Assembly (NCBI GenBank): GCA_024401025.1
Contig: JAKSLV010000002.1
Location: 43-64,042, forward strand
Direction: 5' to 3'
From: Bacteroidales bacterium
Lineage (GTDB): Bacteria; Bacteroidota; Bacteroidia; Bacteroidales; UBA3824
Length of the DNA: 64,000 nucleotides
The notes beneath the pieces were generated by a model that made no database searches, had not been told where the DNA came from, and saw only the letters and a list, made by a program, of their open reading frames with translations. Below, one piece after another: positions 1-64,000 of the stretch. The position numbers were made by a program, and so were the translations under genes. Positions within the stretch are counted from its first letter, which is position 1; every line of letters starts with the position of its first letter.

Positions 1-95
1 GCCTGGCCGCCGAGATCTCGGAGCTTTTCGCCCAAAGCCACCTTCAGGAAGAAAACATCCGCAAACAGTTGGCTAGTATTGGTATTAATATTTAA
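1..95 (+). CDS. 3' end of an upstream gene cut by the window edge; by context the type I R-M methyltransferase subunit (HsdM)
   Basis: Frame is open from the window edge (codons from nt 3: LAAEISELFAQSHLQEENIRKQLASIGINI*). Stop TAA 93-95 overlaps the hsdS ATG (TAATG). Identity rests on the usual hsdM-hsdS order only; the fragment is too short to recognise by sequence. Confidence 0.45.
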   Translation, partial: LAAEISELFAQSHLQEENIRKQLASIGINI

Positions 96-1258
96 TGGAG
101 GAGGAAGAACGTATGGAATGGAAAGAAGTAAGGCTAGGAGAGGTCTGTTCTAATTCTTGTAGTGGTGGCACTCCGAAGAGTACTGTTGAAGACTACTATG
201 GAGGTGAAATACCATGGTTGAACACAAAAGAGATTGATTTTAATCGAATATATAAAACAGAAAAATATATTACAGATTTAGGATTGCGAAATTCTTCTGC
301 AAAATGGATCAAGGAAAATTGTGTCATAATTGCAATGTATGGTGCAACTGCAGCAAAAGTCGCAATTAATAAGATACCTTTGACGACTAATCAAGCTTGT
401 TGTAACCTTGAAATCAATTCGAAATTAGCTGATTACAACTATGTGTATTATGCTATTAAAAATGATTTTACTAAATTAGCATCTTTAGCTAATGGAGGTG
501 CACAGCAAAACCTTAATTCTCAACTTATTAAAGATTACGAAATTCATCTTCCACCTCTTGACACCCAGCGAAAAATTTCGTCGGTTCTTTCGTCATTGGA
601 TGATAAAATCGAAACGAACAACAAGCTGAATTCTAAATTGGAGGAAATGGCACAGGCAATTTTCAAGGAATGGTTTGTAGATTTCGGCCCATTTAAAAAC
701 GGCAAAATGGTAGAAAGCGAAATGGGCTTGATACCAGAAGGCTGGAAGGTGGGAAAGTTGGGAGAAATATGTACATTTAAGAGAGGGAAAGTAATTGTTG
801 CAAAAAATGCAATACCTGGCGATATACCTGTTGTTGCTGGTGGAATGGAACCTGCTTATTATCATAACGAAGCCAACACAAAAGCACCAGTTGTAACCAT
901 TAGCAATTCTGGTGCTAATGCAGGTTTTATGCGAATGTATCATTCTGATATATGGGCTTCTGATTGTTCTTTTATTGACAAAGAATGCCACAATATTTAT
1001 TTTGTATATTGTTTTCTTTCAATAAATAGCCGATTATTGCGTCATGCTCAAACAGGTGCTGTTCAGCCACATGTTAAGCCATCTGATGTTAATAATTTCG
1101 ATATGATATTACCACCTCAAAATATTATTGAAGAATTTCAAACAATAATCAAACCTATAATAACACAGATTGGTTTTAACATAAAAGAGTCCCAGCGATT
1201 GTCTACCTTACGAGACAGTCTGTTGCCGAAATTGATGAAAGGAGAGATCGAAATTTGA
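95..1258 (+). CDS. hsdS: Type I restriction-modification specificity subunit HsdS
   Basis: 387-aa ORF with two variable halves, each followed by an HsdS-type conserved helical spacer (LPPLDTQRKISSVLSSLDDKIETNNKLNSKLEEMAQAIFKEWF and LPPQNIIEEF...SQRLSTLRDSLLPKLMKGEI). Lies between the M tail and hsdR. Confidence 0.85.
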   Translation: MEEEERMEWKEVRLGEVCSNSCSGGTPKSTVEDYYGGEIPWLNTKEIDFNRIYKTEKYITDLGLRNSSAKWIKENCVIIAMYGATAAKVAINKIPLTTNQACCNLEINSKLADYNYVYYAIKNDFTKLASLANGGAQQNLNSQLIKDYEIHLPPLDTQRKISSVLSSLDDKIETNNKLNSKLEEMAQAIFKEWFVDFGPFKNGKMVESEMGLIPEGWKVGKLGEICTFKRGKVIVAKNAIPGDIPVVAGGMEPAYYHNEANTKAPVVTISNSGANAGFMRMYHSDIWASDCSFIDKECHNIYFVYCFLSINSRLLRHAQTGAVQPHVKPSDVNNFDMILPPQNIIEEFQTIIKPIITQIGFNIKESQRLSTLRDSLLPKLMKGEIEI

Positions 1259-1268
1259 AAAAAAAGAA

Positions 1269-1301
1269 AGCTCACTAATCAAAATTAGTGGGCTTTTTTT
1301 A
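1269..1301 (+). terminator. Rho-independent terminator after hsdS
   Basis: AGCTCACTAAT-caaa-ATTAGTGGGCT: an 11-bp stem with one G-U pair, followed by TTTTTTT, 10 nt after the hsdS stop. Confidence 0.6.
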
Positions 1302-1318
1302 TTTTCCTGCCAATAATT

Positions 1319-1349
1319 TTTGTGTTGGGCTTTGGAATTATTATATTTG
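1319..1349 (+). promoter_or_regulatory. Bacteroidetes-type promoter (-33 TTTG / -7 TAnnTTTG) for the ATPase-Toprim-hsdR unit
   Basis: TTTG at 1319-1322, a 19-nt spacer, then TATATTTG at 1342-1349. The ATG at 1388 lies about 39 nt downstream. Confidence 0.5.
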
Positions 1350-1387
1350 CGTGGGCAATAATCGACAAAACAGAAATTGGCAAAAAG

Positions 1388-2524
1388 ATGAAGATTACAC
1401 GATTTGTAGGAAAGGGCATCCATGGATACCTTGACTTCGACATAAATTTCAATGAGGATTTAAATTTCCTGATCGGCGTCAATGGCAGTGGCAAGACTAC
1501 TGTCATCAGACTGCTGAGAGGATTGTTGTGTGGTGCAGAAAAGGATTTAAATGATATTGACTATTCTGAGATTCGTGCTTATATCGATGGTGTGGATAGT
1601 GTGGAGTACGTGGAATCAACAAAGAATAACGGACAAGTTATCACTTTGCCGCAAGACATTAATCCCATTATTATAGGAACCGAAAGAATACTACAAACCT
1701 ATACTAAAGCAAGCACATCTTCCATAGAATTAGCACTTAAAGAGGTTCAGGAGAATCTTTATGTAATAATAAGGCATAATTCAGCCAAATTGGAGGAATA
1801 TGGCAATGACTTCAGGAAGGCGGCATTCAATCTTTCGTTCTCAATGACCGATATACAAGAAAGTAACGAAACCAATAATGAAGAAGATTTGCTTATGTTG
1901 AAAAAATATAGCAAACTACTTCAAGAAGACCGCATAAAGATTTTTCTGGGAGAAGACGCATATAGAGGCACAGAGGATGTTTTAAAAACTGCAAATGAAA
2001 TCCAAAATGATTTATCATCATGGCCGCCAAATTGTATTAGTGAAAAATATAAAAATTTGGCGGAAAGATGGGATAATATAAAGAAAAAGATAAACCGTGT
2101 TTACCAAACAATAGATTTAGCTGACAAATACTCAAAACTGATAAGCGAGCTGAAAGCACCAATCACAAGATTCACAAACAGCATAAATCTCTTTTTCAAG
2201 GAGACAGAAAAATGTATCAAGGTTTCTGATGCCGGCGATATTACAGTACACATAGAAGGTTCCGAAAAGACAAACTCAATATTTGAACTTTCGTCGGGCG
2301 AGCAACAGCTCATCATCCTTATTGGACATCTTGCCTTCAAGAAATCAGACGTCTATATAATCGATGAGCCAGAGTTGTCCCTTCATCTTGCATGGCAATA
2401 TAGTTTTGTGGATGCATTGCAGGAGGCCAATCCCGATGCTCAGTACATACTCGCAACCCATGCTTCAGGCATCATCGCCAAGAAGTCGAGAGAAGAAAAG
2501 TGCATTGATCTAACAAGGAGGTAA
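1388..2524 (+). CDS. ABC/AAA-type ATPase with a helical insertion (OLD/AriA/AbiLi-like defence ATPase)
   Basis: Walker A GVNGSGKTT, ABC signature LSSGEQQ, Walker B VYIIDEPELSLH, H-loop LATHA, with a roughly 190-aa charged helical insert between the N and C lobes. Start set at ATG 1388 (MKITRF), downstream of the promoter; the ORF track begins at GTG 1322. Confidence 0.75.
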   Translation: MKITRFVGKGIHGYLDFDINFNEDLNFLIGVNGSGKTTVIRLLRGLLCGAEKDLNDIDYSEIRAYIDGVDSVEYVESTKNNGQVITLPQDINPIIIGTERILQTYTKASTSSIELALKEVQENLYVIIRHNSAKLEEYGNDFRKAAFNLSFSMTDIQESNETNNEEDLLMLKKYSKLLQEDRIKIFLGEDAYRGTEDVLKTANEIQNDLSSWPPNCISEKYKNLAERWDNIKKKINRVYQTIDLADKYSKLISELKAPITRFTNSINLFFKETEKCIKVSDAGDITVHIEGSEKTNSIFELSSGEQQLIILIGHLAFKKSDVYIIDEPELSLHLAWQYSFVDALQEANPDAQYILATHASGIIAKKSREEKCIDLTRR

Positions 2525-2526
2525 AC

Positions 2527-3390
2527 ATGACCAATATTTCTCCAATCAATGTGCCTCTTGATGTAAGGCAAACTGATTCGATATTTCTCAGATACCGAAA
2601 CGACATAGATATCTATACCGAGGACAAGGAGGCCGACAAGGAATTCTACGTAAAGCTATACAGCAGACTCCTGGCAGGCACTTCCATAAAAGTCAATGAT
2701 ATTCATCCGCTTGGATGCAAGGACGATGTGATAAAAGCCTGCAAGGCAGATAATTCCCGACGTCCCAAAATCTATGTGGTGGATGGCGACATAGATTTGC
2801 TTTTCAGGCAATATCCTCATATGGATAACCTATACAGACTGGATGCGTATTGCATCGAAAACTATGTTGTCTGCAAGCAATCGGTGGTGGATGTGGCATA
2901 CGACCTTATCGGTACCAAACCGAAAAAGGAATATGAGGAGCTGGTGGATTTCGACAACAGGACAAAATCACTGCTTCCGCTCATTAACCTTTTCTTCTGG
3001 TATTCCATTCACAAGGAGCACACCAATATCAATTGCAAGATAAGGAATGTGGCGAGCTACTTGAACGGAGAAAGTCTTGACCCAGCGAAAGTGACCGCCG
3101 AGATAGAATCCATAAAGAAAGGCCTGTTAAGCAAAAACATCTGCGACACAGCCAAGATTGAGGAATTGCTGAACAAGCGGAAATCTCAATTCAACTATTC
3201 GGCAGAAACATTGATGAAAGTGGTTTCTGGAAAAGATTTGATAGTTCCATTCTGGGCCATTATCATAAACAAATTGTCGGATAGTCAAGTAAAACTGAAA
3301 AGGGAAACCTGGAAGTTCAAACTGGTAGACTCATGCGATCTATCAAGGCTTTCCGGATTACGACAGGCTATTGTAACCGCTTGTAGATAA
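2527..3390 (+). CDS. DUF4435/Toprim-like protein (AriB- or RloB-like putative nuclease effector)
   Basis: 287 aa, starting 2 nt after the ATPase stop. Acidic Toprim-like motifs: IYTE32DKEADKEFY, PLGCKDDV, IYVVD86GD88ID90LL, YCIENY. Family call is by eye from motif order, not from an HMM. Confidence 0.6.
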   Translation: MTNISPINVPLDVRQTDSIFLRYRNDIDIYTEDKEADKEFYVKLYSRLLAGTSIKVNDIHPLGCKDDVIKACKADNSRRPKIYVVDGDIDLLFRQYPHMDNLYRLDAYCIENYVVCKQSVVDVAYDLIGTKPKKEYEELVDFDNRTKSLLPLINLFFWYSIHKEHTNINCKIRNVASYLNGESLDPAKVTAEIESIKKGLLSKNICDTAKIEELLNKRKSQFNYSAETLMKVVSGKDLIVPFWAIIINKLSDSQVKLKRETWKFKLVDSCDLSRLSGLRQAIVTACR

Positions 3391-3410
3391 AAACATTACA
3401 CAAAATACCA

Positions 3411-6400
3411 ATGCCTATAAAATTCACCGAGAACTCGTTTGAGAATGTGGTAATCGAGATGTTTCAGAATCTTGGTTACGATTATCTCTGCGGCTACGAT
3501 ATAGATCGCGACCGCAGACGGGCTTACTATGCCGAAGCCTTGGAATCGTCGCTGCGCCGCATCAACAAGGGCCTCGGCGATCTGGCCATCAAGCAGCTTA
3601 TGGAGCGTGTAAGGTACATCGACGGCGCCAACCTACTACAGCGCAACGAGATATTCATGGATATGCTCCAGAACGGAGTCTCTGTGGAAGACCTCCATAG
3701 CGGAGAATACCGCACCGTGGTGGCCCGTCTGGTGGATTTCGATGATATAGACAACAACACATTCCATGTAATCAACCAGTGGACGGTGGAGGAACACTCC
3801 AACAAGCGTCCAGACATTGTGATATTCATAAACGGACTTCCGCTCGTGGTGATAGAGCTGAAGTCGCCCACCAGCGAGCAAGTAAAGCTGGAGGACGCCT
3901 ACAATCAGATAAAGAACTATCAGAAAGAGATACCGTCGCTATTCAGCTACAACTGCTTCAATGTGATAAGCAACATGGCAGAAACGCGTGCCGGCACCAT
4001 AACATCCAGTCTGGAGCGATACATGCAGTGGAAAACCGAGGACGGCATAGTGGAATCGCAGTCCAGCGTGGATTACGGCACATTCTTCAGGGGCATTTTC
4101 CCCAAGGCGCGTCTTCTCGACATCATCAGAAACTTCATCTGTTTCAATAAGGACGAGGACAAGACCTACAAGATACTGGCCGGCTATCACCAGTATTTCG
4201 CCGTCCGCAAGTCGCTGGAGCGCACCAAGGCGGCCATAGACAACGACGGCAAGATTGGAGTATTCTGGCACACTCAGGGCTCCGGCAAGAGCCTCTCGAT
4301 GGTTTTCTTTGCCCATCTGCTGGTTCGCCATTTCGCCGAGACCACCATTGTGGTGGTTACCGACCGCAAGGATCTCGACGGCCAGCTCTACGGACAGTTT
4401 GCCCGTTGCAAGGATTTTATACGCATGGCGCCCCAGAATGCGCAGAGCCGTCAGGAACTTATAAGCCTGCTGAAAGACAGGAAATCGGGCGGAATAATAT
4501 TCACCACCATTCAGAAATTCGAGGAATCAGACGAGCCATTGTCGCTCCGCAAAAACATAATAGTAATCACCGACGAGGCCCACCGCTCGCAATACGGCGA
4601 CGAGAGGTTTGATGTAAAGACCCAGACCACACGCAAGGGCATGGCCCTCAAGATGAGGGAGGCACTTCCCAACGCCAGCTTCATAGGATTCACCGGCACG
4701 CCGATATCCTCGCGCGACAAGAGCACGATAGAGGTTTTCGGCGACTACATAGATATCTACGACATGACCCAGGCCGTGGACGATGGCGCCACACGTCCCG
4801 TATATTACGAGAGCCGTGTGGTGAAACTGAATCTCGACAAGGATATAGTGGATCAGCTGGATGCCGAATTCGACCAGCTTTTGGATCTCGGCGATACACC
4901 CGAGCAGGTGGAGCGCGCCAAGCGTGACGTGTCGCGCCTGGAGGATGTGCTTTGCGCTGATGAAACCATAACATCGCTGGTATCAGACATAATAGAACAT
5001 TACGAGAACAACCGTGCCCAGGAGCTGACCGGCAAAGCAATGATAGTGGCCCTTACAAGAAAGGTAGGCATCAGGATTTATCAGAAAATGCTGGAGCTGA
5101 GGCCCGAGTGGAAAGGCAAGGTGGAGGTGGTGATGACATCATCTAACAAGGATCCCGAGGAGTGGCAGCAGATAATTGGCAACGAGAGCAACAGGAAAAT
5201 GCTGGCCAAGCGTTTCAAGGACGATGCCGACCCAATGAAGATAGCCATCGTAAGGGATATGTGGCTTACGGGATTTGATGTGCCCAGCCTGGCCACTATG
5301 TACGTTTTCAAGGCCATGAGCGGACACAACCTGATGCAGGCCATAGCACGTGTAAACAGGGTTTTCCCCGGCAAGGAGGGTGGTCTGATAGTGGACTACA
5401 TAGGCATAGCCCAGGCGCTGAAGGCCGCCATGCGCGACTACACACAGCGCGACCAGCAGCAGTTTGGCGATCCCAACATTGCCAAGACAGCCTACAACAA
5501 GTTTCTGACCGAGCTCGACATCTGCCGCGACCAGATCTACGGTTTCAATTATCAGAAATTCATCAGCGGAACCGACAGCGACAAGGCCAAGGTACTCACC
5601 ATGGGCACCGACTATATGCTGGACAACAATATGGAGCAGAAGCGCAAGGATTTCATGGAACATTCTCAGCTGCTGCACAATTCAGTTACGCTATGCCGTT
5701 CGCTACTGAGCAGGGAGCAGAAGCTGGAGGCTACATTCTTTGATGCCGTGAGGGTGATGATACTGCACATCAGCCAGTCGCAAAACCGCATCAGAAAAAA
5801 GGAGATCAACGACCGCATCAGTCAATTGCTTCAGCAGAGCGTGAAATCCGATGGCGTGATAAATCTTTTCAGCGACATCAAGCACGAGTTCTCTCTCTTC
5901 GACGAGAAATTCATGGACGAGCTCCACAAGATGAAAACCAAGAACATTGCCCTCGAGCTCCTGAAAAAACTCCTCAAGGACAAGATACAGCAGTTCCGCA
6001 GGGTGAATGTAGTGCAGAGCGAGAAATTCTCCACACTGCTTCAGCAATGCATCAACGGCTATGTGAACGGCCTGATTACCAGCAAGGAGGCTTTGGAAGA
6101 GCTCTTCAATCTTGTAAACGACATCAAGACCCAGCGCGACAAGGGCAACGACCTCGGCCTCAACGACGAGGAAAAAGCCTTCTACGATGCCTTGTCGAAA
6201 CCCGAGATAGCACGCCAGGCCTATACCGACGAACAGTTCATCGCCCTTACCCGCGAGCTTACCGAATGTCTGCGACGAAACCGCACCATCGACTGGAACC
6301 ACAAGGAAAGCGCCCGTGCTCAGATGAGGGTGATGATAAAACGCCTCCTAAAAAAATACAAATATCCGCCCGAGGGATGCGACGAGGCTCTAAATACAGT

Positions 6401-6515
6401 AATGGCACAGTGCGACAACTGGGCCGACAATCTAGACAACTTCCAGACCAGCGATTTCGAAACCGAAAACACAGAATACAAAATGGCCGCCGAAGACGAG
6501 ACGGATTTCAAATAA
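3411..6515 (+). CDS. hsdR: Type I restriction endonuclease subunit HsdR
   Basis: 1034 aa. N-terminal nuclease region (RPDIVIFINGLPLVVIELK), helicase motif I TQGSGKS, DEAH box ITDEAHRSQ, motif GFTGTP, and a C-terminal helical domain typical of HsdR. Confidence 0.92.
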   Translation: MPIKFTENSFENVVIEMFQNLGYDYLCGYDIDRDRRRAYYAEALESSLRRINKGLGDLAIKQLMERVRYIDGANLLQRNEIFMDMLQNGVSVEDLHSGEYRTVVARLVDFDDIDNNTFHVINQWTVEEHSNKRPDIVIFINGLPLVVIELKSPTSEQVKLEDAYNQIKNYQKEIPSLFSYNCFNVISNMAETRAGTITSSLERYMQWKTEDGIVESQSSVDYGTFFRGIFPKARLLDIIRNFICFNKDEDKTYKILAGYHQYFAVRKSLERTKAAIDNDGKIGVFWHTQGSGKSLSMVFFAHLLVRHFAETTIVVVTDRKDLDGQLYGQFARCKDFIRMAPQNAQSRQELISLLKDRKSGGIIFTTIQKFEESDEPLSLRKNIIVITDEAHRSQYGDERFDVKTQTTRKGMALKMREALPNASFIGFTGTPISSRDKSTIEVFGDYIDIYDMTQAVDDGATRPVYYESRVVKLNLDKDIVDQLDAEFDQLLDLGDTPEQVERAKRDVSRLEDVLCADETITSLVSDIIEHYENNRAQELTGKAMIVALTRKVGIRIYQKMLELRPEWKGKVEVVMTSSNKDPEEWQQIIGNESNRKMLAKRFKDDADPMKIAIVRDMWLTGFDVPSLATMYVFKAMSGHNLMQAIARVNRVFPGKEGGLIVDYIGIAQALKAAMRDYTQRDQQQFGDPNIAKTAYNKFLTELDICRDQIYGFNYQKFISGTDSDKAKVLTMGTDYMLDNNMEQKRKDFMEHSQLLHNSVTLCRSLLSREQKLEATFFDAVRVMILHISQSQNRIRKKEINDRISQLLQQSVKSDGVINLFSDIKHEFSLFDEKFMDELHKMKTKNIALELLKKLLKDKIQQFRRVNVVQSEKFSTLLQQCINGYVNGLITSKEALEELFNLVNDIKTQRDKGNDLGLNDEEKAFYDALSKPEIARQAYTDEQFIALTRELTECLRRNRTIDWNHKESARAQMRVMIKRLLKKYKYPPEGCDEALNTVMAQCDNWADNLDNFQTSDFETENTEYKMAAEDETDFK

Positions 6516-6551
6516 AAAATGCGCTCTGCAACATTGCAGGGCGCATTTTTT
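6515..6551. terminator. Bidirectional terminator hairpin between convergent hsdR and serS
   Basis: AAAAAATGCGCTCTGCA-acat-TGCAGGGCGCATTTTTT: a 13-bp stem with one G-U pair, an A-run on one side and a T-run on the other. Confidence 0.6.
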
Positions 6552-6577
6552 AATATAATGATTTGGAACAATATCCA

Positions 6578-7891
6578 CTACTCCTCCTCGGAAGCGGCTG
6601 GCTGGAGATCATCACCGCCGATGTAGTCGAAACCGGTGTACTTGCGGAGCACCTCTGGAATCTCGATACGGTCGGCCTTCTGATAGTTCTCGAGGATGGA
6701 AGCCACGATACGTGGAAGAGCAAGACCCGATCCGTTGAGAGTGTGGCAGAGAGTTGTGTTCTTCTTGCCATCCTCCTTGAAACGGAGCTTGAGTCTGTTG
6801 GCCTGGAACGACTCGAAGTTAGATACCGAGCTTACCTCGAGCCACTTGCCCTGGGCAGCGCACCATACCTCGAAATCGTAGGTCATAGCTGATGTAAAGC
6901 TCATATCGCCACCGCAGAGACGGATGATTCTGTATGGCAGGCCGAGCTTCTTTACGAGGCCCTCCACATGGAGAACCATAATCTCGAGAGCCTTGTAGCT
7001 CTTCTCGGGATGAACAATCTGCACAAGCTCCACCTTGTCGAACTCGTGGAGACGGTTGAGGCCCTTAACGTCAGAACCGTAAGAACCGGCCTCGCGGCGG
7101 AAACATGGAGTGTATGCGCAGTGCTTGATAGGCAGCTGCTTGGCATCGAGAATCTCGTCGCGGTAGATATTGGTTACAGGCACCTCGGCAGTAGGCACGA
7201 GGTAGAGATTATCGAGAGTGCAGTGGTACATCTGGCCCTCCTTGTCGGGAAGCTGGCCAGTGCCGAATCCTGAAGCCTCGTTTACGAGTACAGGAGGCTC
7301 CACCTCCATGTAGCCAGACTTGGCAGCCTCGTCGAGGAAGAAGTTGATGAGGGCTCTCTGAAGCTTGGCACCCTTGCCCTTGTAGAGAGGGAAACCAGCA
7401 CCGGTAATCTTAACGCCGGTAGCAAAATCGATGATATCGTATTTCTTGGCGAGGTCCCAGTGAGGCATAGGCTGAATACCCTCGAAAGAAGGATTCTCGC
7501 CGCCGCGGCGGATCTCCACATTGTCGTCGGCCGACTTGCCAGGAGCCACAAGCTCGTATGGAAGGTTTGGAAGGAGCACGAGAATGTCGTAGAGTTCCTT
7601 GTCGATAGCCTGGAACTTGTCCTCGATTTCCTTAACAATGCCCTTAAGTTCAGTTGACCTCTGCTTGGCAGCCTCAGCCTCCTGAGGCTTACCCTGCTTG
7701 AAACATTCGCCAATCTTCTTGGCCAGGGCGTTCTGCTCGGCCTTGTTGTCCTCGAGCTGCTTCTGGATCTCGCGCTTCTGCTTGTCGAGCTCCACGATTT
7801 TCTCTACTGAGGCTCTGGCGTCGCGGTTCTTGATTGCGAGACGCTCTATGACGAACTCAGGATTGTCAACAATAGTTTTTACTAACAGCAT
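6578..7891 (-). CDS. serS: Seryl-tRNA synthetase
   Basis: N-terminal coiled-coil arm plus class II core (FRREAGSYG..., TLNGSGLALPR). Start chosen at MLLVKTIVDNPEF (ATG 7891) rather than the upstream in-frame Met. Confidence 0.92.
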   Translation of the reverse strand: MLLVKTIVDNPEFVIERLAIKNRDARASVEKIVELDKQKREIQKQLEDNKAEQNALAKKIGECFKQGKPQEAEAAKQRSTELKGIVKEIEDKFQAIDKELYDILVLLPNLPYELVAPGKSADDNVEIRRGGENPSFEGIQPMPHWDLAKKYDIIDFATGVKITGAGFPLYKGKGAKLQRALINFFLDEAAKSGYMEVEPPVLVNEASGFGTGQLPDKEGQMYHCTLDNLYLVPTAEVPVTNIYRDEILDAKQLPIKHCAYTPCFRREAGSYGSDVKGLNRLHEFDKVELVQIVHPEKSYKALEIMVLHVEGLVKKLGLPYRIIRLCGGDMSFTSAMTYDFEVWCAAQGKWLEVSSVSNFESFQANRLKLRFKEDGKKNTTLCHTLNGSGLALPRIVASILENYQKADRIEIPEVLRKYTGFDYIGGDDLQPAASEEE

Positions 7892-7929
7892 GTTATTAAG
7901 AATTTTATTTAGTTGATATATAATAAACA

Positions 7930-7979
7930 ACTCCCAAGCCGGTAATAAATCAAAAAATTTAATTAGCCAACTTGGGAGT
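7930..7979 (-). terminator. Probable terminator of the rplU-rpmA operon
   Basis: ACTCCCAAG ... CTTGGGAGT: a 9-bp stem with a long, partly paired loop, followed on the minus strand by a U-rich stretch. Lies between the rpmA stop and the serS start. Confidence 0.4.
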
Positions 7980-8007
7980 GTATAATAAATTGCCTAGTTA
8001 GAAGAGG

Positions 8008-8277
8008 TTACGCTTCCTTGGCCTCAGCAGGGATTACGTTAACGTAGCTCTTGTCCTTGCCCTTAACCTTGAACTCTACCTTGCCATCCACCAAAGCGAA
8101 AAGAGTGTGGTCTTTACCCATACCAACATTTGCTCCAGGATTGTGTGCAGTACCTCTCTGACGAACGATGATGTTACCAGCAGTAACAACCTCGCCTGCG
8201 AATTTCTTTACGCCCAAACGCTTGCTGTGTGACTCACGGCCGTTGTGTGAGCTGCCGACGCCTTTCTTATGTGCCAT
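8008..8277 (-). CDS. rpmA: 50S ribosomal protein L27
   Basis: [29 protein letters not shown]... is a canonical L27 N-terminus; 89 aa. Confidence 0.95.
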
Positions 8278-8349
8278 TTTCTTAAACTAATTTTGCTCTT
8301 AAAGAGATTAATTAAACAATTAAATAAAAACTACTTCACAAAACTCTTA

Positions 8350-8661
8350 TTAGAAAGCGATGTTCTCGATAAGAATCTGTGTGAGGTACTGACGGTGACC
8401 TCTCTTAACTGCGTAGCCCTTTCTGCGCTTCTTCTTGAAAACGACAACCTTGTCGTCCTTGAGATGCTTGAGGATCTTGGCAGATACCGAAGCGCCGTCT
8501 ACCTTAGGAGCGCCTACCTTTACATCACCATCGTTATCTACGAGCAATACATTGTCGAAGTTAACGCTGCTGCCCTCATCTGAGTGCAAGCGGTGAACAT
8601 AAACCTTTCTGTCTTTCTCAACCTTGAACTGTTGACCTGCGATTTCTACAATTGCGTACAT
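8350..8661 (-). CDS. rplU: 50S ribosomal protein L21
   Basis: MYAIVEIAGQQFKVEKDRKVYVHRL... is a canonical L21; 103 aa, directly upstream of rpmA. Confidence 0.95.
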   Translation of the reverse strand: MYAIVEIAGQQFKVEKDRKVYVHRLHSDEGSSVNFDNVLLVDNDGDVKVGAPKVDGASVSAKILKHLKDDKVVVFKKKRRKGYAVKRGHRQYLTQILIENIAF

Positions 8662-8755
8662 TTTGTAATTTGTTTTAATTAGACAAGGTGGTGTATCCCA
8701 ATATGGGAACGATCTCTTGGAACCTTGCTAAAGATTAGTATATTTTTATCCGGCA

Positions 8756-8788
8756 CAAAATTATTAGTTTTTCTTTTTATTTGCAAAT
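8756..8788 (-). promoter_or_regulatory. Bacteroidetes-type promoter for rplU-rpmA
   Basis: On the minus strand: TTTG (8788-8785), a 21-nt spacer, then TAATTTTG (8763-8756). Implies a leader of about 85 nt containing the hairpin TCCCA-ata-TGGGA. Confidence 0.45.
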
Positions 8789-8817
8789 ACTTTCACGATT
8801 TTTTTTTCTATTTTTGC
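8781..8817 (+). promoter_or_regulatory. Possible promoter for the bifunctional nuclease gene
   Basis: TATTTTTG (8810-8817) matches TAnnTTTG 25 nt before the ATG. The only upstream TTTG (8781-8784) is 25 nt away, which is longer than the usual 19-21 nt. Confidence 0.3.
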
Positions 8818-8841
8818 TAAAAATATTTTTCAACATCAGCC

Positions 8842-9402
8842 ATGCACAGAATCAAGCTCGAGATAGTGGCGGTAACGCCTCAGATACACAATCCAAATGC
8901 CTACAGCCTGATACTTCAGGAGATGGACGGCATCAGAAGAATCACCATCACCATAGGTATGGCCGAGGCTCAGGCCATTGCCATACAGCTTCAGGGCATG
9001 AGCACCGCGCGCCCGCTGGTGTATGATTTCATCAACAAGCTTACAGGAGAATTCAGCATCAGGATTCTGGAGGCCGAGATATACAAGGTGGAGGGCGGAA
9101 TTTTCCACAGCAAGGTAACGTGCGAGAGCAAGACGCATCCCTACAAGACCGCCATCGACGCACGCACATCAGATGCGGTGGCCATGGCGCTGAAATCCAA
9201 ATGTCCAATCTATACTACCGAGGAGGTGATGCTGGCAGCCGGCAACTGCATGGAAACGCGGCATCAGGGCAACAAAAACATGGAGATAAAGCCTCTTGCC
9301 GCTCTATCGGTATCGGAGCTGAAGACTCTGCTGCGCCGCGCCATCAAGTGCGAGGACTACGAGCAGGCCACAAAAATCAGGGACGAGATTAACAGAAGGT
9401 AA
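8842..9402 (+). CDS. Bifunctional nuclease family protein (DUF151-type) with C-terminal UVR motif
   Basis: 186 aa. N-terminal IVAVTPQIHNPNAYSLILQEMDG.RRITITIGMAEAQAIA pattern and TSDAVAMALK are typical of the BFN family. C-terminal LLRRAIKCEDYEQATKIRDEI is a UvrB/C-like motif. Confidence 0.7.
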   Translation: MHRIKLEIVAVTPQIHNPNAYSLILQEMDGIRRITITIGMAEAQAIAIQLQGMSTARPLVYDFINKLTGEFSIRILEAEIYKVEGGIFHSKVTCESKTHPYKTAIDARTSDAVAMALKSKCPIYTTEEVMLAAGNCMETRHQGNKNMEIKPLAALSVSELKTLLRRAIKCEDYEQATKIRDEINRR

Positions 9403-9429
9403 TTTTGCTAATGTATCAGACAAAATTAC
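9399..9429. terminator. Hairpin between convergent genes whose stem contains both stop codons
   Basis: GTAATTTTG (9399-9407) pairs with CAAAATTAC (9421-9429) across a 13-nt loop. TAA of the nuclease gene and TAA of the 95-aa gene both lie in the stem. No strong U-run. Confidence 0.35.
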
Positions 9430-9713
9430 TCTGAAAGCCATGGGTATTTTTCCTCCATTTCTTTAAAAAACTCCTCAATAGGTCTACATCTTCCTTCGCG
9501 ATAATCCTGTTCTGCTCTTTGAAGTCTTTCCAATGCCTCTTCCGCAGTCTTGGGTCCGAAAAAAGGAAACTCTGGCTCCCTGCAAGCACAGGAATAGTCT
9601 TCAGACTCGTCGTATACTTCACGACGAAGCCTGTCCCTATCCTCCTTTGGCATATTGAGTACCATCGTGCGGATTAAATCATAATTATACTGAATATTTG
9701 CTGCTGTAGTCAT
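9426..9713 (-). CDS. Hypothetical small acidic protein (95 aa)
   Basis: Longest ORF in the thyA-nuclease gap, same strand as thyA. Coherent charged and helical composition (TAEEALERLQRAEQDYREGR...FFKEMEEKYPWL). I recognised no family. Confidence 0.45.
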   Translation of the reverse strand: MTTAANIQYNYDLIRTMVLNMPKEDRDRLRREVYDESEDYSCACREPEFPFFGPKTAEEALERLQRAEQDYREGRCRPIEEFFKEMEEKYPWLSE

Positions 9714-9766
9714 AATAGAATAAGTTTTAGGTTACTAATAATTTGGTTCATTCATCTCACTACAAT

Positions 9767-10561
9767 CTACACACTTATCACACCTTTTATCGTTGGATGG
9801 CACTCATAATCCTCCAGCTGGAAATCCTCGTACTTGAACGAGAAGATGTCCTTTACATCGGGATTGATGCGCATCTTGGGCAGATGATATGGTGTGCGCG
9901 ACAGCTGCAAGTTCACCTGGTCGAGGTGGTTAAGGTATATATGCGCATCGCCTATGGTATGCACGAAATCTCCCAGCTGATATCCGCAAACCTGGGCCAC
10001 CATCATGGTGAGAAGTGCGTATGATGCAATATTGAAAGGTATTCCGAGGAAACTGTCTCCGCTGCGCTGATATAGCTGGCATGAGAGTTTGCCATCAGCC
10101 ACATAAAACTGAAACATCGTATGGCACGGAGGCAAAGCCATGTTGTCGACATCAGCCACATTCCAGGCGCTCACGATATGGCGGCGCGAGTCGGGATTCT
10201 TCTTTAGCTGCTCTATCAGGTTGCGTATCTGGTCTACCTCGCGTCCGTCGGGTGTTTTCCAATGACGCCACTGATATCCATACACAGGGCCAAGATCGCC
10301 ATTCTCGTCGGCCCACTCGTTCCAGATGCGCACACCGTTGTCCTGAAGATACTTTACGTTGGTATCACCATTCAGAAACCACAGGAGCTCATGAATGATT
10401 GATTTCAGGTGCATCTTCTTGGTGGTGAGCAATGGAAAACCATCAGCCAGATTGAAACGCATCTGGTATCCGAAATAACTTATTGTACCTGTTCCGGTAC
10501 GGTCTCCTTTCTTAACACCCTTGTCCAGAATAGTCTGGAGCAAATCTAGATACTGTTTCAT
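9767..10561 (-). CDS. thyA: Thymidylate synthase
   Basis: [26 protein letters not shown]..., LPPCH active-site motif, and [12 protein letters not shown]. Start set at the MKQYL Met (10561), giving a canonical length of 264 aa. Confidence 0.93.
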
Positions 10562-10629
10562 CTGGCTGATAGATTTATATTTGTAATTATAAAAAGTGAT
10601 CTCTGTTTCGAGAACAGGCCGCAATGGAA

Positions 10630-13188
10630 CTATGCGTCTACCACGTCGTCGTCCTCGTCCTTGCTGTTGCCGTAGCCGTAACCATAGCCATAGCCGTAAC
10701 CATAGCCGTAGCCATAGCCATATCCGTGGTATCCACGCTTGCCGTAGCCGCGTTTCTGACCATCGGCGCTGCCGTTGAGGATGATACCCATCTTGGGCAG
10801 CTTGCCCTCGGTGTAGTAACGGTCCACAACAGGAATCATGCTGCGCTCGATGTTGCCGATTCTTACAACAAAGAGTGATGATGTGGCGTATTCGGCAATG
10901 ATGGTGGTATCAGCCACAACATCGATAGGAGGACAGTCGAATATCACCATGTCGAACTCGGCCTTCAGCTCATTAACCAATTTGCCGAATCTGTCGGAAT
11001 ACAGAAGCTCGGTTGGATTTGGAGGTATCATACCGCAAGGCAGTACGTAGAGGTTTGGCATTATCGCCTTCTTCTCCTCGCTGAGCACGTTGTTTTTGTG
11101 ACGCTCGCGGTAGGTGTACTCATGCTGCTTGATGAGTGGGTGCCAGTCGTCGTCGTCGCCGCTCAGGTATGTTGTGATACCGTTTTCTGGATTTCCAACC
11201 ACGCGGCTGAGGGTTCCCTTGCGGAGGTCGAGGTCAAGGATAACAACTTTCTTGCCCTTGATTGCGAAAGATGTTGAGAGGTTTTCTGATATGAACGACT
11301 TACCGCTACCGGCCATGATCGATGTTATCAGCACCACCTTGTCTTCCTTGTCCTTATGGATAAACTCGTAGTTGCTTCGCAAAATACGGAAGGCCTCGTT
11401 TACCACGTCGCGCTTTTTGGGTTTCACCACGATGGGTCGAATAGTGGTGTCGTCCACCTTTTCCTTGATCTCGAAAAGGCCAAGGAACTTCTTTGTGTTT
11501 TTGCTGCGCCAGAATGGAATCTCGCCCACGAAAGGAGTCTTCATACCCTCGAGGTCCTTGCGTCCGCGGAGCTTGGTGTCGTTGGCCTCTATCAGGTATA
11601 TGATACCGAGAGGAATTATGATTGCAAGCAGGAATGCTATGCCGAGCACCTTGATTGAGCTAGGCGCTGTAGGCTTCATTGTACCGAAAGGAGGACAGAT
11701 GAGACGTGTGTTGTAGGCTGTGAAAGCCTGAGAGAGCTCGTTCTCCTCACGTTTCTGGAGGAGGTAGAGGTAGAGCGACTCCTTAATCTTCTGCTGACGC
11801 TCCACAGTAAGCAGATACTTGGCCTGGTCAGGATTCTTTGCAATGTGTGATATGCTCTGATTGAGAGTACTCTTCAGGGTGTTTATCTGAGCATTGATGT
11901 ACTTTATCTGATTGTCCATCGATGCCATGATGTTGCTCTTCATCTCGTCGAGGGCCTGGTTGGCGTCCTTCACCAGAGGATTCTTCTCCGAAGTTTGGGT
12001 CAGGAGGCTGTTGCGCTCCAGCACCTTCTCGTTGTACTTGGCAATCTGCTGCTGCTCGGCAGTCTGCTGCTGTCCGCCTACGCTGTATGATGGAAGGAGC
12101 TGATACTTCTTGGATGTATCGCTTACGCAGAGCTTGATCTGCTTGGCCATGTAGAGCTGAATCTCGAACTGATTGAGCTCGTTGCTGAGCTCGTTGGCCT
12201 GAGTCATATACATATTTGTGGCCGATTTGATATCAGGAATCAGGTTGTCGGTCTTGTAGGACGAAATGTCGTCGTCTACCCTGCCGAGGTCCTGCTCTAT
12301 CACCTGAAGACGCTCAGATATAAACTTTGAGGTGCTTATCGCGAGCTGGTTCTTGTCCTCTATCCAGCGCTCGTTGTATACGGCTATAAGCATGTTGATG
12401 AAGTCCTCGCTTCGCTGGATGTTCTGGTCTACGTAGCTGAGGTTGATAACCGAAGCCTGCTTGTCGGCCAGCTCGGCGCTCATCTTCTTCTGGCAGATAG
12501 CCACGGCGTCCAGCACAGAGTACTTTGTAACGAAAATACGTGTAGGCTCGTCGAGCTGGCTCCAGTGAGATGTCTTGGAAACGAATATATTGCCGAGCGG
12601 AGTATCCACCGGGCAATCCACTGTTCCTGATACCTCCACACCGTCGGCCTCGAAATTATCAATGCTGGCAGTGGCAAACTTCGACAGCTTGAAAGATCCG
12701 TCGGGATTGATGTCGATAATAAAGGAACAAGAGAACAAATCGTCGGAATCCACAAGCTCCACGCTGATAGGATTGGTCATGCCGTAGAGCACGGTCTTGC
12801 GGAAAGTGCCGTCTTTCTGATAATCGTAATCGATGCTGAGGCGCTTTACCACCTCCATCAAAAGATTGGGCGACTTGATGGCCAGAAGCTCGTCGTTTAC
12901 GCTTGATTTGGAATTGAAGAGGCCGAGATTGGCAAACTCGTCCATGCCGTCGATCGACGCGCCCTTCTTGTCCTGCTTGATCTGGATCTGCGCATCACGT
13001 GTATAGCTCTTCTGTGTGCACAGGATATACAAAACCGCAATGGCAAGGCAAATGAAACCTGATATAATAAACCAATACCATCTGCTTAGGCATGCGCCCA
13101 GCAAATCCATGATATTAAGCTCGTTTACTGCCTCACCTTCGGCCATCTGCATTTGCTGGGCCGAACCATTCTGCTGCTCGTTTATCAT
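10630..13188 (-). CDS. Polysaccharide co-polymerase / BY-kinase (Wzc/GumC-like tyrosine autokinase)
   Basis: 852 aa. N-terminal Wzz-like domain with 2 TM segments and a long coiled periplasmic region, C-terminal P-loop kinase ([31 protein letters not shown]), and a Tyr-rich tail. Confidence 0.85.
10669..10725 (-). repeat. Hexanucleotide (GGY-TAY) tandem repeat encoding G(YG)9 at the BY-kinase C-terminus
   Basis: Codon-by-codon reading gives [19 protein letters not shown], preceded by GYGKRGYH. That is 11 Tyr in the last 40 residues, followed by the acidic end [12 protein letters not shown]. Confidence 0.9.
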
Positions 13189-13213
13189 ATTTATCTAGTT
13201 TATACTAAAATTA

Positions 13214-14014
13214 TTATCTCAAGAAAATTACCATAATAGATGTAAGAACCGAAGTGATTGAAATCCAGAAAGAGCCGGACCTTACATTGTTTCCGTTAAC
13301 AGTAGCCTGACGTTTGCGGACGCTGTTGGCCTCCACATAAAGGATGTCGTCCTGCTGAAGATAAAAAGCGGGAGAAGAGAAAATATCGCCCTTGGTGAAA
13401 TCTAGCTCATAAACCTTGCGCTCCGAGCCCTCCTCGCGGATAAGCTTCACATTGGTGCGCTCTCCCTGTATAGACATATCGCCGGCCATACCCAGCGCCT
13501 CGAAAATCGTAAGCTTGTCCTTGGTGATGGCATACCTTCCGGTGCGGGCCACCTCGCCAAGCACGGTAAAAAACATATTGTCGAACTCTACGGTAACAAC
13601 AAAATCGTCTTCCTCGATAAAAAATTCCTTTTCCCTAAGCTGCTGCTTCACCAGACTTACCACCTGATTGCGCGAGAGACCCTCCACCTGCAGCGCGCCC
13701 AAACCGGGAAAATCTATCATACCGTCGGAATCCACCTGATACGACGACATCAGATAGCTGCCGTTGTTGAGAGATGTGTAGCCAACGCGGCTGCTGCTTA
13801 CTGCCAAATTGAACTGAGATGCCAACTCGGGCCTGCGGGCATGCACTACTATAGAAAGCTTGTCGCCCTTCTTGAGCTTGAGCTCCGCATTATCGGGCAC
13901 AGTGATCTGTGCGCCGTTTTCCAGATCCTGGAAATAGGTGATATTCTTGGGAGCGGAGCATCCAACGCCCAACACCAAAACTGCGAAAACGAATAGTTGT
14001 TTCAGTATAGCCAT
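13214..14014 (-). CDS. Polysaccharide export outer-membrane protein (Wza-like, Poly_export + SLBB)
   Basis: Lipoprotein signal (LVLGVGCSAP), a YQVDSDGMIDFPGLGALQVEGLS motif, and SLBB-like GEVARTGRY. Lies directly upstream of the BY-kinase. Confidence 0.85.
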   Translation of the reverse strand: MAILKQLFVFAVLVLGVGCSAPKNITYFQDLENGAQITVPDNAELKLKKGDKLSIVVHARRPELASQFNLAVSSSRVGYTSLNNGSYLMSSYQVDSDGMIDFPGLGALQVEGLSRNQVVSLVKQQLREKEFFIEEDDFVVTVEFDNMFFTVLGEVARTGRYAITKDKLTIFEALGMAGDMSIQGERTNVKLIREEGSERKVYELDFTKGDIFSSPAFYLQQDDILYVEANSVRKRQATVNGNNVRSGSFWISITSVLTSIMVIFLR

Positions 14015-14036
14015 TTTTCTACAAATAAATTTTCCG

Positions 14037-14044
14037 CAAAGTTA
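14037..14044 (-). promoter_or_regulatory. Candidate -7 box for the wza-like operon
   Basis: The minus strand reads TAACTTTG (TAnnTTTG) 22 nt upstream of the ATG. No clear -33 TTTG. Confidence 0.3.
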
Positions 14045-14098
14045 ATACAAAAGAATTACATAACCTAAAAAAATATCATCACATAAGTTATTTTTTTT

Positions 14099-14106
14099 TA
14101 TTTTTG
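14099..14106 (+). promoter_or_regulatory. Candidate -7 box for the tsaC-like gene
   Basis: TATTTTTG matches TAnnTTTG 23 nt upstream of ATG 14130, preceded by a T-run. Confidence 0.3.
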
Positions 14107-14129
14107 CAGTCAAATAATCTAAAAACCAA

Positions 14130-14750
14130 ATGAGCACACTTTTAAAGATACACCCAGAGACTCCACAGCTCCGCCAGATACTGCAAGCAGTGGAGGTTCT
14201 CAACAACGATGGAGTAATAATTTACCCCACCGACAGCGTATATGCGCTGGGATGCAGCATGCACAGCAAGAAAGCGCTTGAGCGCCTGGCCAGATTCAAA
14301 CACATCAACCTGGCCAAGGCAAGATTCTCGTTTATTTGCAGGTCGCTGCAAGACATTGCGGAATACACAATGCCTCTCGACACGCGTATTTTCAAGATCC
14401 TGAAGAAAAACACTCCAGGACCATTCACATTTATTCTTCCGGCCAGCAAGAAGATTCCACGCATGTTCGACAACTCGCGCAAGGAGGTAGGCCTCAGGAT
14501 CCCTGATTCCAACATCCTGAACATGATAGTGGAGAATCTGGGACATCCGCTGCTTACCACATCCATCATCGACGAGGACGAGGTGCTGGAATACACCACC
14601 GACCCCGAGCTTATCTGGGAGAGGTATCAGAACCAGGTGGACCTGGTGATAGATGGCGGATACGGCAACAACAACCCCACAGCCGTAATCAACTGCACCG
14701 GCGGCGATATCGAGATCATCCGCGAAGGCATCAGGGAACTGGAATATTAA
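14130..14750 (+). CDS. tsaC: L-threonylcarbamoyladenylate synthase (YrdC/TsaC family)
   Basis: 206 aa. IIYPTDSVYALGC, KPFTFILP-like GPFTFILPAS, LRIPD and HPLLTTS are motifs of the YrdC domain. Confidence 0.8.
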   Translation: MSTLLKIHPETPQLRQILQAVEVLNNDGVIIYPTDSVYALGCSMHSKKALERLARFKHINLAKARFSFICRSLQDIAEYTMPLDTRIFKILKKNTPGPFTFILPASKKIPRMFDNSRKEVGLRIPDSNILNMIVENLGHPLLTTSIIDEDEVLEYTTDPELIWERYQNQVDLVIDGGYGNNNPTAVINCTGGDIEIIREGIRELEY

Positions 14751-14787
14751 AGAGTAAAGAGTAAAGAGTAAAGATTAGAGATCAAAG
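14746..14787 (+). repeat. Heptamer tandem array starting in the tsaC stop codon
   Basis: ATTAAAG AGTAAAG AGTAAAG AGTAAAG ATTAGAG ATCAAAG, six units of 7 nt. The tsaC TAA (14748-50) lies in unit 1, and the convergent HAD gene stop (14782-84) lies in unit 6. Confidence 0.8.
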
Positions 14788-15474
14788 AATCTCTTTCAGA
14801 TGGATAAGACTGGTGATCTCGTAATCGGGCTTGTAGGGGCAGGGGATGTTTCGGCGGTTGAAATACACGCTGCCCATGCCGCAGGCCTTGGCTCCGGCTA
14901 TGTCGGATTCGGCATCGTCGCCTATGAGAATGCTCTCTTGCAGCACGGCTCCGGTATGCTCCATCACGTAATCGAAAAACTGGCGGCTGGGCTTCATGGC
15001 GCCGGCATCAGCACTCACCACAAAATAATCCAGAAGGTGGGCCAGACCCGAATTCCTGAGCTTGCGCATCTGCGGGCCACGGAATCCGTTGGTAACCACA
15101 ATAAGCACATAGCCCCTTTCACGCAGATACTCAAGCACTTCTCGGGCGTATGGCACCAGCTGGCTCCATGTCTCCACCGAGGTCAGATAGCTATCGTTTA
15201 CCCTCTGCGCCAAATCCATATCGCGGCATCCGGCGGCGGCCAGCGTATCGTAAAACCTGTGAGCCACAAGATAATCCCTGCTGATGGAGCCGTCACGGTA
15301 CGATGCCCAGAGAGCATCGTTGGCCCTGTAATAGCCATCCCGGAAAGAGGCCTCTGATGCGAAAAACCTGTGCAGCCCCATGCTGGAATAGCAATGGTTG
15401 AGTGCCAGCGCCGAGTTGGCCGAAAAATCCCACAGAGTGTCGTCCCAATCCAGAAGCAGATATTTCACCATCAT
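14782..15474 (-). CDS. HAD-IA family hydrolase (YjjG-like nucleotidase)
   Basis: DxDxT motif LLDWDDTLWDF, VVTNG, MKPSRQFF and GDDAESDIAGA are the four HAD motifs. Confidence 0.8.
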   Translation of the reverse strand: MMVKYLLLDWDDTLWDFSANSALALNHCYSSMGLHRFFASEASFRDGYYRANDALWASYRDGSISRDYLVAHRFYDTLAAAGCRDMDLAQRVNDSYLTSVETWSQLVPYAREVLEYLRERGYVLIVVTNGFRGPQMRKLRNSGLAHLLDYFVVSADAGAMKPSRQFFDYVMEHTGAVLQESILIGDDAESDIAGAKACGMGSVYFNRRNIPCPYKPDYEITSLIHLKEIL

Positions 15475-15491
15475 ATATATAAGGTGTAAGC

Positions 15492-15527
15492 AAAAAAATA
15501 GCCGGCACCCGGTATGCGGATGCCAGC
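15492..15527 (-). terminator. Probable terminator after the coiled-coil lipoprotein gene
   Basis: Minus strand: GCTGGCA...TGCCGGC stem (one G-U pair), followed by TATTTTTTTG. Confidence 0.45.
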
Positions 15528-15569
15528 CATCATTATTTTTTTATCAGTGAGCTGATACCGCGGTTCCAA

Positions 15570-16436
15570 TTAGTCAACCACGATAACGAGGAACTTGCTG
15601 CGCTCCCAGAAAGCCACTGGATCGGTAATCTCGAGCTTCTCCACTACATTGCCACGGCTAACGAGCTTGTATGAGCTGGTAGGATGAGAAGAGAGGATGT
15701 TGGCCTTCTTGGTATTAAGCATTACCGACGAAAGCTGACGGAGATCCACCTGAGTGAAATAGTTCTTATCGAAAGAATCGCCAATCTTAAGACCCTTGAA
15801 CATGCCTTCCTTCGAAACCACATTGTGATTTACGAGCTCCTTCTTGGTTCCAACTACGTAGAATACTGTATTGAGGGCGGCGTCCTGAGAAGAGATAAGC
15901 TCCGACTGCTCCTCGTTTACCTGCATCTGCTCGTTGAGTACCGAATCCTGAGCCGAAATCTTGGCGTCGAGATCAGCCACCACCACGTTCATGCGCTCAA
16001 GCTGGTCCTTGAGTGTGGCAAGCTCCTTGTCCTTGGTCTCCATCTGCTCGGTAAGCAGCTGGATGGTCTTTGCAAGCTCCTTGTTCTTGATACCATTCTG
16101 CTGAAGCTTGGTATTAAGATCCTTGATGGTCTGCTTGTTCTTGAGCATGAGCTCGTAGATAGAGGTGATGTCGGAATTGATCTGGTCGGCCGATCTGTCG
16201 TCCACCTCGCCGTTGCCGGTCTTCATAGAGATAATCTGCTCCTTCTCCTTGATAGCCGCAAGGTTCTCCTGTATAGAGTTGAAGGCGGCCAGATAGTCGT
16301 CGATCTTTACGCCGCCGGTGATGGCCACGCTTCTAAGGCTGTCGTTCTCCTGCTGAAGTCTCTGCAGCTCCGAGTTGTTGCAGGAAGCCATAAACATTGG
16401 AGCCACAAGGGCTGCCACAAACAATACTCTTTTCAT
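15570..16436 (-). CDS. Hypothetical coiled-coil lipoprotein
   Basis: Lipobox MFMASCNN, about 170 aa of heptad-like Q/E/L/K-rich sequence, and a C-terminal beta-rich domain. No family recognised. Confidence 0.7.
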   Translation of the reverse strand: MKRVLFVAALVAPMFMASCNNSELQRLQQENDSLRSVAITGGVKIDDYLAAFNSIQENLAAIKEKEQIISMKTGNGEVDDRSADQINSDITSIYELMLKNKQTIKDLNTKLQQNGIKNKELAKTIQLLTEQMETKDKELATLKDQLERMNVVVADLDAKISAQDSVLNEQMQVNEEQSELISSQDAALNTVFYVVGTKKELVNHNVVSKEGMFKGLKIGDSFDKNYFTQVDLRQLSSVMLNTKKANILSSHPTSSYKLVSRGNVVEKLEITDPVAFWERSKFLVIVVD

Positions 16437-16588
16437 TTTTTTAAATGCAAAGTTTTTAAGTGATAATTAAGATTTTATGTGTAAAAAATCACTGCAAAAA
16501 TAAAAAACAATTTTCAGTATAACACAAAATTGGCAAAAAAAATGTAATTTTGAGGCAAATTTATAAACCAATTAACACTTTAGGAAAA

Positions 16589-17038
16589 ATGAGAAGACTA
16601 CTTATTATCGCAGCAGCGCTGATGCTCGGCACCCAGCTGGCAAGCGCACAGGAGATCGTAAAACAGAAGAAAGTGCCACAGGCCGTTCAGGTGCAGTACA
16701 TCAACGATGTAAGCAAGACAGCATGCAAGAAGGCCGTATGGTATCAGACCGGCGATTTCTACACCGCCGAATACGAGGGCATCATGAAGAGATACACACA
16801 GGCCGGCACACCACTCTGGACATCGCAGAAGATAGCCAAGGACGATGTTGACACCGAGATCCTGGAGGCCTTCAGCAAGAAGTACGGCGTGGAGTATCCA
16901 TACCAGTGGGCCGAGAAGGTTACAATGGCCAGCGGCGAAAAGTTCACCTACATCGTGGGCAAGAAGAAGAAATACAACTACTACTTCAAGTACAACGAGA
17001 AAAAGGTAATGGTGGAGAAGGTAGCCACCAACAAGTAA
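16589..17038 (+). CDS. Secreted PepSY-like (DUF2874-type) protein
   Basis: Signal peptide MRRLLIIAAALMLGTQLASAQE, followed by two short repeats of a beta-lactamase-inhibitor-like PepSY pattern (KKAVWYQTGDFYTAEY / EKFTYIVGKKKKYNYYFKY). Start moved to ATG 16589. Confidence 0.55.
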   Translation: MRRLLIIAAALMLGTQLASAQEIVKQKKVPQAVQVQYINDVSKTACKKAVWYQTGDFYTAEYEGIMKRYTQAGTPLWTSQKIAKDDVDTEILEAFSKKYGVEYPYQWAEKVTMASGEKFTYIVGKKKKYNYYFKYNEKKVMVEKVATNK

Positions 17039-17069
17039 ACCACACACACATCAACACAACAATACCCAA

Positions 17070-17783
17070 ATGGCAAAACTCTACGTAGTACCCACGCCCG
17101 TAGGCAACCTAGACGACATGACATTCAGGGCCATAAAGGTTCTGGAGCAGGCCAGCCTGATACTCTGCGAGGACACGCGCACCAGCGCCGGCCTCCTCAA
17201 GCACTTCAACATCACCACACGCACGGCCAGCCACCACAAGTTCAACGAGCATCAGACATGCGAGATGTATGCCCAGCGCATCCAGGGCGGCGAAGACATT
17301 GCCCTGATATCTGATGCCGGCACTCCGGCCATATCCGATCCCGGATTCATGCTGGTGAGAGCCTGCGTGCAGCTTGGAGTGGATGTGGAGTGCCTGCCGG
17401 GAGCCACGGCCTTTGTGCCGGCCCTGGTGGACTCGGGTTTCGGATGCGAGAGTTTTGTCTTTGCGGGTTTCCTGCCTCAGAAAAAGGGGCGTCAGAAAAA
17501 ACTGGGCGAGATAAGCGCCCTGGGAATCACCACCATTTTCTACGAATCGCCATACCGCATTATGAAACTGCTGGCAGAGATAAAGCAGTATTTCGGGCCA
17601 GAGCGCCGCGTATCCATCTCGCGCGAGATATCCAAGCTGCATGAGCAGACCCTTAGGGGCACCGCGCAGGAGCTGGAAGAGGCTTTCAAGGCCAAGCCGC
17701 CCAAGGGCGAGTTTGTGGTGATAGTAGACAAACCGCAATCCAAAAAAGATGAGACTCTGTACGAAGAGGACGATAGCGAGTAG
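17070..17783 (+). CDS. rsmI: 16S rRNA (cytidine1402-2'-O)-methyltransferase
   Basis: MAKLYVVPTPVGNLDDMTFRAIKVLEQASLILCEDTR... and ISDAGTPAISDPGF are canonical RsmI (tetrapyrrole-methylase fold) motifs. Confidence 0.9.
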   Translation: MAKLYVVPTPVGNLDDMTFRAIKVLEQASLILCEDTRTSAGLLKHFNITTRTASHHKFNEHQTCEMYAQRIQGGEDIALISDAGTPAISDPGFMLVRACVQLGVDVECLPGATAFVPALVDSGFGCESFVFAGFLPQKKGRQKKLGEISALGITTIFYESPYRIMKLLAEIKQYFGPERRVSISREISKLHEQTLRGTAQELEEAFKAKPPKGEFVVIVDKPQSKKDETLYEEDDSE

Positions 17784-18411
17784 CCTGGCGCTGATACTGC
17801 TGGCAACAATAGCGCTGGTATCAGCCACCCACACCGACGCCTACGCACAGTTTCTGGAATCCTACAAGGCCCTCAGCACGGCAGAGCAGCAATGGGTGCG
17901 CAGGCATCCCATTGCCGCATTCCGCACACACAGGCTGGCCGATACAGCCCGGGATCTGGCTGTGAAGCATCAGAACGACCCCGACCTGGACGGCGACCTC
18001 AACGGAGGAATGGCCGACGCCTTCAAGCACACGCTGTGGATGGCCATCACCGCCCAGAAAATCGGCAAGGATAAGGCTATATCGCTGGGGCAGGCCCACG
18101 AGGACGGCAACTACGAGCAGTTCCTTAACAATCCAGAGCGCAGCGGCGGTCTTCTGCAAGACAAGATAGCAAGCGACATGGACCTGTATAACAACAACAT
18201 AGGCGCACAGATAGGGCACGAACATCCCAACGTAAGCATCAGCGTGCTGATATTCCTGGTAAAGGATGCCGTAACCAAGGGCCAGTGCCGCAAGATACTG
18301 AAAAACAGCCAGGGACAATATCTGGATGCCGAGGGCAAGGTGATAGACACCGGGCAATACAACGGGCAATGGGAGATACCGAAAGTGCTGATACCCAGCA
18401 ACAAGCAATAA
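17749..18411 (+). CDS. Hypothetical secreted protein (DUF6973-like motif)
   Basis: Signal peptide LALILLATIALVSATHTDAYAQ, and the motif GGMADAFKHTLWMAITAQKIG...GQAHE. Its start overlaps the rsmI 3' end by 35 nt. Confidence 0.6.
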   Translation: MRLCTKRTIASSLALILLATIALVSATHTDAYAQFLESYKALSTAEQQWVRRHPIAAFRTHRLADTARDLAVKHQNDPDLDGDLNGGMADAFKHTLWMAITAQKIGKDKAISLGQAHEDGNYEQFLNNPERSGGLLQDKIASDMDLYNNNIGAQIGHEHPNVSISVLIFLVKDAVTKGQCRKILKNSQGQYLDAEGKVIDTGQYNGQWEIPKVLIPSNKQ

Positions 18412-18435
18412 TCCAACAAAACAACACAGGAATAG

Positions 18436-19560
18436 ATGAACAAAACGATACTAAAAACCCTGGCGGCTGCTGCCATTGCCCTCGTATGCGGCGGCGCATC
18501 AGCCCAGACCAGCGTAAACCCGGGCAACCCCAACATACTTGCCGAGGGACGCACAATTACCAAGGGCGAGGCAATGCATTTCTGCTATCCCGGAACAGCC
18601 TTCACGATAAGGTTTGCCGGCAGCGGCAGCGTATCGGCCAGGCTTAAGGCCAACGCCGGATACTACGGTGTAAGCGTGGATGGCGGCGGCTTCAGGAAGA
18701 TAAGCACCCACGGCTACAACGACGGCGTGCGCGATTTTCTCCTGGCCGAAAACCTGGCCAACGGCGAGCACTCCATAAAGCTGATGCTGCTTACAGAGGA
18801 GCTGTACAGATTCCCCGAGTTTCACGGTTTCGCATTAAGCGACAGCAAGGCAAAAATCCTGAAGCCCGACACCAAGAAGAGATTGAAGATAGAGTTTATA
18901 GGCAATTCGATAACCTGCGGCTACGGCAACGAGGCCTCCCGCAAGGAGGACCATTTTGCCGATTCCACAAGCAATTTCTCCAAATCGTTTGCCGGACTCA
19001 CCATCAAGAACCTGAACGCCATAGCCATGGTGGTGGCACGCAGCGGAATTGGCATCTACAAAAACTACGGCGACACCATCACCGGCAGCGAATGGCCAAT
19101 GCCAAAGGTATACGGCAAAACCCTCATCAACGACAAGGAGACCAACTACGATTTCTCGGGCTGGAGACCTGATGTGGTGGTGGTGGGCCTGGGCACCAAC
19201 GACCTTAGCGAGCACAACTACAAGGAGGAGAAGTTCCGCGTGGCCTACGCAGCCTTCATCAAGGACATACGCAAGCGCTACCCAACGGCGCACATCGTGA
19301 TGCTGAATTCGCCAATGCTCCACTACGAGCAGGCCGGAGAGCTCCAGATTGCCATCAGCAACACCATGACGGCAATGATTCAGGCCGGCGACACCAAAAT
19401 CCACCAGTACACCCAGTTCAGGGAGCTTGAGGACGACAATCAGTATGGCGCCGACTGGCATCCAAATGCCGCCTTCCACGCCGAGATGGCCAAATACTTC
19501 AGCTACTACATAAAGACCGAGGTGGCCAAGAGATTCTACAAGCAGCCAAAGCAAAAATAA
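18436..19560 (+). CDS. SGNH/GDSL-family esterase with N-terminal beta-sandwich (CE2-like)
   Basis: Signal peptide, then block I FIGNSITCGYG, block III GLGTNDL, and block V DWHP. Confidence 0.75.
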   Translation: MNKTILKTLAAAAIALVCGGASAQTSVNPGNPNILAEGRTITKGEAMHFCYPGTAFTIRFAGSGSVSARLKANAGYYGVSVDGGGFRKISTHGYNDGVRDFLLAENLANGEHSIKLMLLTEELYRFPEFHGFALSDSKAKILKPDTKKRLKIEFIGNSITCGYGNEASRKEDHFADSTSNFSKSFAGLTIKNLNAIAMVVARSGIGIYKNYGDTITGSEWPMPKVYGKTLINDKETNYDFSGWRPDVVVVGLGTNDLSEHNYKEEKFRVAYAAFIKDIRKRYPTAHIVMLNSPMLHYEQAGELQIAISNTMTAMIQAGDTKIHQYTQFRELEDDNQYGADWHPNAAFHAEMAKYFSYYIKTEVAKRFYKQPKQK

Positions 19561-19581
19561 CCGCTGACCGCAATACCGCAC

Positions 19582-19622
19582 AAAAAAATCCCCATCGCCA
19601 TTAAAAGCGATGGGGATTTTTC
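19582..19622. terminator. Bidirectional terminator between the esterase gene and pnp
   Basis: AAAAAAATCCCCATCGC-cattaaaa-GCGATGGGGATTTTT: a perfect 11-bp stem flanked by A- and T-runs. Confidence 0.7.
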
Positions 19623-19650
19623 ATATCATGATCTTTGGGAAAAGATTCAA

Positions 19651-21915
19651 TTACTGTGCCTCGCTGTTGCTAGGACGGTTGTTGTGGGGACGGAAACCGT
19701 TGCCGCCATTGCCACCGTTGTTTCTAGGACCGCGTGGACCGCCGTTGCCACCCTGACGAGGACCACGTGGACCCTCTGGACGTGGAGGACGCTCTACATA
19801 GCCCTCTGGCTTGGGAACCAGAACCTTGCGGCTGAGCTTCAGCTTGTTGTTCTTCTTGTCGATGTCGATGAGCTTAACCTCGATCTCCTCGCCTTCCTTG
19901 ATGAAGTCATGAGGATCCTCGATGCGCTTCCAATCCATCTCTGATACGTGGAGAAGGCCTTCCTTGCCTGGGAGAATCTCGACGAATGCGCCGAACTCTA
20001 CCACAGACTTTACCTTGCCCTTGTATACCTCGTTGAGCTCTGGCTCGGCCACGATGCCCTTGATGCGCTCGTATGCAGCGTCCATATCAGCCTTGTTGAC
20101 AGCCGAGATAGATACTACGCCTACACCGTCGGTCTCGTCGATGGTTACAACAGTATTGGTAGTGGCCTGGATATCCTGGATAACCTTGCCGCCGGGTCCG
20201 ATAACTGCGCCGATGTAATCCTTGGCAATGGTGAACTTCATCATGCGTGGTACAAATGGCTTGTAGTCCTCGCGTGGCTTGTCGATGGTCTGGAGCATGA
20301 TGCCGAGGATGTGGGCACGGCCTTCCTTGGCCTGCTGGAGAGCCTTGGCGAGAATCTCGTATGAGAGACCGTCAACCTTGATATCCATCTGGCAAGCGGT
20401 GATACCGTCGGGAGTACCGCAAACCTTGAAGTCCATATCGCCGAGGTGGTCCTCGTCACCAAGGATGTCGGAGAGCACAGCGTACTTCTCGTTGTCGGTG
20501 ATAAGACCCATAGCGATACCCGATACAGGCTTCTTGATCTTTACGCCGGCATCCATGAGGGCCAGACAGCCGCCACATACCGAGGCCATGGAAGAAGAGC
20601 CGTTAGACTCGAGGATATCAGAAACTACGCGGATTGTATATGGATTGTCCTCGATAGAAGGAAGCACCTTCTTGAGGGCGCGGTGAGCCAGATTACCGTG
20701 ACCTACCTCGCGACGGCTAACGCCACGTACTGGACGGGCCTCGCCTGTGGCGAATGGAGGGAAGTTGTAGTGGAGGAGGAAGTTGTTGCGGCCCTGCTCC
20801 AATACGTTGTCGATGATCTGCTCGTCGAGCTTGGTACCGAGAGTACATGTGGCAAGCGACTGAGTCTCGCCACGGGTGAATACGGCCGAACCGTGTACCG
20901 AAGGCAATACATCTGCCTCGCACCAGATAGGACGGATCTCGTTGGTCTTGCGCTGATCGAGACGAACGCCCTCATCGAGGATAAGGCGGCGTACGGCTGT
21001 GCGGAGCTCGTCGTGGAAGTAGCGGCCGATAAGGAGCTTCTTCTCCTCGAGCTCTTCCTCTGTAAGACCGAGAGAGGCTGTGAAATCCTCCTCAATCTTG
21101 GCGAAAGCATCAGCTCTCTCATGCTTAGGAAGGCCCTGACGGGCTGTATCGTAAATCTTCTGGTAGAGTTCGTTGTGGATGCGCTCCTGAAGCTCTGGAT
21201 CAGAGATCTCAGGCTCGTACTCACGCTTTACAACGCCCTTCTCCTGAGCCATCTCCATCTGGAGCTTGCACATAGGCTTGATGGCATCGTGGGCAAACTT
21301 GATGGCCTCGAGCATCTCTGCCTCCGAAACCTCGTTCATCTCGCCCTCCACCATGAGGATATTGTCGTATGTGGCGCCCACTACGAGCTCGATGTCGGCA
21401 CGCTCGTTCTGCTCGAAAGTAGGGTTGATCATGAGCTTGCCATCCACCCTGGCCACGCGAACCTCAGCTATAGGCATCTCGATAGGCACATCAGAAACGC
21501 TGAGCGCGCATGAAGCTGCAAATCCTGCGTAAGCATCAGGCATAGTCTCCTTGTCGGCAGAAAGGAGGTACACATTTACGAAAGTATCAGCGTGGTAATC
21601 CTTTGGGAACAATGGACGGAGCGCACGGTCGATAAGGCGTGCTGTAAGGATCTCGTAGTCAGAGGCCTTACCCTCTCTCTTGAGGAAGCCGCCCGGGAAA
21701 CGGCCGTTGGAATAATATTTTTCCTGATATTCAACTGTGAGAGGCATGAAGTCAGCCTCAGGGTTGCTCTCCTTCGAAGAGCAGACAGTGGCCAGCAATA
21801 CGGTGTTGCCCTGACGGACAATAACCGAACCATCGGCCTGCTTGGCGAGCTTACCGGTCTCTACGGTAACTTTGCGTCCATCGCCAAGGTCAATTTCTCT
21901 TGTAATTACGTTCAT
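19651..21915 (-). CDS. pnp: Polynucleotide phosphorylase
   Basis: 754 aa with two RNase PH domains, KH and S1 domains ([27 protein letters not shown]), plus a C-terminal extension of about 50 aa rich in Gly/Pro/Arg/Asn. Confidence 0.95.
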
Positions 21916-22081
21916 TTATTCAACAATGTAAGATGTGAAAACTGCCGCAGAACCAACGGCTGGCAGTCGGTATATTAGGTATAGGATAAAAACCTAAAAA
22001 ACTTGTCTCGTGTAAATAAACAAAAAGGAAAAGGCCACACTAAACATATAGCCCCTTCCTTAGTGTCTTTAGAGTTCTGGA

Positions 22082-22351
22082 TTACTTTCTCAAGCCTAAC
22101 TTCTTGATGAGTGCTCTATATCTTTCGATGTCTCTCTTCTTGAGGTAATCAAGAAGTGAGCGTCTCTTACCTACCAAACCAGTCAAAGCCCTCTTTGTAC
22201 CGAAGTCATGGATGTTCTTCTTGAGGTGCTCTGTCAAATGCTGAATACGGTAGGAAAATAAGGCAACCTGGCTTTCAACAGAACCGGTGTCTTTATTAGA
22301 CTTTCCGTAGTTTCCGAAAATCTCTAATTTCTTTTCAGCGTCCAAATACAT
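22082..22351 (-). CDS. rpsO: 30S ribosomal protein S15
   Basis: MYLDAEKKLEIFGNYGKSNKDTGSVESQVALFSYRIQHLTEHLK... is a canonical S15; 89 aa, upstream of pnp as in many bacteria. Confidence 0.95.
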   Translation of the reverse strand: MYLDAEKKLEIFGNYGKSNKDTGSVESQVALFSYRIQHLTEHLKKNIHDFGTKRALTGLVGKRRSLLDYLKKRDIERYRALIKKLGLRK

Positions 22352-22396
22352 AATTGTAATGTTTATTAAATGTTTATTTATTTATGTGATCGGGCG

Positions 22397-22404
22397 CAAA
22401 GGTA
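22397..22404 (-). promoter_or_regulatory. Candidate -7 box for rpsO
   Basis: The minus strand reads TACCTTTG followed by CGCCCGATCA, about 45 nt upstream of the rpsO ATG. Confidence 0.4.
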
Positions 22405-22472
22405 CAAATAATTTTTGTGCGCCGCAATAGTTTTTGCAAATATTTTTCACATTTTTTTCATCGGGCTGAGGC

Positions 22473-23573
22473 TTACTTCCAAACGAAACCTCCCACCATG
22501 GATTTTGCCACGCTGGCCAGCACATAGTAGGGATACACGGCCTCCAGCACTATCACATCCCACAAGGATATCTTCTCGCCGTAGAATGTGGACGACGCCA
22601 TCACCGACTGATAATCGGCCAGAAATTTCATCAGAAGCAATGGCAGGGCCAGCCACCACTGCACCACGCCTATGCAGGCAAGTATCAGGGCCGCTATGGA
22701 AGCCACGTTGCCAAGCAGTATGGCGAAGGCGAAAAAGAGTATGTACCATGATGTGTAGCCTCCGGTCTTGCTTACCCAGCGGGCGCGCTGATTCATCAGC
22801 CTGCCCAGAGTGGGCACGCAGCTGGTGCGGATTACGGCGTCGGGATGGCGCACGTAGGCAAACTTGCGCTTCTGCTTGCTGGCCGCCTCCATCATGAACA
22901 TGTCGTCGCCCGAGGCGTATCTGGAATTGAGTCCGTCGGTGTTCTGTATCAGGAATGACGCCCTGTAGCCGATGTTGCCGCCATTGCACATCACGGGGCT
23001 GCCCTGTAGGCAGGTGCCTCCGGTAATGGTGATCATGGCGAACGATTCAGCCATTTGCAGGCGCTGGAAAAGGCTGCCCCTGTCGATGGGCTCTATTATC
23101 ACCGGGGCCATCACCATGTCGGCGTCGGTCTGCATGGCGGCGCCCACCATGAGTTCGGCCCAGCGTGAACGGGGAAAACAGTCGGCATCGGTGCTCAGGA
23201 TGTATTTGCCGCGGCTCTGGGCAATGCCGTCGCGCAGGGCATCCTTCTTGCCGTGGCCGGTGCTGGATATCACCATGCTCTCGGGCCTCAGCTGGCTGCT
23301 GATGCGGCTGGCTGTATTGTCGGTGGAATGGTCGTCCACGAATATCAGGCGGCTCTTGGGATGGGTCTGGCCGTTTATCGACTGGGCCAGCTGGTCCACA
23401 TTCTGCTCCTCGTTTTTGGCCGCCACTATGATGTCGGTATCAGCCAATGTCTGCAATGGCGTATCGCCCAGCAGGTATTCGCCGGCCGCAAAAGTGCGGA
23501 ATGTCTCGGAACACCTCATCACCAGGGCCACATATATCAGAAGCAATGCGGCTATTGATATAAAAGCTATCAT
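22473..23573 (-). CDS. Family 2 glycosyltransferase (membrane-anchored)
   Basis: IIVAAKNEEQNV..., FVDDHSTDNT and STDADC motifs, with N- and C-terminal TM segments. Confidence 0.8.
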   Translation of the reverse strand: MIAFISIAALLLIYVALVMRCSETFRTFAAGEYLLGDTPLQTLADTDIIVAAKNEEQNVDQLAQSINGQTHPKSRLIFVDDHSTDNTASRISSQLRPESMVISSTGHGKKDALRDGIAQSRGKYILSTDADCFPRSRWAELMVGAAMQTDADMVMAPVIIEPIDRGSLFQRLQMAESFAMITITGGTCLQGSPVMCNGGNIGYRASFLIQNTDGLNSRYASGDDMFMMEAASKQKRKFAYVRHPDAVIRTSCVPTLGRLMNQRARWVSKTGGYTSWYILFFAFAILLGNVASIAALILACIGVVQWWLALPLLLMKFLADYQSVMASSTFYGEKISLWDVIVLEAVYPYYVLASVAKSMVGGFVWK

Positions 23574-23577
23574 AATG

Positions 23578-24714
23578 TCATATTTTTAGTTTGCAGCTTA
23601 CGGCATAGTGGTCGGAGAGGTTTTCGCGGAAAGTGCGGAAGTTTCTGGATTCCAGCACCGGAGAGTGCATTATATAGTCGATCCTGAAGCTGAGGCCCTT
23701 GATCCTAACCGTGCCGCCGAAACCCGTGCCGCTCTGCCTGAATGCGTCCACAAGGCTCTTGCCCATCACCGTGCGGTAGCTCTTGGAAACCGGAGGCTCG
23801 TTGAAATCGCCGCATAGCACCACGGCGTACGGGGATTCCTCCACAAGCTGATGTATCAGCTCGGCCTGGCGGGTGCGTATCGAGTATGCCTTGGTTAGCT
23901 TGTTGTATATGGCCTTGATGCCCGACACCTGCTCCTGATTGTTTTTCTGCTCTATCTGGTCGATGAAGTCGTAATCGTCGTAGCCGAGCTTTATCGATTT
24001 CAGGTGGAAGTTTATCACCCTTACCTTGCGGTCGATTATCTGGGCGTCGGCGCAGATGCCGATTAGATTCTCGGTGTGGTCGAAGATTGGGGTAACCTTG
24101 CTGAGCGGAAACTTCGAGAAAATCCTGTAACCCTTGTTGGTGGAATGTTTCGTGTCGCCGGGGTCGTAGTCGCGGGCAATGTGTGATGTGCCCAGCACGT
24201 CCTGGATTATCATCTCGTTGGTGATGGAATCCTTGCTGTTGTTGTAGAACTCCTGGAAACACACGATATCAGGGCTCTCGTATCTCAGGAACTCGAATAT
24301 CTTGGTCTTGGTGTCGTTTTTGCCCTTTATCCAGTTGTAACGGTCGAGCAGCCTTACGTTGAACGACATAATGCTGAATGTGGAATCGTCGTCGTCGAAA
24401 TCCTCCACGTAGTGCATGGGATTTAGCTGAACGGTGGAATCTATGAAACCGTATCCCAACGCCAGCGTAATTATGAGAGCCAGTGCCGTGATTTTCTTGG
24501 CGAATATCAGCAGCAGCAGGTACAATACATCAAGTATCAGCACATACGGGAACGCCATCCCCGCCAGGGCGAGAATGGGATAAGACGAAGGGTCCACGAA
24601 AACCGCGCTATACGACATCAGGGTGGCCGCCACCAGCAGGATGGTGACCATCAGATTGATTTTGCTAAACAGTTTCCGCAGCGTTTGCCAAACCGTATTT
24701 GCCTTTTTTATCAT
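23578..24714 (-). CDS. Endonuclease/exonuclease/phosphatase (EEP) family membrane protein
   Basis: About 3 N-terminal TM helices, then the EEP motifs SFNVRL, CFQEF, GDFN and SDHYAV. Confidence 0.75.
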   Translation of the reverse strand: MIKKANTVWQTLRKLFSKINLMVTILLVAATLMSYSAVFVDPSSYPILALAGMAFPYVLILDVLYLLLLIFAKKITALALIITLALGYGFIDSTVQLNPMHYVEDFDDDDSTFSIMSFNVRLLDRYNWIKGKNDTKTKIFEFLRYESPDIVCFQEFYNNSKDSITNEMIIQDVLGTSHIARDYDPGDTKHSTNKGYRIFSKFPLSKVTPIFDHTENLIGICADAQIIDRKVRVINFHLKSIKLGYDDYDFIDQIEQKNNQEQVSGIKAIYNKLTKAYSIRTRQAELIHQLVEESPYAVVLCGDFNEPPVSKSYRTVMGKSLVDAFRQSGTGFGGTVRIKGLSFRIDYIMHSPVLESRNFRTFRENLSDHYAVSCKLKI

Positions 24715-24716
24715 TA

Positions 24717-25418
24717 TTATTCCTCGAACTCGAACTTTGGAATCTCCACGAATTCCTTGTCGGTATCCATTATGAATTTAAGGTATGTAATCTTTTTTCC
24801 CTGCTCCAGGAAACTGCGCTCGTAGAAGGTCTTGATGCCCAGCACACTATCCAGATACTGCGAGGCGTATAAATCGTCGGTGGCCACCAATGGAATAACG
24901 CCGTTGGCCTTAAGGAGCTCCAGAGTGTAGAAATGCAGCAGGCGGCTGTCGGTCTTCAGGTTTACTATGGCGCCGTCTTTCAGGAAACGTCGGTATATGT
25001 TAAGGAAGTGGGCCGATGTAAGGCGCTTGTTCTGTTTCTTGGGCTGAGGATCGCAGAATGTAATCCAAACCTCGTCTACCTCGTCCTTGCCGAAGAAATT
25101 ATCGATCATATCGATTCGTGTGCGCAGGAAACCGGCGTTTGGCAGGTTCTTGTCGAGGGCCTCCTTGGCTCCATGCCAGATGCGCGCGCCCTTGATATCT
25201 ACGCCTATGAAGTTCATGGATGGATTAATCTCGCTGAGAGCCACGGTGTATTCGCCCTTGCCGCAGCCCAGCTCCAGTGTTATGCCATTGACATTGTGGA
25301 AGAAATCCTGGCTCCACTTGCCCTTGTATTCAAAATCGCTTACCTTAAGTTCCTCAGGCTGCACCACGTTCTTGAATGTGGCCATCTGAGCAAACTTCTC
25401 CAACTTGTTTTTTGACAT
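24717..25418 (-). CDS. trmB: tRNA (guanine46-N7)-methyltransferase
   Basis: SAM motif LELGCGKGEYTVAL, FIGVDIKG, and FCDPQPKK, which is characteristic of TrmB. Confidence 0.88.
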   Translation of the reverse strand: MSKNKLEKFAQMATFKNVVQPEELKVSDFEYKGKWSQDFFHNVNGITLELGCGKGEYTVALSEINPSMNFIGVDIKGARIWHGAKEALDKNLPNAGFLRTRIDMIDNFFGKDEVDEVWITFCDPQPKKQNKRLTSAHFLNIYRRFLKDGAIVNLKTDSRLLHFYTLELLKANGVIPLVATDDLYASQYLDSVLGIKTFYERSFLEQGKKITYLKFIMDTDKEFVEIPKFEFEE

Positions 25419-25428
25419 TTTGTATTTA

Positions 25429-25908
25429 TTATTGCTTGTGAATATCTATTGACATGCCTACCTCGTTTACGAACGGGAGTTTCTCCATCCTCATGCCGTG
25501 GCGTATCTGAAACTTAAACTTGCCTGTGTCATGGAATACGGCGGCGTTGGCAAATGGAATCTCGTAATCCTCCACCTCGCCAAAACACATACGGTTGGAT
25601 GTGGAGAAGCCTTTCTCGTCGCGCAGGATACATTCTATGGTGTCCTCGCGCGATACGCCCGATGGCGACGTGGTCTTTACGAACAGCCACATATTAGCGT
25701 ATGGATAGAAATCCACCGTGCGGATGTCCAACGATATGTCGTACAGCTGATTGGTATCAGCAATATCAGCCTCCAGCAATATGGCGTTGTCCATATCCCA
25801 AACCATATCAGGAGCCAGCGACACGCGGTCGCTGTATATGCGGCCAGGATTGCACGACGACAACACGGCAGCCGACAGCGCGGCCACGAGGTAAAGTTGC
25901 TTTTTCAT
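25429..25908 (-). CDS. gldH: Gliding-motility-type lipoprotein GldH
   Basis: Lipobox AAVLSSCN, and a roughly 160-aa protein with the GldH-like pattern (W..D...F.F...D....YDI...IR....YPY.N.W). Start moved to MKKQLYL (25908). Confidence 0.6.
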   Translation of the reverse strand: MKKQLYLVAALSAAVLSSCNPGRIYSDRVSLAPDMVWDMDNAILLEADIADTNQLYDISLDIRTVDFYPYANMWLFVKTTSPSGVSREDTIECILRDEKGFSTSNRMCFGEVEDYEIPFANAAVFHDTGKFKFQIRHGMRMEKLPFVNEVGMSIDIHKQ

Positions 25909-26019
25909 ATTTAAATTACATTTTGCGTACAAAAATAACACAGAAAATCTACTTACACAAAAAAGCCGGGAAATTTTTTGCAAATTTCCCGGCTTTTGTA
26001 TTAATTATCAGTTGATTTA

Positions 26020-27819
26020 TTAGTCAACGATGTTGCGGAAAGTATCTGACTCGAAGTATCTGATGAACTCTACATCGTACTTAGCCCAGTTCTTGAGGTT
26101 GGCATCCTTGTCAACAGCCTTCTTGAGGTTGTCCATAGCCTGAGTCTCCTCGTTCTGACGTGAACCGATGATGGCCTTCAGGTAGTCTACGATGGCGTCC
26201 TGAGAGTTTATGCTGTTGAGGGTTCTCTTGGCATCGTCCACATTCTTGGCAAGCACCTGAGCAAGAGCCTTGTTGAATGATGGAGTAGAGCCAAAGTTAG
26301 CGATGGCCTTCTCGTACTCGCCGTCACGGATGTTGATAACACCCATATTGTAGCCAGCCTCGTCGCAGCCTACGTTCTTGGCGCGTGCAAAGTTCTCCTT
26401 GGCTCTGTCGTAGTTGCCATTGGCAAGTTCCACAACGCCGAGGTTGTTGTTGAGGGCAGGCTGCTTGCTGTCTACGCCTCTTGCCTTGTTGAACTGAGCC
26501 TGAGCGTCATCAAGCTTGCCGTCGTTCATGTATGCAACACCCAGGTTGTTGAAACCTCTCCAATCCTGAGGATACTTAGCTGTGTACTTCTTGAGGATCT
26601 CTATCTTCTGAGAGTTGCTCAAAGAAGGCATTGTGGCGGCGTAGATGGCCTCCTCCTGAGTAAGTGCGTCGAAATCGCTCTTTGCGAGGTCGGCAAGCTC
26701 AGAATCGGTCTTCTCCTTGGTCTGGATGGTGGCCTTGATTTCTGAACGGCGGAGCTGAGGAAGAACAGAAGACTTGAGTGCTGTGTATGCAGCTGCAATG
26801 TTCTTGATCTCGCGCTCGCGTGTGGTAGGATCAGAATACATAGAGAGAACACGGAGTATCAGGTCCTTATCCTTGATGTTGGAAGCCTCGATGCTCTTCT
26901 TGAAACCCTCCCAGTCCTCGGCCTGAGTGGTCTGGCGCGAAATGATGTCGCCGGCACCCTCCACCTTCTTCAACTGGTCTTTGGCGAACTTCTCGCCCGA
27001 TTTGCCACGCTGGTCAACGAGTTTCTGGTTTACATCCTCAGGACCATCAGGCGAAGCGTATGAAGCCACCTCGATAGCCTTGATTACAGAATTCTCGTCG
27101 CCGGCAGCCTCCTTCAGGAGGTCGATGAATTCCTTAACGTCCTTCTTCTTCATCTCCTTGTTGTCGAGCGACGACTGCTGGAGCTGATAGTACATTGTAA
27201 GGTCCTTTGTAGAGATGCTTGATTTAGGCTTCTCTACCTTGCACTCGATTGTCATGGCGCTGCCCTGGCCAGTAGCAGCCGAGCCGGCCTTTGTATCAGC
27301 ACCGCTGAGAACCTCGTTGTCGGCCTTCACGCCCATCTCTACGAGAAGTGGAGTGGCATTGATACCGTCGCCAATCTTTACGTCGGCAATGGTCTCGGTA
27401 ACGCCGTTCTTGTTGGCCTTCATATTAAGAATGAGGTCTGATCTGCGGTATGGATCAGAAAAATCTATAACATCCTGATATGTATACTCGCCACCCAGCT
27501 TGTAGCTGATTGTGGTGTTGTTGTCCTTAACGCCCTCGCCCTGGATAGTCTTGGTAGACATGTTTACTACATCCTGAGAAAGCTGCGACTTTATGGCAGG
27601 GGTCACCATGATGTAAGCCTTCTTGTCGAAATACTTTGGAGGGAAAGTTACCTTGATAGAGACAGGCACCTTGCCTGCGTGCATCTCAAGAGGATCAGGT
27701 GTGACCTCTCTTGTGATAAGGTTCGAATTCTGGGCCATCTGCTTAAGGCCGTTGCATCCGCTTGCCAGAAATGCAGTAGCAAACATCAAGGCAAGAAAAT
27801 TAACTGTCGATTTTTTCAT
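26020..27819 (-). CDS. Lipoprotein with C-terminal TPR repeats
   Basis: Lipobox FLASGCNG. C-terminal repeats NNLGVAYMNDGKLDDAQAQFNKA / NNLGVVELANGNYDRAKENFARA / YNMGVINIRDGEYEKAIANF have TPR periodicity. Confidence 0.7.
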   Translation of the reverse strand: MKKSTVNFLALMFATAFLASGCNGLKQMAQNSNLITREVTPDPLEMHAGKVPVSIKVTFPPKYFDKKAYIMVTPAIKSQLSQDVVNMSTKTIQGEGVKDNNTTISYKLGGEYTYQDVIDFSDPYRRSDLILNMKANKNGVTETIADVKIGDGINATPLLVEMGVKADNEVLSGADTKAGSAATGQGSAMTIECKVEKPKSSISTKDLTMYYQLQQSSLDNKEMKKKDVKEFIDLLKEAAGDENSVIKAIEVASYASPDGPEDVNQKLVDQRGKSGEKFAKDQLKKVEGAGDIISRQTTQAEDWEGFKKSIEASNIKDKDLILRVLSMYSDPTTREREIKNIAAAYTALKSSVLPQLRRSEIKATIQTKEKTDSELADLAKSDFDALTQEEAIYAATMPSLSNSQKIEILKKYTAKYPQDWRGFNNLGVAYMNDGKLDDAQAQFNKARGVDSKQPALNNNLGVVELANGNYDRAKENFARAKNVGCDEAGYNMGVINIRDGEYEKAIANFGSTPSFNKALAQVLAKNVDDAKRTLNSINSQDAIVDYLKAIIGSRQNEETQAMDNLKKAVDKDANLKNWAKYDVEFIRYFESDTFRNIVD

Positions 27820-27911
27820 AATAGTATATTATAAATATTTATGTTTCACATTTTTGATGGGGAAATCCCAAAAGGCAAAATTAGCAACAAAATCACAAAA
27901 CTGCAATAGTG

Positions 27912-28394
27912 CTAAACTATTTTTCCGGCTTTCTCTGCCAGAAAGTCTTTTCTGCCTCCCCAGGCGTATCCCGCCACCAGCGGAATAGTGGCAGCCACGG
28001 CAAAAGCCACCCTTCCATTGCCATCGCTGGCCAGCAGCGCCGCCAGAATACCGGCCAGCAGCCCCACGCCAAGCCCTATGGCGCCATACAGCGACTTGTA
28101 CCATCCTTTTCTAGAGTATCCGTGCTCCTTGGCAAGATGCTGGAAAATATCGTCGAGGCCGTCCTCCAGATTACGCTTGCCGGCCTCGCCCATGGCTATA
28201 AGGTCGGGATAGGTTTCGGAAAACTGAGCCAGACGCTCCATGTTGGCCTGGCAGCGCTTGCACTGGCACGATTCGGCATCGCTTACCTTGGCAAGCGCAA
28301 GCACCGACCCAAGGTTGAAAAAGCTGTAGTCTTTCTTGTATACCTTGGTTCTGTTGTCCTCCAGATTCCTGGATATAGTGTCTACTGATGTCAT
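27912..28394 (-). CDS. Hypothetical membrane protein with Gly-zipper C-terminus
   Basis: ORF with a CQCKRCQ motif and C-terminal hydrophobic Gly-rich segments (GAIGLGVGLLAGILAALLA..., AFAVAATIPLVAGYAWG). The start is uncertain (28424 or 28394). Confidence 0.5.
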   Translation of the reverse strand: MTSVDTISRNLEDNRTKVYKKDYSFFNLGSVLALAKVSDAESCQCKRCQANMERLAQFSETYPDLIAMGEAGKRNLEDGLDDIFQHLAKEHGYSRKGWYKSLYGAIGLGVGLLAGILAALLASDGNGRVAFAVAATIPLVAGYAWGGRKDFLAEKAGKIV

Positions 28395-28559
28395 TGCTAT
28401 TTTATTAAACAAATTATAAACCAAACCGCCCCGGTTTGGAAATATATTTTACAAAAAAAACTAAAAGAAAAATGCGGCACAATGCTGATACTATTGGCAG
28501 TTTTTGCTTACCTTTGTGGTAGATATATACTGATACTAACCCAAATCAGCAAAACAAAC

Positions 28560-29330
28560 ATGAACGCCACTTTCATGGGCACGGGCACATCGCTCGGAGT
28601 CCCCATAATAGGCTGCGACTGCGCCACCTGCACATCAGACAATCCCCGCGACAAGCGCACACGCAGCTCCATGCACATAGAGACGCAGGGCATCAGCATA
28701 ATAATAGACACCGGCCCCGACTTCAGGACTCAGTGCCTGGCCAACAACGTGGACCGCGTGGATGCCGTGCTAATAACCCATCCTCACCGCGACCATCTGG
28801 CCGGGCTGGACGACATACGCCCCTTCTGCTACAAGCAGCAGGGCGAGATACCCGTGTACGCCTCGGCAATGTCGTGCGAGGCCATACGCCGCGATTTCGC
28901 CTACTGTTTCCAGGAGCCCAAATATCCGGGAGTGCCCGACATCAGCCTGCGCGAGATAAAATACATGGAGCCGTTCCAGATAGGCGGCATCAGCATACTG
29001 CCCATACCCGTGATGCACGGCAAGATGGAGATAGCGGCCTACAGGATAGGCGGTTTCACCTACGTTACCGATGCCAACAGCATATCGCCGCAATCGATGG
29101 ACGCCATACGCGGCACCGAGTATCTTGTGATAAACTCGCTGAGCACCAGGCAGCACCACTCGCATTTCTCGCTGGAGGAGGCTCTGGAGGTGGTGGAGCT
29201 GATACAGCCCCGAACAGCCTGGCTTACGCACGTGGGCCACTCGCTGGGCCGCTACAACGACACCGAGCCCACCCTGCCCAAAAACGTGCACCTGTCGTAC
29301 GACGGCCTCAGGCTGGAGCTTCCGTTATAG
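28560..29330 (+). CDS. MBL-fold metallo-hydrolase (PhnP-like)
   Basis: MNATFMGTGTSLGVP, CxC..C cluster GCDCATC, and H-x-H-x-D-H motif THPHRDH. Start moved to ATG 28560. Confidence 0.8.
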   Translation: MNATFMGTGTSLGVPIIGCDCATCTSDNPRDKRTRSSMHIETQGISIIIDTGPDFRTQCLANNVDRVDAVLITHPHRDHLAGLDDIRPFCYKQQGEIPVYASAMSCEAIRRDFAYCFQEPKYPGVPDISLREIKYMEPFQIGGISILPIPVMHGKMEIAAYRIGGFTYVTDANSISPQSMDAIRGTEYLVINSLSTRQHHSHFSLEEALEVVELIQPRTAWLTHVGHSLGRYNDTEPTLPKNVHLSYDGLRLELPL

Positions 29331-29352
29331 GGCGGCATCAGGGTGCTGAGGC

Positions 29353-29883
29353 TTACTTTACCATGTACGAGATAACGCGGAGGCCATCGTCCTTGGCCAG
29401 CAGCACGGCGCGCATGGTCTTGTATTTCTCTGGCTCCGAGCCCTCGGCACGGTTGTAGACATCCACATCGTAGAGAATTGTATCGGCCTTCTGGGCTATC
29501 TTGGTGGCCTTGGAGAACGGTGCCAGGCCTGCATCCATAGGCATGATAACGTACTTGCCGTCCTTGGTGTAGTCCACATCGTTCGACGATTCGTCGTTTG
29601 CTATCGGATAATTGAAATACTTGTCGCTCATGGCATGAACCTTGTCGGCTGAAACTGCCAGATCGCTGCCCTGCTTCTCGAAAACATCAGGGCTCTCGAT
29701 AAGCAGACGCTTTACGGCGAAATCTATCTTTATGAAATCGTCAGGATTAGGACCTGCAAAATCGCCTACATACACCTCGGAAAGGTCAGAGAGGAATTTG
29801 TTGACATCGTTGATATCGACCTCCTTGCTGGAGCAGCCGCTGAGAGCGAGGGCCATTGCGGCCCCGTATATAATCTTCTTCAT
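29353..29883 (-). CDS. Hypothetical lipoprotein
   Basis: Lipobox LALSGCSS; 176 aa; no family recognised. Confidence 0.6.
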   Translation of the reverse strand: MKKIIYGAAMALALSGCSSKEVDINDVNKFLSDLSEVYVGDFAGPNPDDFIKIDFAVKRLLIESPDVFEKQGSDLAVSADKVHAMSDKYFNYPIANDESSNDVDYTKDGKYVIMPMDAGLAPFSKATKIAQKADTILYDVDVYNRAEGSEPEKYKTMRAVLLAKDDGLRVISYMVK

Positions 29884-30055
29884 ATTATTAATGGTTCATT
29901 ATATTGTTTCTGAATTACAAAACTAGTTAATTTTTCAGAAAAAAAACATCAAAATGCGCACTTTTTGCAAAAAAAATTTGGTAGTATCAGAAATAATATC
30001 TTACTTTGTTGCGTAAAAATAACACAAATACTAATTATAAAACACAAAACGCATT

Positions 30056-31216
30056 ATGATAATACAGCACATTACCGACAACGACCTCTACAAGTTCACG
30101 ATGCAGAACGCGGTAATCAACAAGTATCCGCTCAGCAAGGTGAAATACAAGTTCATAAACCGCGGCACGGAAAACTTCCCCGAGGGTTTTGCCCTGAAGC
30201 TGCAGGCCGAGGTGGACGCCATGAGCAATCTCAGCCTCACCGACGAGGAATACGAGTACCTTAGGAAAAGGTGCTACTACCTGCCTCCCACCTACCTGGA
30301 TTTTCTGAGAGGCTACCGCTACAACCCCAGCGAGGTAATCATCAATCAGGAGGGCGGACGCCTGAGCGTAACGATAGAGGGCTACTGGTATCGCACCATT
30401 CTCTGGGAAGTGCCTCTGATGGCCATCATCAGCGAGCTGTATTTCCAGGAGACAGGCCAGACGATTCCATCTCAGGAGCAGGCCGACCGAAGCACTGTGG
30501 CCAAATGCGAGAAGTATCAGCAACTTGGAGTAAAGATAGCCGAGTTTGGCACACGCCGCCGCTACAGCTACGCCAACCACGAGAGGGTGGTATCTATACT
30601 GAACAACTACGCGCCTGATACATTCGTGGGCACCAGCAACGTGTATCTGGCTATGAAATACAACACCACGCCAATAGGCACCCACGCCCACGAGTGGTTT
30701 ATGTTCCACGCAGCGCAGTACGGTGTAAAATACGCCAACCGCTCTGCCCTCGACAACTGGGTAAACGTATACCGCGGCGACCTCGGCATAGCGCTCTCCG
30801 ACACCTACACCACAGAGGTTTTCTTCCGCGATTTCGACACACTGTTTGCCAAGCTCTTCGACGGAGTGCGCCACGACAGCGGCGACCCGATAGAGTTTGC
30901 ACAGAAAACCATCAACCACTACAAAAGCCTCAGGATTAATCCACTTAGCAAGACCATCGTATTCAGCGACGCGCTCAATCCCGAGCTGGTGGAAAAGATT
31001 GCTGAATTCAGCAAGGGCAAGATAGGCATGAGCTTCGGCATAGGCACCAACTTCACCAACGATGTAGGCGTAAAACCGCTCAACATGGTGATAAAGCTCT
31101 CTCACGTGCTCACCAACGGCCAGTGGACCGAGGTGGTGAAGCTATCAGACAACCCGATAAAGCACACCGGAAACGCCGAGATTGTAGGCAGGATAAAGGC
31201 TGAGCTGGGGATTTAG
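30056..31216 (+). CDS. pncB: Nicotinate phosphoribosyltransferase
   Basis: TDLYKFTMQ N-terminal motif, EFGTRRR, and GTSN...HEW are characteristic of PncB. Confidence 0.9.
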   Translation: MIIQHITDNDLYKFTMQNAVINKYPLSKVKYKFINRGTENFPEGFALKLQAEVDAMSNLSLTDEEYEYLRKRCYYLPPTYLDFLRGYRYNPSEVIINQEGGRLSVTIEGYWYRTILWEVPLMAIISELYFQETGQTIPSQEQADRSTVAKCEKYQQLGVKIAEFGTRRRYSYANHERVVSILNNYAPDTFVGTSNVYLAMKYNTTPIGTHAHEWFMFHAAQYGVKYANRSALDNWVNVYRGDLGIALSDTYTTEVFFRDFDTLFAKLFDGVRHDSGDPIEFAQKTINHYKSLRINPLSKTIVFSDALNPELVEKIAEFSKGKIGMSFGIGTNFTNDVGVKPLNMVIKLSHVLTNGQWTEVVKLSDNPIKHTGNAEIVGRIKAELGI

Positions 31217-31265
31217 ATTAGAGATTAGAGATTAGAGATTAGAGATTAGAGTTTAGAGTTTAGAG
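31217..31265 (+). repeat. Heptamer tandem array (ATTAGAG x5, TTTAGAG x2) directly after the pncB stop
   Basis: Seven contiguous 7-nt units counted base by base. The pncB stop TAG (31214-16) lies in a degenerate eighth unit, GATTTAG. TAG recurs every 7 nt and so falls in all three frames. Confidence 0.95.
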
Positions 31266-31310
31266 AACTCGTAGAGACGCACGGACGTGCGTGTCATATA
31301 GATTAAAACA

Positions 31311-31352
31311 AAAAACCGCATCTGCTGAGATTTTTCAGCGGATGCGGTTTTA
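31311..31352. terminator. Bidirectional terminator between pncB and the convergent lipoprotein gene
   Basis: AAAAACCGCATCTGCTGA-gattt-TTCAGCGGATGCGGTTTTA: a 13-bp stem with one G-U pair, flanked by A- and T-runs. Confidence 0.7.
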
Positions 31353-31379
31353 TTATTTGATGCGGTCTGCTAGAGGCTG

Positions 31380-33107
31380 TTAGTTGAGCTCGGCATCAGA
31401 GATTACTATCACGATGTCCTTGAGCGCATCGAGAACGCTCACGTTTACACGGCTGTATGGTTTGTATACGTTGTCATCTGCATCCTTCATAACGCACTCT
31501 GGAACAAACCACTTGTCGTAGTCGATGTAGTCCCTGGCATTAAGAACCTCGATGTAGTAGGTATTGTCGGAATACTCAGATACCAGAGGCTTGCCGTCCT
31601 TGAGTACGGGATCGCCGTTGGGGTATACGTAGCTAACGTTGTACTTCTTGTACCATCTGGCGTAGAGGTTGATGTCGGCGGTAGGGTTGGAAATTACAGA
31701 AATCTTGTTTCCGGAGAACTCAGGATTGTCGTAATAGCCGCCAAAATCGTAATCCTCGCGTACTGGATAGCTGATTACAGAGCCAAGGTCGATTGTCTGA
31801 TTGAAGAGACAGGTGGTTTTCTTGGTAAGGTAGTCGTCGCCGAAAGTTCCGCCGTTGGCATCAGCAACAATGGTGTACTGATACGGCTCGTAAACAGCAT
31901 CCACCACGGTGTTGCCGATAGGCTTGATGGTTTCGCCCACGCTTATAACCTTTCCGTTGAAAAGCCAGCCCTTGAACTTGTAGCCCTCTCTCTCGGGAGC
32001 GGCCTCAAGAACGAAAGTCTCGCCGTTGTCGAAGAGAACGTGCTTCTGAATCTTCTCGCCGTCTATCTTGTATACAAGCACCAGCTTGTTTGACCACTCG
32101 GCGGTGAAGCTCAACTCGTCGGTACCCATCTTGTAGAGCGAGCCCTCAGGATAGATAGTGCCGTTGGCATCCTTCCAGCCCACGAAATTAAAGCCGGGAT
32201 TCACAATGCCGTTGCTGCCGGGAATCACAAACTCGGTGTTCTCCGATACCATGAGGCTTGGCATCGAGCTTCCGCCCACACCAATGTTGAACCAGGCCAA
32301 ATGTCCGTCGGCCACCGACAGAAGAGCCACGTGAGAGCGCTCAAGATTTACGTTCCAATATTGTGTGTAGAAAGAGCTGCCATCCTTGCGGTAGAATTTC
32401 ACAGTGATGTTGGCATCAGATACAGGCGCAACAGCCACCAACGACGACGAAGGATTGTTGATGGTGATCTTGTTGGCTGTGCCCGACGATACCACGGGAT
32501 CCTTTGAGGAACTTACCTCCACTGTTACCTTGCCGGCGATGCTCTTGTTTGCCTCCACCTCTATCTTCTTGTACTGCTGAATGTTGCCATCAATCCAGAG
32601 CAGCGAGCAAGCGTTCTTGAAATTCAGAGTAGGAGATTTCTTCGAAGCCTGAGCCACGCTTATGATGCCGGGAGCGTAGTTGGAATACTGCGATCCATCC
32701 ACCTCTGTGGCAATAGTGGCGGTAATGATGTTGCCGCTGATGCTTGCGTCGTCCTGTCCGGGGAACAAGGCGTAATAGGTATCGCCGCCCACCTTTCCAG
32801 CAAAACTTGTCTTGCCATCCACCAGGCCAACGTAGTCGAGGCGGTACTTTGATGAAGACGAGAATACCGAAACCCAGTCGTTGGCAGTGAAAGAAAACAG
32901 CATGTTCTCCTTGTCGTCCATCTGGAGCGAAGCCTTCTGAAGCCTGTTGGAGGCGTTCTCCATAGTGGCTGCGAAAACCATGTCCTCAAGATTGCTGCTG
33001 ATGCCTGATACTGCCTCGGGCTCGTATATATCATTGTCGTTGCTGCATGACGCTACCGAAAGAGAAGCTGCCAACAGCATTGCGTATTGTGCTAACTTGT
33101 TTTTCAT
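31380..33107 (-). CDS. Surface lipoprotein with Listeria-Bacteroides (InlB B / Flg_new) repeats
   Basis: Lipobox LSVASCSN. C-terminal repeats carry the signature GY.F.GW...... (FNFVGWKDANGTIY, GYKFKGWLFNGK, DYDFGGYYDNPEFSG ...NLYARW). Confidence 0.75.
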   Translation of the reverse strand: MKNKLAQYAMLLAASLSVASCSNDNDIYEPEAVSGISSNLEDMVFAATMENASNRLQKASLQMDDKENMLFSFTANDWVSVFSSSSKYRLDYVGLVDGKTSFAGKVGGDTYYALFPGQDDASISGNIITATIATEVDGSQYSNYAPGIISVAQASKKSPTLNFKNACSLLWIDGNIQQYKKIEVEANKSIAGKVTVEVSSSKDPVVSSGTANKITINNPSSSLVAVAPVSDANITVKFYRKDGSSFYTQYWNVNLERSHVALLSVADGHLAWFNIGVGGSSMPSLMVSENTEFVIPGSNGIVNPGFNFVGWKDANGTIYPEGSLYKMGTDELSFTAEWSNKLVLVYKIDGEKIQKHVLFDNGETFVLEAAPEREGYKFKGWLFNGKVISVGETIKPIGNTVVDAVYEPYQYTIVADANGGTFGDDYLTKKTTCLFNQTIDLGSVISYPVREDYDFGGYYDNPEFSGNKISVISNPTADINLYARWYKKYNVSYVYPNGDPVLKDGKPLVSEYSDNTYYIEVLNARDYIDYDKWFVPECVMKDADDNVYKPYSRVNVSVLDALKDIVIVISDAELN

Positions 33108-33128
33108 TGTTGGAAAAATATTAATAGA

Positions 33129-34247
33129 TTAATACTTGTTGATAATCCACGACTCCATCTGAGCGCCCGACTTGTTGATGAGAATAGGCTCGAAAGTACG
33201 TGCCTTAAGCTCGTCGAAAACATCAGTAAGCTTGTACTCCTTCTTGGAATCCACATCACGCCAGCCCACATGAGAGTAGCCCTCGTAATCACCGGTAAGC
33301 ATTATGTCGAACACGGCCACGCCATTTGCGATATCCTTTGCAGAGAAAGGCTGCTCGGTCTTGAAGGTGCTGCCATAATGAGAGAGGAATGTGTATACAT
33401 ATTTCTGAGACTTCCATACGGCATACAGAGTAACCGACTTGTTGTTGGTCTGAACCTTGTCGCCAGCCTTGTAATCGGCCGAGCGCGAATCGCGGTCGAG
33501 CGACCAGCCTAAGAAGTCGTAGCCATCCCAAGCAAGCGAAGCCGAAGGCACTGTGGCCAATCCATCAACAAACTTGAAAGCATCAGGCACCTTGCCGGAA
33601 TAACCATTGCCATCGAAGATAAGCTTTGGCTCAAATGTCCAGATTGCCTGAAGTGTGATATCAGCCTTCACCACAATGGACTCGCCAGCCTTGTATGACT
33701 TGCCGGCAGCATCCTTCCAGCCATCGAAACGGTAGTCAGGCTTGTCTACCTTTGGACCTGCTGAGAGCTTTACAGACTCACCGTCCTTAACATTCTGAGA
33801 GGCGTCGCCATCCACGATACCGCCATCCACATCATATTTTACTACAAAAGTCTTGGTATCTGGAGTATCTGTGCCGCCGGGATTGTCGGTGTTGCCACCG
33901 GGATTGTCGGTGTTGCCGCCAGGATTATCTCCTGTGTTGCCACCGGGATTGTCGGTGTTGCCGCCAGGATTATTTCCAGTATTGCCGCCGGGATTGTTGC
34001 CGGTGTTGCCACCGGGATTGTTGCCAGTATTGCCACCGGGATTGTTGCCGGTATTGCCACCGGGATTGTTGCCAGTATTGCCACCGGGATTGTTGCCGCC
34101 GGTATTGCCACTATCATTTTTGTTAGGGTCGGTTTGGTCGTTGGGAGTTTTCTCGGGAGATGGGCTGTCCTTCTTGCATGACATCAGCAAAAGGCCACAG
34201 GCCATCAGCATCAAACCGATTCTCAAAAAATTTTTTATTTTCATCAT
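33129..34247 (-). CDS. Lipoprotein with Gly/Asn/Pro octapeptide linker and Listeria-Bacteroides repeats
   Basis: Lipobox LLLMSCKKD, an NPGGNTGN-type repeat block, then two Flg_new-like repeats (DYRFDGWKDAAGKSY...LQAIW; GYDFLGWSLDRDS...LYAVW). Start at ATG 34247 or 34244. Confidence 0.75.
   Translation of the reverse strand: MMKIKNFLRIGLMLMACGLLLMSCKKDSPSPEKTPNDQTDPNKNDSGNTGGNNPGGNTGNNPGGNTGNNPGGNTGNNPGGNTGNNPGGNTGNNPGGNTDNPGGNTGDNPGGNTDNPGGNTDNPGGTDTPDTKTFVVKYDVDGGIVDGDASQNVKDGESVKLSAGPKVDKPDYRFDGWKDAAGKSYKAGESIVVKADITLQAIWTFEPKLIFDGNGYSGKVPDAFKFVDGLATVPSASLAWDGYDFLGWSLDRDSRSADYKAGDKVQTNNKSVTLYAVWKSQKYVYTFLSHYGSTFKTEQPFSAKDIANGVAVFDIMLTGDYEGYSHVGWRDVDSKKEYKLTDVFDELKARTFEPILINKSGAQMESWIINKY
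33870..34112 (-). repeat. In-frame 24-nt (and 21-nt) tandem repeats encoding (NPGGNTGN)n / (NPGGNTD)n
   Basis: The protein reads GGNNPGGNTGNNPGGNTGNNPGGNTGNNPGGNTGNNPGGNTGNNPGGNTDNPGGNTGDNPGGNTDNPGGNTDNPGG. The DNA shows the matching ggattgttgccNgtNttgccacc periodicity. Confidence 0.9.
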
Positions 34248-34357
34248 TGAGAAAAAGATTAAATTTGTAATATTGAAATTAATAATTCCCAAAGCAACAA
34301 AATAACTGTCAAATGAGCAAAAATGGACAGTTAATATATGTTAAAATAGGGGAATAT

Positions 34358-34394
34358 AAAAAAATAGGGATGCATTCGGAGAATACATCCCTAT
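34358..34394 (-). terminator. Rho-independent terminator after tsf
   Basis: Minus strand: TAGGGATGTATTC-tccg-GAATGCATCCCTA followed by TTTTTTT. Confidence 0.7.
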
Positions 34395-34424
34395 TATATA
34401 ATAAATAGTGTGAACAATCAAAAA

Positions 34425-35414
34425 TTAGTCACCGAGAGCGCAGCGCTTGAAGTCTACAACTGTAAGACCCTTGGCAGCCTGATCGAGGTACTGACGGATA
34501 GTAAGCTTGTTGTCCTGCTCGTACTTCTGGTTGAGAAGTGTGTACTCCTCGTAGAACTTGTTGATACGGCCCTTGGCGATGTTCTCTACCATCTGCTCAG
34601 GAACTACAGTATTGGCAGCAACCTCAGCCTTGATCTTCTTGGCGAGCTCGCCCTGCTCCTCTGTAATCCAACCCTTAGTGATGTTGGAAGCGATGTGGTC
34701 GTCAGAGTCAACGTGAGCTGGGTTGATGCCTTCCTTCTTGAGGGCAACCTCTACCTTCTTCTGGATCTGCTCCTGTACAGTCTTCTCCTTGGCAACCTCC
34801 ATCTCCTTCTGGATGGTCTCGGCTGGAATACCGTCCTTGTCAACGGCTACTGGAGCCATAGCGGCAACCTGCATAGCAACGTTCTTTGCAACCTGAGTGT
34901 CGATAGCCTGGTTGTAGGCAACGATAGCTGTAAGCTTAGAGTTCATGTGGTTGTAAACACAAGCAGCCTCGCCGGCAACCTTGCCGTAGTAGCTTATCTC
35001 TATCTTCTCACCGATAACGCCGGTCTGGTTAGAAACCTCGTCCTGGATAGTGCCAGGGCCGTAAGGAAGAGCCTTAACAGCCTCAAGGTCGGCAGCATCA
35101 GCAGCGATAGCGGCAGCGAGAATATCATTTGTGAACTTTACGAAGTCGGCGTTCTTTGCTACGAAGTCGGTCTCGCAGTTGAGAGCTACCACGTAAGCCT
35201 TCTTGCCGTCGGCGCTAACAGCACCGGCAACACAACCTTCCTTAGCCTCACGGTCGGCACGCTTGGCGGCAACCTTCTGGCCCTTCTTTCTAAGAATATC
35301 AATAGCAGCATCAAAGTCGCCGTTGGTCTCTGCCAAAGCCTTCTTGCAGTCCATCATACCGGCGCCAGTCATCTGGCGAAGCTTCATAACCTCGCTTGCT
35401 TTTATTTCAGCCAT
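34425..35414 (-). CDS. tsf: Translation elongation factor Ts
   Basis: MAEIKASEVMKLRQMTGAGMMDCKKALAETNGDFDAAIDILRKKG is the canonical EF-Ts UBA-like N-terminus; 329 aa. Confidence 0.95.
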   Translation of the reverse strand: MAEIKASEVMKLRQMTGAGMMDCKKALAETNGDFDAAIDILRKKGQKVAAKRADREAKEGCVAGAVSADGKKAYVVALNCETDFVAKNADFVKFTNDILAAAIAADAADLEAVKALPYGPGTIQDEVSNQTGVIGEKIEISYYGKVAGEAACVYNHMNSKLTAIVAYNQAIDTQVAKNVAMQVAAMAPVAVDKDGIPAETIQKEMEVAKEKTVQEQIQKKVEVALKKEGINPAHVDSDDHIASNITKGWITEEQGELAKKIKAEVAANTVVPEQMVENIAKGRINKFYEEYTLLNQKYEQDNKLTIRQYLDQAAKGLTVVDFKRCALGD

Positions 35415-35443
35415 TTTATATCAATATTTTTAAGTATGTTAAT

Positions 35444-35488
35444 AAAAAAGTGCTTCCTTTCTTATAATGCAAAAGGAAGGAAGCACTT
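35444..35488 (-). terminator. Hairpin with U-run between rpsB and tsf (attenuator or partial terminator)
   Basis: Minus strand: AGTGCTTCCTTCCTT-loop-AAGAAAGGAAGCACT followed by TTTTTT. A 15-bp stem with one G-U pair, inside an operon. Confidence 0.55.
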
Positions 35489-35547
35489 ATATTGAAATCA
35501 AAAACGATCAGTTTTTATTTACTGAAGTGGCATCACCACAGAGCCGA

Positions 35548-36339
35548 TTACTCAGCAGCCTGCTCGGCAGCACCGTCAGCCTTGCGGGCGCGGGTCTTGC
35601 GAGGCTTGTTGTGGTTTACAGAAGCCTTAGCGTCCTTGTTGTCGGTGTCCTTATCGGTCTTTCTCTCGGCAACACCCTCAGCGATAGCCTTGGTGATAAC
35701 ATCGAGAACGATAGCGATAGAGTTTGCAGCGTCGTCGTTTGCAGGGATTACGAAATCAACATCGTTAGGGTTAGAGTTAGTATCAACCATACCGAAAACA
35801 GGGATGTGAAGTCTGTGAGCCTCCTTAACGGCGATGTGCTCCTTGGCAACATCGATAACGAAGAGAGCAGCAGGAGTCTTAGCCATATCGGCGATAGAGC
35901 CAAGGTTCTTCTTGAGCTTGTCGTACTGACGGTTGATCTGCAACTGCTCGCGCTTAGAGAGCTGAGCCATTGTGCCGTCGGCCTCCATCTTCTCGATAGA
36001 AGTGAGCTTCTTAACAGCCTTTCTTACAGTAGGGAAGTTGGTGAGCATACCGCCGCTCCAACGCTCTGTAACGTAAGGCATGTTTACTGCCTGTACCTTC
36101 TCTGCAACGATCTCCTTAGCCTGCTTCTTAGTAGCAACGAAGAGAATCTTGCGACCCGATTTAGCTATCTGCTTGATAGCAGCTGCTGCCTTCTCGAGCA
36201 GTTCAGCTGTCTTGTGTAAATCTATAATGTGGATTCCGCCTCTTTCCATGAAGATGTAAGGGGCCATTGCAGGATTCCATTTTTTCTTCAAGTGACCAAA
36301 ATGTACACCTGCCTCTAATAATTCGTCAAAACTTACCAT
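35548..36339 (-). CDS. rpsB: 30S ribosomal protein S2
   Basis: LLEAGVHFGHLKKKWNPAMAPYIF is a canonical S2 motif; 263 aa with a basic/Ala-rich tail. Confidence 0.95.
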   Translation of the reverse strand: MVSFDELLEAGVHFGHLKKKWNPAMAPYIFMERGGIHIIDLHKTAELLEKAAAAIKQIAKSGRKILFVATKKQAKEIVAEKVQAVNMPYVTERWSGGMLTNFPTVRKAVKKLTSIEKMEADGTMAQLSKREQLQINRQYDKLKKNLGSIADMAKTPAALFVIDVAKEHIAVKEAHRLHIPVFGMVDTNSNPNDVDFVIPANDDAANSIAIVLDVITKAIAEGVAERKTDKDTDNKDAKASVNHNKPRKTRARKADGAAEQAAE

Positions 36340-36446
36340 TTTTAATGTTTTGTTTGTTTACATTCAACGATTAATCAATCATCGGGTAGCAACAGGGCAA
36401 ATCGCATGCGCCATCGGTCCCGATAATTTGGATACTAAACAATATA

Positions 36447-36836
36447 TTAACGCTTGCTGAACTGGAAGCGCTTGCGTGCGCCTGGACGACCAGGTTTCTT
36501 ACGCTCAACGACTCTAGAGTCGCGCTTGAGGAAGCCTTCCTTCTTGAGGGCAACACGATCCTCTGAGTTGATCTCTACGAGAGCTCTGGCGATACCGAGT
36601 CTGATGGCCTCTGCCTGACCCTTGAAACCGCCACCGCAAACGTTGGCCTTAACATCGTAGTTGTTCTCGGCACCGATCTTCTCGAGAGCCTGAACTACAA
36701 CTCTCTGGAACTGAGGAACTGTGAAGTACTCCTTGTAGTCCTTACCGTTGATCTTGATATCGCCGCTACCCTGTGTGAGGTAAATGCGTGCTACGGCAGC
36801 CTTACGTCTGCCTACTGTATTTGTAACTTCTGCCAT
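36447..36836 (-). CDS. rpsI: 30S ribosomal protein S9
   Basis: GRRKAAVARIYL...GGGFKGQAEAIRLGIARAL...RKKPGRPGARKRFQFSKR is a canonical S9. Confidence 0.95.
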   Translation of the reverse strand: MAEVTNTVGRRKAAVARIYLTQGSGDIKINGKDYKEYFTVPQFQRVVVQALEKIGAENNYDVKANVCGGGFKGQAEAIRLGIARALVEINSEDRVALKKEGFLKRDSRVVERKKPGRPGARKRFQFSKR

Positions 36837-36838
36837 GA

Positions 36839-37300
36839 TTATCTAAGGTCGTTTAAATTAATAAGTTTAGGCTGCTGAGCCTCGTGATCGTGCTTGTCAC
36901 CCTGGAAAACCTTGAGGTTCTTGATGATAGCATCGCCGAGCTTGGTTTTTGGGAGCATACCACGTACAGCCTTCTCGATAATGCGCTCATAGCCGTTGCC
37001 CTTCTTTACGAAGTCCTTGGCGAGCTCGATTCTCTGACCTCCTGGATAGCCAGTGTAGTGTACATACTCCTTCTGAGCCATCTTCTTGCCGGTCATTCTA
37101 ATCTTGTCGGCATTGATTACCACTACATTGTCACCACAATCTACGTGTGGGGTGTAGTTCACTTTGTACTTGCCTCTGAGGAGCATGGCTACCTTAGAAG
37201 CAAAACGTCCTAATGTCTGGTCTGTCGCATCAACGAGAAGCCACTCCTTGTTTACTGTGGCCTTGTTGGCGGAGACTGTCTTGTAACTTAATGAATCCAC
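36839..37300 (-). CDS. rplM: 50S ribosomal protein L13 (GTG start)
   Basis: DSLSYKTVSANKATVNKEWLLVDA...GRFASKVAMLLRGK is a canonical L13. The first codon reads GTG on the minus strand (37300-37298). Confidence 0.93.
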   Translation of the reverse strand: MDSLSYKTVSANKATVNKEWLLVDATDQTLGRFASKVAMLLRGKYKVNYTPHVDCGDNVVVINADKIRMTGKKMAQKEYVHYTGYPGGQRIELAKDFVKKGNGYERIIEKAVRGMLPKTKLGDAIIKNLKVFQGDKHDHEAQQPKLINLNDLR

Positions 37301-37367
37301 GTTTTTTAAGTAATTAAAAGTTTTTTAAATAAATTTACTTTGCTAACTTTGATAATATTCGGGTGCG

Positions 37368-37375
37368 CAAAGGTA
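37368..37375 (-). promoter_or_regulatory. Candidate -7 box for the rplM-rpsI-rpsB-tsf operon
   Basis: The minus strand reads TACCTTTG followed by CGCACCCGAATA, about 68 nt upstream of the rplM start. Confidence 0.4.
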
Positions 37376-37427
37376 TAATATTTTTTTTGATTCGGCAATA
37401 GTTTGGATAATTTTTTTTCGAAAAAGT

Positions 37428-37811
37428 TCAAAAAACATTTCTGAGCACCCAATATGCTATTATCGCAACAAGCCAAAACACCGACGCCCAAAGGCCGGTG
37501 AGGCTAAGCCTCAGCTGCTCGCACCGGGGGCCGAACCACCTGAGGCGCATCAGCTGGGTTACCGCTATGTATATGCCGCCCACCCACAGCAGGGGATTCT
37601 GCCTGAACGATTCGGCAAACTGGCCGTGGAGCAGGAAATGCAGCGCGCGCTGGCTGCCGCATCCGGGACACTTCCATCCGGTAATGACATAAAAGCCGCA
37701 CTTGGGGAACATGTTGCTCTCCAGCGGATTGTATTTAAAATAAACAAATGCCATTGCAGCCACAAATATTATGGCTGCAACGGCAATCAGTATGGTAAAC
37801 TTTTTCTGCAT
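37428..37811 (-). CDS. DUF2752 family membrane protein
   Basis: 127 aa with CPGCGSQRA after TM1 and several further TM helices, the pattern of DUF2752. Confidence 0.7.
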   Translation of the reverse strand: MQKKFTILIAVAAIIFVAAMAFVYFKYNPLESNMFPKCGFYVITGWKCPGCGSQRALHFLLHGQFAESFRQNPLLWVGGIYIAVTQLMRLRWFGPRCEQLRLSLTGLWASVFWLVAIIAYWVLRNVF

Positions 37812-38437
37812 CAGTATCCATTAGCTGCGGCAAATATAATAAAAACAAAGTACAGGACAATCACAAGCAGAGCAACCACTATGCTGATGATGGCCCACTT
37901 TTTGGCCTCGTCGGAGTTTCTCCTGGCCTCGTCGAACTCGCCCCTGGCCCAGCATGAATCCACCTTGGCTGCCTTCACGATGCTCACTATGCCGGCAGGC
38001 CAGCAGCAGAGCACTGTGGAGATTATGGCCAATACAAGGTAGTTGTCGGGCTTCCTCATGCCGTTGTTGTTGGCTCCGTTGTTGTAGGCGCCATTCTGCA
38101 TATATGTGTTGGCGTTGTTGGGCGCTGCCGGGTATCCGCCGCTTACATTCTGGCCCAATCCCGTGGGCTGCTGCTGATGGGTCTGATACTCAGGCGAATT
38201 GCTGTTGCCGCCCTGATACTGGCTGCTGGCTTCTACATTGGGAGGATAACCCGACAAATCTTGGGGTTCTTGGTGGTCCAATCCCATTGCGAGAGCCAAC
38301 TCAGGCACCTCAGAGGCGCGTGTCCAATCACTCATGCCGGGACACCACACCTTGGTATCAGGCTTTATCTGAGTGATAAGCAAGTCCACCGAAAGAGGAC
38401 CCATCTGCGAATTATTTTCAATGTAGAAATACTCCAT
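37811..38437 (-). CDS. GYF-like (DUF4339) N-domain fused to a CD225/dispanin membrane domain
   Basis: N-terminal WFY..NG...GP.....L pattern (YFYIENNSQMGPLSVDLL...VWCPGMSDW), a Q/N/G/Y-rich linker, and C-terminal ISTVLCCWPAGIVSIVKAAKV...W, which is typical of CD225. Confidence 0.7.
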   Translation of the reverse strand: MEYFYIENNSQMGPLSVDLLITQIKPDTKVWCPGMSDWTRASEVPELALAMGLDHQEPQDLSGYPPNVEASSQYQGGNSNSPEYQTHQQQPTGLGQNVSGGYPAAPNNANTYMQNGAYNNGANNNGMRKPDNYLVLAIISTVLCCWPAGIVSIVKAAKVDSCWARGEFDEARRNSDEAKKWAIISIVVALLVIVLYFVFIIFAAANGY

Positions 38438-38466
38438 AGTCTATATCAGTTATTTACGTTTATACC

Positions 38467-39756
38467 TTAGTAAAGAATTGGCAGAATCTTTGGATCCTCC
38501 AGCAGGAGGTCGCTCTTGGCGGTCCTGATCTCAGCGATAGCCTTCTCGATGGCCTCCAGAGTGCAGCTCTCGGTCTCGATGGAGAAGTCGGCGGTATCGC
38601 CGCTGCCGCTGAATCTGTTGTGGCCCACGGTCTCGATGTTGATTCCCTGCTTGCCTATTGCAGTGGTGATGATGCCGGTGGTGCCGGGCAGGTTGTTGGT
38701 GCGGAACGATATCAGGTAAGGGAAGCTTACCTTCTTGCTGTCGCCGAGGGTGTACTTGGGCTCCTCGTTGTATGCGGGAACATCGCCGTGGCGTGCTATG
38801 AAAACGATGTCTGATACTATCGACATTGCGGTCTCGGAGCTGCCGGCGCCCTTGCCGATAAGGAAGTGGGTATCAGAATACTTGTTGTCGAGGCGCACTG
38901 CGTTTACGGCAAAGTTTACGCTTGAGAGTATGTTGTCGTTTTTCACCACCATAGGACGTACCATGGCGTATACCTGCTTGTCTTCCAACTTGGCAAAACA
39001 GATAAGCTTTATGGAAGCGTTTATCTCCTTGGCAAAATCCATGTCGCTCTTTGTGATATTCTGGATGCCGGCAATAGAGAGTTCCTCCATTGTAACCTTG
39101 AGTCCGAAGGCGAGCTTCAGGAGCAGTATCAGCTTGTGGCTGGCATCGCCGCCGTTGATGTCGAGACTTGGGTCGGCCTCGGCGTATCCGTTCTGCTGAG
39201 CAAGCTTAAGGGCCTCGGCAAAATCCAAGCCCTGATACTGCATCTGTGTGAGGATGTAGTTGCTGGTGCCGTTCATGATGCCGCTCACCTGCTCTATGAT
39301 ATCACCTGTAAAACACTCCTTGATGCCCTTGATGATGGGAATTGCACCGCACACTGCGGCCTCGAAACCCAGCTGGAGGTTCTTTGTCTCGGCCTCGGCA
39401 AATATGTCGGCACCGCGCTCTGCGAGCAGGGCCTTGTTGGCTGTAACGAGGTTTTTGCCACTCTTCAGCACATTAAGGCAGGTGTCGTGTACGAAATCGC
39501 TCTTGCCGCCCATGGTCTCCACCACGAGGTCGATGTCCTGCATCTCGATGATCTCCTTGATGCTGTTCTTGGAGAAATATTTGGCATCCAGGCCAAAACG
39601 CTTGATGGCGGCCTCTGGATTAAGCTCTGCAATCACCTTAAGGTTTATCTCGCGTCCGGCGCGCTTAGAGAGAAGCTCTTTCTGCTCTGTAAGGATCTTG
39701 GCAACACCGCCACCTACTGTGCCGCAGCCAAGTATCGCAATATTTAATGGTTTCAT
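38467..39756 (-). CDS. hom: Homoserine dehydrogenase
   Basis: NAD-binding N-terminus IAILGCGTVGGGV, catalytic-domain motif GIMNGTSNYILT, and a C-terminal ACT-like domain. Confidence 0.88.
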   Translation of the reverse strand: MKPLNIAILGCGTVGGGVAKILTEQKELLSKRAGREINLKVIAELNPEAAIKRFGLDAKYFSKNSIKEIIEMQDIDLVVETMGGKSDFVHDTCLNVLKSGKNLVTANKALLAERGADIFAEAETKNLQLGFEAAVCGAIPIIKGIKECFTGDIIEQVSGIMNGTSNYILTQMQYQGLDFAEALKLAQQNGYAEADPSLDINGGDASHKLILLLKLAFGLKVTMEELSIAGIQNITKSDMDFAKEINASIKLICFAKLEDKQVYAMVRPMVVKNDNILSSVNFAVNAVRLDNKYSDTHFLIGKGAGSSETAMSIVSDIVFIARHGDVPAYNEEPKYTLGDSKKVSFPYLISFRTNNLPGTTGIITTAIGKQGINIETVGHNRFSGSGDTADFSIETESCTLEAIEKAIAEIRTAKSDLLLEDPKILPILY

Positions 39757-39858
39757 CTTTTGATTTAATCGTTTTTGGTATTGTTATATAAATTACCGCG
39801 CAATTTATATCATTTTTTTGAATCTGAAAAATAAATCGCACAAATTTTTTGCAGCGTA

Positions 39859-40500
39859 CTAATGCAGGCTGGGCTGTATCAGCCTAAGGAACTCCTCGCG
39901 CGTGATCTTGTTGCTGAGGAAAGATCCCGAGAAGGCCGATGTTGTGGTGATGGAGTTTTGTTTCTGCACTCCACGCATCATCATGCACAGGTGGTGGGCC
40001 TCTATCACAACCGCCACGCCCTGAGGCTTCAGGGTCTCCTGTATGCAGTCGCGGATCTGCTCGGTAAGCCTCTCCTGCACCTGCAGGCGGCGCGCGTATG
40101 CATCCACCACGCGGGCTATCTTGCTAAGGCCCGTAATGGTGCCGTTGGGGATGTAGGCCACGTGGGCCTTGCCGAAAAACGGAAGCAAGTGGTGCTCGCA
40201 CATGGAATACAGCTCGATGTCCTTCACAAGCACCATCTGCGAGTAGTCCTCCTTGAAGAGGGCGCCCTCCAGAATCTTCTTGGGGTCGATCTGATAGCCC
40301 TGGGTGCAAAACTGGAAAGCCTTGGCCACGCGCATGGGCGTATCCATGAGGCCGTCGCGCTGGGTGTCCTCGCCCACGCAGCCCAGCATGGTTTTCACGG
40401 CCTGGGCAATGCTGTCGGTAACCTCGGTATTGTACCTCTCGATCTTGATATAGCGGGTGTCGGCGCTGTTCACCACACCTTTTTCTGTAAAATCTGTCAT
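39859..40500 (-). CDS. folE: GTP cyclohydrolase I
   Basis: [20 protein letters not shown] and [15 protein letters not shown] are canonical FolE motifs. Confidence 0.93.
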
Positions 40501-40596
40501 CTAAATAAAAAAAATTACGTAATTTTGTTGTAGGCTGATACGCCCAAAAAAATATCTGCAAAAGTAAATGAAATTTTCCGTAAACTTGCAAACAAA

Positions 40597-41343
40597 ATGA
40601 AAACTTCACATAAACTACTGATTAGCGCCAGCTGCGCGGCCGAGCTCATGGGCTCGCATTGCATTAAGCATCAGCTAGATAACATAGCCACCGGGCAGAT
40701 ACGCGCCATAAACCCCGTGGCCGACGTGCTGATACACGGAGTGGGAATGTTCCAGAGCCAGTATCAGCTCATGAAAGCCCTGCAGAGAGAGCGATACGGG
40801 CTGGTGGTGGTGGCGGGCATAGCCGGAGCGTACAGCACAAGCATCAGGCTGACAGATACTTACATGGTATGCAGCAACGCCTTTGCCGACTGCGCCACCG
40901 AAAACCCCGACGGCACCATGGCCCCGGTGGTGGGCTCCAGATTCCTGCCCGGCAACACGCCGCCGTTCACCAACGGGCGCATAGAGAGCCGGGCTTCCCA
41001 GGAGCTGGGCCTGATGCTGGGGCTTAAATGCGCCCGGGCCAACACCGTGAGCCGCATCAGCACCCGCAAGGAAAGCATCAGCGAGATACTCAGGCTTCAC
41101 CCTGCCGAGCTGGAGACTATGGAATCGGCCGCGCTGGCATACACGTGCGCCATGGAGGGCGTGGAATACGCCGAGATAAGGAGCGTATCCAACCACACGC
41201 TGCCAAAAAGCGAGCAAAAATGGATGTTTGCCGAATCAACCGCCAGCCTCGGCAAAATTATTGACGAAATGCTGGACAACAACTGCAAAATGTTGGAAGA
41301 ATATTTGGAGCAAAGAGCAAAAAATCATATCTTAGCACCATGA
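40597..41343 (+). CDS. PNP/UDP-phosphorylase-fold hydrolase, futalosine hydrolase (MqnB)-like
   Basis: 248 aa. GVGMFQSQ, VVVAGIAGAY, and ETMESAALAYTCAMEGVEYAEIRSVSN resemble the MTA/SAH-nucleosidase / MqnB family. Confidence 0.55.
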   Translation: MKTSHKLLISASCAAELMGSHCIKHQLDNIATGQIRAINPVADVLIHGVGMFQSQYQLMKALQRERYGLVVVAGIAGAYSTSIRLTDTYMVCSNAFADCATENPDGTMAPVVGSRFLPGNTPPFTNGRIESRASQELGLMLGLKCARANTVSRISTRKESISEILRLHPAELETMESAALAYTCAMEGVEYAEIRSVSNHTLPKSEQKWMFAESTASLGKIIDEMLDNNCKMLEEYLEQRAKNHILAP

Positions 41344-43757
41344 TTAAAAATATGAGACACATATTCTGCATAGCCATAATCATGGCCTGCCTGGCATGGG
41401 CGCAATACGCCCACGGAGCCGGGCCCGCCGATCTGGAATGCAGAATATCAATGATATACATAAACGACACAATAATATATCCGGGGCACGGACCCATACC
41501 CCAGAACATTGTGCTGAACGGCAACAACAAGATAAAAATTGCCGCCATGGGCATTGTGTCCAACAACATCGACAGCACACAGGCCGTGGAATACACATGG
41601 CGCCTGGTGAGCCACAACGACGAATGGGCGCAGTGGAGCACCCAGAGGGAATTCACATTCTGCCGTCTGAGGGCCGGCACGTACACATTCCAGACCAAGG
41701 CAAGGATAGAAAACACCGCCATCACAGAGCCCGAAACCATAACATTCGAGGTAAGGGCTCCATTCATGGAATCGGGCTACGGCATCATGAGCATAGTGCT
41801 GATGCTGCTGCTGATAACCGGGGCCGCCACATGGATGGTATGGCGCAAGGCAAACGGACAGAAAATGCAGCTAAAGGCCACACTCGACAAGTGCATGGAC
41901 AGCCTCAAGGACGCCAACACCAAACTATCCAGCCAGCAGGAGAGCCACAACAAGAACATCCAAGTGCTGAGTCTGCTGAGCAAGGCAGGACAAAACATCA
42001 TCAAGAACTTTACGCTGAAAGAGATATACCAGACCACATACGACGAGATAAACAAATTTTTCGAGACCGACAACATAGGCATCGGCACCTACAACGCCCC
42101 ACACAACAGCATAGATTTCAGCAGCTTCATAATGAACGGCGAGAAGATGCCATTTGCTAGATACAAGCTGGACTACGAGAACATCATGGAGGTGTACTGC
42201 TACCTGAACAACAAGACCATAGTGCTGGACGACTATCAGCAGCAGATAGGCAAATACATCGACATCAGCAAGCAGGTATCAGACACCAAGACAGTGGGAT
42301 CGGCGGTATACATGCCCCTGTTCGACAACGAGATGACCATAGGCGTGCTAACCATACACAACAACGCCACAAACTATTTCAACAGCTATCACCTGGGCAT
42401 TATACACAACATAGCATCGTATCTGGAGACCGCCATCGTAAACTACTACACCGACCGCAAGGCCAAGCGCCGACAGAAACTGCTGGAAGACCGCACCATA
42501 GTGCTCCAGAAAACCAACACCGACCTGGAGCGCAGCCAGGCCCAGCTTCAGACAATGTCGGTAGCCCTCACCAACACCGACAACTCGGTGGTGATACTCG
42601 ACAAGGACGGAAACCTGATATGGGGAAACATGGGATTCTCAAAGATTTTCGGATACGGGTTCAACGAGTACATACACGACAGCCCATTCTACAAGGACGC
42701 CATACGTCAGAAAGACGCAATCCCATATTTCAACAAGACATACCAGGATATAAAGCCGGTATCGTTCTCGCTGCCGCACATCAGCAAAAACGGCCACGAG
42801 GTGTGGACACAAACCAACATCACCCCCATCACCGACAAGAACGGCAAGCTGCTGCAGGTGGTGGCCGTGGATACCGACATATCGTCGCTAAAGGAGGCCG
42901 AAAGCAAGATAACCAGACAGCGCAACGAGATAGAGGCCAAAAACAAGGACCTTACAAGGAGCATAGAATACGCATCCACCATACAGACGGCGCTCATGAC
43001 GGGAAGGGCACAGCTGCTCAGGAATTTCAAGAAGAGTTTCCTGATGCTTCAGCCCAAAGACATAGTATCTGGCGACTTTTTCTGGATGGGCGAGAAATTC
43101 GGAAGAAAATACACCGCCCTCTGCGACTGTGCCGGCCACGGCGTTCCGGGCGCTTTCCTATCTATGATGGGCAAGGTTTTCCTCGACGAGATTCTACAGA
43201 ACTTAAAGGTGGAAGATTCGCCGGCCACCATCATCCGACGCCTAAACGACAAGCTCTACACATCCATCAACGGACTCAGCAGCAAGGTGGGCGGCATCGA
43301 CGGAATGGATACCGTGGTGTGCATGATAAACTCGCGCAACACATTGATAGTATACGCTGGAGCATACCGACCGCTATTTCTGGTGAAGGACGGCGAGCTT
43401 CAGATAATAGCTCCCGACAAGTGCTCTACGGGCAACCTGCCGCCCGACAGCGATTTCCAATGGGAAGACCACACCATACAGGTGAAGGAAGGCGATTTTG
43501 TGCTGATGTGCTCCGACGGATATTCCGACCAGTTTGGCCAGGAGAACGGCAAAAAACTTGGACGCCGCAATTTCACAAACCTGATACTGGAGGCCTCGAA
43601 AATGGACAACGCCGAGGATATGGAGAATTTCTTCAGAGAAAGCCTCTTTAAATGGAAGGGCACACAGGAACAGGTGGACGACATCTCGATAGCCGCCATC
43701 AAGATAGCCCCGATGGACGAGGAATCGCTCAACTATGACGACGACGAGGACGAGTAA
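41340..43757 (+). CDS. Membrane sensor phosphatase: periplasmic Y_Y_Y-type domain, TM, GAF, PAS, PP2C/SpoIIE
   Basis: Signal peptide, Y_Y_Y-like EYTWRL...WAQWSTQREFTFCRLRAGTYTFQTKA, TM IVLMLLLITGAATWMVW, PAS (VVILDKDGNLIWGNMGFSKIFGY), and SpoIIE (SGDFFW...CDCAGHGVPGAF...DGMD...CSDGYSDQ). ATGA overlap with the upstream gene. Confidence 0.8.
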   Translation: MIKNMRHIFCIAIIMACLAWAQYAHGAGPADLECRISMIYINDTIIYPGHGPIPQNIVLNGNNKIKIAAMGIVSNNIDSTQAVEYTWRLVSHNDEWAQWSTQREFTFCRLRAGTYTFQTKARIENTAITEPETITFEVRAPFMESGYGIMSIVLMLLLITGAATWMVWRKANGQKMQLKATLDKCMDSLKDANTKLSSQQESHNKNIQVLSLLSKAGQNIIKNFTLKEIYQTTYDEINKFFETDNIGIGTYNAPHNSIDFSSFIMNGEKMPFARYKLDYENIMEVYCYLNNKTIVLDDYQQQIGKYIDISKQVSDTKTVGSAVYMPLFDNEMTIGVLTIHNNATNYFNSYHLGIIHNIASYLETAIVNYYTDRKAKRRQKLLEDRTIVLQKTNTDLERSQAQLQTMSVALTNTDNSVVILDKDGNLIWGNMGFSKIFGYGFNEYIHDSPFYKDAIRQKDAIPYFNKTYQDIKPVSFSLPHISKNGHEVWTQTNITPITDKNGKLLQVVAVDTDISSLKEAESKITRQRNEIEAKNKDLTRSIEYASTIQTALMTGRAQLLRNFKKSFLMLQPKDIVSGDFFWMGEKFGRKYTALCDCAGHGVPGAFLSMMGKVFLDEILQNLKVEDSPATIIRRLNDKLYTSINGLSSKVGGIDGMDTVVCMINSRNTLIVYAGAYRPLFLVKDGELQIIAPDKCSTGNLPPDSDFQWEDHTIQVKEGDFVLMCSDGYSDQFGQENGKKLGRRNFTNLILEASKMDNAEDMENFFRESLFKWKGTQEQVDDISIAAIKIAPMDEESLNYDDDEDE

Positions 43758-43790
43758 ACATTCACCCCCAACACATATATTATATAAAGC

Positions 43791-43836
43791 AAAAATCCCT
43801 TGCCCATACAATAACGGTATGCGCAAGGGATTTGTT
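43791..43836. terminator. Bidirectional terminator between the sensor gene and the convergent lipoprotein gene
   Basis: AAATCCCTTGC-CATAC...GTATG-GCAAGGGATTT: an 11-bp outer stem plus a 5-bp inner stem. Confidence 0.65.
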
Positions 43837-43868
43837 GGTTTTGTAATCTTACTGAAGGACGGCCGCCA

Positions 43869-44306
43869 TTACTGCTTGCTCATCTTCAGGGTCTCTGATG
43901 TTGCCAATGTAATGGTGAGCTGAGTCTCGCCAGAGAGCTGACCCTGATAGTTGAATTTGTCGTCGCCAGTTCCGGTAAACTTACCGGCTTTCTCGTCGTA
44001 GGTGTAGGGCGATATTTTAACAACCACTGGCTTGAATTTGTCGTCGGTGTTTTTCGACAAGTCCTGCTTTACGTAGTAGTTCAGGGTGATGTCGCTGGCG
44101 GTAACGGTAAGCAACGCTGTGGTGCCTATCGCCTGGTTTCCTTTCCACTTGGAACTCTTGAACTGAGCCTCGGAAAGATAGGTGACAGTAGGCTCAGGTG
44201 TGGGGTCGTCGTTTCCGGAACTGCCCTTGTCCTTGCCCTTGCATGAGGTTCCCAGACAAATGATGGCCACCATCATCATCGAGAATAAAAATCGTAATGC
44301 TTTCAT
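43869..44306 (-). CDS. Hypothetical small lipoprotein
   Basis: Lipobox ICLGTSCKG; 145 aa, beta-rich; no family recognised. Confidence 0.6.
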   Translation of the reverse strand: MKALRFLFSMMMVAIICLGTSCKGKDKGSSGNDDPTPEPTVTYLSEAQFKSSKWKGNQAIGTTALLTVTASDITLNYYVKQDLSKNTDDKFKPVVVKISPYTYDEKAGKFTGTGDDKFNYQGQLSGETQLTITLATSETLKMSKQ

Positions 44307-44378
44307 AATTTATAGATTTTGATTTGTGGGTTCAAAAATACAAAAAAAATCCAAGAAACAAGCCTTTTGCAGGATTAT

Positions 44379-45881
44379 TTATCCGGCAATAATCTTGAAA
44401 GCAGCAGGCAGATTGCCAATGATGTCGGAAGCCAGCAGGCCCTGAGGCACATCCACGATGTCGGCAGCCTTGCCATGGAGCCATACACCCATTATGGCGG
44501 CCAGTCTTGGGCGGTATCCCTGCGATAGCAACGCCGCTATTATGCCCGTAAGCACATCGCCGCTTCCGGCTGTGGCCATCGACGGGTTTCCAGTGCTGTT
44601 GAAGTATACCGAGCCGTCGCTGCAGCATACGGCGGTATGCGCACCCTTCAGCACTATTATAATATTGTATCTGGCAGCCATCTTGCGGGCCAGCTCTATG
44701 CGCTCCAGCGAGTTGGCAGTATTGCCGAACAGCCTCTCGAACTCCTTGGGATGCGGAGTAAGGATGGCATCTCTCGGCACCATATCCATCATGGCAGGAT
44801 TGGCCGCCATGATGTTGAGAGCGTCGGCATCCAATACAAGATTGCGCTCCACGGCTCCAAGCAGCGATTCCAGCATGGCAGCCGTGATGCTGTCGGTGCC
44901 AAGTCCGGGACCCGCGGCCACGGCCTTGTATTTATCCAGACCTTCCACAAGAGATACTATGCTGCAATTGCTGTCTACGTCCACCATTGTCTCGGGCGAT
45001 GCTGTCTGCATGATGTCCAGCAATGCCGACGGCACGTGGGCTGAAACCAAACCTGCGCCAGCCCTATGGCAAGCCCTGGCGCACAATATGGCCGCGCCTG
45101 CCTTGCCTTTGGATCCTGATACCAGCAATGTGTGTCCGAATGTGCCCTTGTGGGAGAATTTCTTGCGAGGAATGTAATATTCGGCCACCTCGCTGTCGGT
45201 AACATAGAAATACGGTGTTATGAAATCGTCGCCCTCCATTCCCGAAAGGCCGATATCCACAATGCGGAAATCGCCCACGCAGTCCTGATTCTCGGGCAGC
45301 ATCAGGGATACAAAGGGAGTGCCTATGGTGAGAGTGCAGTCGGCATACACTTCCGACACATCGTTCATGGAGGCTATGCCGTAGTCCGACAGGCCCGACG
45401 GAATGTCGATGGAGATGGTGAAAGCCGACGAAATATTGATGGCACGCACGATATCAGCCACAAAACCCGATATGGGGCGGCTGAGGCCAGAGCCCAGAAT
45501 GGCATCCACCACGATATCAGAGCCTTGGATGGCTGGAATATCGCTGTCCGAATTTATATCATGGAGTATTCCTATGGGTTTTATGCGGTTGTAGTTGGAG
45601 AGATTGTCGTCGCTGTAGTGCTTGAAAGACTTTATGGCGTAGCAGTCCACATTGGCGCCGCGGCCGTGGAGCATACGTGCAATGGCGAAACCATCGCCGC
45701 CATTGTTGCCACCGCCGCAGAAAATCACGAAATGCTTCTGCTGGATATCTGCCACGATATCAGCAATATGCTCTGTGATACGCTCGGCGGCACGCTCCAT
45801 AAGCAGAAGCGATGTAATGCCCTCTTTCTTAATGGTGGACGCATCAAGCTGATGCATCAAAGCAGAATCCAGTATTTTCAT
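44379..45881 (-). CDS. nnr: Bifunctional NAD(P)H-hydrate epimerase / ADP-dependent dehydratase
   Basis: N-terminal YjeF_N (FCGGGNNGGDGF) and C-terminal carbohydrate-kinase domain (GPGLG..., GNPSMATAGSGDVLTG). Confidence 0.9.
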   Translation of the reverse strand: MKILDSALMHQLDASTIKKEGITSLLLMERAAERITEHIADIVADIQQKHFVIFCGGGNNGGDGFAIARMLHGRGANVDCYAIKSFKHYSDDNLSNYNRIKPIGILHDINSDSDIPAIQGSDIVVDAILGSGLSRPISGFVADIVRAINISSAFTISIDIPSGLSDYGIASMNDVSEVYADCTLTIGTPFVSLMLPENQDCVGDFRIVDIGLSGMEGDDFITPYFYVTDSEVAEYYIPRKKFSHKGTFGHTLLVSGSKGKAGAAILCARACHRAGAGLVSAHVPSALLDIMQTASPETMVDVDSNCSIVSLVEGLDKYKAVAAGPGLGTDSITAAMLESLLGAVERNLVLDADALNIMAANPAMMDMVPRDAILTPHPKEFERLFGNTANSLERIELARKMAARYNIIIVLKGAHTAVCCSDGSVYFNSTGNPSMATAGSGDVLTGIIAALLSQGYRPRLAAIMGVWLHGKAADIVDVPQGLLASDIIGNLPAAFKIIAG

Positions 45882-45887
45882 AGGCGG

Positions 45888-47273
45888 TTAGAATGCGGTG
45901 TCCTTGTCCTTGCGGAATATCACGTTGGTTACAGTGCGTACTATGATGCGGATGTCGAGCCAGAGGCTCCAGTTTTCCAGATACCAAATATCCTTGCGGA
46001 TGCGCTCCTCCATCTGCCAGAGCTCCTTGGTTTCGCCGCGCGAGCCTGTTACCTGTGCCCAGCCCGTGATGCCCGGCTTGGCATAATGGCGCACCATGTA
46101 TTTGTCCACAAGCTGACCATACTGATCGGTATGTGCCAGCATGTGGGGACGTGGACCCACGATACTCATGCTGCCAAACAGCACATTGAAAAACTGAGGC
46201 AGCTCGTCGAGGTTGGTTTTGCGCATGAAGTTGCCGAACGGATACTTGCGGGGATCGTTTACAGTGGCCTGAATCTTGTCGGCATCCTTGTTTACCTTCA
46301 TGCTCCTGAACTTGAAACACTTGAAAGTCTCGCCATCTTTTCCGGTGCGCTCCTGCACAAAGAACACAGGACCCGGCGACGATATCTTGATGATGATGGC
46401 GGTGATAAGCATTACCGGCGAGAGCAATATGATGGCCAGAAGCGAGAACACGAAATCGAACACACGCTTGATGCCACGGTTGAAAGGATTTGTGAGCGGC
46501 TCGCGGCGCATCGATATCACTGGGAACTGGTCGATGAACTCTAGGTTCATGGCGCGGTTCATATAGTTCTGGGTATTGAGTACCGAATAGAATTTCACCA
46601 AATGGTTTTCGCAATAAGTGATTACGGAATTGATCTCCTCGGCGCGGCTGGGGTCCAGATTGCAGATGATGGCCTCCACCTTGTGTGACTGAAGGTAAGG
46701 AATAAGTTCAGACACATTGCCGAGCCTTGGCAGCAATCCGCCGAGATTCTTCGACTCCGTATTCTCGAAATATCCGTGCACATTGTATCCAGTGCCGGGA
46801 TTCTTGATGGTGTTGTAGAGCATCTTCAGGTTTACACCGGCGCCCAGGAAAACCACATCACAGTTGTCGTGATTGCTGCGGCGCAGCGATGCTGCTATGT
46901 TTTTGTCGAGAAGTCGCGATATCAGAAGCACCAGAGTGGTGGATACTGCAAGTATAAGAATGTGTAGATTGCTGATGCCGTAGTTTTTCAGCAGGAAGTT
47001 GCCCACGATAAACAGCAACATCATAAGCACGCTGGTCCAGAAACTGCGCACCATGATAAAATCCAGACGCACCAGCCTTACAATGGCCAGCGGCGGCATC
47101 ACAAGATAAGAGACAATGTAGCTGATGTTCCACACCAAAAAACCCCATGGCACATCAAGGGTGGGCATAAAATTTATTGCTCCAAAAAACAATGCGTTCA
47201 GCAGCAGCAGATCCACTATCAATGTGCACCACATCGAGATAGAATTCTGTGATGGTATCTGGTGATTAATCAT
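45888..47273 (-). CDS. Polyprenyl-phosphate hexose-1-phosphate transferase (WbaP/exopolysaccharide initiating sugar transferase)
   Basis: N-terminal TM bundle, then the C-terminal bacterial sugar-transferase domain (FKCFKFRSM, DELPQFFNVLFGSMSIVGPRP, PGITGWAQV). Confidence 0.85.
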   Translation of the reverse strand: MINHQIPSQNSISMWCTLIVDLLLLNALFFGAINFMPTLDVPWGFLVWNISYIVSYLVMPPLAIVRLVRLDFIMVRSFWTSVLMMLLFIVGNFLLKNYGISNLHILILAVSTTLVLLISRLLDKNIAASLRRSNHDNCDVVFLGAGVNLKMLYNTIKNPGTGYNVHGYFENTESKNLGGLLPRLGNVSELIPYLQSHKVEAIICNLDPSRAEEINSVITYCENHLVKFYSVLNTQNYMNRAMNLEFIDQFPVISMRREPLTNPFNRGIKRVFDFVFSLLAIILLSPVMLITAIIIKISSPGPVFFVQERTGKDGETFKCFKFRSMKVNKDADKIQATVNDPRKYPFGNFMRKTNLDELPQFFNVLFGSMSIVGPRPHMLAHTDQYGQLVDKYMVRHYAKPGITGWAQVTGSRGETKELWQMEERIRKDIWYLENWSLWLDIRIIVRTVTNVIFRKDKDTAF

Positions 47274-47382
47274 ACTATTACAATGTTGGGTTATTTGATT
47301 TATGTTTTATTTGTAAATAATAATTGCCCTGCCGAAACAAAGGCTGTCAAATTTACATAATAAATGCAAAAAACAGAAAATT

Positions 47383-48537
47383 TTATTTCAAAATATTTTC
47401 TGCAATTTTGTAAGCCTCTGAGTTTGTTGCTATTATATCATCAAGACTTGGTGATTTCAGGAACGAAATCTTGTCGATGGTCTTCTCTATGAGATCGCTC
47501 ATCTCCAGGAAACCAATCCTGTCTTGAAGGAAATATTTTACGGCCACCTCGTTGGCGGCATTCATAGCGCAAGGGATGTTGCCTCCGCGGCGCGCGCTCT
47601 CGAAAGCCAGTCCAAGGTTTCGGAACACGTCTAGGTCGGGTTTCTCGAATGTGAGACCATTGGGCAGCGAGAAGAAATCCACCCTTGGGAAATCGCTCTT
47701 CAATCTATCGGGATATCCTATGGCAAACTGTATCGGCAGCCTCATATCAGGAGCTCCCATCTGAACCTTCACCGATCCGTCCTCGAACTGCACGCCCGAA
47801 TGGATGATGCTCTGAGGATGCACCAAGACCTCTATCTTGTCGATTGGAACTTGGAAAAGGTGCATTGCCTCTATTGTCTCCAGACCCTTGTTCATCAGCG
47901 ATGCCGAATCTATGGTAACCTTGGCTCCCATGTTCCAGTTGGGATGCTTCAGGGCCTGCTCCTTCCTTACAGTGGCAAGGAACTCACGGTTTTTTCCGCG
48001 GAAAGGGCCGCCCGATGCGGTAAGGAGAATCTTCTCTATCTCGTTGTTGGTTTCGCCTATAAGTGATTGAAATATAGCGGAATGCTCGCTGTCTACGGGG
48101 AGTATTGGCACACGGTTTTCCACGGCCTCGCGTATCACTATGTCGCCGGCGGCCACCAGAGTCTCCTTGTTGGCCAGGGCTATGGTCTTCTTGTGGCGAA
48201 TGGCATTCACCGTAGGTATCAGGCCCGCATAGCCCACCATGGCGGCCACCACAATGTCCACCGTATCAAACTCCACCACCTGCGATATTGCGTCGCGTCC
48301 GGCATACACCTTTATAGGATACTTCTCCAAAGCTTCTTTGGTTTGCTGATACTTACTCTCATCAGCAATAACCACGGCGTTTGGACCAAACTCTATGGCC
48401 TGTTTTACAAGCAGTTCCCAGTTGCTGCCGGCTGTAAGCACCTCGGCGCAGAATCTGTCGGGGTTTCTTCTTATAACATCCAAAGTCTGGGTGCCGATGC
48501 TTCCGGTACATCCCAGTATAGCGATACGTCTCTGCAT
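47383..48537 (-). CDS. dxr: 1-deoxy-D-xylulose-5-phosphate reductoisomerase
   Basis: IAILGCTGSIGTQTLDV, LANKETLV, DSEHSAIFQ and NKGLE are canonical Dxr motifs. Confidence 0.95.
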   Translation of the reverse strand: MQRRIAILGCTGSIGTQTLDVIRRNPDRFCAEVLTAGSNWELLVKQAIEFGPNAVVIADESKYQQTKEALEKYPIKVYAGRDAISQVVEFDTVDIVVAAMVGYAGLIPTVNAIRHKKTIALANKETLVAAGDIVIREAVENRVPILPVDSEHSAIFQSLIGETNNEIEKILLTASGGPFRGKNREFLATVRKEQALKHPNWNMGAKVTIDSASLMNKGLETIEAMHLFQVPIDKIEVLVHPQSIIHSGVQFEDGSVKVQMGAPDMRLPIQFAIGYPDRLKSDFPRVDFFSLPNGLTFEKPDLDVFRNLGLAFESARRGGNIPCAMNAANEVAVKYFLQDRIGFLEMSDLIEKTIDKISFLKSPSLDDIIATNSEAYKIAENILK

Positions 48538-48551
48538 TTTTTCTAATTTAT

Positions 48552-48572
48552 AATTAAGAATTAAGAATTAAG
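48552..48572 (-). repeat. Short heptamer array (AATTAAG x3 on plus strand) just upstream of dxr
   Basis: Three perfect units at 48552-58, 48559-65 and 48566-72, located 15 nt from the dxr ATG. Confidence 0.85.
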
Positions 48573-48588
48573 AGCCTCATTAATATTT

Positions 48589-48679
48589 AATCTCTACTCT
48601 CTAATCCTTAATCTCTAATCTCCAATCCTTAATCTCTAATCTCCAATCTCTAATCTCTAATCTCCAATCTCTAAACTCT
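48589..48679 (-). repeat. 13-unit heptamer array (minus strand AGAGATT / GGAGATT / AAGGATT) starting in the M23 peptidase stop codon
   Basis: Thirteen contiguous 7-nt units counted on the plus strand (consensus AATCTCT). The M23 gene stop TAG (48680-48678, minus strand) overlaps the first unit. This is the same ATTAGAG family and the same orientation relative to the upstream gene as at 31217. Confidence 0.95.
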
Positions 48680-49511
48680 AATAAGCAATATACTGCTCGG
48701 GATTTACGGCCACACCATTGTGCCAGAGCTCGAAATGGAGATGAGGACCCGATGTAAACTCGCCCGAGTTTCCTATGATGGCGATAGGTTCGCCGGCCTC
48801 CACCTTGTCGCCCTGTTTCTTCAGGAGGGTGGAATTGTGCTTGTATATCGATACCATGTTGTTGTCGTGCTGAACCTGTATCACGTATCCGGTCTCCACG
48901 CTCCAAGTAGCCATTATCACGGTGCCGGGCAGAGTGCTCAGGATAGGCTCGTCGCCCTTGGCGGCAATGTCGATTCCGGGATGGTTTACATCAAACTTGG
49001 TGGTGATGGTTCCCTTTACAGGCATGTAGAACGACATCTTTTTCAGGCGGTCCTGATTGCTGCCACCCACCACGGCCATGGTTTTCTGCTCCTCTTCCTC
49101 TATGAGGGTCTGGAGTATGGAATCGTGCTTGTTTTTGGTGAAATCGAATTTCTGACGCTCGATAACGGAGTCGGCCACAGTCTCGGCGGTCTCCAGGCGT
49201 CCGTCCATTAGGTTGCTGATGGTGGCGAAATATTCCTCGCGCACGTCAATCACATTCTCAAGGCTGTCCACACGGGTAGCCAGAGCCAGCATGTCGTCGC
49301 GGTAGCTGTTGAGCGACCTGCTGGGCATCAGGACGTTGAGCGGGGTATATGCAAACAAGAGCCATACCAATGCGCCTATCAGCACAACGGCTATTCCTAT
49401 GTATGCCACGATGTTTACCGAGGTGAGACGGAACGACCATCTCTCCTGCAATGTATCCTCGTCGTATACGGTAAGCTTGTAGCTCTTGCGTTCCTTTTTT
49501 TCCTTTGCCAT
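48678..49511 (-). CDS. M23 family metallopeptidase (membrane-anchored)
   Basis: One N-terminal TM, then HPGIDIAA..., GNSGEFTSGPHLHFELW, the LytM/M23 motifs. Confidence 0.88.
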   Translation of the reverse strand: MAKEKKERKSYKLTVYDEDTLQERWSFRLTSVNIVAYIGIAVVLIGALVWLLFAYTPLNVLMPSRSLNSYRDDMLALATRVDSLENVIDVREEYFATISNLMDGRLETAETVADSVIERQKFDFTKNKHDSILQTLIEEEEQKTMAVVGGSNQDRLKKMSFYMPVKGTITTKFDVNHPGIDIAAKGDEPILSTLPGTVIMATWSVETGYVIQVQHDNNMVSIYKHNSTLLKKQGDKVEAGEPIAIIGNSGEFTSGPHLHFELWHNGVAVNPEQYIAY

Positions 49512-49529
49512 ATTATGTCTGAAAAGAGA

Positions 49530-49997
49530 TTACAATTTGGGATAAGATATCTTGCACTCGATAATGAAGCATCCGGGAAACTGGGCCTCGATGGCTTTCT
49601 TTAGCTTGGTGGCCTCCAGACGCGAGCGGCAGTTACCGGCCCTCACCTTGAAGTAGGGAGCCTCGTAGAATACGTACGCATCCTCGCCGGTATCGCAGTC
49701 GCGCTTGAACTTCTCTACTACTGATTCTGCCTTTTTCTGCGCGTCAACTCCGGAATCGAAGAAAATCTGTACGCTGTAGCCATACGAATGGCGTTTCTTG
49801 TTGGCTTCGATGATGCCGATCTCCACATTCTTGAGCGCGGGATTGCAGTTTACCTTGGCCGTAGCATAGCTGTTGTCAGACGGAAACATGCCAAGCTCCG
49901 ACAAATCGTAAAGTGTAGTCTGAGCCTTTATAGTACTGATAAACAAGAGATTGCAAACCAGCACACATACCAAGGCCACAAAAAATCTGAATTTCAT
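49530..49997 (-). CDS. SPOR domain protein
   Basis: Signal/TM MKFRFFVALVCVLVCNLLF, and a C-terminal SPOR-like beta-alpha-beta repeat (YSVQIFFDSG...AQKKAESVVEKFK...YFKVRAGNCRSRLEATKLKKAI). Start moved to ATG 49997. Confidence 0.7.
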   Translation of the reverse strand: MKFRFFVALVCVLVCNLLFISTIKAQTTLYDLSELGMFPSDNSYATAKVNCNPALKNVEIGIIEANKKRHSYGYSVQIFFDSGVDAQKKAESVVEKFKRDCDTGEDAYVFYEAPYFKVRAGNCRSRLEATKLKKAIEAQFPGCFIIECKISYPKL

Positions 49998-50100
49998 ATC
50001 AATTTGGAATATAAATACTTTTCTAAAATTGCAAAAAAAGCGAAAAAACACTAAATTTGCAAGTACAAAAATAGTGTTTTTTTATAATACATACAAAAAA

Positions 50101-51150
50101 ATGACAGAAGAATTGGAAAACGAATACACTTCGATCCCCAACGGCAAGGCGGGACTGGTGGAGAGAATCAAGAGCGGAGCATCAGAGAGCCACTCTCAGA
50201 CTGTAATGGGCATAGGCGACGACTGCGCCATACTCGACTACGGCAGCGCCGACACACTAATGAGCACCACGATTTTTGCCGAGGGCATCCATTTCGACCT
50301 CACATACACCCCCATAAAGCACCTGGGATACAAGGTGGTGGTGGCCGCCATATCCGACATTCTGGCCATGAACGGAACACCGCTGCACGTATCCATAGCG
50401 CTGGCCGTAAGCAACAAGGTGATGCAGCAGCACATCCTGGAATTCTATGACGGCGTACACGCCGCATGCCATGAATACGACATCGACCTTGTGGGAGGCG
50501 ACCTGAGCACCGCGCGCACCGGCGTTACGATAGCCGTTACCGCCATGGGCGAGGCATACGACAACGAGATTGTGTACCGCAACGGCGCTCAGCCCACCGA
50601 CCTTATATGCGTTACCGGAAACCTGGGCGGCGCATACATGGGCCTGCAGCTGCTGGAGAGAGAGAAAACACTCTTCAACGCCAACCCTGGACAGCAGCCT
50701 CAGCTCTCCGGAAACGACTACATACTGCGCCGACAGCTGAAGCCTGAGGCTAAGGCCGAGGTGCTCAAGTATCTGAAGGCCAAAGACGTGAAACCCACTG
50801 CGATGATAAACCTGAGCAGCGGACTGGCATCGGAGCTGATGAACATCTGCCGAGCCAGCAAGATGGGCTGCGAGATTTTCGAGGAGAGGATTCCGATACA
50901 TCCCGACACAGAGAAGATGGCCAAGGAATTCAACATAAACCCGATAGTAACCGCCCTTAACGGCGGCGAGGACTACGAGCTGCTGTTCACCATTCCGCTG
51001 GGATGCTACGAGAAGATAAAGGAGAACGACTTCTTCTCTATAATAGGATCCATCAACAAGGAGGAGCTTGGCAGCAACGTGGTATTGAGGGACGGATCGA
51101 TAATTCCGCTGGAGCCATCGCTAAACAGCCAGACTTTCCAAAACCAGTAG
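50101..51150 (+). CDS. thiL: Thiamine-monophosphate kinase
   Basis: GIGDDCAIL, the AIR-synthase-like fold motif GGDLS, and the GEDYELLFT motif. Start moved to ATG 50101 (MTEELEN), avoiding overlap with the SPOR gene. Confidence 0.85.
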   Translation: MTEELENEYTSIPNGKAGLVERIKSGASESHSQTVMGIGDDCAILDYGSADTLMSTTIFAEGIHFDLTYTPIKHLGYKVVVAAISDILAMNGTPLHVSIALAVSNKVMQQHILEFYDGVHAACHEYDIDLVGGDLSTARTGVTIAVTAMGEAYDNEIVYRNGAQPTDLICVTGNLGGAYMGLQLLEREKTLFNANPGQQPQLSGNDYILRRQLKPEAKAEVLKYLKAKDVKPTAMINLSSGLASELMNICRASKMGCEIFEERIPIHPDTEKMAKEFNINPIVTALNGGEDYELLFTIPLGCYEKIKENDFFSIIGSINKEELGSNVVLRDGSIIPLEPSLNSQTFQNQ

Positions 51151-51156
51151 ACCAAC

Positions 51157-52302
51157 ATGACAGGCGACAGAATAGAGCCGGTGATAAACGTCGGCATAGG
51201 CACTTTCGGCAAGGTGACGTACTCGCAGTGCGGACAGGCACACACAGTATCAGCCCCCGACTGCCCGATATATATAAAGGAGGTGAAGGGCCAGCCCATC
51301 GAGATTTGCGATGTGGAGATAGGCATCAGCTTCCACTGGAACAAGAGGGAGGCCCAGAAGTTCCAAGGCGACATCAGGCTTGAGAACCACGGCGGCAAGG
51401 TGTTGGCCATAAACACCATACGCCTGGAAGACTACATCACCAGCGTGATATCGTCGGAGATGAACGGCGACAATCCGCTGGAGCTGCTGAAGGCCCACGC
51501 CGTGATATCGCGCAGCTGGCTGATGGCCCAGATTTCGTATGCCCCGCTCGACGGAGAAAAGCTGGCATCAGACACCGAGATATCCACCTGGTACGACAGG
51601 GACGCCCACCAGCTGTTCCACGTATGCGCCGACGACCACTGTCAGAGGTATCAGGGAATAACGCGCGCCCACAACCCCAACGTGAAGAAGGCCATAGACG
51701 CCACCCGCGGCATGATGCTGACCTACGAGGGCGACGTGTGCGACGCCAGATTCTCCAAGTGCTGCGGAGGCAGGAGCGAGCTGTTCGAGAGCTGCTGGCA
51801 GCCGGTGCATTTCCCGTATCTGGAATCGGTGGAATGTCCCTACTGCAACACCCACGACCAGGAGCTGCTATCCAAGGTGCTGAACAGCTACGACCTGGCC
51901 ACCAAGAACTTCCACAACTGGACCGAACATCTGGACGCCGGATTCGTAAGCCGCAACATACTGGAGAAAACCGGCCACGACCTGGGCGACATCATAAGCA
52001 TGGAGCCGCTGGACCGCGGACCTTCGGGACGCATCACAAGGCTGAAAATATCAGGCTCCAAAAAGACAATGATATTCGGCAAGGAGCTGGAGGTAAGGCG
52101 CATACTAAGCCGCACACACCTCTACAGCTCGGCCTTCGAGGTGGAAAGGCAGGGCGACATCTTCGAGCTGCGCGGCTGGGGCTGGGGACACGGCGTGGGC
52201 CTATGCCAGATAGGCGCGGCCGTAATGGCCAGCCAGGGCAAGAGCTACACCGAGATACTCAGCCACTACTACCCCAAGGCCCGGATATCGCAAATGTATT
52301 AG
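51157..52302 (+). CDS. SpoIID/LytB-domain protein (peptidoglycan lytic transglycosylase-like)
   Basis: EDYITSVISSEM, LKAHAVISRSW, CADDHCQRYQG, FSKCCGG and GWGWGHGVGLCQIGA are characteristic SpoIID motifs. Confidence 0.8.
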   Translation: MTGDRIEPVINVGIGTFGKVTYSQCGQAHTVSAPDCPIYIKEVKGQPIEICDVEIGISFHWNKREAQKFQGDIRLENHGGKVLAINTIRLEDYITSVISSEMNGDNPLELLKAHAVISRSWLMAQISYAPLDGEKLASDTEISTWYDRDAHQLFHVCADDHCQRYQGITRAHNPNVKKAIDATRGMMLTYEGDVCDARFSKCCGGRSELFESCWQPVHFPYLESVECPYCNTHDQELLSKVLNSYDLATKNFHNWTEHLDAGFVSRNILEKTGHDLGDIISMEPLDRGPSGRITRLKISGSKKTMIFGKELEVRRILSRTHLYSSAFEVERQGDIFELRGWGWGHGVGLCQIGAAVMASQGKSYTEILSHYYPKARISQMY

Positions 52303-52305
52303 CCA

Positions 52306-53541
52306 ATGAACAGGAAACCAATACACTGGGTGCCCACGCTGTATCTGGCGGAGGGCATTCCATACACCATAGTAAACATACTCAGCGTCATATTCCTGAA
52401 GCTGAAGGGTCTGGACAACGACATGATAGCCCTCTACACCGGCTGGATGAATCTGCCGTGGTTGATAAAGCCGATATGGAGCCCCGTGGTGGAGATGCTG
52501 CGCACATCCAAATTCTGGGTGGTGCTGTGCCAGATAGTGATGGGCGGCGCGCTGGCCTCGATAGGCCTCACCATAGAAGCCGACAGCTGGCTTACATGTT
52601 GCATAACGGCGCTGTGGCTGCTGGCGTTCATGTCGGCCACACACGACATTGCCGCCGACGGCTACTACATAGAGGCCCTCAGCCAGGAGCAGCAGTCGGC
52701 ATGGGTGGGCATCAGGAGCACATTCTACAAGATAGCCATGCTGCTCTGCCAGGGCGGCATAGTTACCATGGCCGGATACCTTGAAACCGTCTACGGAGTG
52801 GATGCGGCATGGAAGATAGCCTTTGGCGGGCTGGCAGTAATGATGGCGGCTTTTGGATTCTACCACATCATGGCCATGGGCAACACCGGCAGGCAAACAC
52901 AGGAGCATCAGGAGAAGAGATCGCTGGGCAAACTGATAAAGAGCTACTTCTGCAAGGACGGCATAGGCCTGATGCTGGCGTTTCTGCTGCTGTACCGCCT
53001 GGGCGAATCGCAGCTAAGCAAGATATCGCAGCTATTCATGCTCGACAGCGTGGAAAAAGGCGGCCTGGGACTATCTACCGCCAACCTGGGCGTCATAAGC
53101 GGAACCTTCGGCCTTATAGCCATGAGCGTGGGCGGCATACTGGGCGGCCTGGTGATATCAAGGCAAGGCCTCAGGAAGTGGCTGATACCGATGATACTGG
53201 CACTCAACATCCCCGACGTATTCTACGCCATAATGTCGGCGTATCAGATACAAAATCTTCCCGCCATCACCGCCATGGTGAGCGTGGAGCAGTTTGGCTA
53301 CGGATTCGGATTCGCGGCCTACTCGGTATACATGCTGAAGATGAGCCAGGGCCAGTACAACACCGCCCACTATTCGATATCCACCGCCTTCATGGCCCTG
53401 GGCATGATGCTGCCGGGCATGCTGAGCGGTTTCATACAGCAGGCGCTGGGATACACGGGATTCTTTGTATGGGTACTGATATGCTGTGTGCCGTCGGTGG
53501 CGGTGGCCGTGATGGCAAAGGCAAGGATGGAAAAGCAATAG
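52306..53541 (+). CDS. ampG: AmpG-family MFS muropeptide permease
   Basis: About 12 TM helices. N-terminal YLAEGIPYTIVN... and W.....P.W.P motifs are typical of AmpG-type MFS proteins. Confidence 0.7.
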   Translation: MNRKPIHWVPTLYLAEGIPYTIVNILSVIFLKLKGLDNDMIALYTGWMNLPWLIKPIWSPVVEMLRTSKFWVVLCQIVMGGALASIGLTIEADSWLTCCITALWLLAFMSATHDIAADGYYIEALSQEQQSAWVGIRSTFYKIAMLLCQGGIVTMAGYLETVYGVDAAWKIAFGGLAVMMAAFGFYHIMAMGNTGRQTQEHQEKRSLGKLIKSYFCKDGIGLMLAFLLLYRLGESQLSKISQLFMLDSVEKGGLGLSTANLGVISGTFGLIAMSVGGILGGLVISRQGLRKWLIPMILALNIPDVFYAIMSAYQIQNLPAITAMVSVEQFGYGFGFAAYSVYMLKMSQGQYNTAHYSISTAFMALGMMLPGMLSGFIQQALGYTGFFVWVLICCVPSVAVAVMAKARMEKQ

Positions 53542-53569
53542 CATCAGACACAACAACACAAAAAAGCAG

Positions 53570-56500
53570 ATGACAGATAATGGCAACAACATAGAGCAAA
53601 AGCCGGTGAGGAAGGCATCCCGCTGGAAAACGCTGACAAAACTGCTGCTGACGGCGGCTCTCATTGTCGGCGCGCTTCAGTATGTGGGCTATTACTGTGC
53701 CTATCCGCTGCTGAAAGACCGCATCTGCAATGGAGTGCACAACAAGAGCCAGGGCCTCTACACCATGGATTTCAGCGACTTCCGCATCGACCTCCTGGGC
53801 CAGAAGATTATCCTGGACAATTTTTCCCTGCGGGCTGATACTGCCGTATATCTGCAGCGCATAGAGCGTGAGCACTACAACAAGGCCATATACAACATCT
53901 CGGTGGAATCGCTGAAGATAAACCACATAGGCATAAAGTCGTTTTTCTCGAACAACGAGCTGTATATAAAGGAGATAATGATGCAGAGCCCCGAAATACG
54001 CCTTGTGGGCAAGCCCGACAAATCGAAGAACGAGAAGGTGAAGTACGACGCCGTGCACACCGACCTCTACCCTCTGCTGAAGCCATACTTCGACGCGCTC
54101 AACATCAGGAAGATAGTGATAAACGACGGCTATTTCGACTTCCGCCTGCGCATCAGCGACAATCAGGAGCAGTTTGGAATCAGCAAGATAGACATCACGC
54201 TGAGGAACTTTTTCCTGAACGAGGACAAGTTTGTGAAGAAAAACCAGTTTTTCTATTCCGACGTTATAGAGATAGGATCGCGCAACTATGTGATAAACCT
54301 GGCCGACAGCATCCACAGCATCACAGCCGAGCATCTGCAGATATCCACCGCCGACTCGTCGATACACGCCAGCAACGTGATGATGAAGAGCAACATGAGG
54401 ACCTACACGCAGAAAAACCGTTTCGACGTGTCACTAAAGGAGATTCAGATAAACGGCCTCGACATCAGCCGCGCCTACTTCGACAAGGACGTAAACCTGA
54501 GCAAGGTTGTGATAAAGGAGCCCACCATAAAATTCGCCAAGGGCGGCAGGGTAAACCGCGAGACCAAGAAATTTGAGGGCACCGGCGAGAACTGGTATCC
54601 TATTATAAAAGGTACTCTGCGCCGCATAGCCATCGACAGCCTGGAGGTGGAGGGCGCGTCGCTGAGCATATCGAAGCCTCAGGTGAGCGCGCAGCCGCTA
54701 TACAACGTGGGCAACGTAAACATAGTGCTTGAGGGTTTCGAGCTGGATTCGCTGGCCTACCGCAACAAGAACAAGATTCTGTATTCCAACGATCTGGACG
54801 TGGTATTGAACGACTACCGCATGATGCTGCCCGACAACACCCATCAGCTAACGGCCGACAACCTGATGCTGAGCACCAAGACCGAAATACTGCACGCCGA
54901 CAAGATAAAGATAAGCCCCACAAGATACGTTAACGATTCCACGGGGAAAACCATGCGCATATCCATACCTCTGCTGGAGCTATCCGGAATCGACATGCGC
55001 AGGGCCTACAATCAGAAGGACTTCAACATAGGAACCATAAAGATATCCATGCCCGACATCAAGACCCGGAGCTTCATAGACAGCCTTCAGGCCAACGGCG
55101 CGCCCAAGCAGCGCACCAGACTGCTGTCGGCATTGTCGGATGAGTTTTTCCACTCGCTGAAAATCCGCAACCTTCAGATATACAAGGGTATGGTAGACAT
55201 CACATCTAAAGCCTACATCAAGGAGGACAGCCTTACTCTATCGGGCAAGCTCTCGCTGAACATAGGCAACTTTGTGGTGAACAGCGCCACCCTGGCCGAC
55301 GACATTCTGCCGTTCAGGACCAGCAGCGTAAAGATAAGCCTCGACGATGCCGTGGTGAAACCCTCCAAGAGTCCGCACACCCTGCGCTGCAAGAATTTCA
55401 TGCTCGACACTCATAACGATATGGTGAAGATATCGCAGTTCAGCTACACCGCCGAGAGCGATACCAGCCTCGTAAGCACGCTGCGCCGCCTGGGCAAGCA
55501 CACCATAATGGACATCCGCATCGACAAGAGCGAGTTTACCAAAACCGAGCTGCTGGAGGCGCTCTATCACGGCAAAATAAACATAGAATCGCTTAAGATA
55601 AGCAATCCGCAGTTCCAGATGAGCGTTTACCCTCAGCTGAGGGCCCACCGCGATTCCATACGACAGATGCGCCTGCCTGATTCTGCCACAATGCACTATA
55701 TGGATTCCATAATGCTGAAATTCAGCGACATGGAACAGCTGCTGGCACGCCGCATCCCCAAGGAGCTGTCGCTGATAAAGGTAGACACGCTAACGGCCGA
55801 CAGCAGCGTGTTCAAGTTTGTGGTGCGCGATACTTTGGACAACATAGTTACCGGCACGTCGTCGGACTTCATGTTCAGGGCCAACGGATTCTACTTCAGC
55901 CACGACAGCATATCGCCCAACGCCAACATAATGCTGGCCAACGGCTACATGATGGATATCAACAACTTCCACTTCATGCTGCCGGGCAAGACCCACATAG
56001 CGCAGTGCGGCAACATCAGGATAGACACCTACGACAGCCTGATAAAGGCCACCGACATATCCATATCGCCGTTCGACAGGGAGCGCACCCAGGGCCGCGC
56101 CCAGATTACGGCGCAGTGTCCGGAGCTTACGATAACGGGAGCAGATTTTGCCACGCTCAACAGCAGCGGCATACTGCCCATAAGCAGCCTCACGTTCAAC
56201 AACAGCGTGGCCACGTTCACGAAAAAGGATACTGCCCTGATGCCGCCCCAAAACAGGGACACCACACGCCGCAAGAAAATTTTCAGAGGATTGAGCATCG
56301 ACTCGCTCACAGCCCTCAACAACAACTTCGGCATCAGCAACCACAACGGCCACAGGGTGATGAACGTGGATTTCGACCTCACAAGCCGCAACGTGAGCAT
56401 CGACAGCGCCAACCTCGCAAGCAAGGGCCACCTGGTATCGTTCGACAGCACGTATCTGGATGCCCAAAACTTCAGAATCAGGATAAAGGAAAACGAGATA

Positions 56501-58024
56501 GCCGCCCAGAGAATCCACCACGAGAACGACACTCTGGTGATTTCTGATGCCGTGTTCCATAATCCCGACGACAGCATCAGGACCAACATAAAAGTGCCAT
56601 ACATACAGGCTATAAGCCCAAATCTGGAGGAACTTGCTTTCAGCAGGACGCTGGACGCCAAGAGCATAAACATACACGGAACAAGGGTGAACCTGCTATC
56701 GAAGGCCAAGAAGGAAAAGCGTGAGAATCAGCAGGAAAGGGAGCGCAAGCCGTTCCACGTAAAGGTGGACACGCTGGCGGCCGACGGCGTATGCATACAT
56801 CTGGACCGCCGATACAAGGACAAGCCCGACCTGCATTTCCCAAATATGGACCTGATAGCCACGGGCATCAACACCGAGACCGAGCACGAATCGGTGTTCC
56901 CGGCCGACAAGATTTCGGCCGGCATCAACAATTTCACCTACCTGCTCAGGGACAGCGTGATGAGGTTCCATTTCGGACGCGTGGAGCTGGATCCGATACA
57001 TCAGATTTTTGTGGCCAACCAAGTGGACTACCGCCCCAACGTGGGACGATACGATTATTACAAGCTATACGACACACGCCGCAGCGCCAACTACGTCAAC
57101 TGTCAGAAGATGACCGGCTACGGGTTCAACATCATAGATTTTGTAAAGACAATGAAGATGGACCTTACGAGGGTGGACGTCGACAAGTTTGCGTTCCTGA
57201 GCTACGACAACAAGACTATGCCGCTGGATTCCACACGCAAGCCCACGCTAAACGAATACATCTTCGACAAGCTGCCGATAAGGGTGAAATCTGATACCAC
57301 CGTGATACGCGACGCCTTCTTCGAGATGGAGCAGCTGAGCCCCGAGGTGGGAACTCCGGGAGTATTGACTCTCAACAACATAAACGGCGTGGTGTTTAAT
57401 TTCACCAACGACACCGCCGACCTGAAGGTCAACGACAAGATGATCCTGACGGCAAGCGGCCTGCTGATGAACCAATCTAACGTGAGGGCCAAGATTATGT
57501 ATGATCTGGATTCGCCAACCGAGGAGTTTGTGTGCAACTTTATGGCCGATTCGATCTATCTGCCAACTCTAAACCCCTACCTTGAGAACGGCATCTTTGC
57601 CAAGGTGGACGACGGCGTGCTCACCAAGGGAACGGTATACTTCAAGAGCGATGATATAAAATCGCGCGGCGAGTCGCAGTTTATCTATCACGACCTGAAA
57701 CTGTCGCTGAACAAGAAGGACAGCATTCAGGAAAAACGCCGCGGATTCCTGTCGTTCCTTGCCAACACTGTGGTGCGCTCCAAGAACACCCGCAAGACGG
57801 GTCACATATACGCCGTGCCCGACTCCACACGCAGTTTTGCCGGCTACTGGATGCAGTCGCTGCTGTCGGGCCTCAAGTCTACCGTGGGCTCCATCTTCGA
57901 GAGCAAGGAGCAGAAAGACGACCGCAAGCTGGCCCGCAAACTCATCGACGCCGTTACAAGGAAAAACCGCGCCTCCGACTACATTCTGGATATCCCAGAT
58001 TATGAGGAGGTAATGGTGGAATGA
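53570..58024 (+). CDS. Very large N-terminally anchored envelope protein (AsmA/TamB-like; tentative)
   Basis: 1484 aa with a single N-terminal TM (LLLTAALIVGALQYVGYY), followed by a long non-repetitive beta-rich sequence, in a cell-envelope gene neighbourhood. Family assignment is tentative. Confidence 0.5.
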   Translation: MTDNGNNIEQKPVRKASRWKTLTKLLLTAALIVGALQYVGYYCAYPLLKDRICNGVHNKSQGLYTMDFSDFRIDLLGQKIILDNFSLRADTAVYLQRIEREHYNKAIYNISVESLKINHIGIKSFFSNNELYIKEIMMQSPEIRLVGKPDKSKNEKVKYDAVHTDLYPLLKPYFDALNIRKIVINDGYFDFRLRISDNQEQFGISKIDITLRNFFLNEDKFVKKNQFFYSDVIEIGSRNYVINLADSIHSITAEHLQISTADSSIHASNVMMKSNMRTYTQKNRFDVSLKEIQINGLDISRAYFDKDVNLSKVVIKEPTIKFAKGGRVNRETKKFEGTGENWYPIIKGTLRRIAIDSLEVEGASLSISKPQVSAQPLYNVGNVNIVLEGFELDSLAYRNKNKILYSNDLDVVLNDYRMMLPDNTHQLTADNLMLSTKTEILHADKIKISPTRYVNDSTGKTMRISIPLLELSGIDMRRAYNQKDFNIGTIKISMPDIKTRSFIDSLQANGAPKQRTRLLSALSDEFFHSLKIRNLQIYKGMVDITSKAYIKEDSLTLSGKLSLNIGNFVVNSATLADDILPFRTSSVKISLDDAVVKPSKSPHTLRCKNFMLDTHNDMVKISQFSYTAESDTSLVSTLRRLGKHTIMDIRIDKSEFTKTELLEALYHGKINIESLKISNPQFQMSVYPQLRAHRDSIRQMRLPDSATMHYMDSIMLKFSDMEQLLARRIPKELSLIKVDTLTADSSVFKFVVRDTLDNIVTGTSSDFMFRANGFYFSHDSISPNANIMLANGYMMDINNFHFMLPGKTHIAQCGNIRIDTYDSLIKATDISISPFDRERTQGRAQITAQCPELTITGADFATLNSSGILPISSLTFNNSVATFTKKDTALMPPQNRDTTRRKKIFRGLSIDSLTALNNNFGISNHNGHRVMNVDFDLTSRNVSIDSANLASKGHLVSFDSTYLDAQNFRIRIKENEIAAQRIHHENDTLVISDAVFHNPDDSIRTNIKVPYIQAISPNLEELAFSRTLDAKSINIHGTRVNLLSKAKKEKRENQQERERKPFHVKVDTLAADGVCIHLDRRYKDKPDLHFPNMDLIATGINTETEHESVFPADKISAGINNFTYLLRDSVMRFHFGRVELDPIHQIFVANQVDYRPNVGRYDYYKLYDTRRSANYVNCQKMTGYGFNIIDFVKTMKMDLTRVDVDKFAFLSYDNKTMPLDSTRKPTLNEYIFDKLPIRVKSDTTVIRDAFFEMEQLSPEVGTPGVLTLNNINGVVFNFTNDTADLKVNDKMILTASGLLMNQSNVRAKIMYDLDSPTEEFVCNFMADSIYLPTLNPYLENGIFAKVDDGVLTKGTVYFKSDDIKSRGESQFIYHDLKLSLNKKDSIQEKRRGFLSFLANTVVRSKNTRKTGHIYAVPDSTRSFAGYWMQSLLSGLKSTVGSIFESKEQKDDRKLARKLIDAVTRKNRASDYILDIPDYEEVMVE

Positions 58025-58073
58025 GATTGGGTTTAGAAATTAAAAATTACAGACTCACACAAAAAACCGAAAA

Positions 58074-59414
58074 ATGAAATACTTCTTCATAGGAATAGCC
58101 GGCGCGGGAATGAGCGCCATAGCACAATATCTGGCCGGAAAGGGCCACACAGTGGAAGGCTCCGACAGAGTTTTCCTGAAGCCCGAGGGACAGGACTCAA
58201 GGCAGAAACTTGAAGCCGAGGGAATCATCTGCCACGCACAGGGAGAGAGCACACCAGCCCTCGATACCGATTTCGTGGTGGTTTCCACAGCCATCGAGGA
58301 CAGTGTCCACGAATACAAATTCGCCAAGGACAACGGCATAAAGACAATCCACCGAAGCGACCTTTTGGCCGAGATCTGCGACCAGAACCGTACAATAGCC
58401 GTATCAGGCACGTCGGGAAAATCAACCACAACAGCAATGATTTACAGCGTGTTGGAATACTGCGGCTTCTCCCCCAGCCTAATCACCGGAGCGGGACTGG
58501 CCACACTTCAGGAACAGGGCAAGATAGGAAACGCCGCCGTAGGCAAATCCGACATCCTCGTTATCGAGACCGACGAGAGCGACGGCACAATTGTGAAATA
58601 TCATCCCGAAATTGGATTGGTTCTCAACATCGACCGCGACCACAAGGAAATCTCGGAACTGATACCGCTGTTCGAGACTTTCTGCAAGCACACCAAGAAA
58701 ACCGTAATCGTGAACCTCGACAACGAGCGCAGCGCAAGCCTTTCCAGAAAACACGGTCACGATTTCAGCGCGAAATCAGAATGTGAGAATTTCTCACAGA
58801 CAATGGAGGGAATCAGATTTGAATGCAACGGCACAGAATTCAAACTCTCACAGATAGGCCGTCACAATATGGAGAATGCCTTGGCGGCTATAAAAGTAGC
58901 AAGGATTTTCGGGATAAGTGATAATAAAATATCAGAAGCATTATCAAAATATACAGGAATTTATCGCAGAAACAGGATTCTCGCCTCAAAGAACGGCGTT
59001 ACCTTAATGGACGATTTCGCGCACAATCCTGCCAAGATAAGCGCCTCGGTATCAGCCTGTCAGGATATCTCAGAGAGAGTGATAGCGTGGTTTCAGCCTC
59101 ACGGATTTGCGCCAAGCCGTCTGATGAAGGATGAGTTGATAGCCGACCTCACAAGACTTCTCCGTCCACAAGATATAATAGTTTTCTCGAAAATCTATTA
59201 CGCCGGTGGCACCGCCGACCAAAGCATTTCAGCCAAGGAATTCGCCGACGGACTTTCCGCAAATGGCAAGAACGCAATCTATATAGAGGAAAGGGCCTCT
59301 CTCCTACTCTATCTGAAAACCACCGCCAAACCCGGCGACATCATCCTGCTTATGGGCGCCCGTGATCCGTCATTAGCAACCTTCGCCGAGAATATCCGAG
59401 AAGGAATGTTTTAA
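58074..59414 (+). CDS. Mur ligase family protein (MurC/Mpl-like)
   Basis: FFIGIAGAGMSAIAQYLAGKGHTVEGSD (MurC-type Rossmann N-domain), P-loop VSGTSGKSTT, and a C-terminal Mur ligase domain. Confidence 0.75.
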   Translation: MKYFFIGIAGAGMSAIAQYLAGKGHTVEGSDRVFLKPEGQDSRQKLEAEGIICHAQGESTPALDTDFVVVSTAIEDSVHEYKFAKDNGIKTIHRSDLLAEICDQNRTIAVSGTSGKSTTTAMIYSVLEYCGFSPSLITGAGLATLQEQGKIGNAAVGKSDILVIETDESDGTIVKYHPEIGLVLNIDRDHKEISELIPLFETFCKHTKKTVIVNLDNERSASLSRKHGHDFSAKSECENFSQTMEGIRFECNGTEFKLSQIGRHNMENALAAIKVARIFGISDNKISEALSKYTGIYRRNRILASKNGVTLMDDFAHNPAKISASVSACQDISERVIAWFQPHGFAPSRLMKDELIADLTRLLRPQDIIVFSKIYYAGGTADQSISAKEFADGLSANGKNAIYIEERASLLLYLKTTAKPGDIILLMGARDPSLATFAENIREGMF

Positions 59415-59416
59415 GC

Positions 59417-59445
59417 GCCACCTTCGGTGGCTTGGGGTTTTTATC
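59417..59445 (+). terminator. Terminator hairpin after the Mur ligase gene (left end of the palindrome)
   Basis: GCCACC-ttc-GGTGGC followed by TTGGGGTTTTT, 3 nt after the stop codon. Confidence 0.5.
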
Positions 59446-59656
59446 CGAAAATGTAAAGAATAAAAAAGAATTAAAAGAATTTTTTGCCTCCGGCGGTTTT
59501 TAAACACGAATTACCACGAATGGCCACGAATTATCATAAATATTTTATAAAAAAAATTTTTGGTAATTCGTGATAATTTATGGTAATTCGTGTTCATCCC
59601 AAGGCCGTAGGCCCATTCTTTTTATTTCTTTTTTATTCTTTTAATTTTCGGATAAA

Positions 59657-59680
59657 GAAAAAAAGCCACCGCAAGGTGGC
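59657..59680 (-). terminator. Terminator hairpin downstream of the YebC-family gene (right end of the palindrome)
   Basis: Minus strand: GCCACC-ttgc-GGTGGC followed by TTTTTTTT. Confidence 0.5.
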
Positions 59681-59758
59681 GTAAGTAAGTATATGTATAC
59701 AAAAAGGGGAAGACCGCGAGGTCCTCCCCTTTCATATTATCTTTTTGGATATAGAAGA

Positions 59759-60529
59759 CTACTCCATAGCGGCTTCCATCTCCTCGGTAACTACGAGGTT
59801 GTGGTAAACAGCCTGTACATCGTCGTCATCCTCGAAAGCCTCAATCATCTTGAGTACAGAAACGCCAGAAGCGGTGTCGAGCTCCTTCATATTGTACTCA
59901 GCGGCGATTCTCTGGAGAGAAGCGTTTGTGGTCTCGATCTTAGCCTCATCAAGAGCCTTTGTGAAACCAGCGAAGCCTTCCATAGAAGTGTAGCAAACGA
60001 GAGTCTTTGTGCCTTCCTCCTCGTCCTCTACTACATCGTCGAAGTCGTCAGCGCCAAGCTCGATAAGCTCCATCTGGAACTCGTCAACATCCTTGCCAGC
60101 TGGTACGTTGAGAGTTACAACGCCCTTGCGGTCGAAAACTGAAGAAAGTGAGCCGTTGGTGCCGAGAGTACCGTTTCTCTTGTTGAAGATAGAACGTACA
60201 GAAGCAACAGTACGGTTGTTGTTGTCGGTGAGGCACTCGATGAAAACTGCTACGCCACCAGGAGCGTAGCCCTCGAATGTAACCTCGGTATAGGTAACGC
60301 CGTCGCCGGCTGACTTAGAAATTGCGCGCTCGATATTATCCTTAGGCATTGAAACACCCTTGGCGTTGTTGATAGCGGTACGGAGACGTGGGTTGCCGTC
60401 TGGGTCTGGGCCGCCTTCCTTTACTGCAACTGCGATTTCCTTAGCAATGCGAGAGAACATTGCCGAACGCTTGGCGTCCAATGCACCTTTCTTTCTCTTA
60501 ATGGTAGACCATTTATTATGTCCTGACAT
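59759..60529 (-). CDS. YebC/PmpR family DNA-binding transcriptional regulator
   Basis: MSGHNKWSTIKRKKGALDAKRSAMFSRIAKEI...NPRLR is the canonical YebC N-terminus; 256 aa. Confidence 0.92.
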   Translation of the reverse strand: MSGHNKWSTIKRKKGALDAKRSAMFSRIAKEIAVAVKEGGPDPDGNPRLRTAINNAKGVSMPKDNIERAISKSAGDGVTYTEVTFEGYAPGGVAVFIECLTDNNNRTVASVRSIFNKRNGTLGTNGSLSSVFDRKGVVTLNVPAGKDVDEFQMELIELGADDFDDVVEDEEEGTKTLVCYTSMEGFAGFTKALDEAKIETTNASLQRIAAEYNMKELDTASGVSVLKMIEAFEDDDDVQAVYHNLVVTEEMEAAME

Positions 60530-60581
60530 ATTCTTTTTGAGATTTTATGTTTTATAAAAAGCAAATTTATGTATTCGGGCA

Positions 60582-60589
60582 CAAATTTA
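60582..60589 (-). promoter_or_regulatory. Candidate -7 box for the YebC-family gene
   Basis: The minus strand reads TAAATTTG followed by TGCCCGAATA, about 52 nt upstream of the ATG. Confidence 0.4.
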
Positions 60590-60674
60590 TAAAATATTCT
60601 GTTTAGATAAAAAATATTTCAGCAAAAAAATTTATAGGTCTGATGCTTACCCTTCCAACCCGTGCCCCCATAAA

Positions 60675-60706
60675 CAAAAAAAGGCGCGGGAAACAACCCC
60701 GCGCCC
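60675..60706 (-). terminator. Rho-independent terminator of small gene copy 1
   Basis: Minus strand: GGCGCGGGG-ttgttt-CCCGCGCC followed by TTTTTTTT, 13 nt after the stop. Confidence 0.7.
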
Positions 60707-60718
60707 ATCCAAGAAGAT

Positions 60719-60931
60719 TTAGGCTGCCGAAAAATCAGTATCGGCATATTCGTCGTCGAGATTATAGGTGTTTTCCACGAGCATCGAGCTCGACTCCTCG
60801 TAATGCTCTTCCTTGATAACATTAACAAAAGCGCTGTCAACCAAGGTCTTTGCCCATTCAAAAAGGCTGAAGTGTCTCTCAGCTATACCAGTACTCTGGG
60901 CGAACGGCAAATTGATTCTAATAGTTCTCAT
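60719..60931 (-). CDS. Small hypothetical protein with acidic tail (copy 1 of tandem paralogues, 70 aa)
   Basis: ORF bracketed by its own consensus promoter and terminator. 53 of 61 aligned residues are identical to the ORF at 61352-61537, with the DNA differences concentrated where protein similarity is kept. Confidence 0.65.
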   Translation of the reverse strand: MRTIRINLPFAQSTGIAERHFSLFEWAKTLVDSAFVNVIKEEHYEESSSMLVENTYNLDDEYADTDFSAA

Positions 60932-61005
60932 TTTCTTAATTCATTAAATTTGTTAGTATATGTATAAACGTAGTTGAAAAATTGCTATGTTTTATTAATA
61001 CGATA

Positions 61006-61037
61006 CAAAGATAAATAGTATTTTTTAATTATGCAAA
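61006..61037 (-). promoter_or_regulatory. Bacteroidetes-type promoter of small gene copy 1
   Basis: Minus strand: TTTG (61037-61034), a 20-nt spacer, then TATCTTTG (61013-61006). AT-rich upstream tract. Confidence 0.55.
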
Positions 61038-61275
61038 TTTTTTAATGATTATTTTTAAAATAATTACAAAATATTTTCTGACACCAACAATCAATTATTC
61101 AACCACCCGGAATTTTGCATTTCAGATACTTGGAGTCAATTTTTCAGGGCGTATCAGGCTGAGGCTGATGCTTCAGACAAGAAATAAATAATTATCAGTT
61201 ACAGAATTCAAACGAACAATTATTTATCAGAAACGGAAGCATCAGGACAAAGCCACTCTCCTACCGGCATAGGCA

Positions 61276-61310
61276 CAAAAAAAAGAGGCCCGGAACTTAA
61301 TCCGGACCCC
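61276..61310 (-). terminator. Rho-independent terminator of small gene copy 2
   Basis: Minus strand: GGTCCGGA-ttaagt-TCCGGGCC (one G-U pair) followed by TCTTTTTTTT. Confidence 0.65.
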
Positions 61311-61351
61311 TTGGAGGTTTAGCAGCCGTCAGCGGCGGAATCCTCATTGAT

Positions 61352-61537
61352 CTACTCGTTGTCGAGATCATAAGTATTCTCAACCACCATCGAACTAGAT
61401 CCCTCGTAGTGCTCCTCGGTGATTACATTCACGAATGCACTGTTGACCAAAGTTTTTGCCCACTCAAAGAGGCTGAAGTGACGCTCCTCGATACCAGTGT
61501 TCTGGGCAAATGGCAAGTTAATTCTAATAGTTCTCAT
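61352..61537 (-). CDS. Small hypothetical protein (copy 2 of tandem paralogues, 61 aa)
   Basis: MRTIRINLPFAQNTGIEERHFSLFEWAKTLVNSAFVNVITEEHYEGSSSMVVENTYDLDNE. It has its own promoter and terminator and is shorter at the C-terminus than copy 1. Confidence 0.65.
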   Translation of the reverse strand: MRTIRINLPFAQNTGIEERHFSLFEWAKTLVNSAFVNVITEEHYEGSSSMVVENTYDLDNE

Positions 61538-61608
61538 TTTCTCAAAAAATTTAAAGTGTTAATAAATAAAAAAGTTGTTGTTGCTGTAATCTTTGTTTGA
61601 TTACGATG

Positions 61609-61640
61609 CAAAGATAGAAACGTATTTTTATTCTTGCAAA
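61609..61640 (-). promoter_or_regulatory. Bacteroidetes-type promoter of small gene copy 2
   Basis: Minus strand: TTTG (61640-61637), a 20-nt spacer, then TATCTTTG (61616-61609). Same geometry as copy 1. Confidence 0.55.
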
Positions 61641-61973
61641 TTTTTCTGTAATTATTTTTGAAATATTTTTATATAATGGTATTTTTATAATGTTTTTACT
61701 GATATTTCAACACATAAATCTGTATTACAGATACTTATAATAAGGATTATGTGTATTTGTTAAATTTTGTTAAATAATTTAAGAAATCAAAGTCAAAAGA
61801 AGAAATTTATTAAGGAATTTGTATTTAATTGGTGGGCTGTGGTTTTGATTTGTCGGTTTTATTTATATATTTTTGCTTGTATAGTTTGCTTTATTCATTA
61901 ATACATAATCGGGTCTTTAATACAAAGAAGAGCTGCTATAAAGAAATATAACTTGAATTATAAATATAGATAC

Positions 61974-62014
61974 AAAAATCCCCCGACTATAGCCAGATGG
62001 CAACAATCGGGGGA
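61974..62014 (-). terminator. Terminator after the 137-aa membrane protein gene
   Basis: Minus strand: TCCCCCGA-20 nt loop-TCGGGGGA followed by TTTTTG. Confidence 0.5.
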
Positions 62015-62063
62015 AGTATCAGGAAAGAGGGAAGTATCAGGAAAACAAAAATATACTATTCTG

Positions 62064-62477
62064 CTATGTTTTGGCAAATGGACCAAAGCCAAACAACAGA
62101 ATAAGCAAATCGGACAAAACTACGACAATACCAAAAGGCAAAAGCGCGAGCAGATAAAAAACAAAAGATGATAGAGACTTGGTATCAGATTCCAACAATT
62201 TCTTTGCCGGGAAAGCCGTGCCCAACAACTGCATTAAAATACTTATGAAAATAAAATAAAAGTAAATTCCCTTGATTCCATAATGAGGATTGGCTGTCCA
62301 AAAGTTTTCGTGAATTGTATTCAGGCGGTTGGCCACAAAGAAAAAGGCAAAGGAAGCCAGCCACCAAAGCAAGGCCTTCCCGACAGCAGGTTTTACGGCA
62401 GGACATTTATAAAAACTGACTGCAACACAAGCTATCGTGAAAACAACGCAAAAGGCGCAAAATAAAAACTTTTCCAT
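62064..62477 (-). CDS. Hypothetical 4-TM membrane protein
   Basis: 137 aa with four hydrophobic segments (FLFCAFCVVFTIACVAVSF, LLWWLASFAFFFV, IYFYFIFISILMQLLG, FVFYLLALLPFGIVVVLSDLLILLFGF). No family recognised. Confidence 0.55.
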   Translation of the reverse strand: MEKFLFCAFCVVFTIACVAVSFYKCPAVKPAVGKALLWWLASFAFFFVANRLNTIHENFWTANPHYGIKGIYFYFIFISILMQLLGTAFPAKKLLESDTKSLSSFVFYLLALLPFGIVVVLSDLLILLFGFGPFAKT

Positions 62478-62581
62478 AATTGATTATTTTATTTATATTA
62501 CAAAAGTATTCATATTAAAATTCATAAACAAAAAAATAAGCAAGTTTTCACTTCAAAGTAGTATGAAAATATTTTTTTTCT

Positions 62582-62589
62582 TACTTTTG
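62582..62589 (+). promoter_or_regulatory. Candidate -7 box for the acyl-CoA ligase gene
   Basis: TACTTTTG matches TAnnTTTG 25 nt upstream of ATG 62615. Confidence 0.35.
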
Positions 62590-62614
62590 CATTGATTTAT
62601 ATTAGCGACATTAG

Positions 62615-63931
62615 ATGACTGAAAATAAAGATATAGAATTTGCCGGAAAGAACGAGATCAAGCGATTCCAGGAAGCCGAGTTGCAGAAACTGCTCGTGTA
62701 TCTATCCGAGAAATCAAGGTTTTACGCTGATATGTTCCGTAATAATGGAATAAATATCAGCGAGATAAAAACCCTGGAGGATCTCCGCCGGATACCTTTC
62801 ACCACCAAGCAGGACCTCCAACTCAGGAACAACGATTTCCTCTGCGTGGACAACCGGCAGGTGGTGGATTATCTCACAACCTCCGGAACCCTCGGAACTC
62901 CCGTAGTCTTTGCCCTCACCGACAAGGACCTCGACCGATTGGCCCTCAACGAGTGCCTCTCGTTCGGATGCGCCGGCGTATCTCCCGACGACACCGTTCA
63001 ACTTATGTGCACTATGGACAAGAGGTTTATGTGCGGGTTGGCGTGGTATCTGGGCCTCAGGAAACTTGGCGCAGGCATTATCCGTGTGGGTAGCGCAGTA
63101 CCTGAGTTTCAGTGGGATACAATTATGAGGCTGAAGCCGACGGTTCTGGCGCTTGTGCCCTCCTTCGTGAAATCTCTCTTGAAATATGCTGATGCCCACG
63201 GTATCGACTACAACAACTGCTCTGTCAGGAAAATTGTCTGTATGGGCGAGGCCATTTATCAGGAAGACGGCTCCTACAGTCTCCTGGCCAAGGACATTCT
63301 CAGCAAGTGGAACGTGGAACTGTATTCGTCATACGCCTCCACCGAAATGTCGACAAGTTTCACCGAGTGCAAATGCCACAAGGGCGGTCATCATCATCCG
63401 CAACTCCTTATCTGCGAGATTGTTGACGAGAACCTGAATCCTGTGGAGCCCGGCCAGTACGGCGAACTTGTAATCACAACTCTCGGCGTGGAGGGAATGC
63501 CTCTTCTGAGATTCCGTACCGGCGACATCACCTGTATGTACACTGATAAATGCGACTGCGGACGAAACTCGTTCAGGATTGGTCCTATCGTTGGCCGCTT
63601 GAACCAGATGATAAAATTCAAGGGAACGGCGCTCTATCCGCCAGCCGTCTTCGACGTTTTGGACAACGTGCCATACGTTGAAAACTATTTTGTGCGTCTC
63701 CAGAGCGACTGTGACGGCCTCGATCACTTGGTGGTGGAAGTCGGCCTCAGAGATTCAGTGACTCAGGACTCGGTTTTCAAGGACCTGAAAGACCGTTTCA
63801 GAAGCAAAATCCGCGTAACCCCCGAGATTGTTTTTGGTTCGGTTGACGAGATCAACAAACTCAATAATCAGCCAATGAACAGGAAGGTTGTGAAGTTTGC
63901 GGACGAGAGAAAGTGTCAGAATAAAAAATAA
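62615..63931 (+). CDS. Phenylacetate-CoA ligase family (PaaK / coenzyme F390 synthetase-like adenylate-forming enzyme)
   Basis: 438 aa with AMP-binding motif TTSGTLGTPVVF, YASTE, FRTGD, and a C-terminal ACT-like lid. Length and motifs fit the PaaK-type short acyl-CoA ligases. Confidence 0.75.
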   Translation: MTENKDIEFAGKNEIKRFQEAELQKLLVYLSEKSRFYADMFRNNGINISEIKTLEDLRRIPFTTKQDLQLRNNDFLCVDNRQVVDYLTTSGTLGTPVVFALTDKDLDRLALNECLSFGCAGVSPDDTVQLMCTMDKRFMCGLAWYLGLRKLGAGIIRVGSAVPEFQWDTIMRLKPTVLALVPSFVKSLLKYADAHGIDYNNCSVRKIVCMGEAIYQEDGSYSLLAKDILSKWNVELYSSYASTEMSTSFTECKCHKGGHHHPQLLICEIVDENLNPVEPGQYGELVITTLGVEGMPLLRFRTGDITCMYTDKCDCGRNSFRIGPIVGRLNQMIKFKGTALYPPAVFDVLDNVPYVENYFVRLQSDCDGLDHLVVEVGLRDSVTQDSVFKDLKDRFRSKIRVTPEIVFGSVDEINKLNNQPMNRKVVKFADERKCQNKK

Positions 63932-64000
63932 TAAAAAAAACGTAATATAAAAAGTGGTTGTTTATTCATTTTTTATTAACTTTGCGCTTATATAAACAGA

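Follow-up and report, generated by a model that had tools for sequence, protein, structure and literature searches.

A PARIS-like gene pair with a shortened ATPase between hsdS and hsdR of a Bacteroidales type I restriction–modification locus

Two genes stand between hsdS and hsdR in a type I restriction–modification (R-M) locus of a Bacteroidales bacterium. Which system do they encode, and could it guard the enzyme that surrounds it? We analysed a stretch of 64,000 nt (hereafter the window; assembly GCA_024401025.1, contig JAKSLV010000002.1, positions 43–64,042, forward strand), in which an initial annotation had proposed a PARIS-like pair inside a type I R-M locus. This proposal held, with the Pfam rule for PARIS, PADLOC, the folds of PDB structures and the catalytic residues all in agreement. 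The pair is very probably a divergent PARIS-type (AriA/AriB, class 4 OLD-like) toxin–antitoxin module located in a variable cargo slot of the type I operon. Both family assignments, the intact catalytic motifs, the ariA-then-ariB cassette and the operon layout are direct observations.

The pair lies in a probable cargo slot of a type I operon

The window opens within an hsdM-like open reading frame (ORF), of which it contains the last 93 bases (31 codons; 3–95, + strand; frame-3 translation ending ...IRKQLASIGINI*, stop at base 95). The stop overlaps the hsdS ATG by 1 nt. As 31 codons are too few for a test, we call this ORF a putative hsdM by its position and by the hsdM–hsdS coupling in related loci. 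The following gene, hsdS (95–1258, + strand), encodes a type I specificity subunit with two target-recognition domains, matched by Pfam Methylase_S in two stretches (1e-40). The restriction subunit gene hsdR (3411–6515, + strand; TIGR00348 hsdR, 4e-183) has the domain set HSDR_N, SWI2_SNF2 and T1RH-like_C. Both identities are backed by Pfam and NCBIfam, and both genes are intact with full domain sets. Between them lie the two co-oriented genes, at 1388–2524 and 2527–3390 as originally placed, the second separated from hsdR by 20 nt. The GC3 of hsdS (0.28) is far lower than that of hsdR (0.70), and the segment from hsdS through ariAB is compositionally foreign. Rfam and tRNA scans across the whole window returned nothing.

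That hsdS normally abuts hsdR, as the initial annotation assumed, was true of two of the four distinct contexts of the nearest hsdR relatives; in the other two, another ORF lies between. The hsd operons of these relatives, whose nearest HsdR is 71% identical to that of the window, hold variable cargo, namely Fic, AbiJ-like and DUF1016 genes.

Predicted transcription of the pair with hsdR

Directly 3′ of hsdS, a hairpin of 17 pairs followed by a T-run (1263–1300, + strand) resembles an intrinsic terminator. It is the best-ranked terminator-like site within positions 1–7000 and would be expected to end transcription there. Downstream of it, 39 nt ahead of the ariA start codon, lies a Bacteroidetes-type promoter motif, TTTG-N19-TATATTTG (1319–1349, + strand), which we take to be a promoter from the known Bacteroides consensus. 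Its 12 copies in the window compare with an expectation of 1.08, and 0 of 100 shuffles attained this count. No further motif was found on the + strand before the end of hsdR, and the gap between ariB and hsdR (3390–3411) contains neither a terminator-like site nor a promoter motif. The 3′ end of ariA contains a Shine–Dalgarno-like hexamer, AGGAGG (2516–2521, + strand), 5 nt ahead of the ariB start codon, which may couple the translation of the two genes.

The hairpin after hsdS and the promoter motif before ariA suggest that ariA, ariB and hsdR form a single transcription unit, in which hsdR is probably co-transcribed with ariAB. A transcript of hsdM and hsdS would stop at the terminator, and one of ariA, ariB and hsdR would start from the promoter at 1319–1349. 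In that case, expression and inheritance of the backup module would be tied to those of the restriction subunit.

Gene 1 encodes an AriA-like ABC ATPase

The first gene (ariA-like; 1388–2524, + strand) encodes an ABC ATPase of 378 aa with a shortened IS1, starting at ATG 1388 as initially described. A longer version beginning at GTG-1322 is mechanically possible; we consider it unlikely because M1 aligned with the start in 37 of 37 homologues and the extension overlaps the promoter motif. The protein matched Pfam AAA_21 (80.5 bits, 3.1e-22) and AAA_15 (71.9 bits, 1e-19). Its best PADLOC model was AriA (1.3e-34), with weaker matches to mad3 (1.6e-22), PtuA (1.2e-19) and GajA (9e-14), and AriA (8ux9/8v45) was also the top match in a sequence search of the PDB. 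Using hhalign, the family profile of the ATPase aligned with E. coli AriA over 396 columns (probability 99.6%, E = 7.5e-24). With the AlphaFold single-chain model (pLDDT 86.7) as query, a Foldseek search of the whole PDB gave AriA chains at all ranks from 1 to 15 (E = 1.5e-15 to 2.4e-11, TM 0.53–0.58), while SMC, Rad50 and PtuA ranked below. The AriA fold combines a head like that of Rad50/SMC proteins with a short helical (coiled-coil) insert.

The ATPase motifs named earlier are invariant in 38 sequences. They comprise Walker A (G30-x-N-G-x-G-K36-T37, with K36 at nt 1493–1495), the signature S302-S-G-E305 (2291–2302), Walker B D326-E327 (2363–2368) and the H-loop residue H358 (2459–2461). 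The helical insert, originally put at roughly 190 aa, is smaller, measuring ~160 aa in the AlphaFold model (helices 112–273). On the equivalent insert of E. coli AriA, an aromatic ladder of F230, F234, F238 and Y304 links AriA dimers into a hexamer. The first insert helix of the window protein has F142, F147 and F151, for which hhalign and MAFFT give different registers against E. coli Y221/F226/F230/F234/F238.

Gene 2 encodes an AriB-like DUF4435/Toprim protein

Starting 2 nt past the stop of gene 1, as claimed, the second gene (ariB-like; 2527–3390, + strand, ATG start) encodes a predicted Toprim nuclease of 287 aa. It matched Pfam DUF4435 at 73.3 bits (3.4e-20) over profile positions 2–231 of 238. 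Its best PADLOC model was AriB (3.5e-18), and PADLOC returned nothing other than AriB/AriAB. The family search gave no HNH or PD-(D/E)xK signature, consistent with the earlier description. Of the acidic residues first singled out, E32 (nt 2620–2622) and the D86-G-D88 pair (2782–2790) do not vary among 31 homologues with identities as low as 24%, and neither do D33, E111 (2857–2859) and N112; D90, from the same list, is not conserved.

Sequence comparisons with solved AriB structures were empty. We obtained no link by phmmer, only chance matches (intein, lethal factor) for the subfamily profile against the PDB, and a probability of 0.6% for hhalign against the E. coli AriB sequence. What ties gene 2 to AriB is the DUF4435 match, the AriA-type protein it is paired with and the fold search. 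In this search of the whole PDB with the AlphaFold single-chain model (pLDDT 92), the only matches below 1e-3 were two AriB chains, 8ux9_A (E = 2.6e-5) and 8v46_D (E = 2.9e-4), both with probability 1.00 over 306–312 columns. Identity to characterised AriB is 12–13%, with a global TM-score of 0.42. The conserved acidic residues of E. coli AriB, which is a Toprim nuclease of the two-metal type, are E26, D30, D88, E90 and E122; judging by motif order and spacing, E32, D86, D88 and E111 of the window protein would correspond to the catalytic E26, D88, E90 and E122.

PARIS is called where AAA_15 scores at least 32 bits or AAA_21 at least 27 bits adjacent to DUF4435 with at least 27 bits (Rousset et al. 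2022). The three Pfam scores given above, on genes 2 nt apart, all exceed these thresholds, and PADLOC called the pair AriA and AriB. A DUF4435 match is sufficient but not necessary for membership, since E. coli AriB and the AriB-like protein of a second hsd-embedded cassette (L011, described below) both miss the Pfam family at E ≤ 0.01.

The ATPase has lost most of IS1

ATPases of this clade normally have 440–485 aa, and that of the window is shortened by block deletions. It lacks the blocks aligned to E. coli AriA residues ~86–150 and ~175–198. Its IS1 comprises 44 aa with a net charge of −3 and 3 basic residues, compared with 129 aa, a net charge of +4 and 22 basic residues in E. coli AriA. 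The central-pore loop is missing, and of the radial loop only the G-x-E-R100 element is kept; the helical domain is retained. In E. coli AriA, the basic IS1 pore loops 113–124 and 161–174 bind acidic triggers; the authors of that work describe the pore loops as poorly conserved between clades. IS1 pore loops are not family-defining for PARIS. The positions of D401/E404, with which E. coli AriA touches AriB, are occupied by A335/Y338 in the window protein.

From the shorter ATPase, the initial annotation had suggested a distinct subfamily. The protein is indeed short, but it is a derivative within a clade of longer ATPases. It is also a singleton, and no full-length homologue above 44% identity was found among 5.8 billion proteins. 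In the ATPases of its nearest relatives, most of the helical insert is gone. Their deletions are likewise in-frame and differ from those of the window protein, a pattern that points to modular variation being tolerated and not to decay.

Given the loss of the basic IS1 loops and the predicted transcription with hsdR, AriA may not sense a phage protein itself. It might monitor the surrounding type I enzyme, as PrrC does, or recognise non-acidic triggers, although we assign this a low probability. If true, the pair would be a PARIS variant with a switched sensing mode.

Related cassettes are mostly found outside type I loci

The cassette clade is mainly from Bacteroidota. The AriB-like gene is directly preceded by the ATPase gene in 56 of 57 related loci; the remaining one is at a contig edge. 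R-M genes occur within three genes of the cassette in nine of the 57 loci. Type I linkage was found in only three of the 57, against our expectation that the clade might typically reside within type I loci. The closest relatives of the window cassette (L002 and L003) lie outside hsd loci.

One other locus, L011, has the order hsdS–ariAB–hsdR. Its HsdR is just 28% identical to that of the window and belongs to an unrelated type I family, and its ATPase is full-length (453 aa). Between ariB and hsdR, this locus contains a 450-aa gene of unknown kind, which is unrelated to the Schlafen/AlbA_2 gene of the same length that follows ariB in L008. In L005, a 94-aa ORF shortly before ariA matched an HsdS seed (7e-9); we dropped it because neither Pfam nor BLAST against the window HsdS confirmed it. 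PARIS has thus entered the slot between hsdS and hsdR on at least two occasions, in type I families unrelated to each other. A search of IMG/VR for phage carriage returned only three weak relatives, and phage-borne copies of the clade are rare.

Comparison with known systems

The system closest to the pair in structure is E. coli B185 PARIS ('PARIS-2'; 8UX9, 8V45–8V49). Both share the ariA-then-ariB order, a Toprim nuclease of ~290–310 aa, full-length profile homology of the ATPase and conserved catalytic residues, and the E. coli proteins are the best PDB folds for the window pair. E. coli AriA also scores similarly in Pfam (AAA_21/AAA_15, 74.3 and 70.1 bits). By contrast, E. coli AriB is undetectable by sequence from the window protein, misses the DUF4435 family that the latter matches at 73 bits, and is paired with an AriA of 464 aa rather than 378 aa. 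The E. coli system lies in a P4 satellite hotspot, whereas the window pair is chromosomal, inside an hsd operon.

In genomic setting, the pair resembles PARIS in the type I BREX island of Salmonella Typhimurium D23580/LT2 (StySA), which is nested in and co-transcribed with a DNA-modification-based defence inhibited by Ocr-type proteins; for the window pair, co-transcription is predicted. The host system of the Salmonella PARIS is BREX rather than type I R-M, and the host bacterium is enterobacterial. A complementary or backup role was proposed for it. In assays, the BREX-embedded PARIS was unresponsive to Ocr and to an Ocr homologue of a Salmonella phage, so embedding does not guarantee the sensing of anti-restriction proteins.

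In the EcoprrI locus (prrA–D), prrC lies between hsdS and hsdR. PrrC is a guard activated when phages inhibit restriction. As with the window pair, the hsdS–hsdR slot here links a sensor of the ABC-ATPase type to a tRNA nuclease (an activity predicted for the window pair). PrrC differs in being a single polypeptide with another nuclease domain and in being physically masked by the R-M enzyme; the window pair consists of two proteins with a Toprim effector. The window proteins are not PrrC itself, as they are of the AriA/AriB type and the PrrC model is absent from the top PADLOC matches. Rlo genes are classically located in type I loci. The AbiL/RloA–RloB systems (Campylobacter R-linked ORFs) resemble the window pair in combining an ABC ATPase with a Toprim protein inside hsd loci, with an ATPase from the same AAA_15/21 supergroup; their Toprim partner is RloB (PF13707), whereas gene 2 is a strong DUF4435 protein with no RloB match.

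'Guilt-by-embedding' (Payne et al. 2024) describes defence cassettes, including HEC-01, in type I R-M, BREX, DISARM and Hma loci. In this work, embedded PARIS is proposed to fire when Ocr blocks its host system, and the curation entry for one embedded cassette reads 'Incorporate into PARIS model'. The work is a catalogue and, in the text consulted, describes neither the Bacteroidales clade of the window pair nor its shortened ATPase. Both the embedding of PARIS in BREX and R-M loci and a guard role are already published. Because this arrangement has been described for such systems, the pair is, though correctly called, largely ordinary and one more member of a known system.

Discussion

How firmly does the PARIS reading stand against other ATPase–nuclease systems? 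A pair of the AbiL/RloA–RloB type or another ABC-plus-Toprim system (Gabija/OLD, MADS3-4, HEC-01 or Septu) could draw on the generic PtuA, mad3 and GajA matches of gene 1, on the customary place of Rlo genes and on HEC-01, which is known here by description, not sequence, as an embedded ABC and Toprim pair. We nevertheless regard this as highly improbable. At E ≤ 1, gene 2 has no match to RloB, which speaks against the AbiL/RloB architecture mentioned in the initial annotation, nor to TOPRIM-Old or HNH (PtuB), and PADLOC recognises it as AriB/AriAB only. For gene 1, AriA is the best match by PADLOC, PDB sequence and fold. Septu is further disfavoured by the poorer fit of the PtuA models to gene 1, MADS by mad3 trailing AriA (1.6e-22 versus 1.3e-34), and OLD/Gabija by the separation of ATPase and Toprim on two ORFs, unlike OLD/GajA, with GajA reaching just 9e-14 on gene 1.

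Two further readings accept the family and dispute the function. A PrrC-like arrangement, in which the type I enzyme (HsdM2S1 or HsdR) restrains AriA and an anti-restriction attack releases AriB, would suit the shared EcoprrI slot, the analogy between two ABC ATPase-linked tRNA nucleases, the missing direct-sensing IS1 loops and the probable co-transcription with hsdR. It is a long shot in view of a clade that mostly lives away from type I genes (three of 57 loci linked), nearest relatives (L002, L003) outside hsd loci, an embedded L011 copy that combines a full-length 453-aa ATPase with an unrelated HsdR, and an E. coli AriA that binds Ocr directly. Alternatively, the module may be degenerate or repurposed, sensing no phage and either decaying or stabilising the hsd locus as an addiction cassette. 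The singleton ATPase, its block deletions relative to the 440–485-aa norm, a foreign composition that may reflect recent acquisition and the type II toxin–antitoxin behaviour of PARIS fit such a history, which we consider improbable: both ORFs are intact with every catalytic residue, both models are confident, AriA keeps its helical domain as well as the conserved G-x-E-R100 loop, and the differing in-frame deletions of the closest relatives point to modular variation.

Read as PARIS, the pair would act as its E. coli counterpart does, where the complex is AriA6:AriB3, the AriA ATPase residues are K39 and E393, and AriA binds Ocr (Burman et al. 2024, Belukhina et al. 2025). By this homology, AriA would oligomerise and hold AriB inactive until it binds a phage protein, upon which AriB would be released in an ATP-dependent manner. 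Freed AriB would dimerise into a two-metal ribonuclease that cuts specific tRNAs, and translation would stop, aborting the infection. By analogy with the known systems, an anti-restriction protein is the leading candidate for the trigger, if a tentative one with less than an even chance, and the pair may guard the R-M system that surrounds it.

The two captures by unrelated type I families fit the published view in which restriction systems that phages attempt to disable carry backup abortive-infection modules along with them. The insert deletions are natural variants that could help to map which parts of AriA serve assembly and which serve trigger recognition. In the literature we searched, there was no experimentally studied PARIS from Bacteroidales. 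The window pair adds a well-supported example from this order and leaves the current understanding unchanged; it is of use as a point of comparison and as a candidate system in which to seek triggers with Bacteroidales phages.

A PARIS cassette between hsdS and hsdR

Four genes in one orientation occupy the left end of the window, which derives from a Bacteroidales MAG: hsdS (95–1258, +), gene 1 (ATG 1388 to 2524, +; 378 aa), gene 2 (2527–3390, +; 287 aa) and hsdR (3411–6515, +). HsdS matches Methylase_S (1e-40) with two domains and HsdR matches TIGR00348 (4e-183) with its full domain set (Pfam/NCBIfam). The C-terminus of an hsdM-like ORF lies at 3–95 (+), its remainder beyond the window edge, and its stop shares 1 nt with the hsdS ATG. 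Gene 2, preceded by AGGAGG, begins 2 nt beyond the stop of gene 1; a further 20 nt separate it from hsdR. The defence locus ends at 6515, beyond which the window carries housekeeping genes (serS, rpmA, rplU, thyA, pnp, a Mur ligase, yebC and others). At 10630–13188 (−) lies the gene for an 852-aa Wzz/tyrosine-kinase-like polysaccharide co-polymerase with a C-terminal Gly-Tyr repeat run. A 1484-aa ORF at 53570–58024 (+), flanked by ordinary housekeeping genes, matches no Pfam family at E ≤ 1e-5.

Gene 1 is an AriA-family ATPase. It matches AAA_21 (3.1e-22, 80.5 bits) and AAA_15 (1e-19, 71.9 bits) in Pfam, and its top PADLOC model is AriA (1.3e-34). The top PDB sequence match is also AriA (8ux9/8v45, 4.6e-11), spanning the two ATPase lobes only. 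A 38-member family profile aligned with E. coli B185 AriA, the sequence of which was reconstructed from alignments, over 396 columns (hhalign; probability 99.6%, E = 7.5e-24). The 15 best PDB matches of the AlphaFold model (pLDDT 86.7) are all AriA chains (E = 1.5e-15 to 2.4e-11), with SMC, Rad50, retron and Septu ATPases ranking below them. The ATPase active site is intact: K36 (Walker A), the SSGE signature, D326/E327 (Walker B) and H358 (H-loop) are invariant in 38 AriA-like sequences.

Gene 2 belongs to the AriB family. It covers the DUF4435 profile nearly in full (3.4e-20, 73.3 bits), and in PADLOC it matches only AriB (3.5e-18) and the model for fused AriAB; Pfam and PADLOC returned no match to RloB, HNH or TOPRIM-Old. 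The initial annotation had proposed a PARIS-like pair between hsdS and hsdR; every motif it listed was found in the two proteins, and the Pfam and PADLOC searches it called for recovered AAA_21, AAA_15, DUF4435, AriA and AriB, but not RloB. Sequence methods found no link from gene 2 to E. coli AriB. The AlphaFold model (pLDDT 92) gave exactly two significant PDB fold matches, both AriB and both aligned over the full length, at 12–13% identity and a global TM of 0.42. Across 31 AriB-like sequences with identities as low as 24%, E32, D33, D86, D88, E111, N112, S234 and K236 are invariant. Among the acidic residues highlighted initially, E32, D86 and D88 hold, whereas D90 is not invariant. Judged by motif order and spacing, the conserved acidic residues are the counterparts of E26, D88, E90 and E122 in the Toprim motifs of E. 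coli AriB.

The pair also passes the operational PARIS rule of AAA_15 ≥ 32 or AAA_21 ≥ 27 bits beside DUF4435 ≥ 27 bits (Rousset et al. 2022). E. coli B185 AriB itself has no Pfam DUF4435 match at E ≤ 0.01, so of the two proteins it is the window AriB that lies nearer the core of the Pfam family. A clear member of the window's AriB subfamily at locus L011 (9974–10840) likewise lacks a DUF4435 match at this threshold; since both proteins are missed, Pfam-threshold rules overlook real PARIS members. At E ≤ 1e-3 the subfamily comprises 1174 cluster representatives among 1.84 billion, falling to 454 at E ≤ 1e-30.

A shortened sensor insert in AriA

Most ATPase partners of this AriB subfamily have 440–485 aa, near the 464 aa of E. 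coli AriA, whereas the window ATPase is shorter at 378 aa and its two closest relatives have 308 and 321 aa; block indels are seen in the alignments. The window AriA lacks the segments aligned to E. coli residues of about 86–150, the site of the central-pore loop (113–124), and of about 175–198. Unlike the two short relatives, which lack most of the helical insert, it retains this insert together with a conserved G-x-E-R100 element that aligns with the E. coli radial-pore loop. Its IS1 insertion is short (44 aa, 3 basic residues, net −3, pI 4.3), in contrast to that of E. coli AriA (129 aa, 22 basic residues, net +4, pI 9.4), the basic loops of which have been implicated in binding the acidic triggers Ocr, Ptr1 and Ptr2 and are reported to be poorly conserved over 11 PARIS clades. 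The AriB-contact residues D401/E404 of E. coli AriA are A335/Y338 in the window protein. For the coiled-coil phenylalanine ladder, two alignment methods place the window residues in differing registers relative to E. coli AriA.

Conservation and neighbourhoods of the cassette

When one genome per GTDB species was scanned, 58 loci were recovered. Most come from Bacteroidota; Pseudomonadota, Planctomycetota, Spirochaetota and other groups contribute a few. The cassette is conserved: an AriA-like gene lies immediately upstream in 56 of the 57 loci having an AriB-like gene, the exception being at a contig edge. Viral relatives numbered just 3, all weak, in 2.9 million viral contigs. R-M genes occur within three genes of the cassette in 9/57 loci, and in 6/13 among the closest loci. 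These are type I genes (L011, L014, L024), Eco57I/MmeI-type (type IIG/IIL) enzymes (L006, L008, L012, L022, L040) and an AlwI–methylase pair (L002). Further neighbours include a DUF4011 helicase-nuclease, NACHT proteins, Schlafen/AlbA_2 proteins, PLD nucleases and integrases. In L006 and L008, a Schlafen/AlbA_2 plus HATPase_c_4 protein (L006, 10973–12427; L008, 10902–12254) is encoded directly 3′ of ariB and a type IIG Eco57I/MmeI-type enzyme directly 5′ of ariA, forming a recurring three-part neighbourhood.

The order in L011 is hsdM-hsdS-ariA-ariB-(450 aa gene)-hsdR. The HsdR proteins of L011 and the window share only 28% identity, indicating that two type I families have each made independent use of the slot between hsdS and hsdR. 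The 450-aa gene (10960–12312, +) has no Pfam match and is unrelated to the Schlafen/AlbA_2 gene of the same length 3′ of ariB in L008.

The nearest HsdR relatives (66–71% identical) lie in four differing contexts: hsdM-x-Fic-x-hsdS-hsdR, hsdM-Fic-AbiJ_NTD4-hsdS-hsdR, hsdS-(56 aa)-hsdR and hsdM_N-DUF1016/YhcG-x-hsdS-(322 aa)-hsdR. Cargo slots in this lineage are therefore variable, and in the window PARIS fills the one between hsdS and hsdR. Cargo between hsdM, hsdS and hsdR in these relatives (L061–L065) comprises Fic, AbiJ_NTD4, DUF1016/YhcG and several Pfam-less proteins of 341, 185, 151 and 322 aa, whose genes are candidate embedded defence genes.

In the window (overall GC 0.495), GC3 is 0.28 for hsdS, 0.39 for ariA and 0.52 for ariB, against 0.70 for hsdR and about 0.55 for the hsdM tail. 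Compared with hsdR, hsdS and the two PARIS genes look imported, and this difference in GC3 supports acquisition of hsdS-ariAB. The compositional step, between 95–3390 and 3411–6515, is sharp inside one operon.

Predicted transcription units

Among terminator-like sites in the first 7 kb, the highest-ranked is a 17-pair hairpin with a T-run at 1263–1300, 3′ of hsdS. The window holds 12 copies of the Bacteroidetes promoter consensus TTTG-N17-22-TAnnTTTG, compared with an expectation of 1.08; 0/100 shuffled windows reached 12. One copy (1319–1349) lies 39 nt upstream of the ariA ATG; from there to the end of hsdR, no further + strand motif was found, nor any terminator-like site between ariB and hsdR. 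The simplest reading of these predicted signals is two units, hsdM-hsdS followed by ariA-ariB-hsdR.

Five of the 12 motifs, four on the minus strand, cluster in an ORF-poor, low-GC (about 0.41) region at 61006–62532. This region has no Rfam or tRNA match, and no ORF of ≥140 aa lies between 60530 and 62615; small ORFs or small RNAs that escaped annotation may lie here.

Relation to known PARIS systems

For the window locus, the analysis establishes the family assignment, the intact active sites and the conservation of the cassette, and from these and the homology we infer complex formation, trigger, target and co-transcription. By homology with E. coli PARIS, AriA oligomers would hold AriB sequestered until a phage protein triggers its ATP-dependent release; freed AriB would then dimerise and cut specific tRNAs, arresting translation. 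A guard role of the pair for the surrounding R-M system, as argued initially, is plausible by analogy. In one experimentally examined embedded case, the PARIS of a Salmonella BREX island, there was no response to Ocr.

PARIS is present in about 5% of genomes and has an established function as an anti-anti-restriction backup. BREX-embedded PARIS has been described, and a published catalogue covers defence genes, PARIS-like cassettes among them, that are embedded in DISARM, BREX and type I R-M loci; it argues for their function in the way the initial annotation does. Because backup role, BREX embedding and R-M embedding are all published, the window pair is a further example of a known arrangement, distinguished only by the reduced sensor insert of its AriA and by probably sharing a transcript with hsdR.
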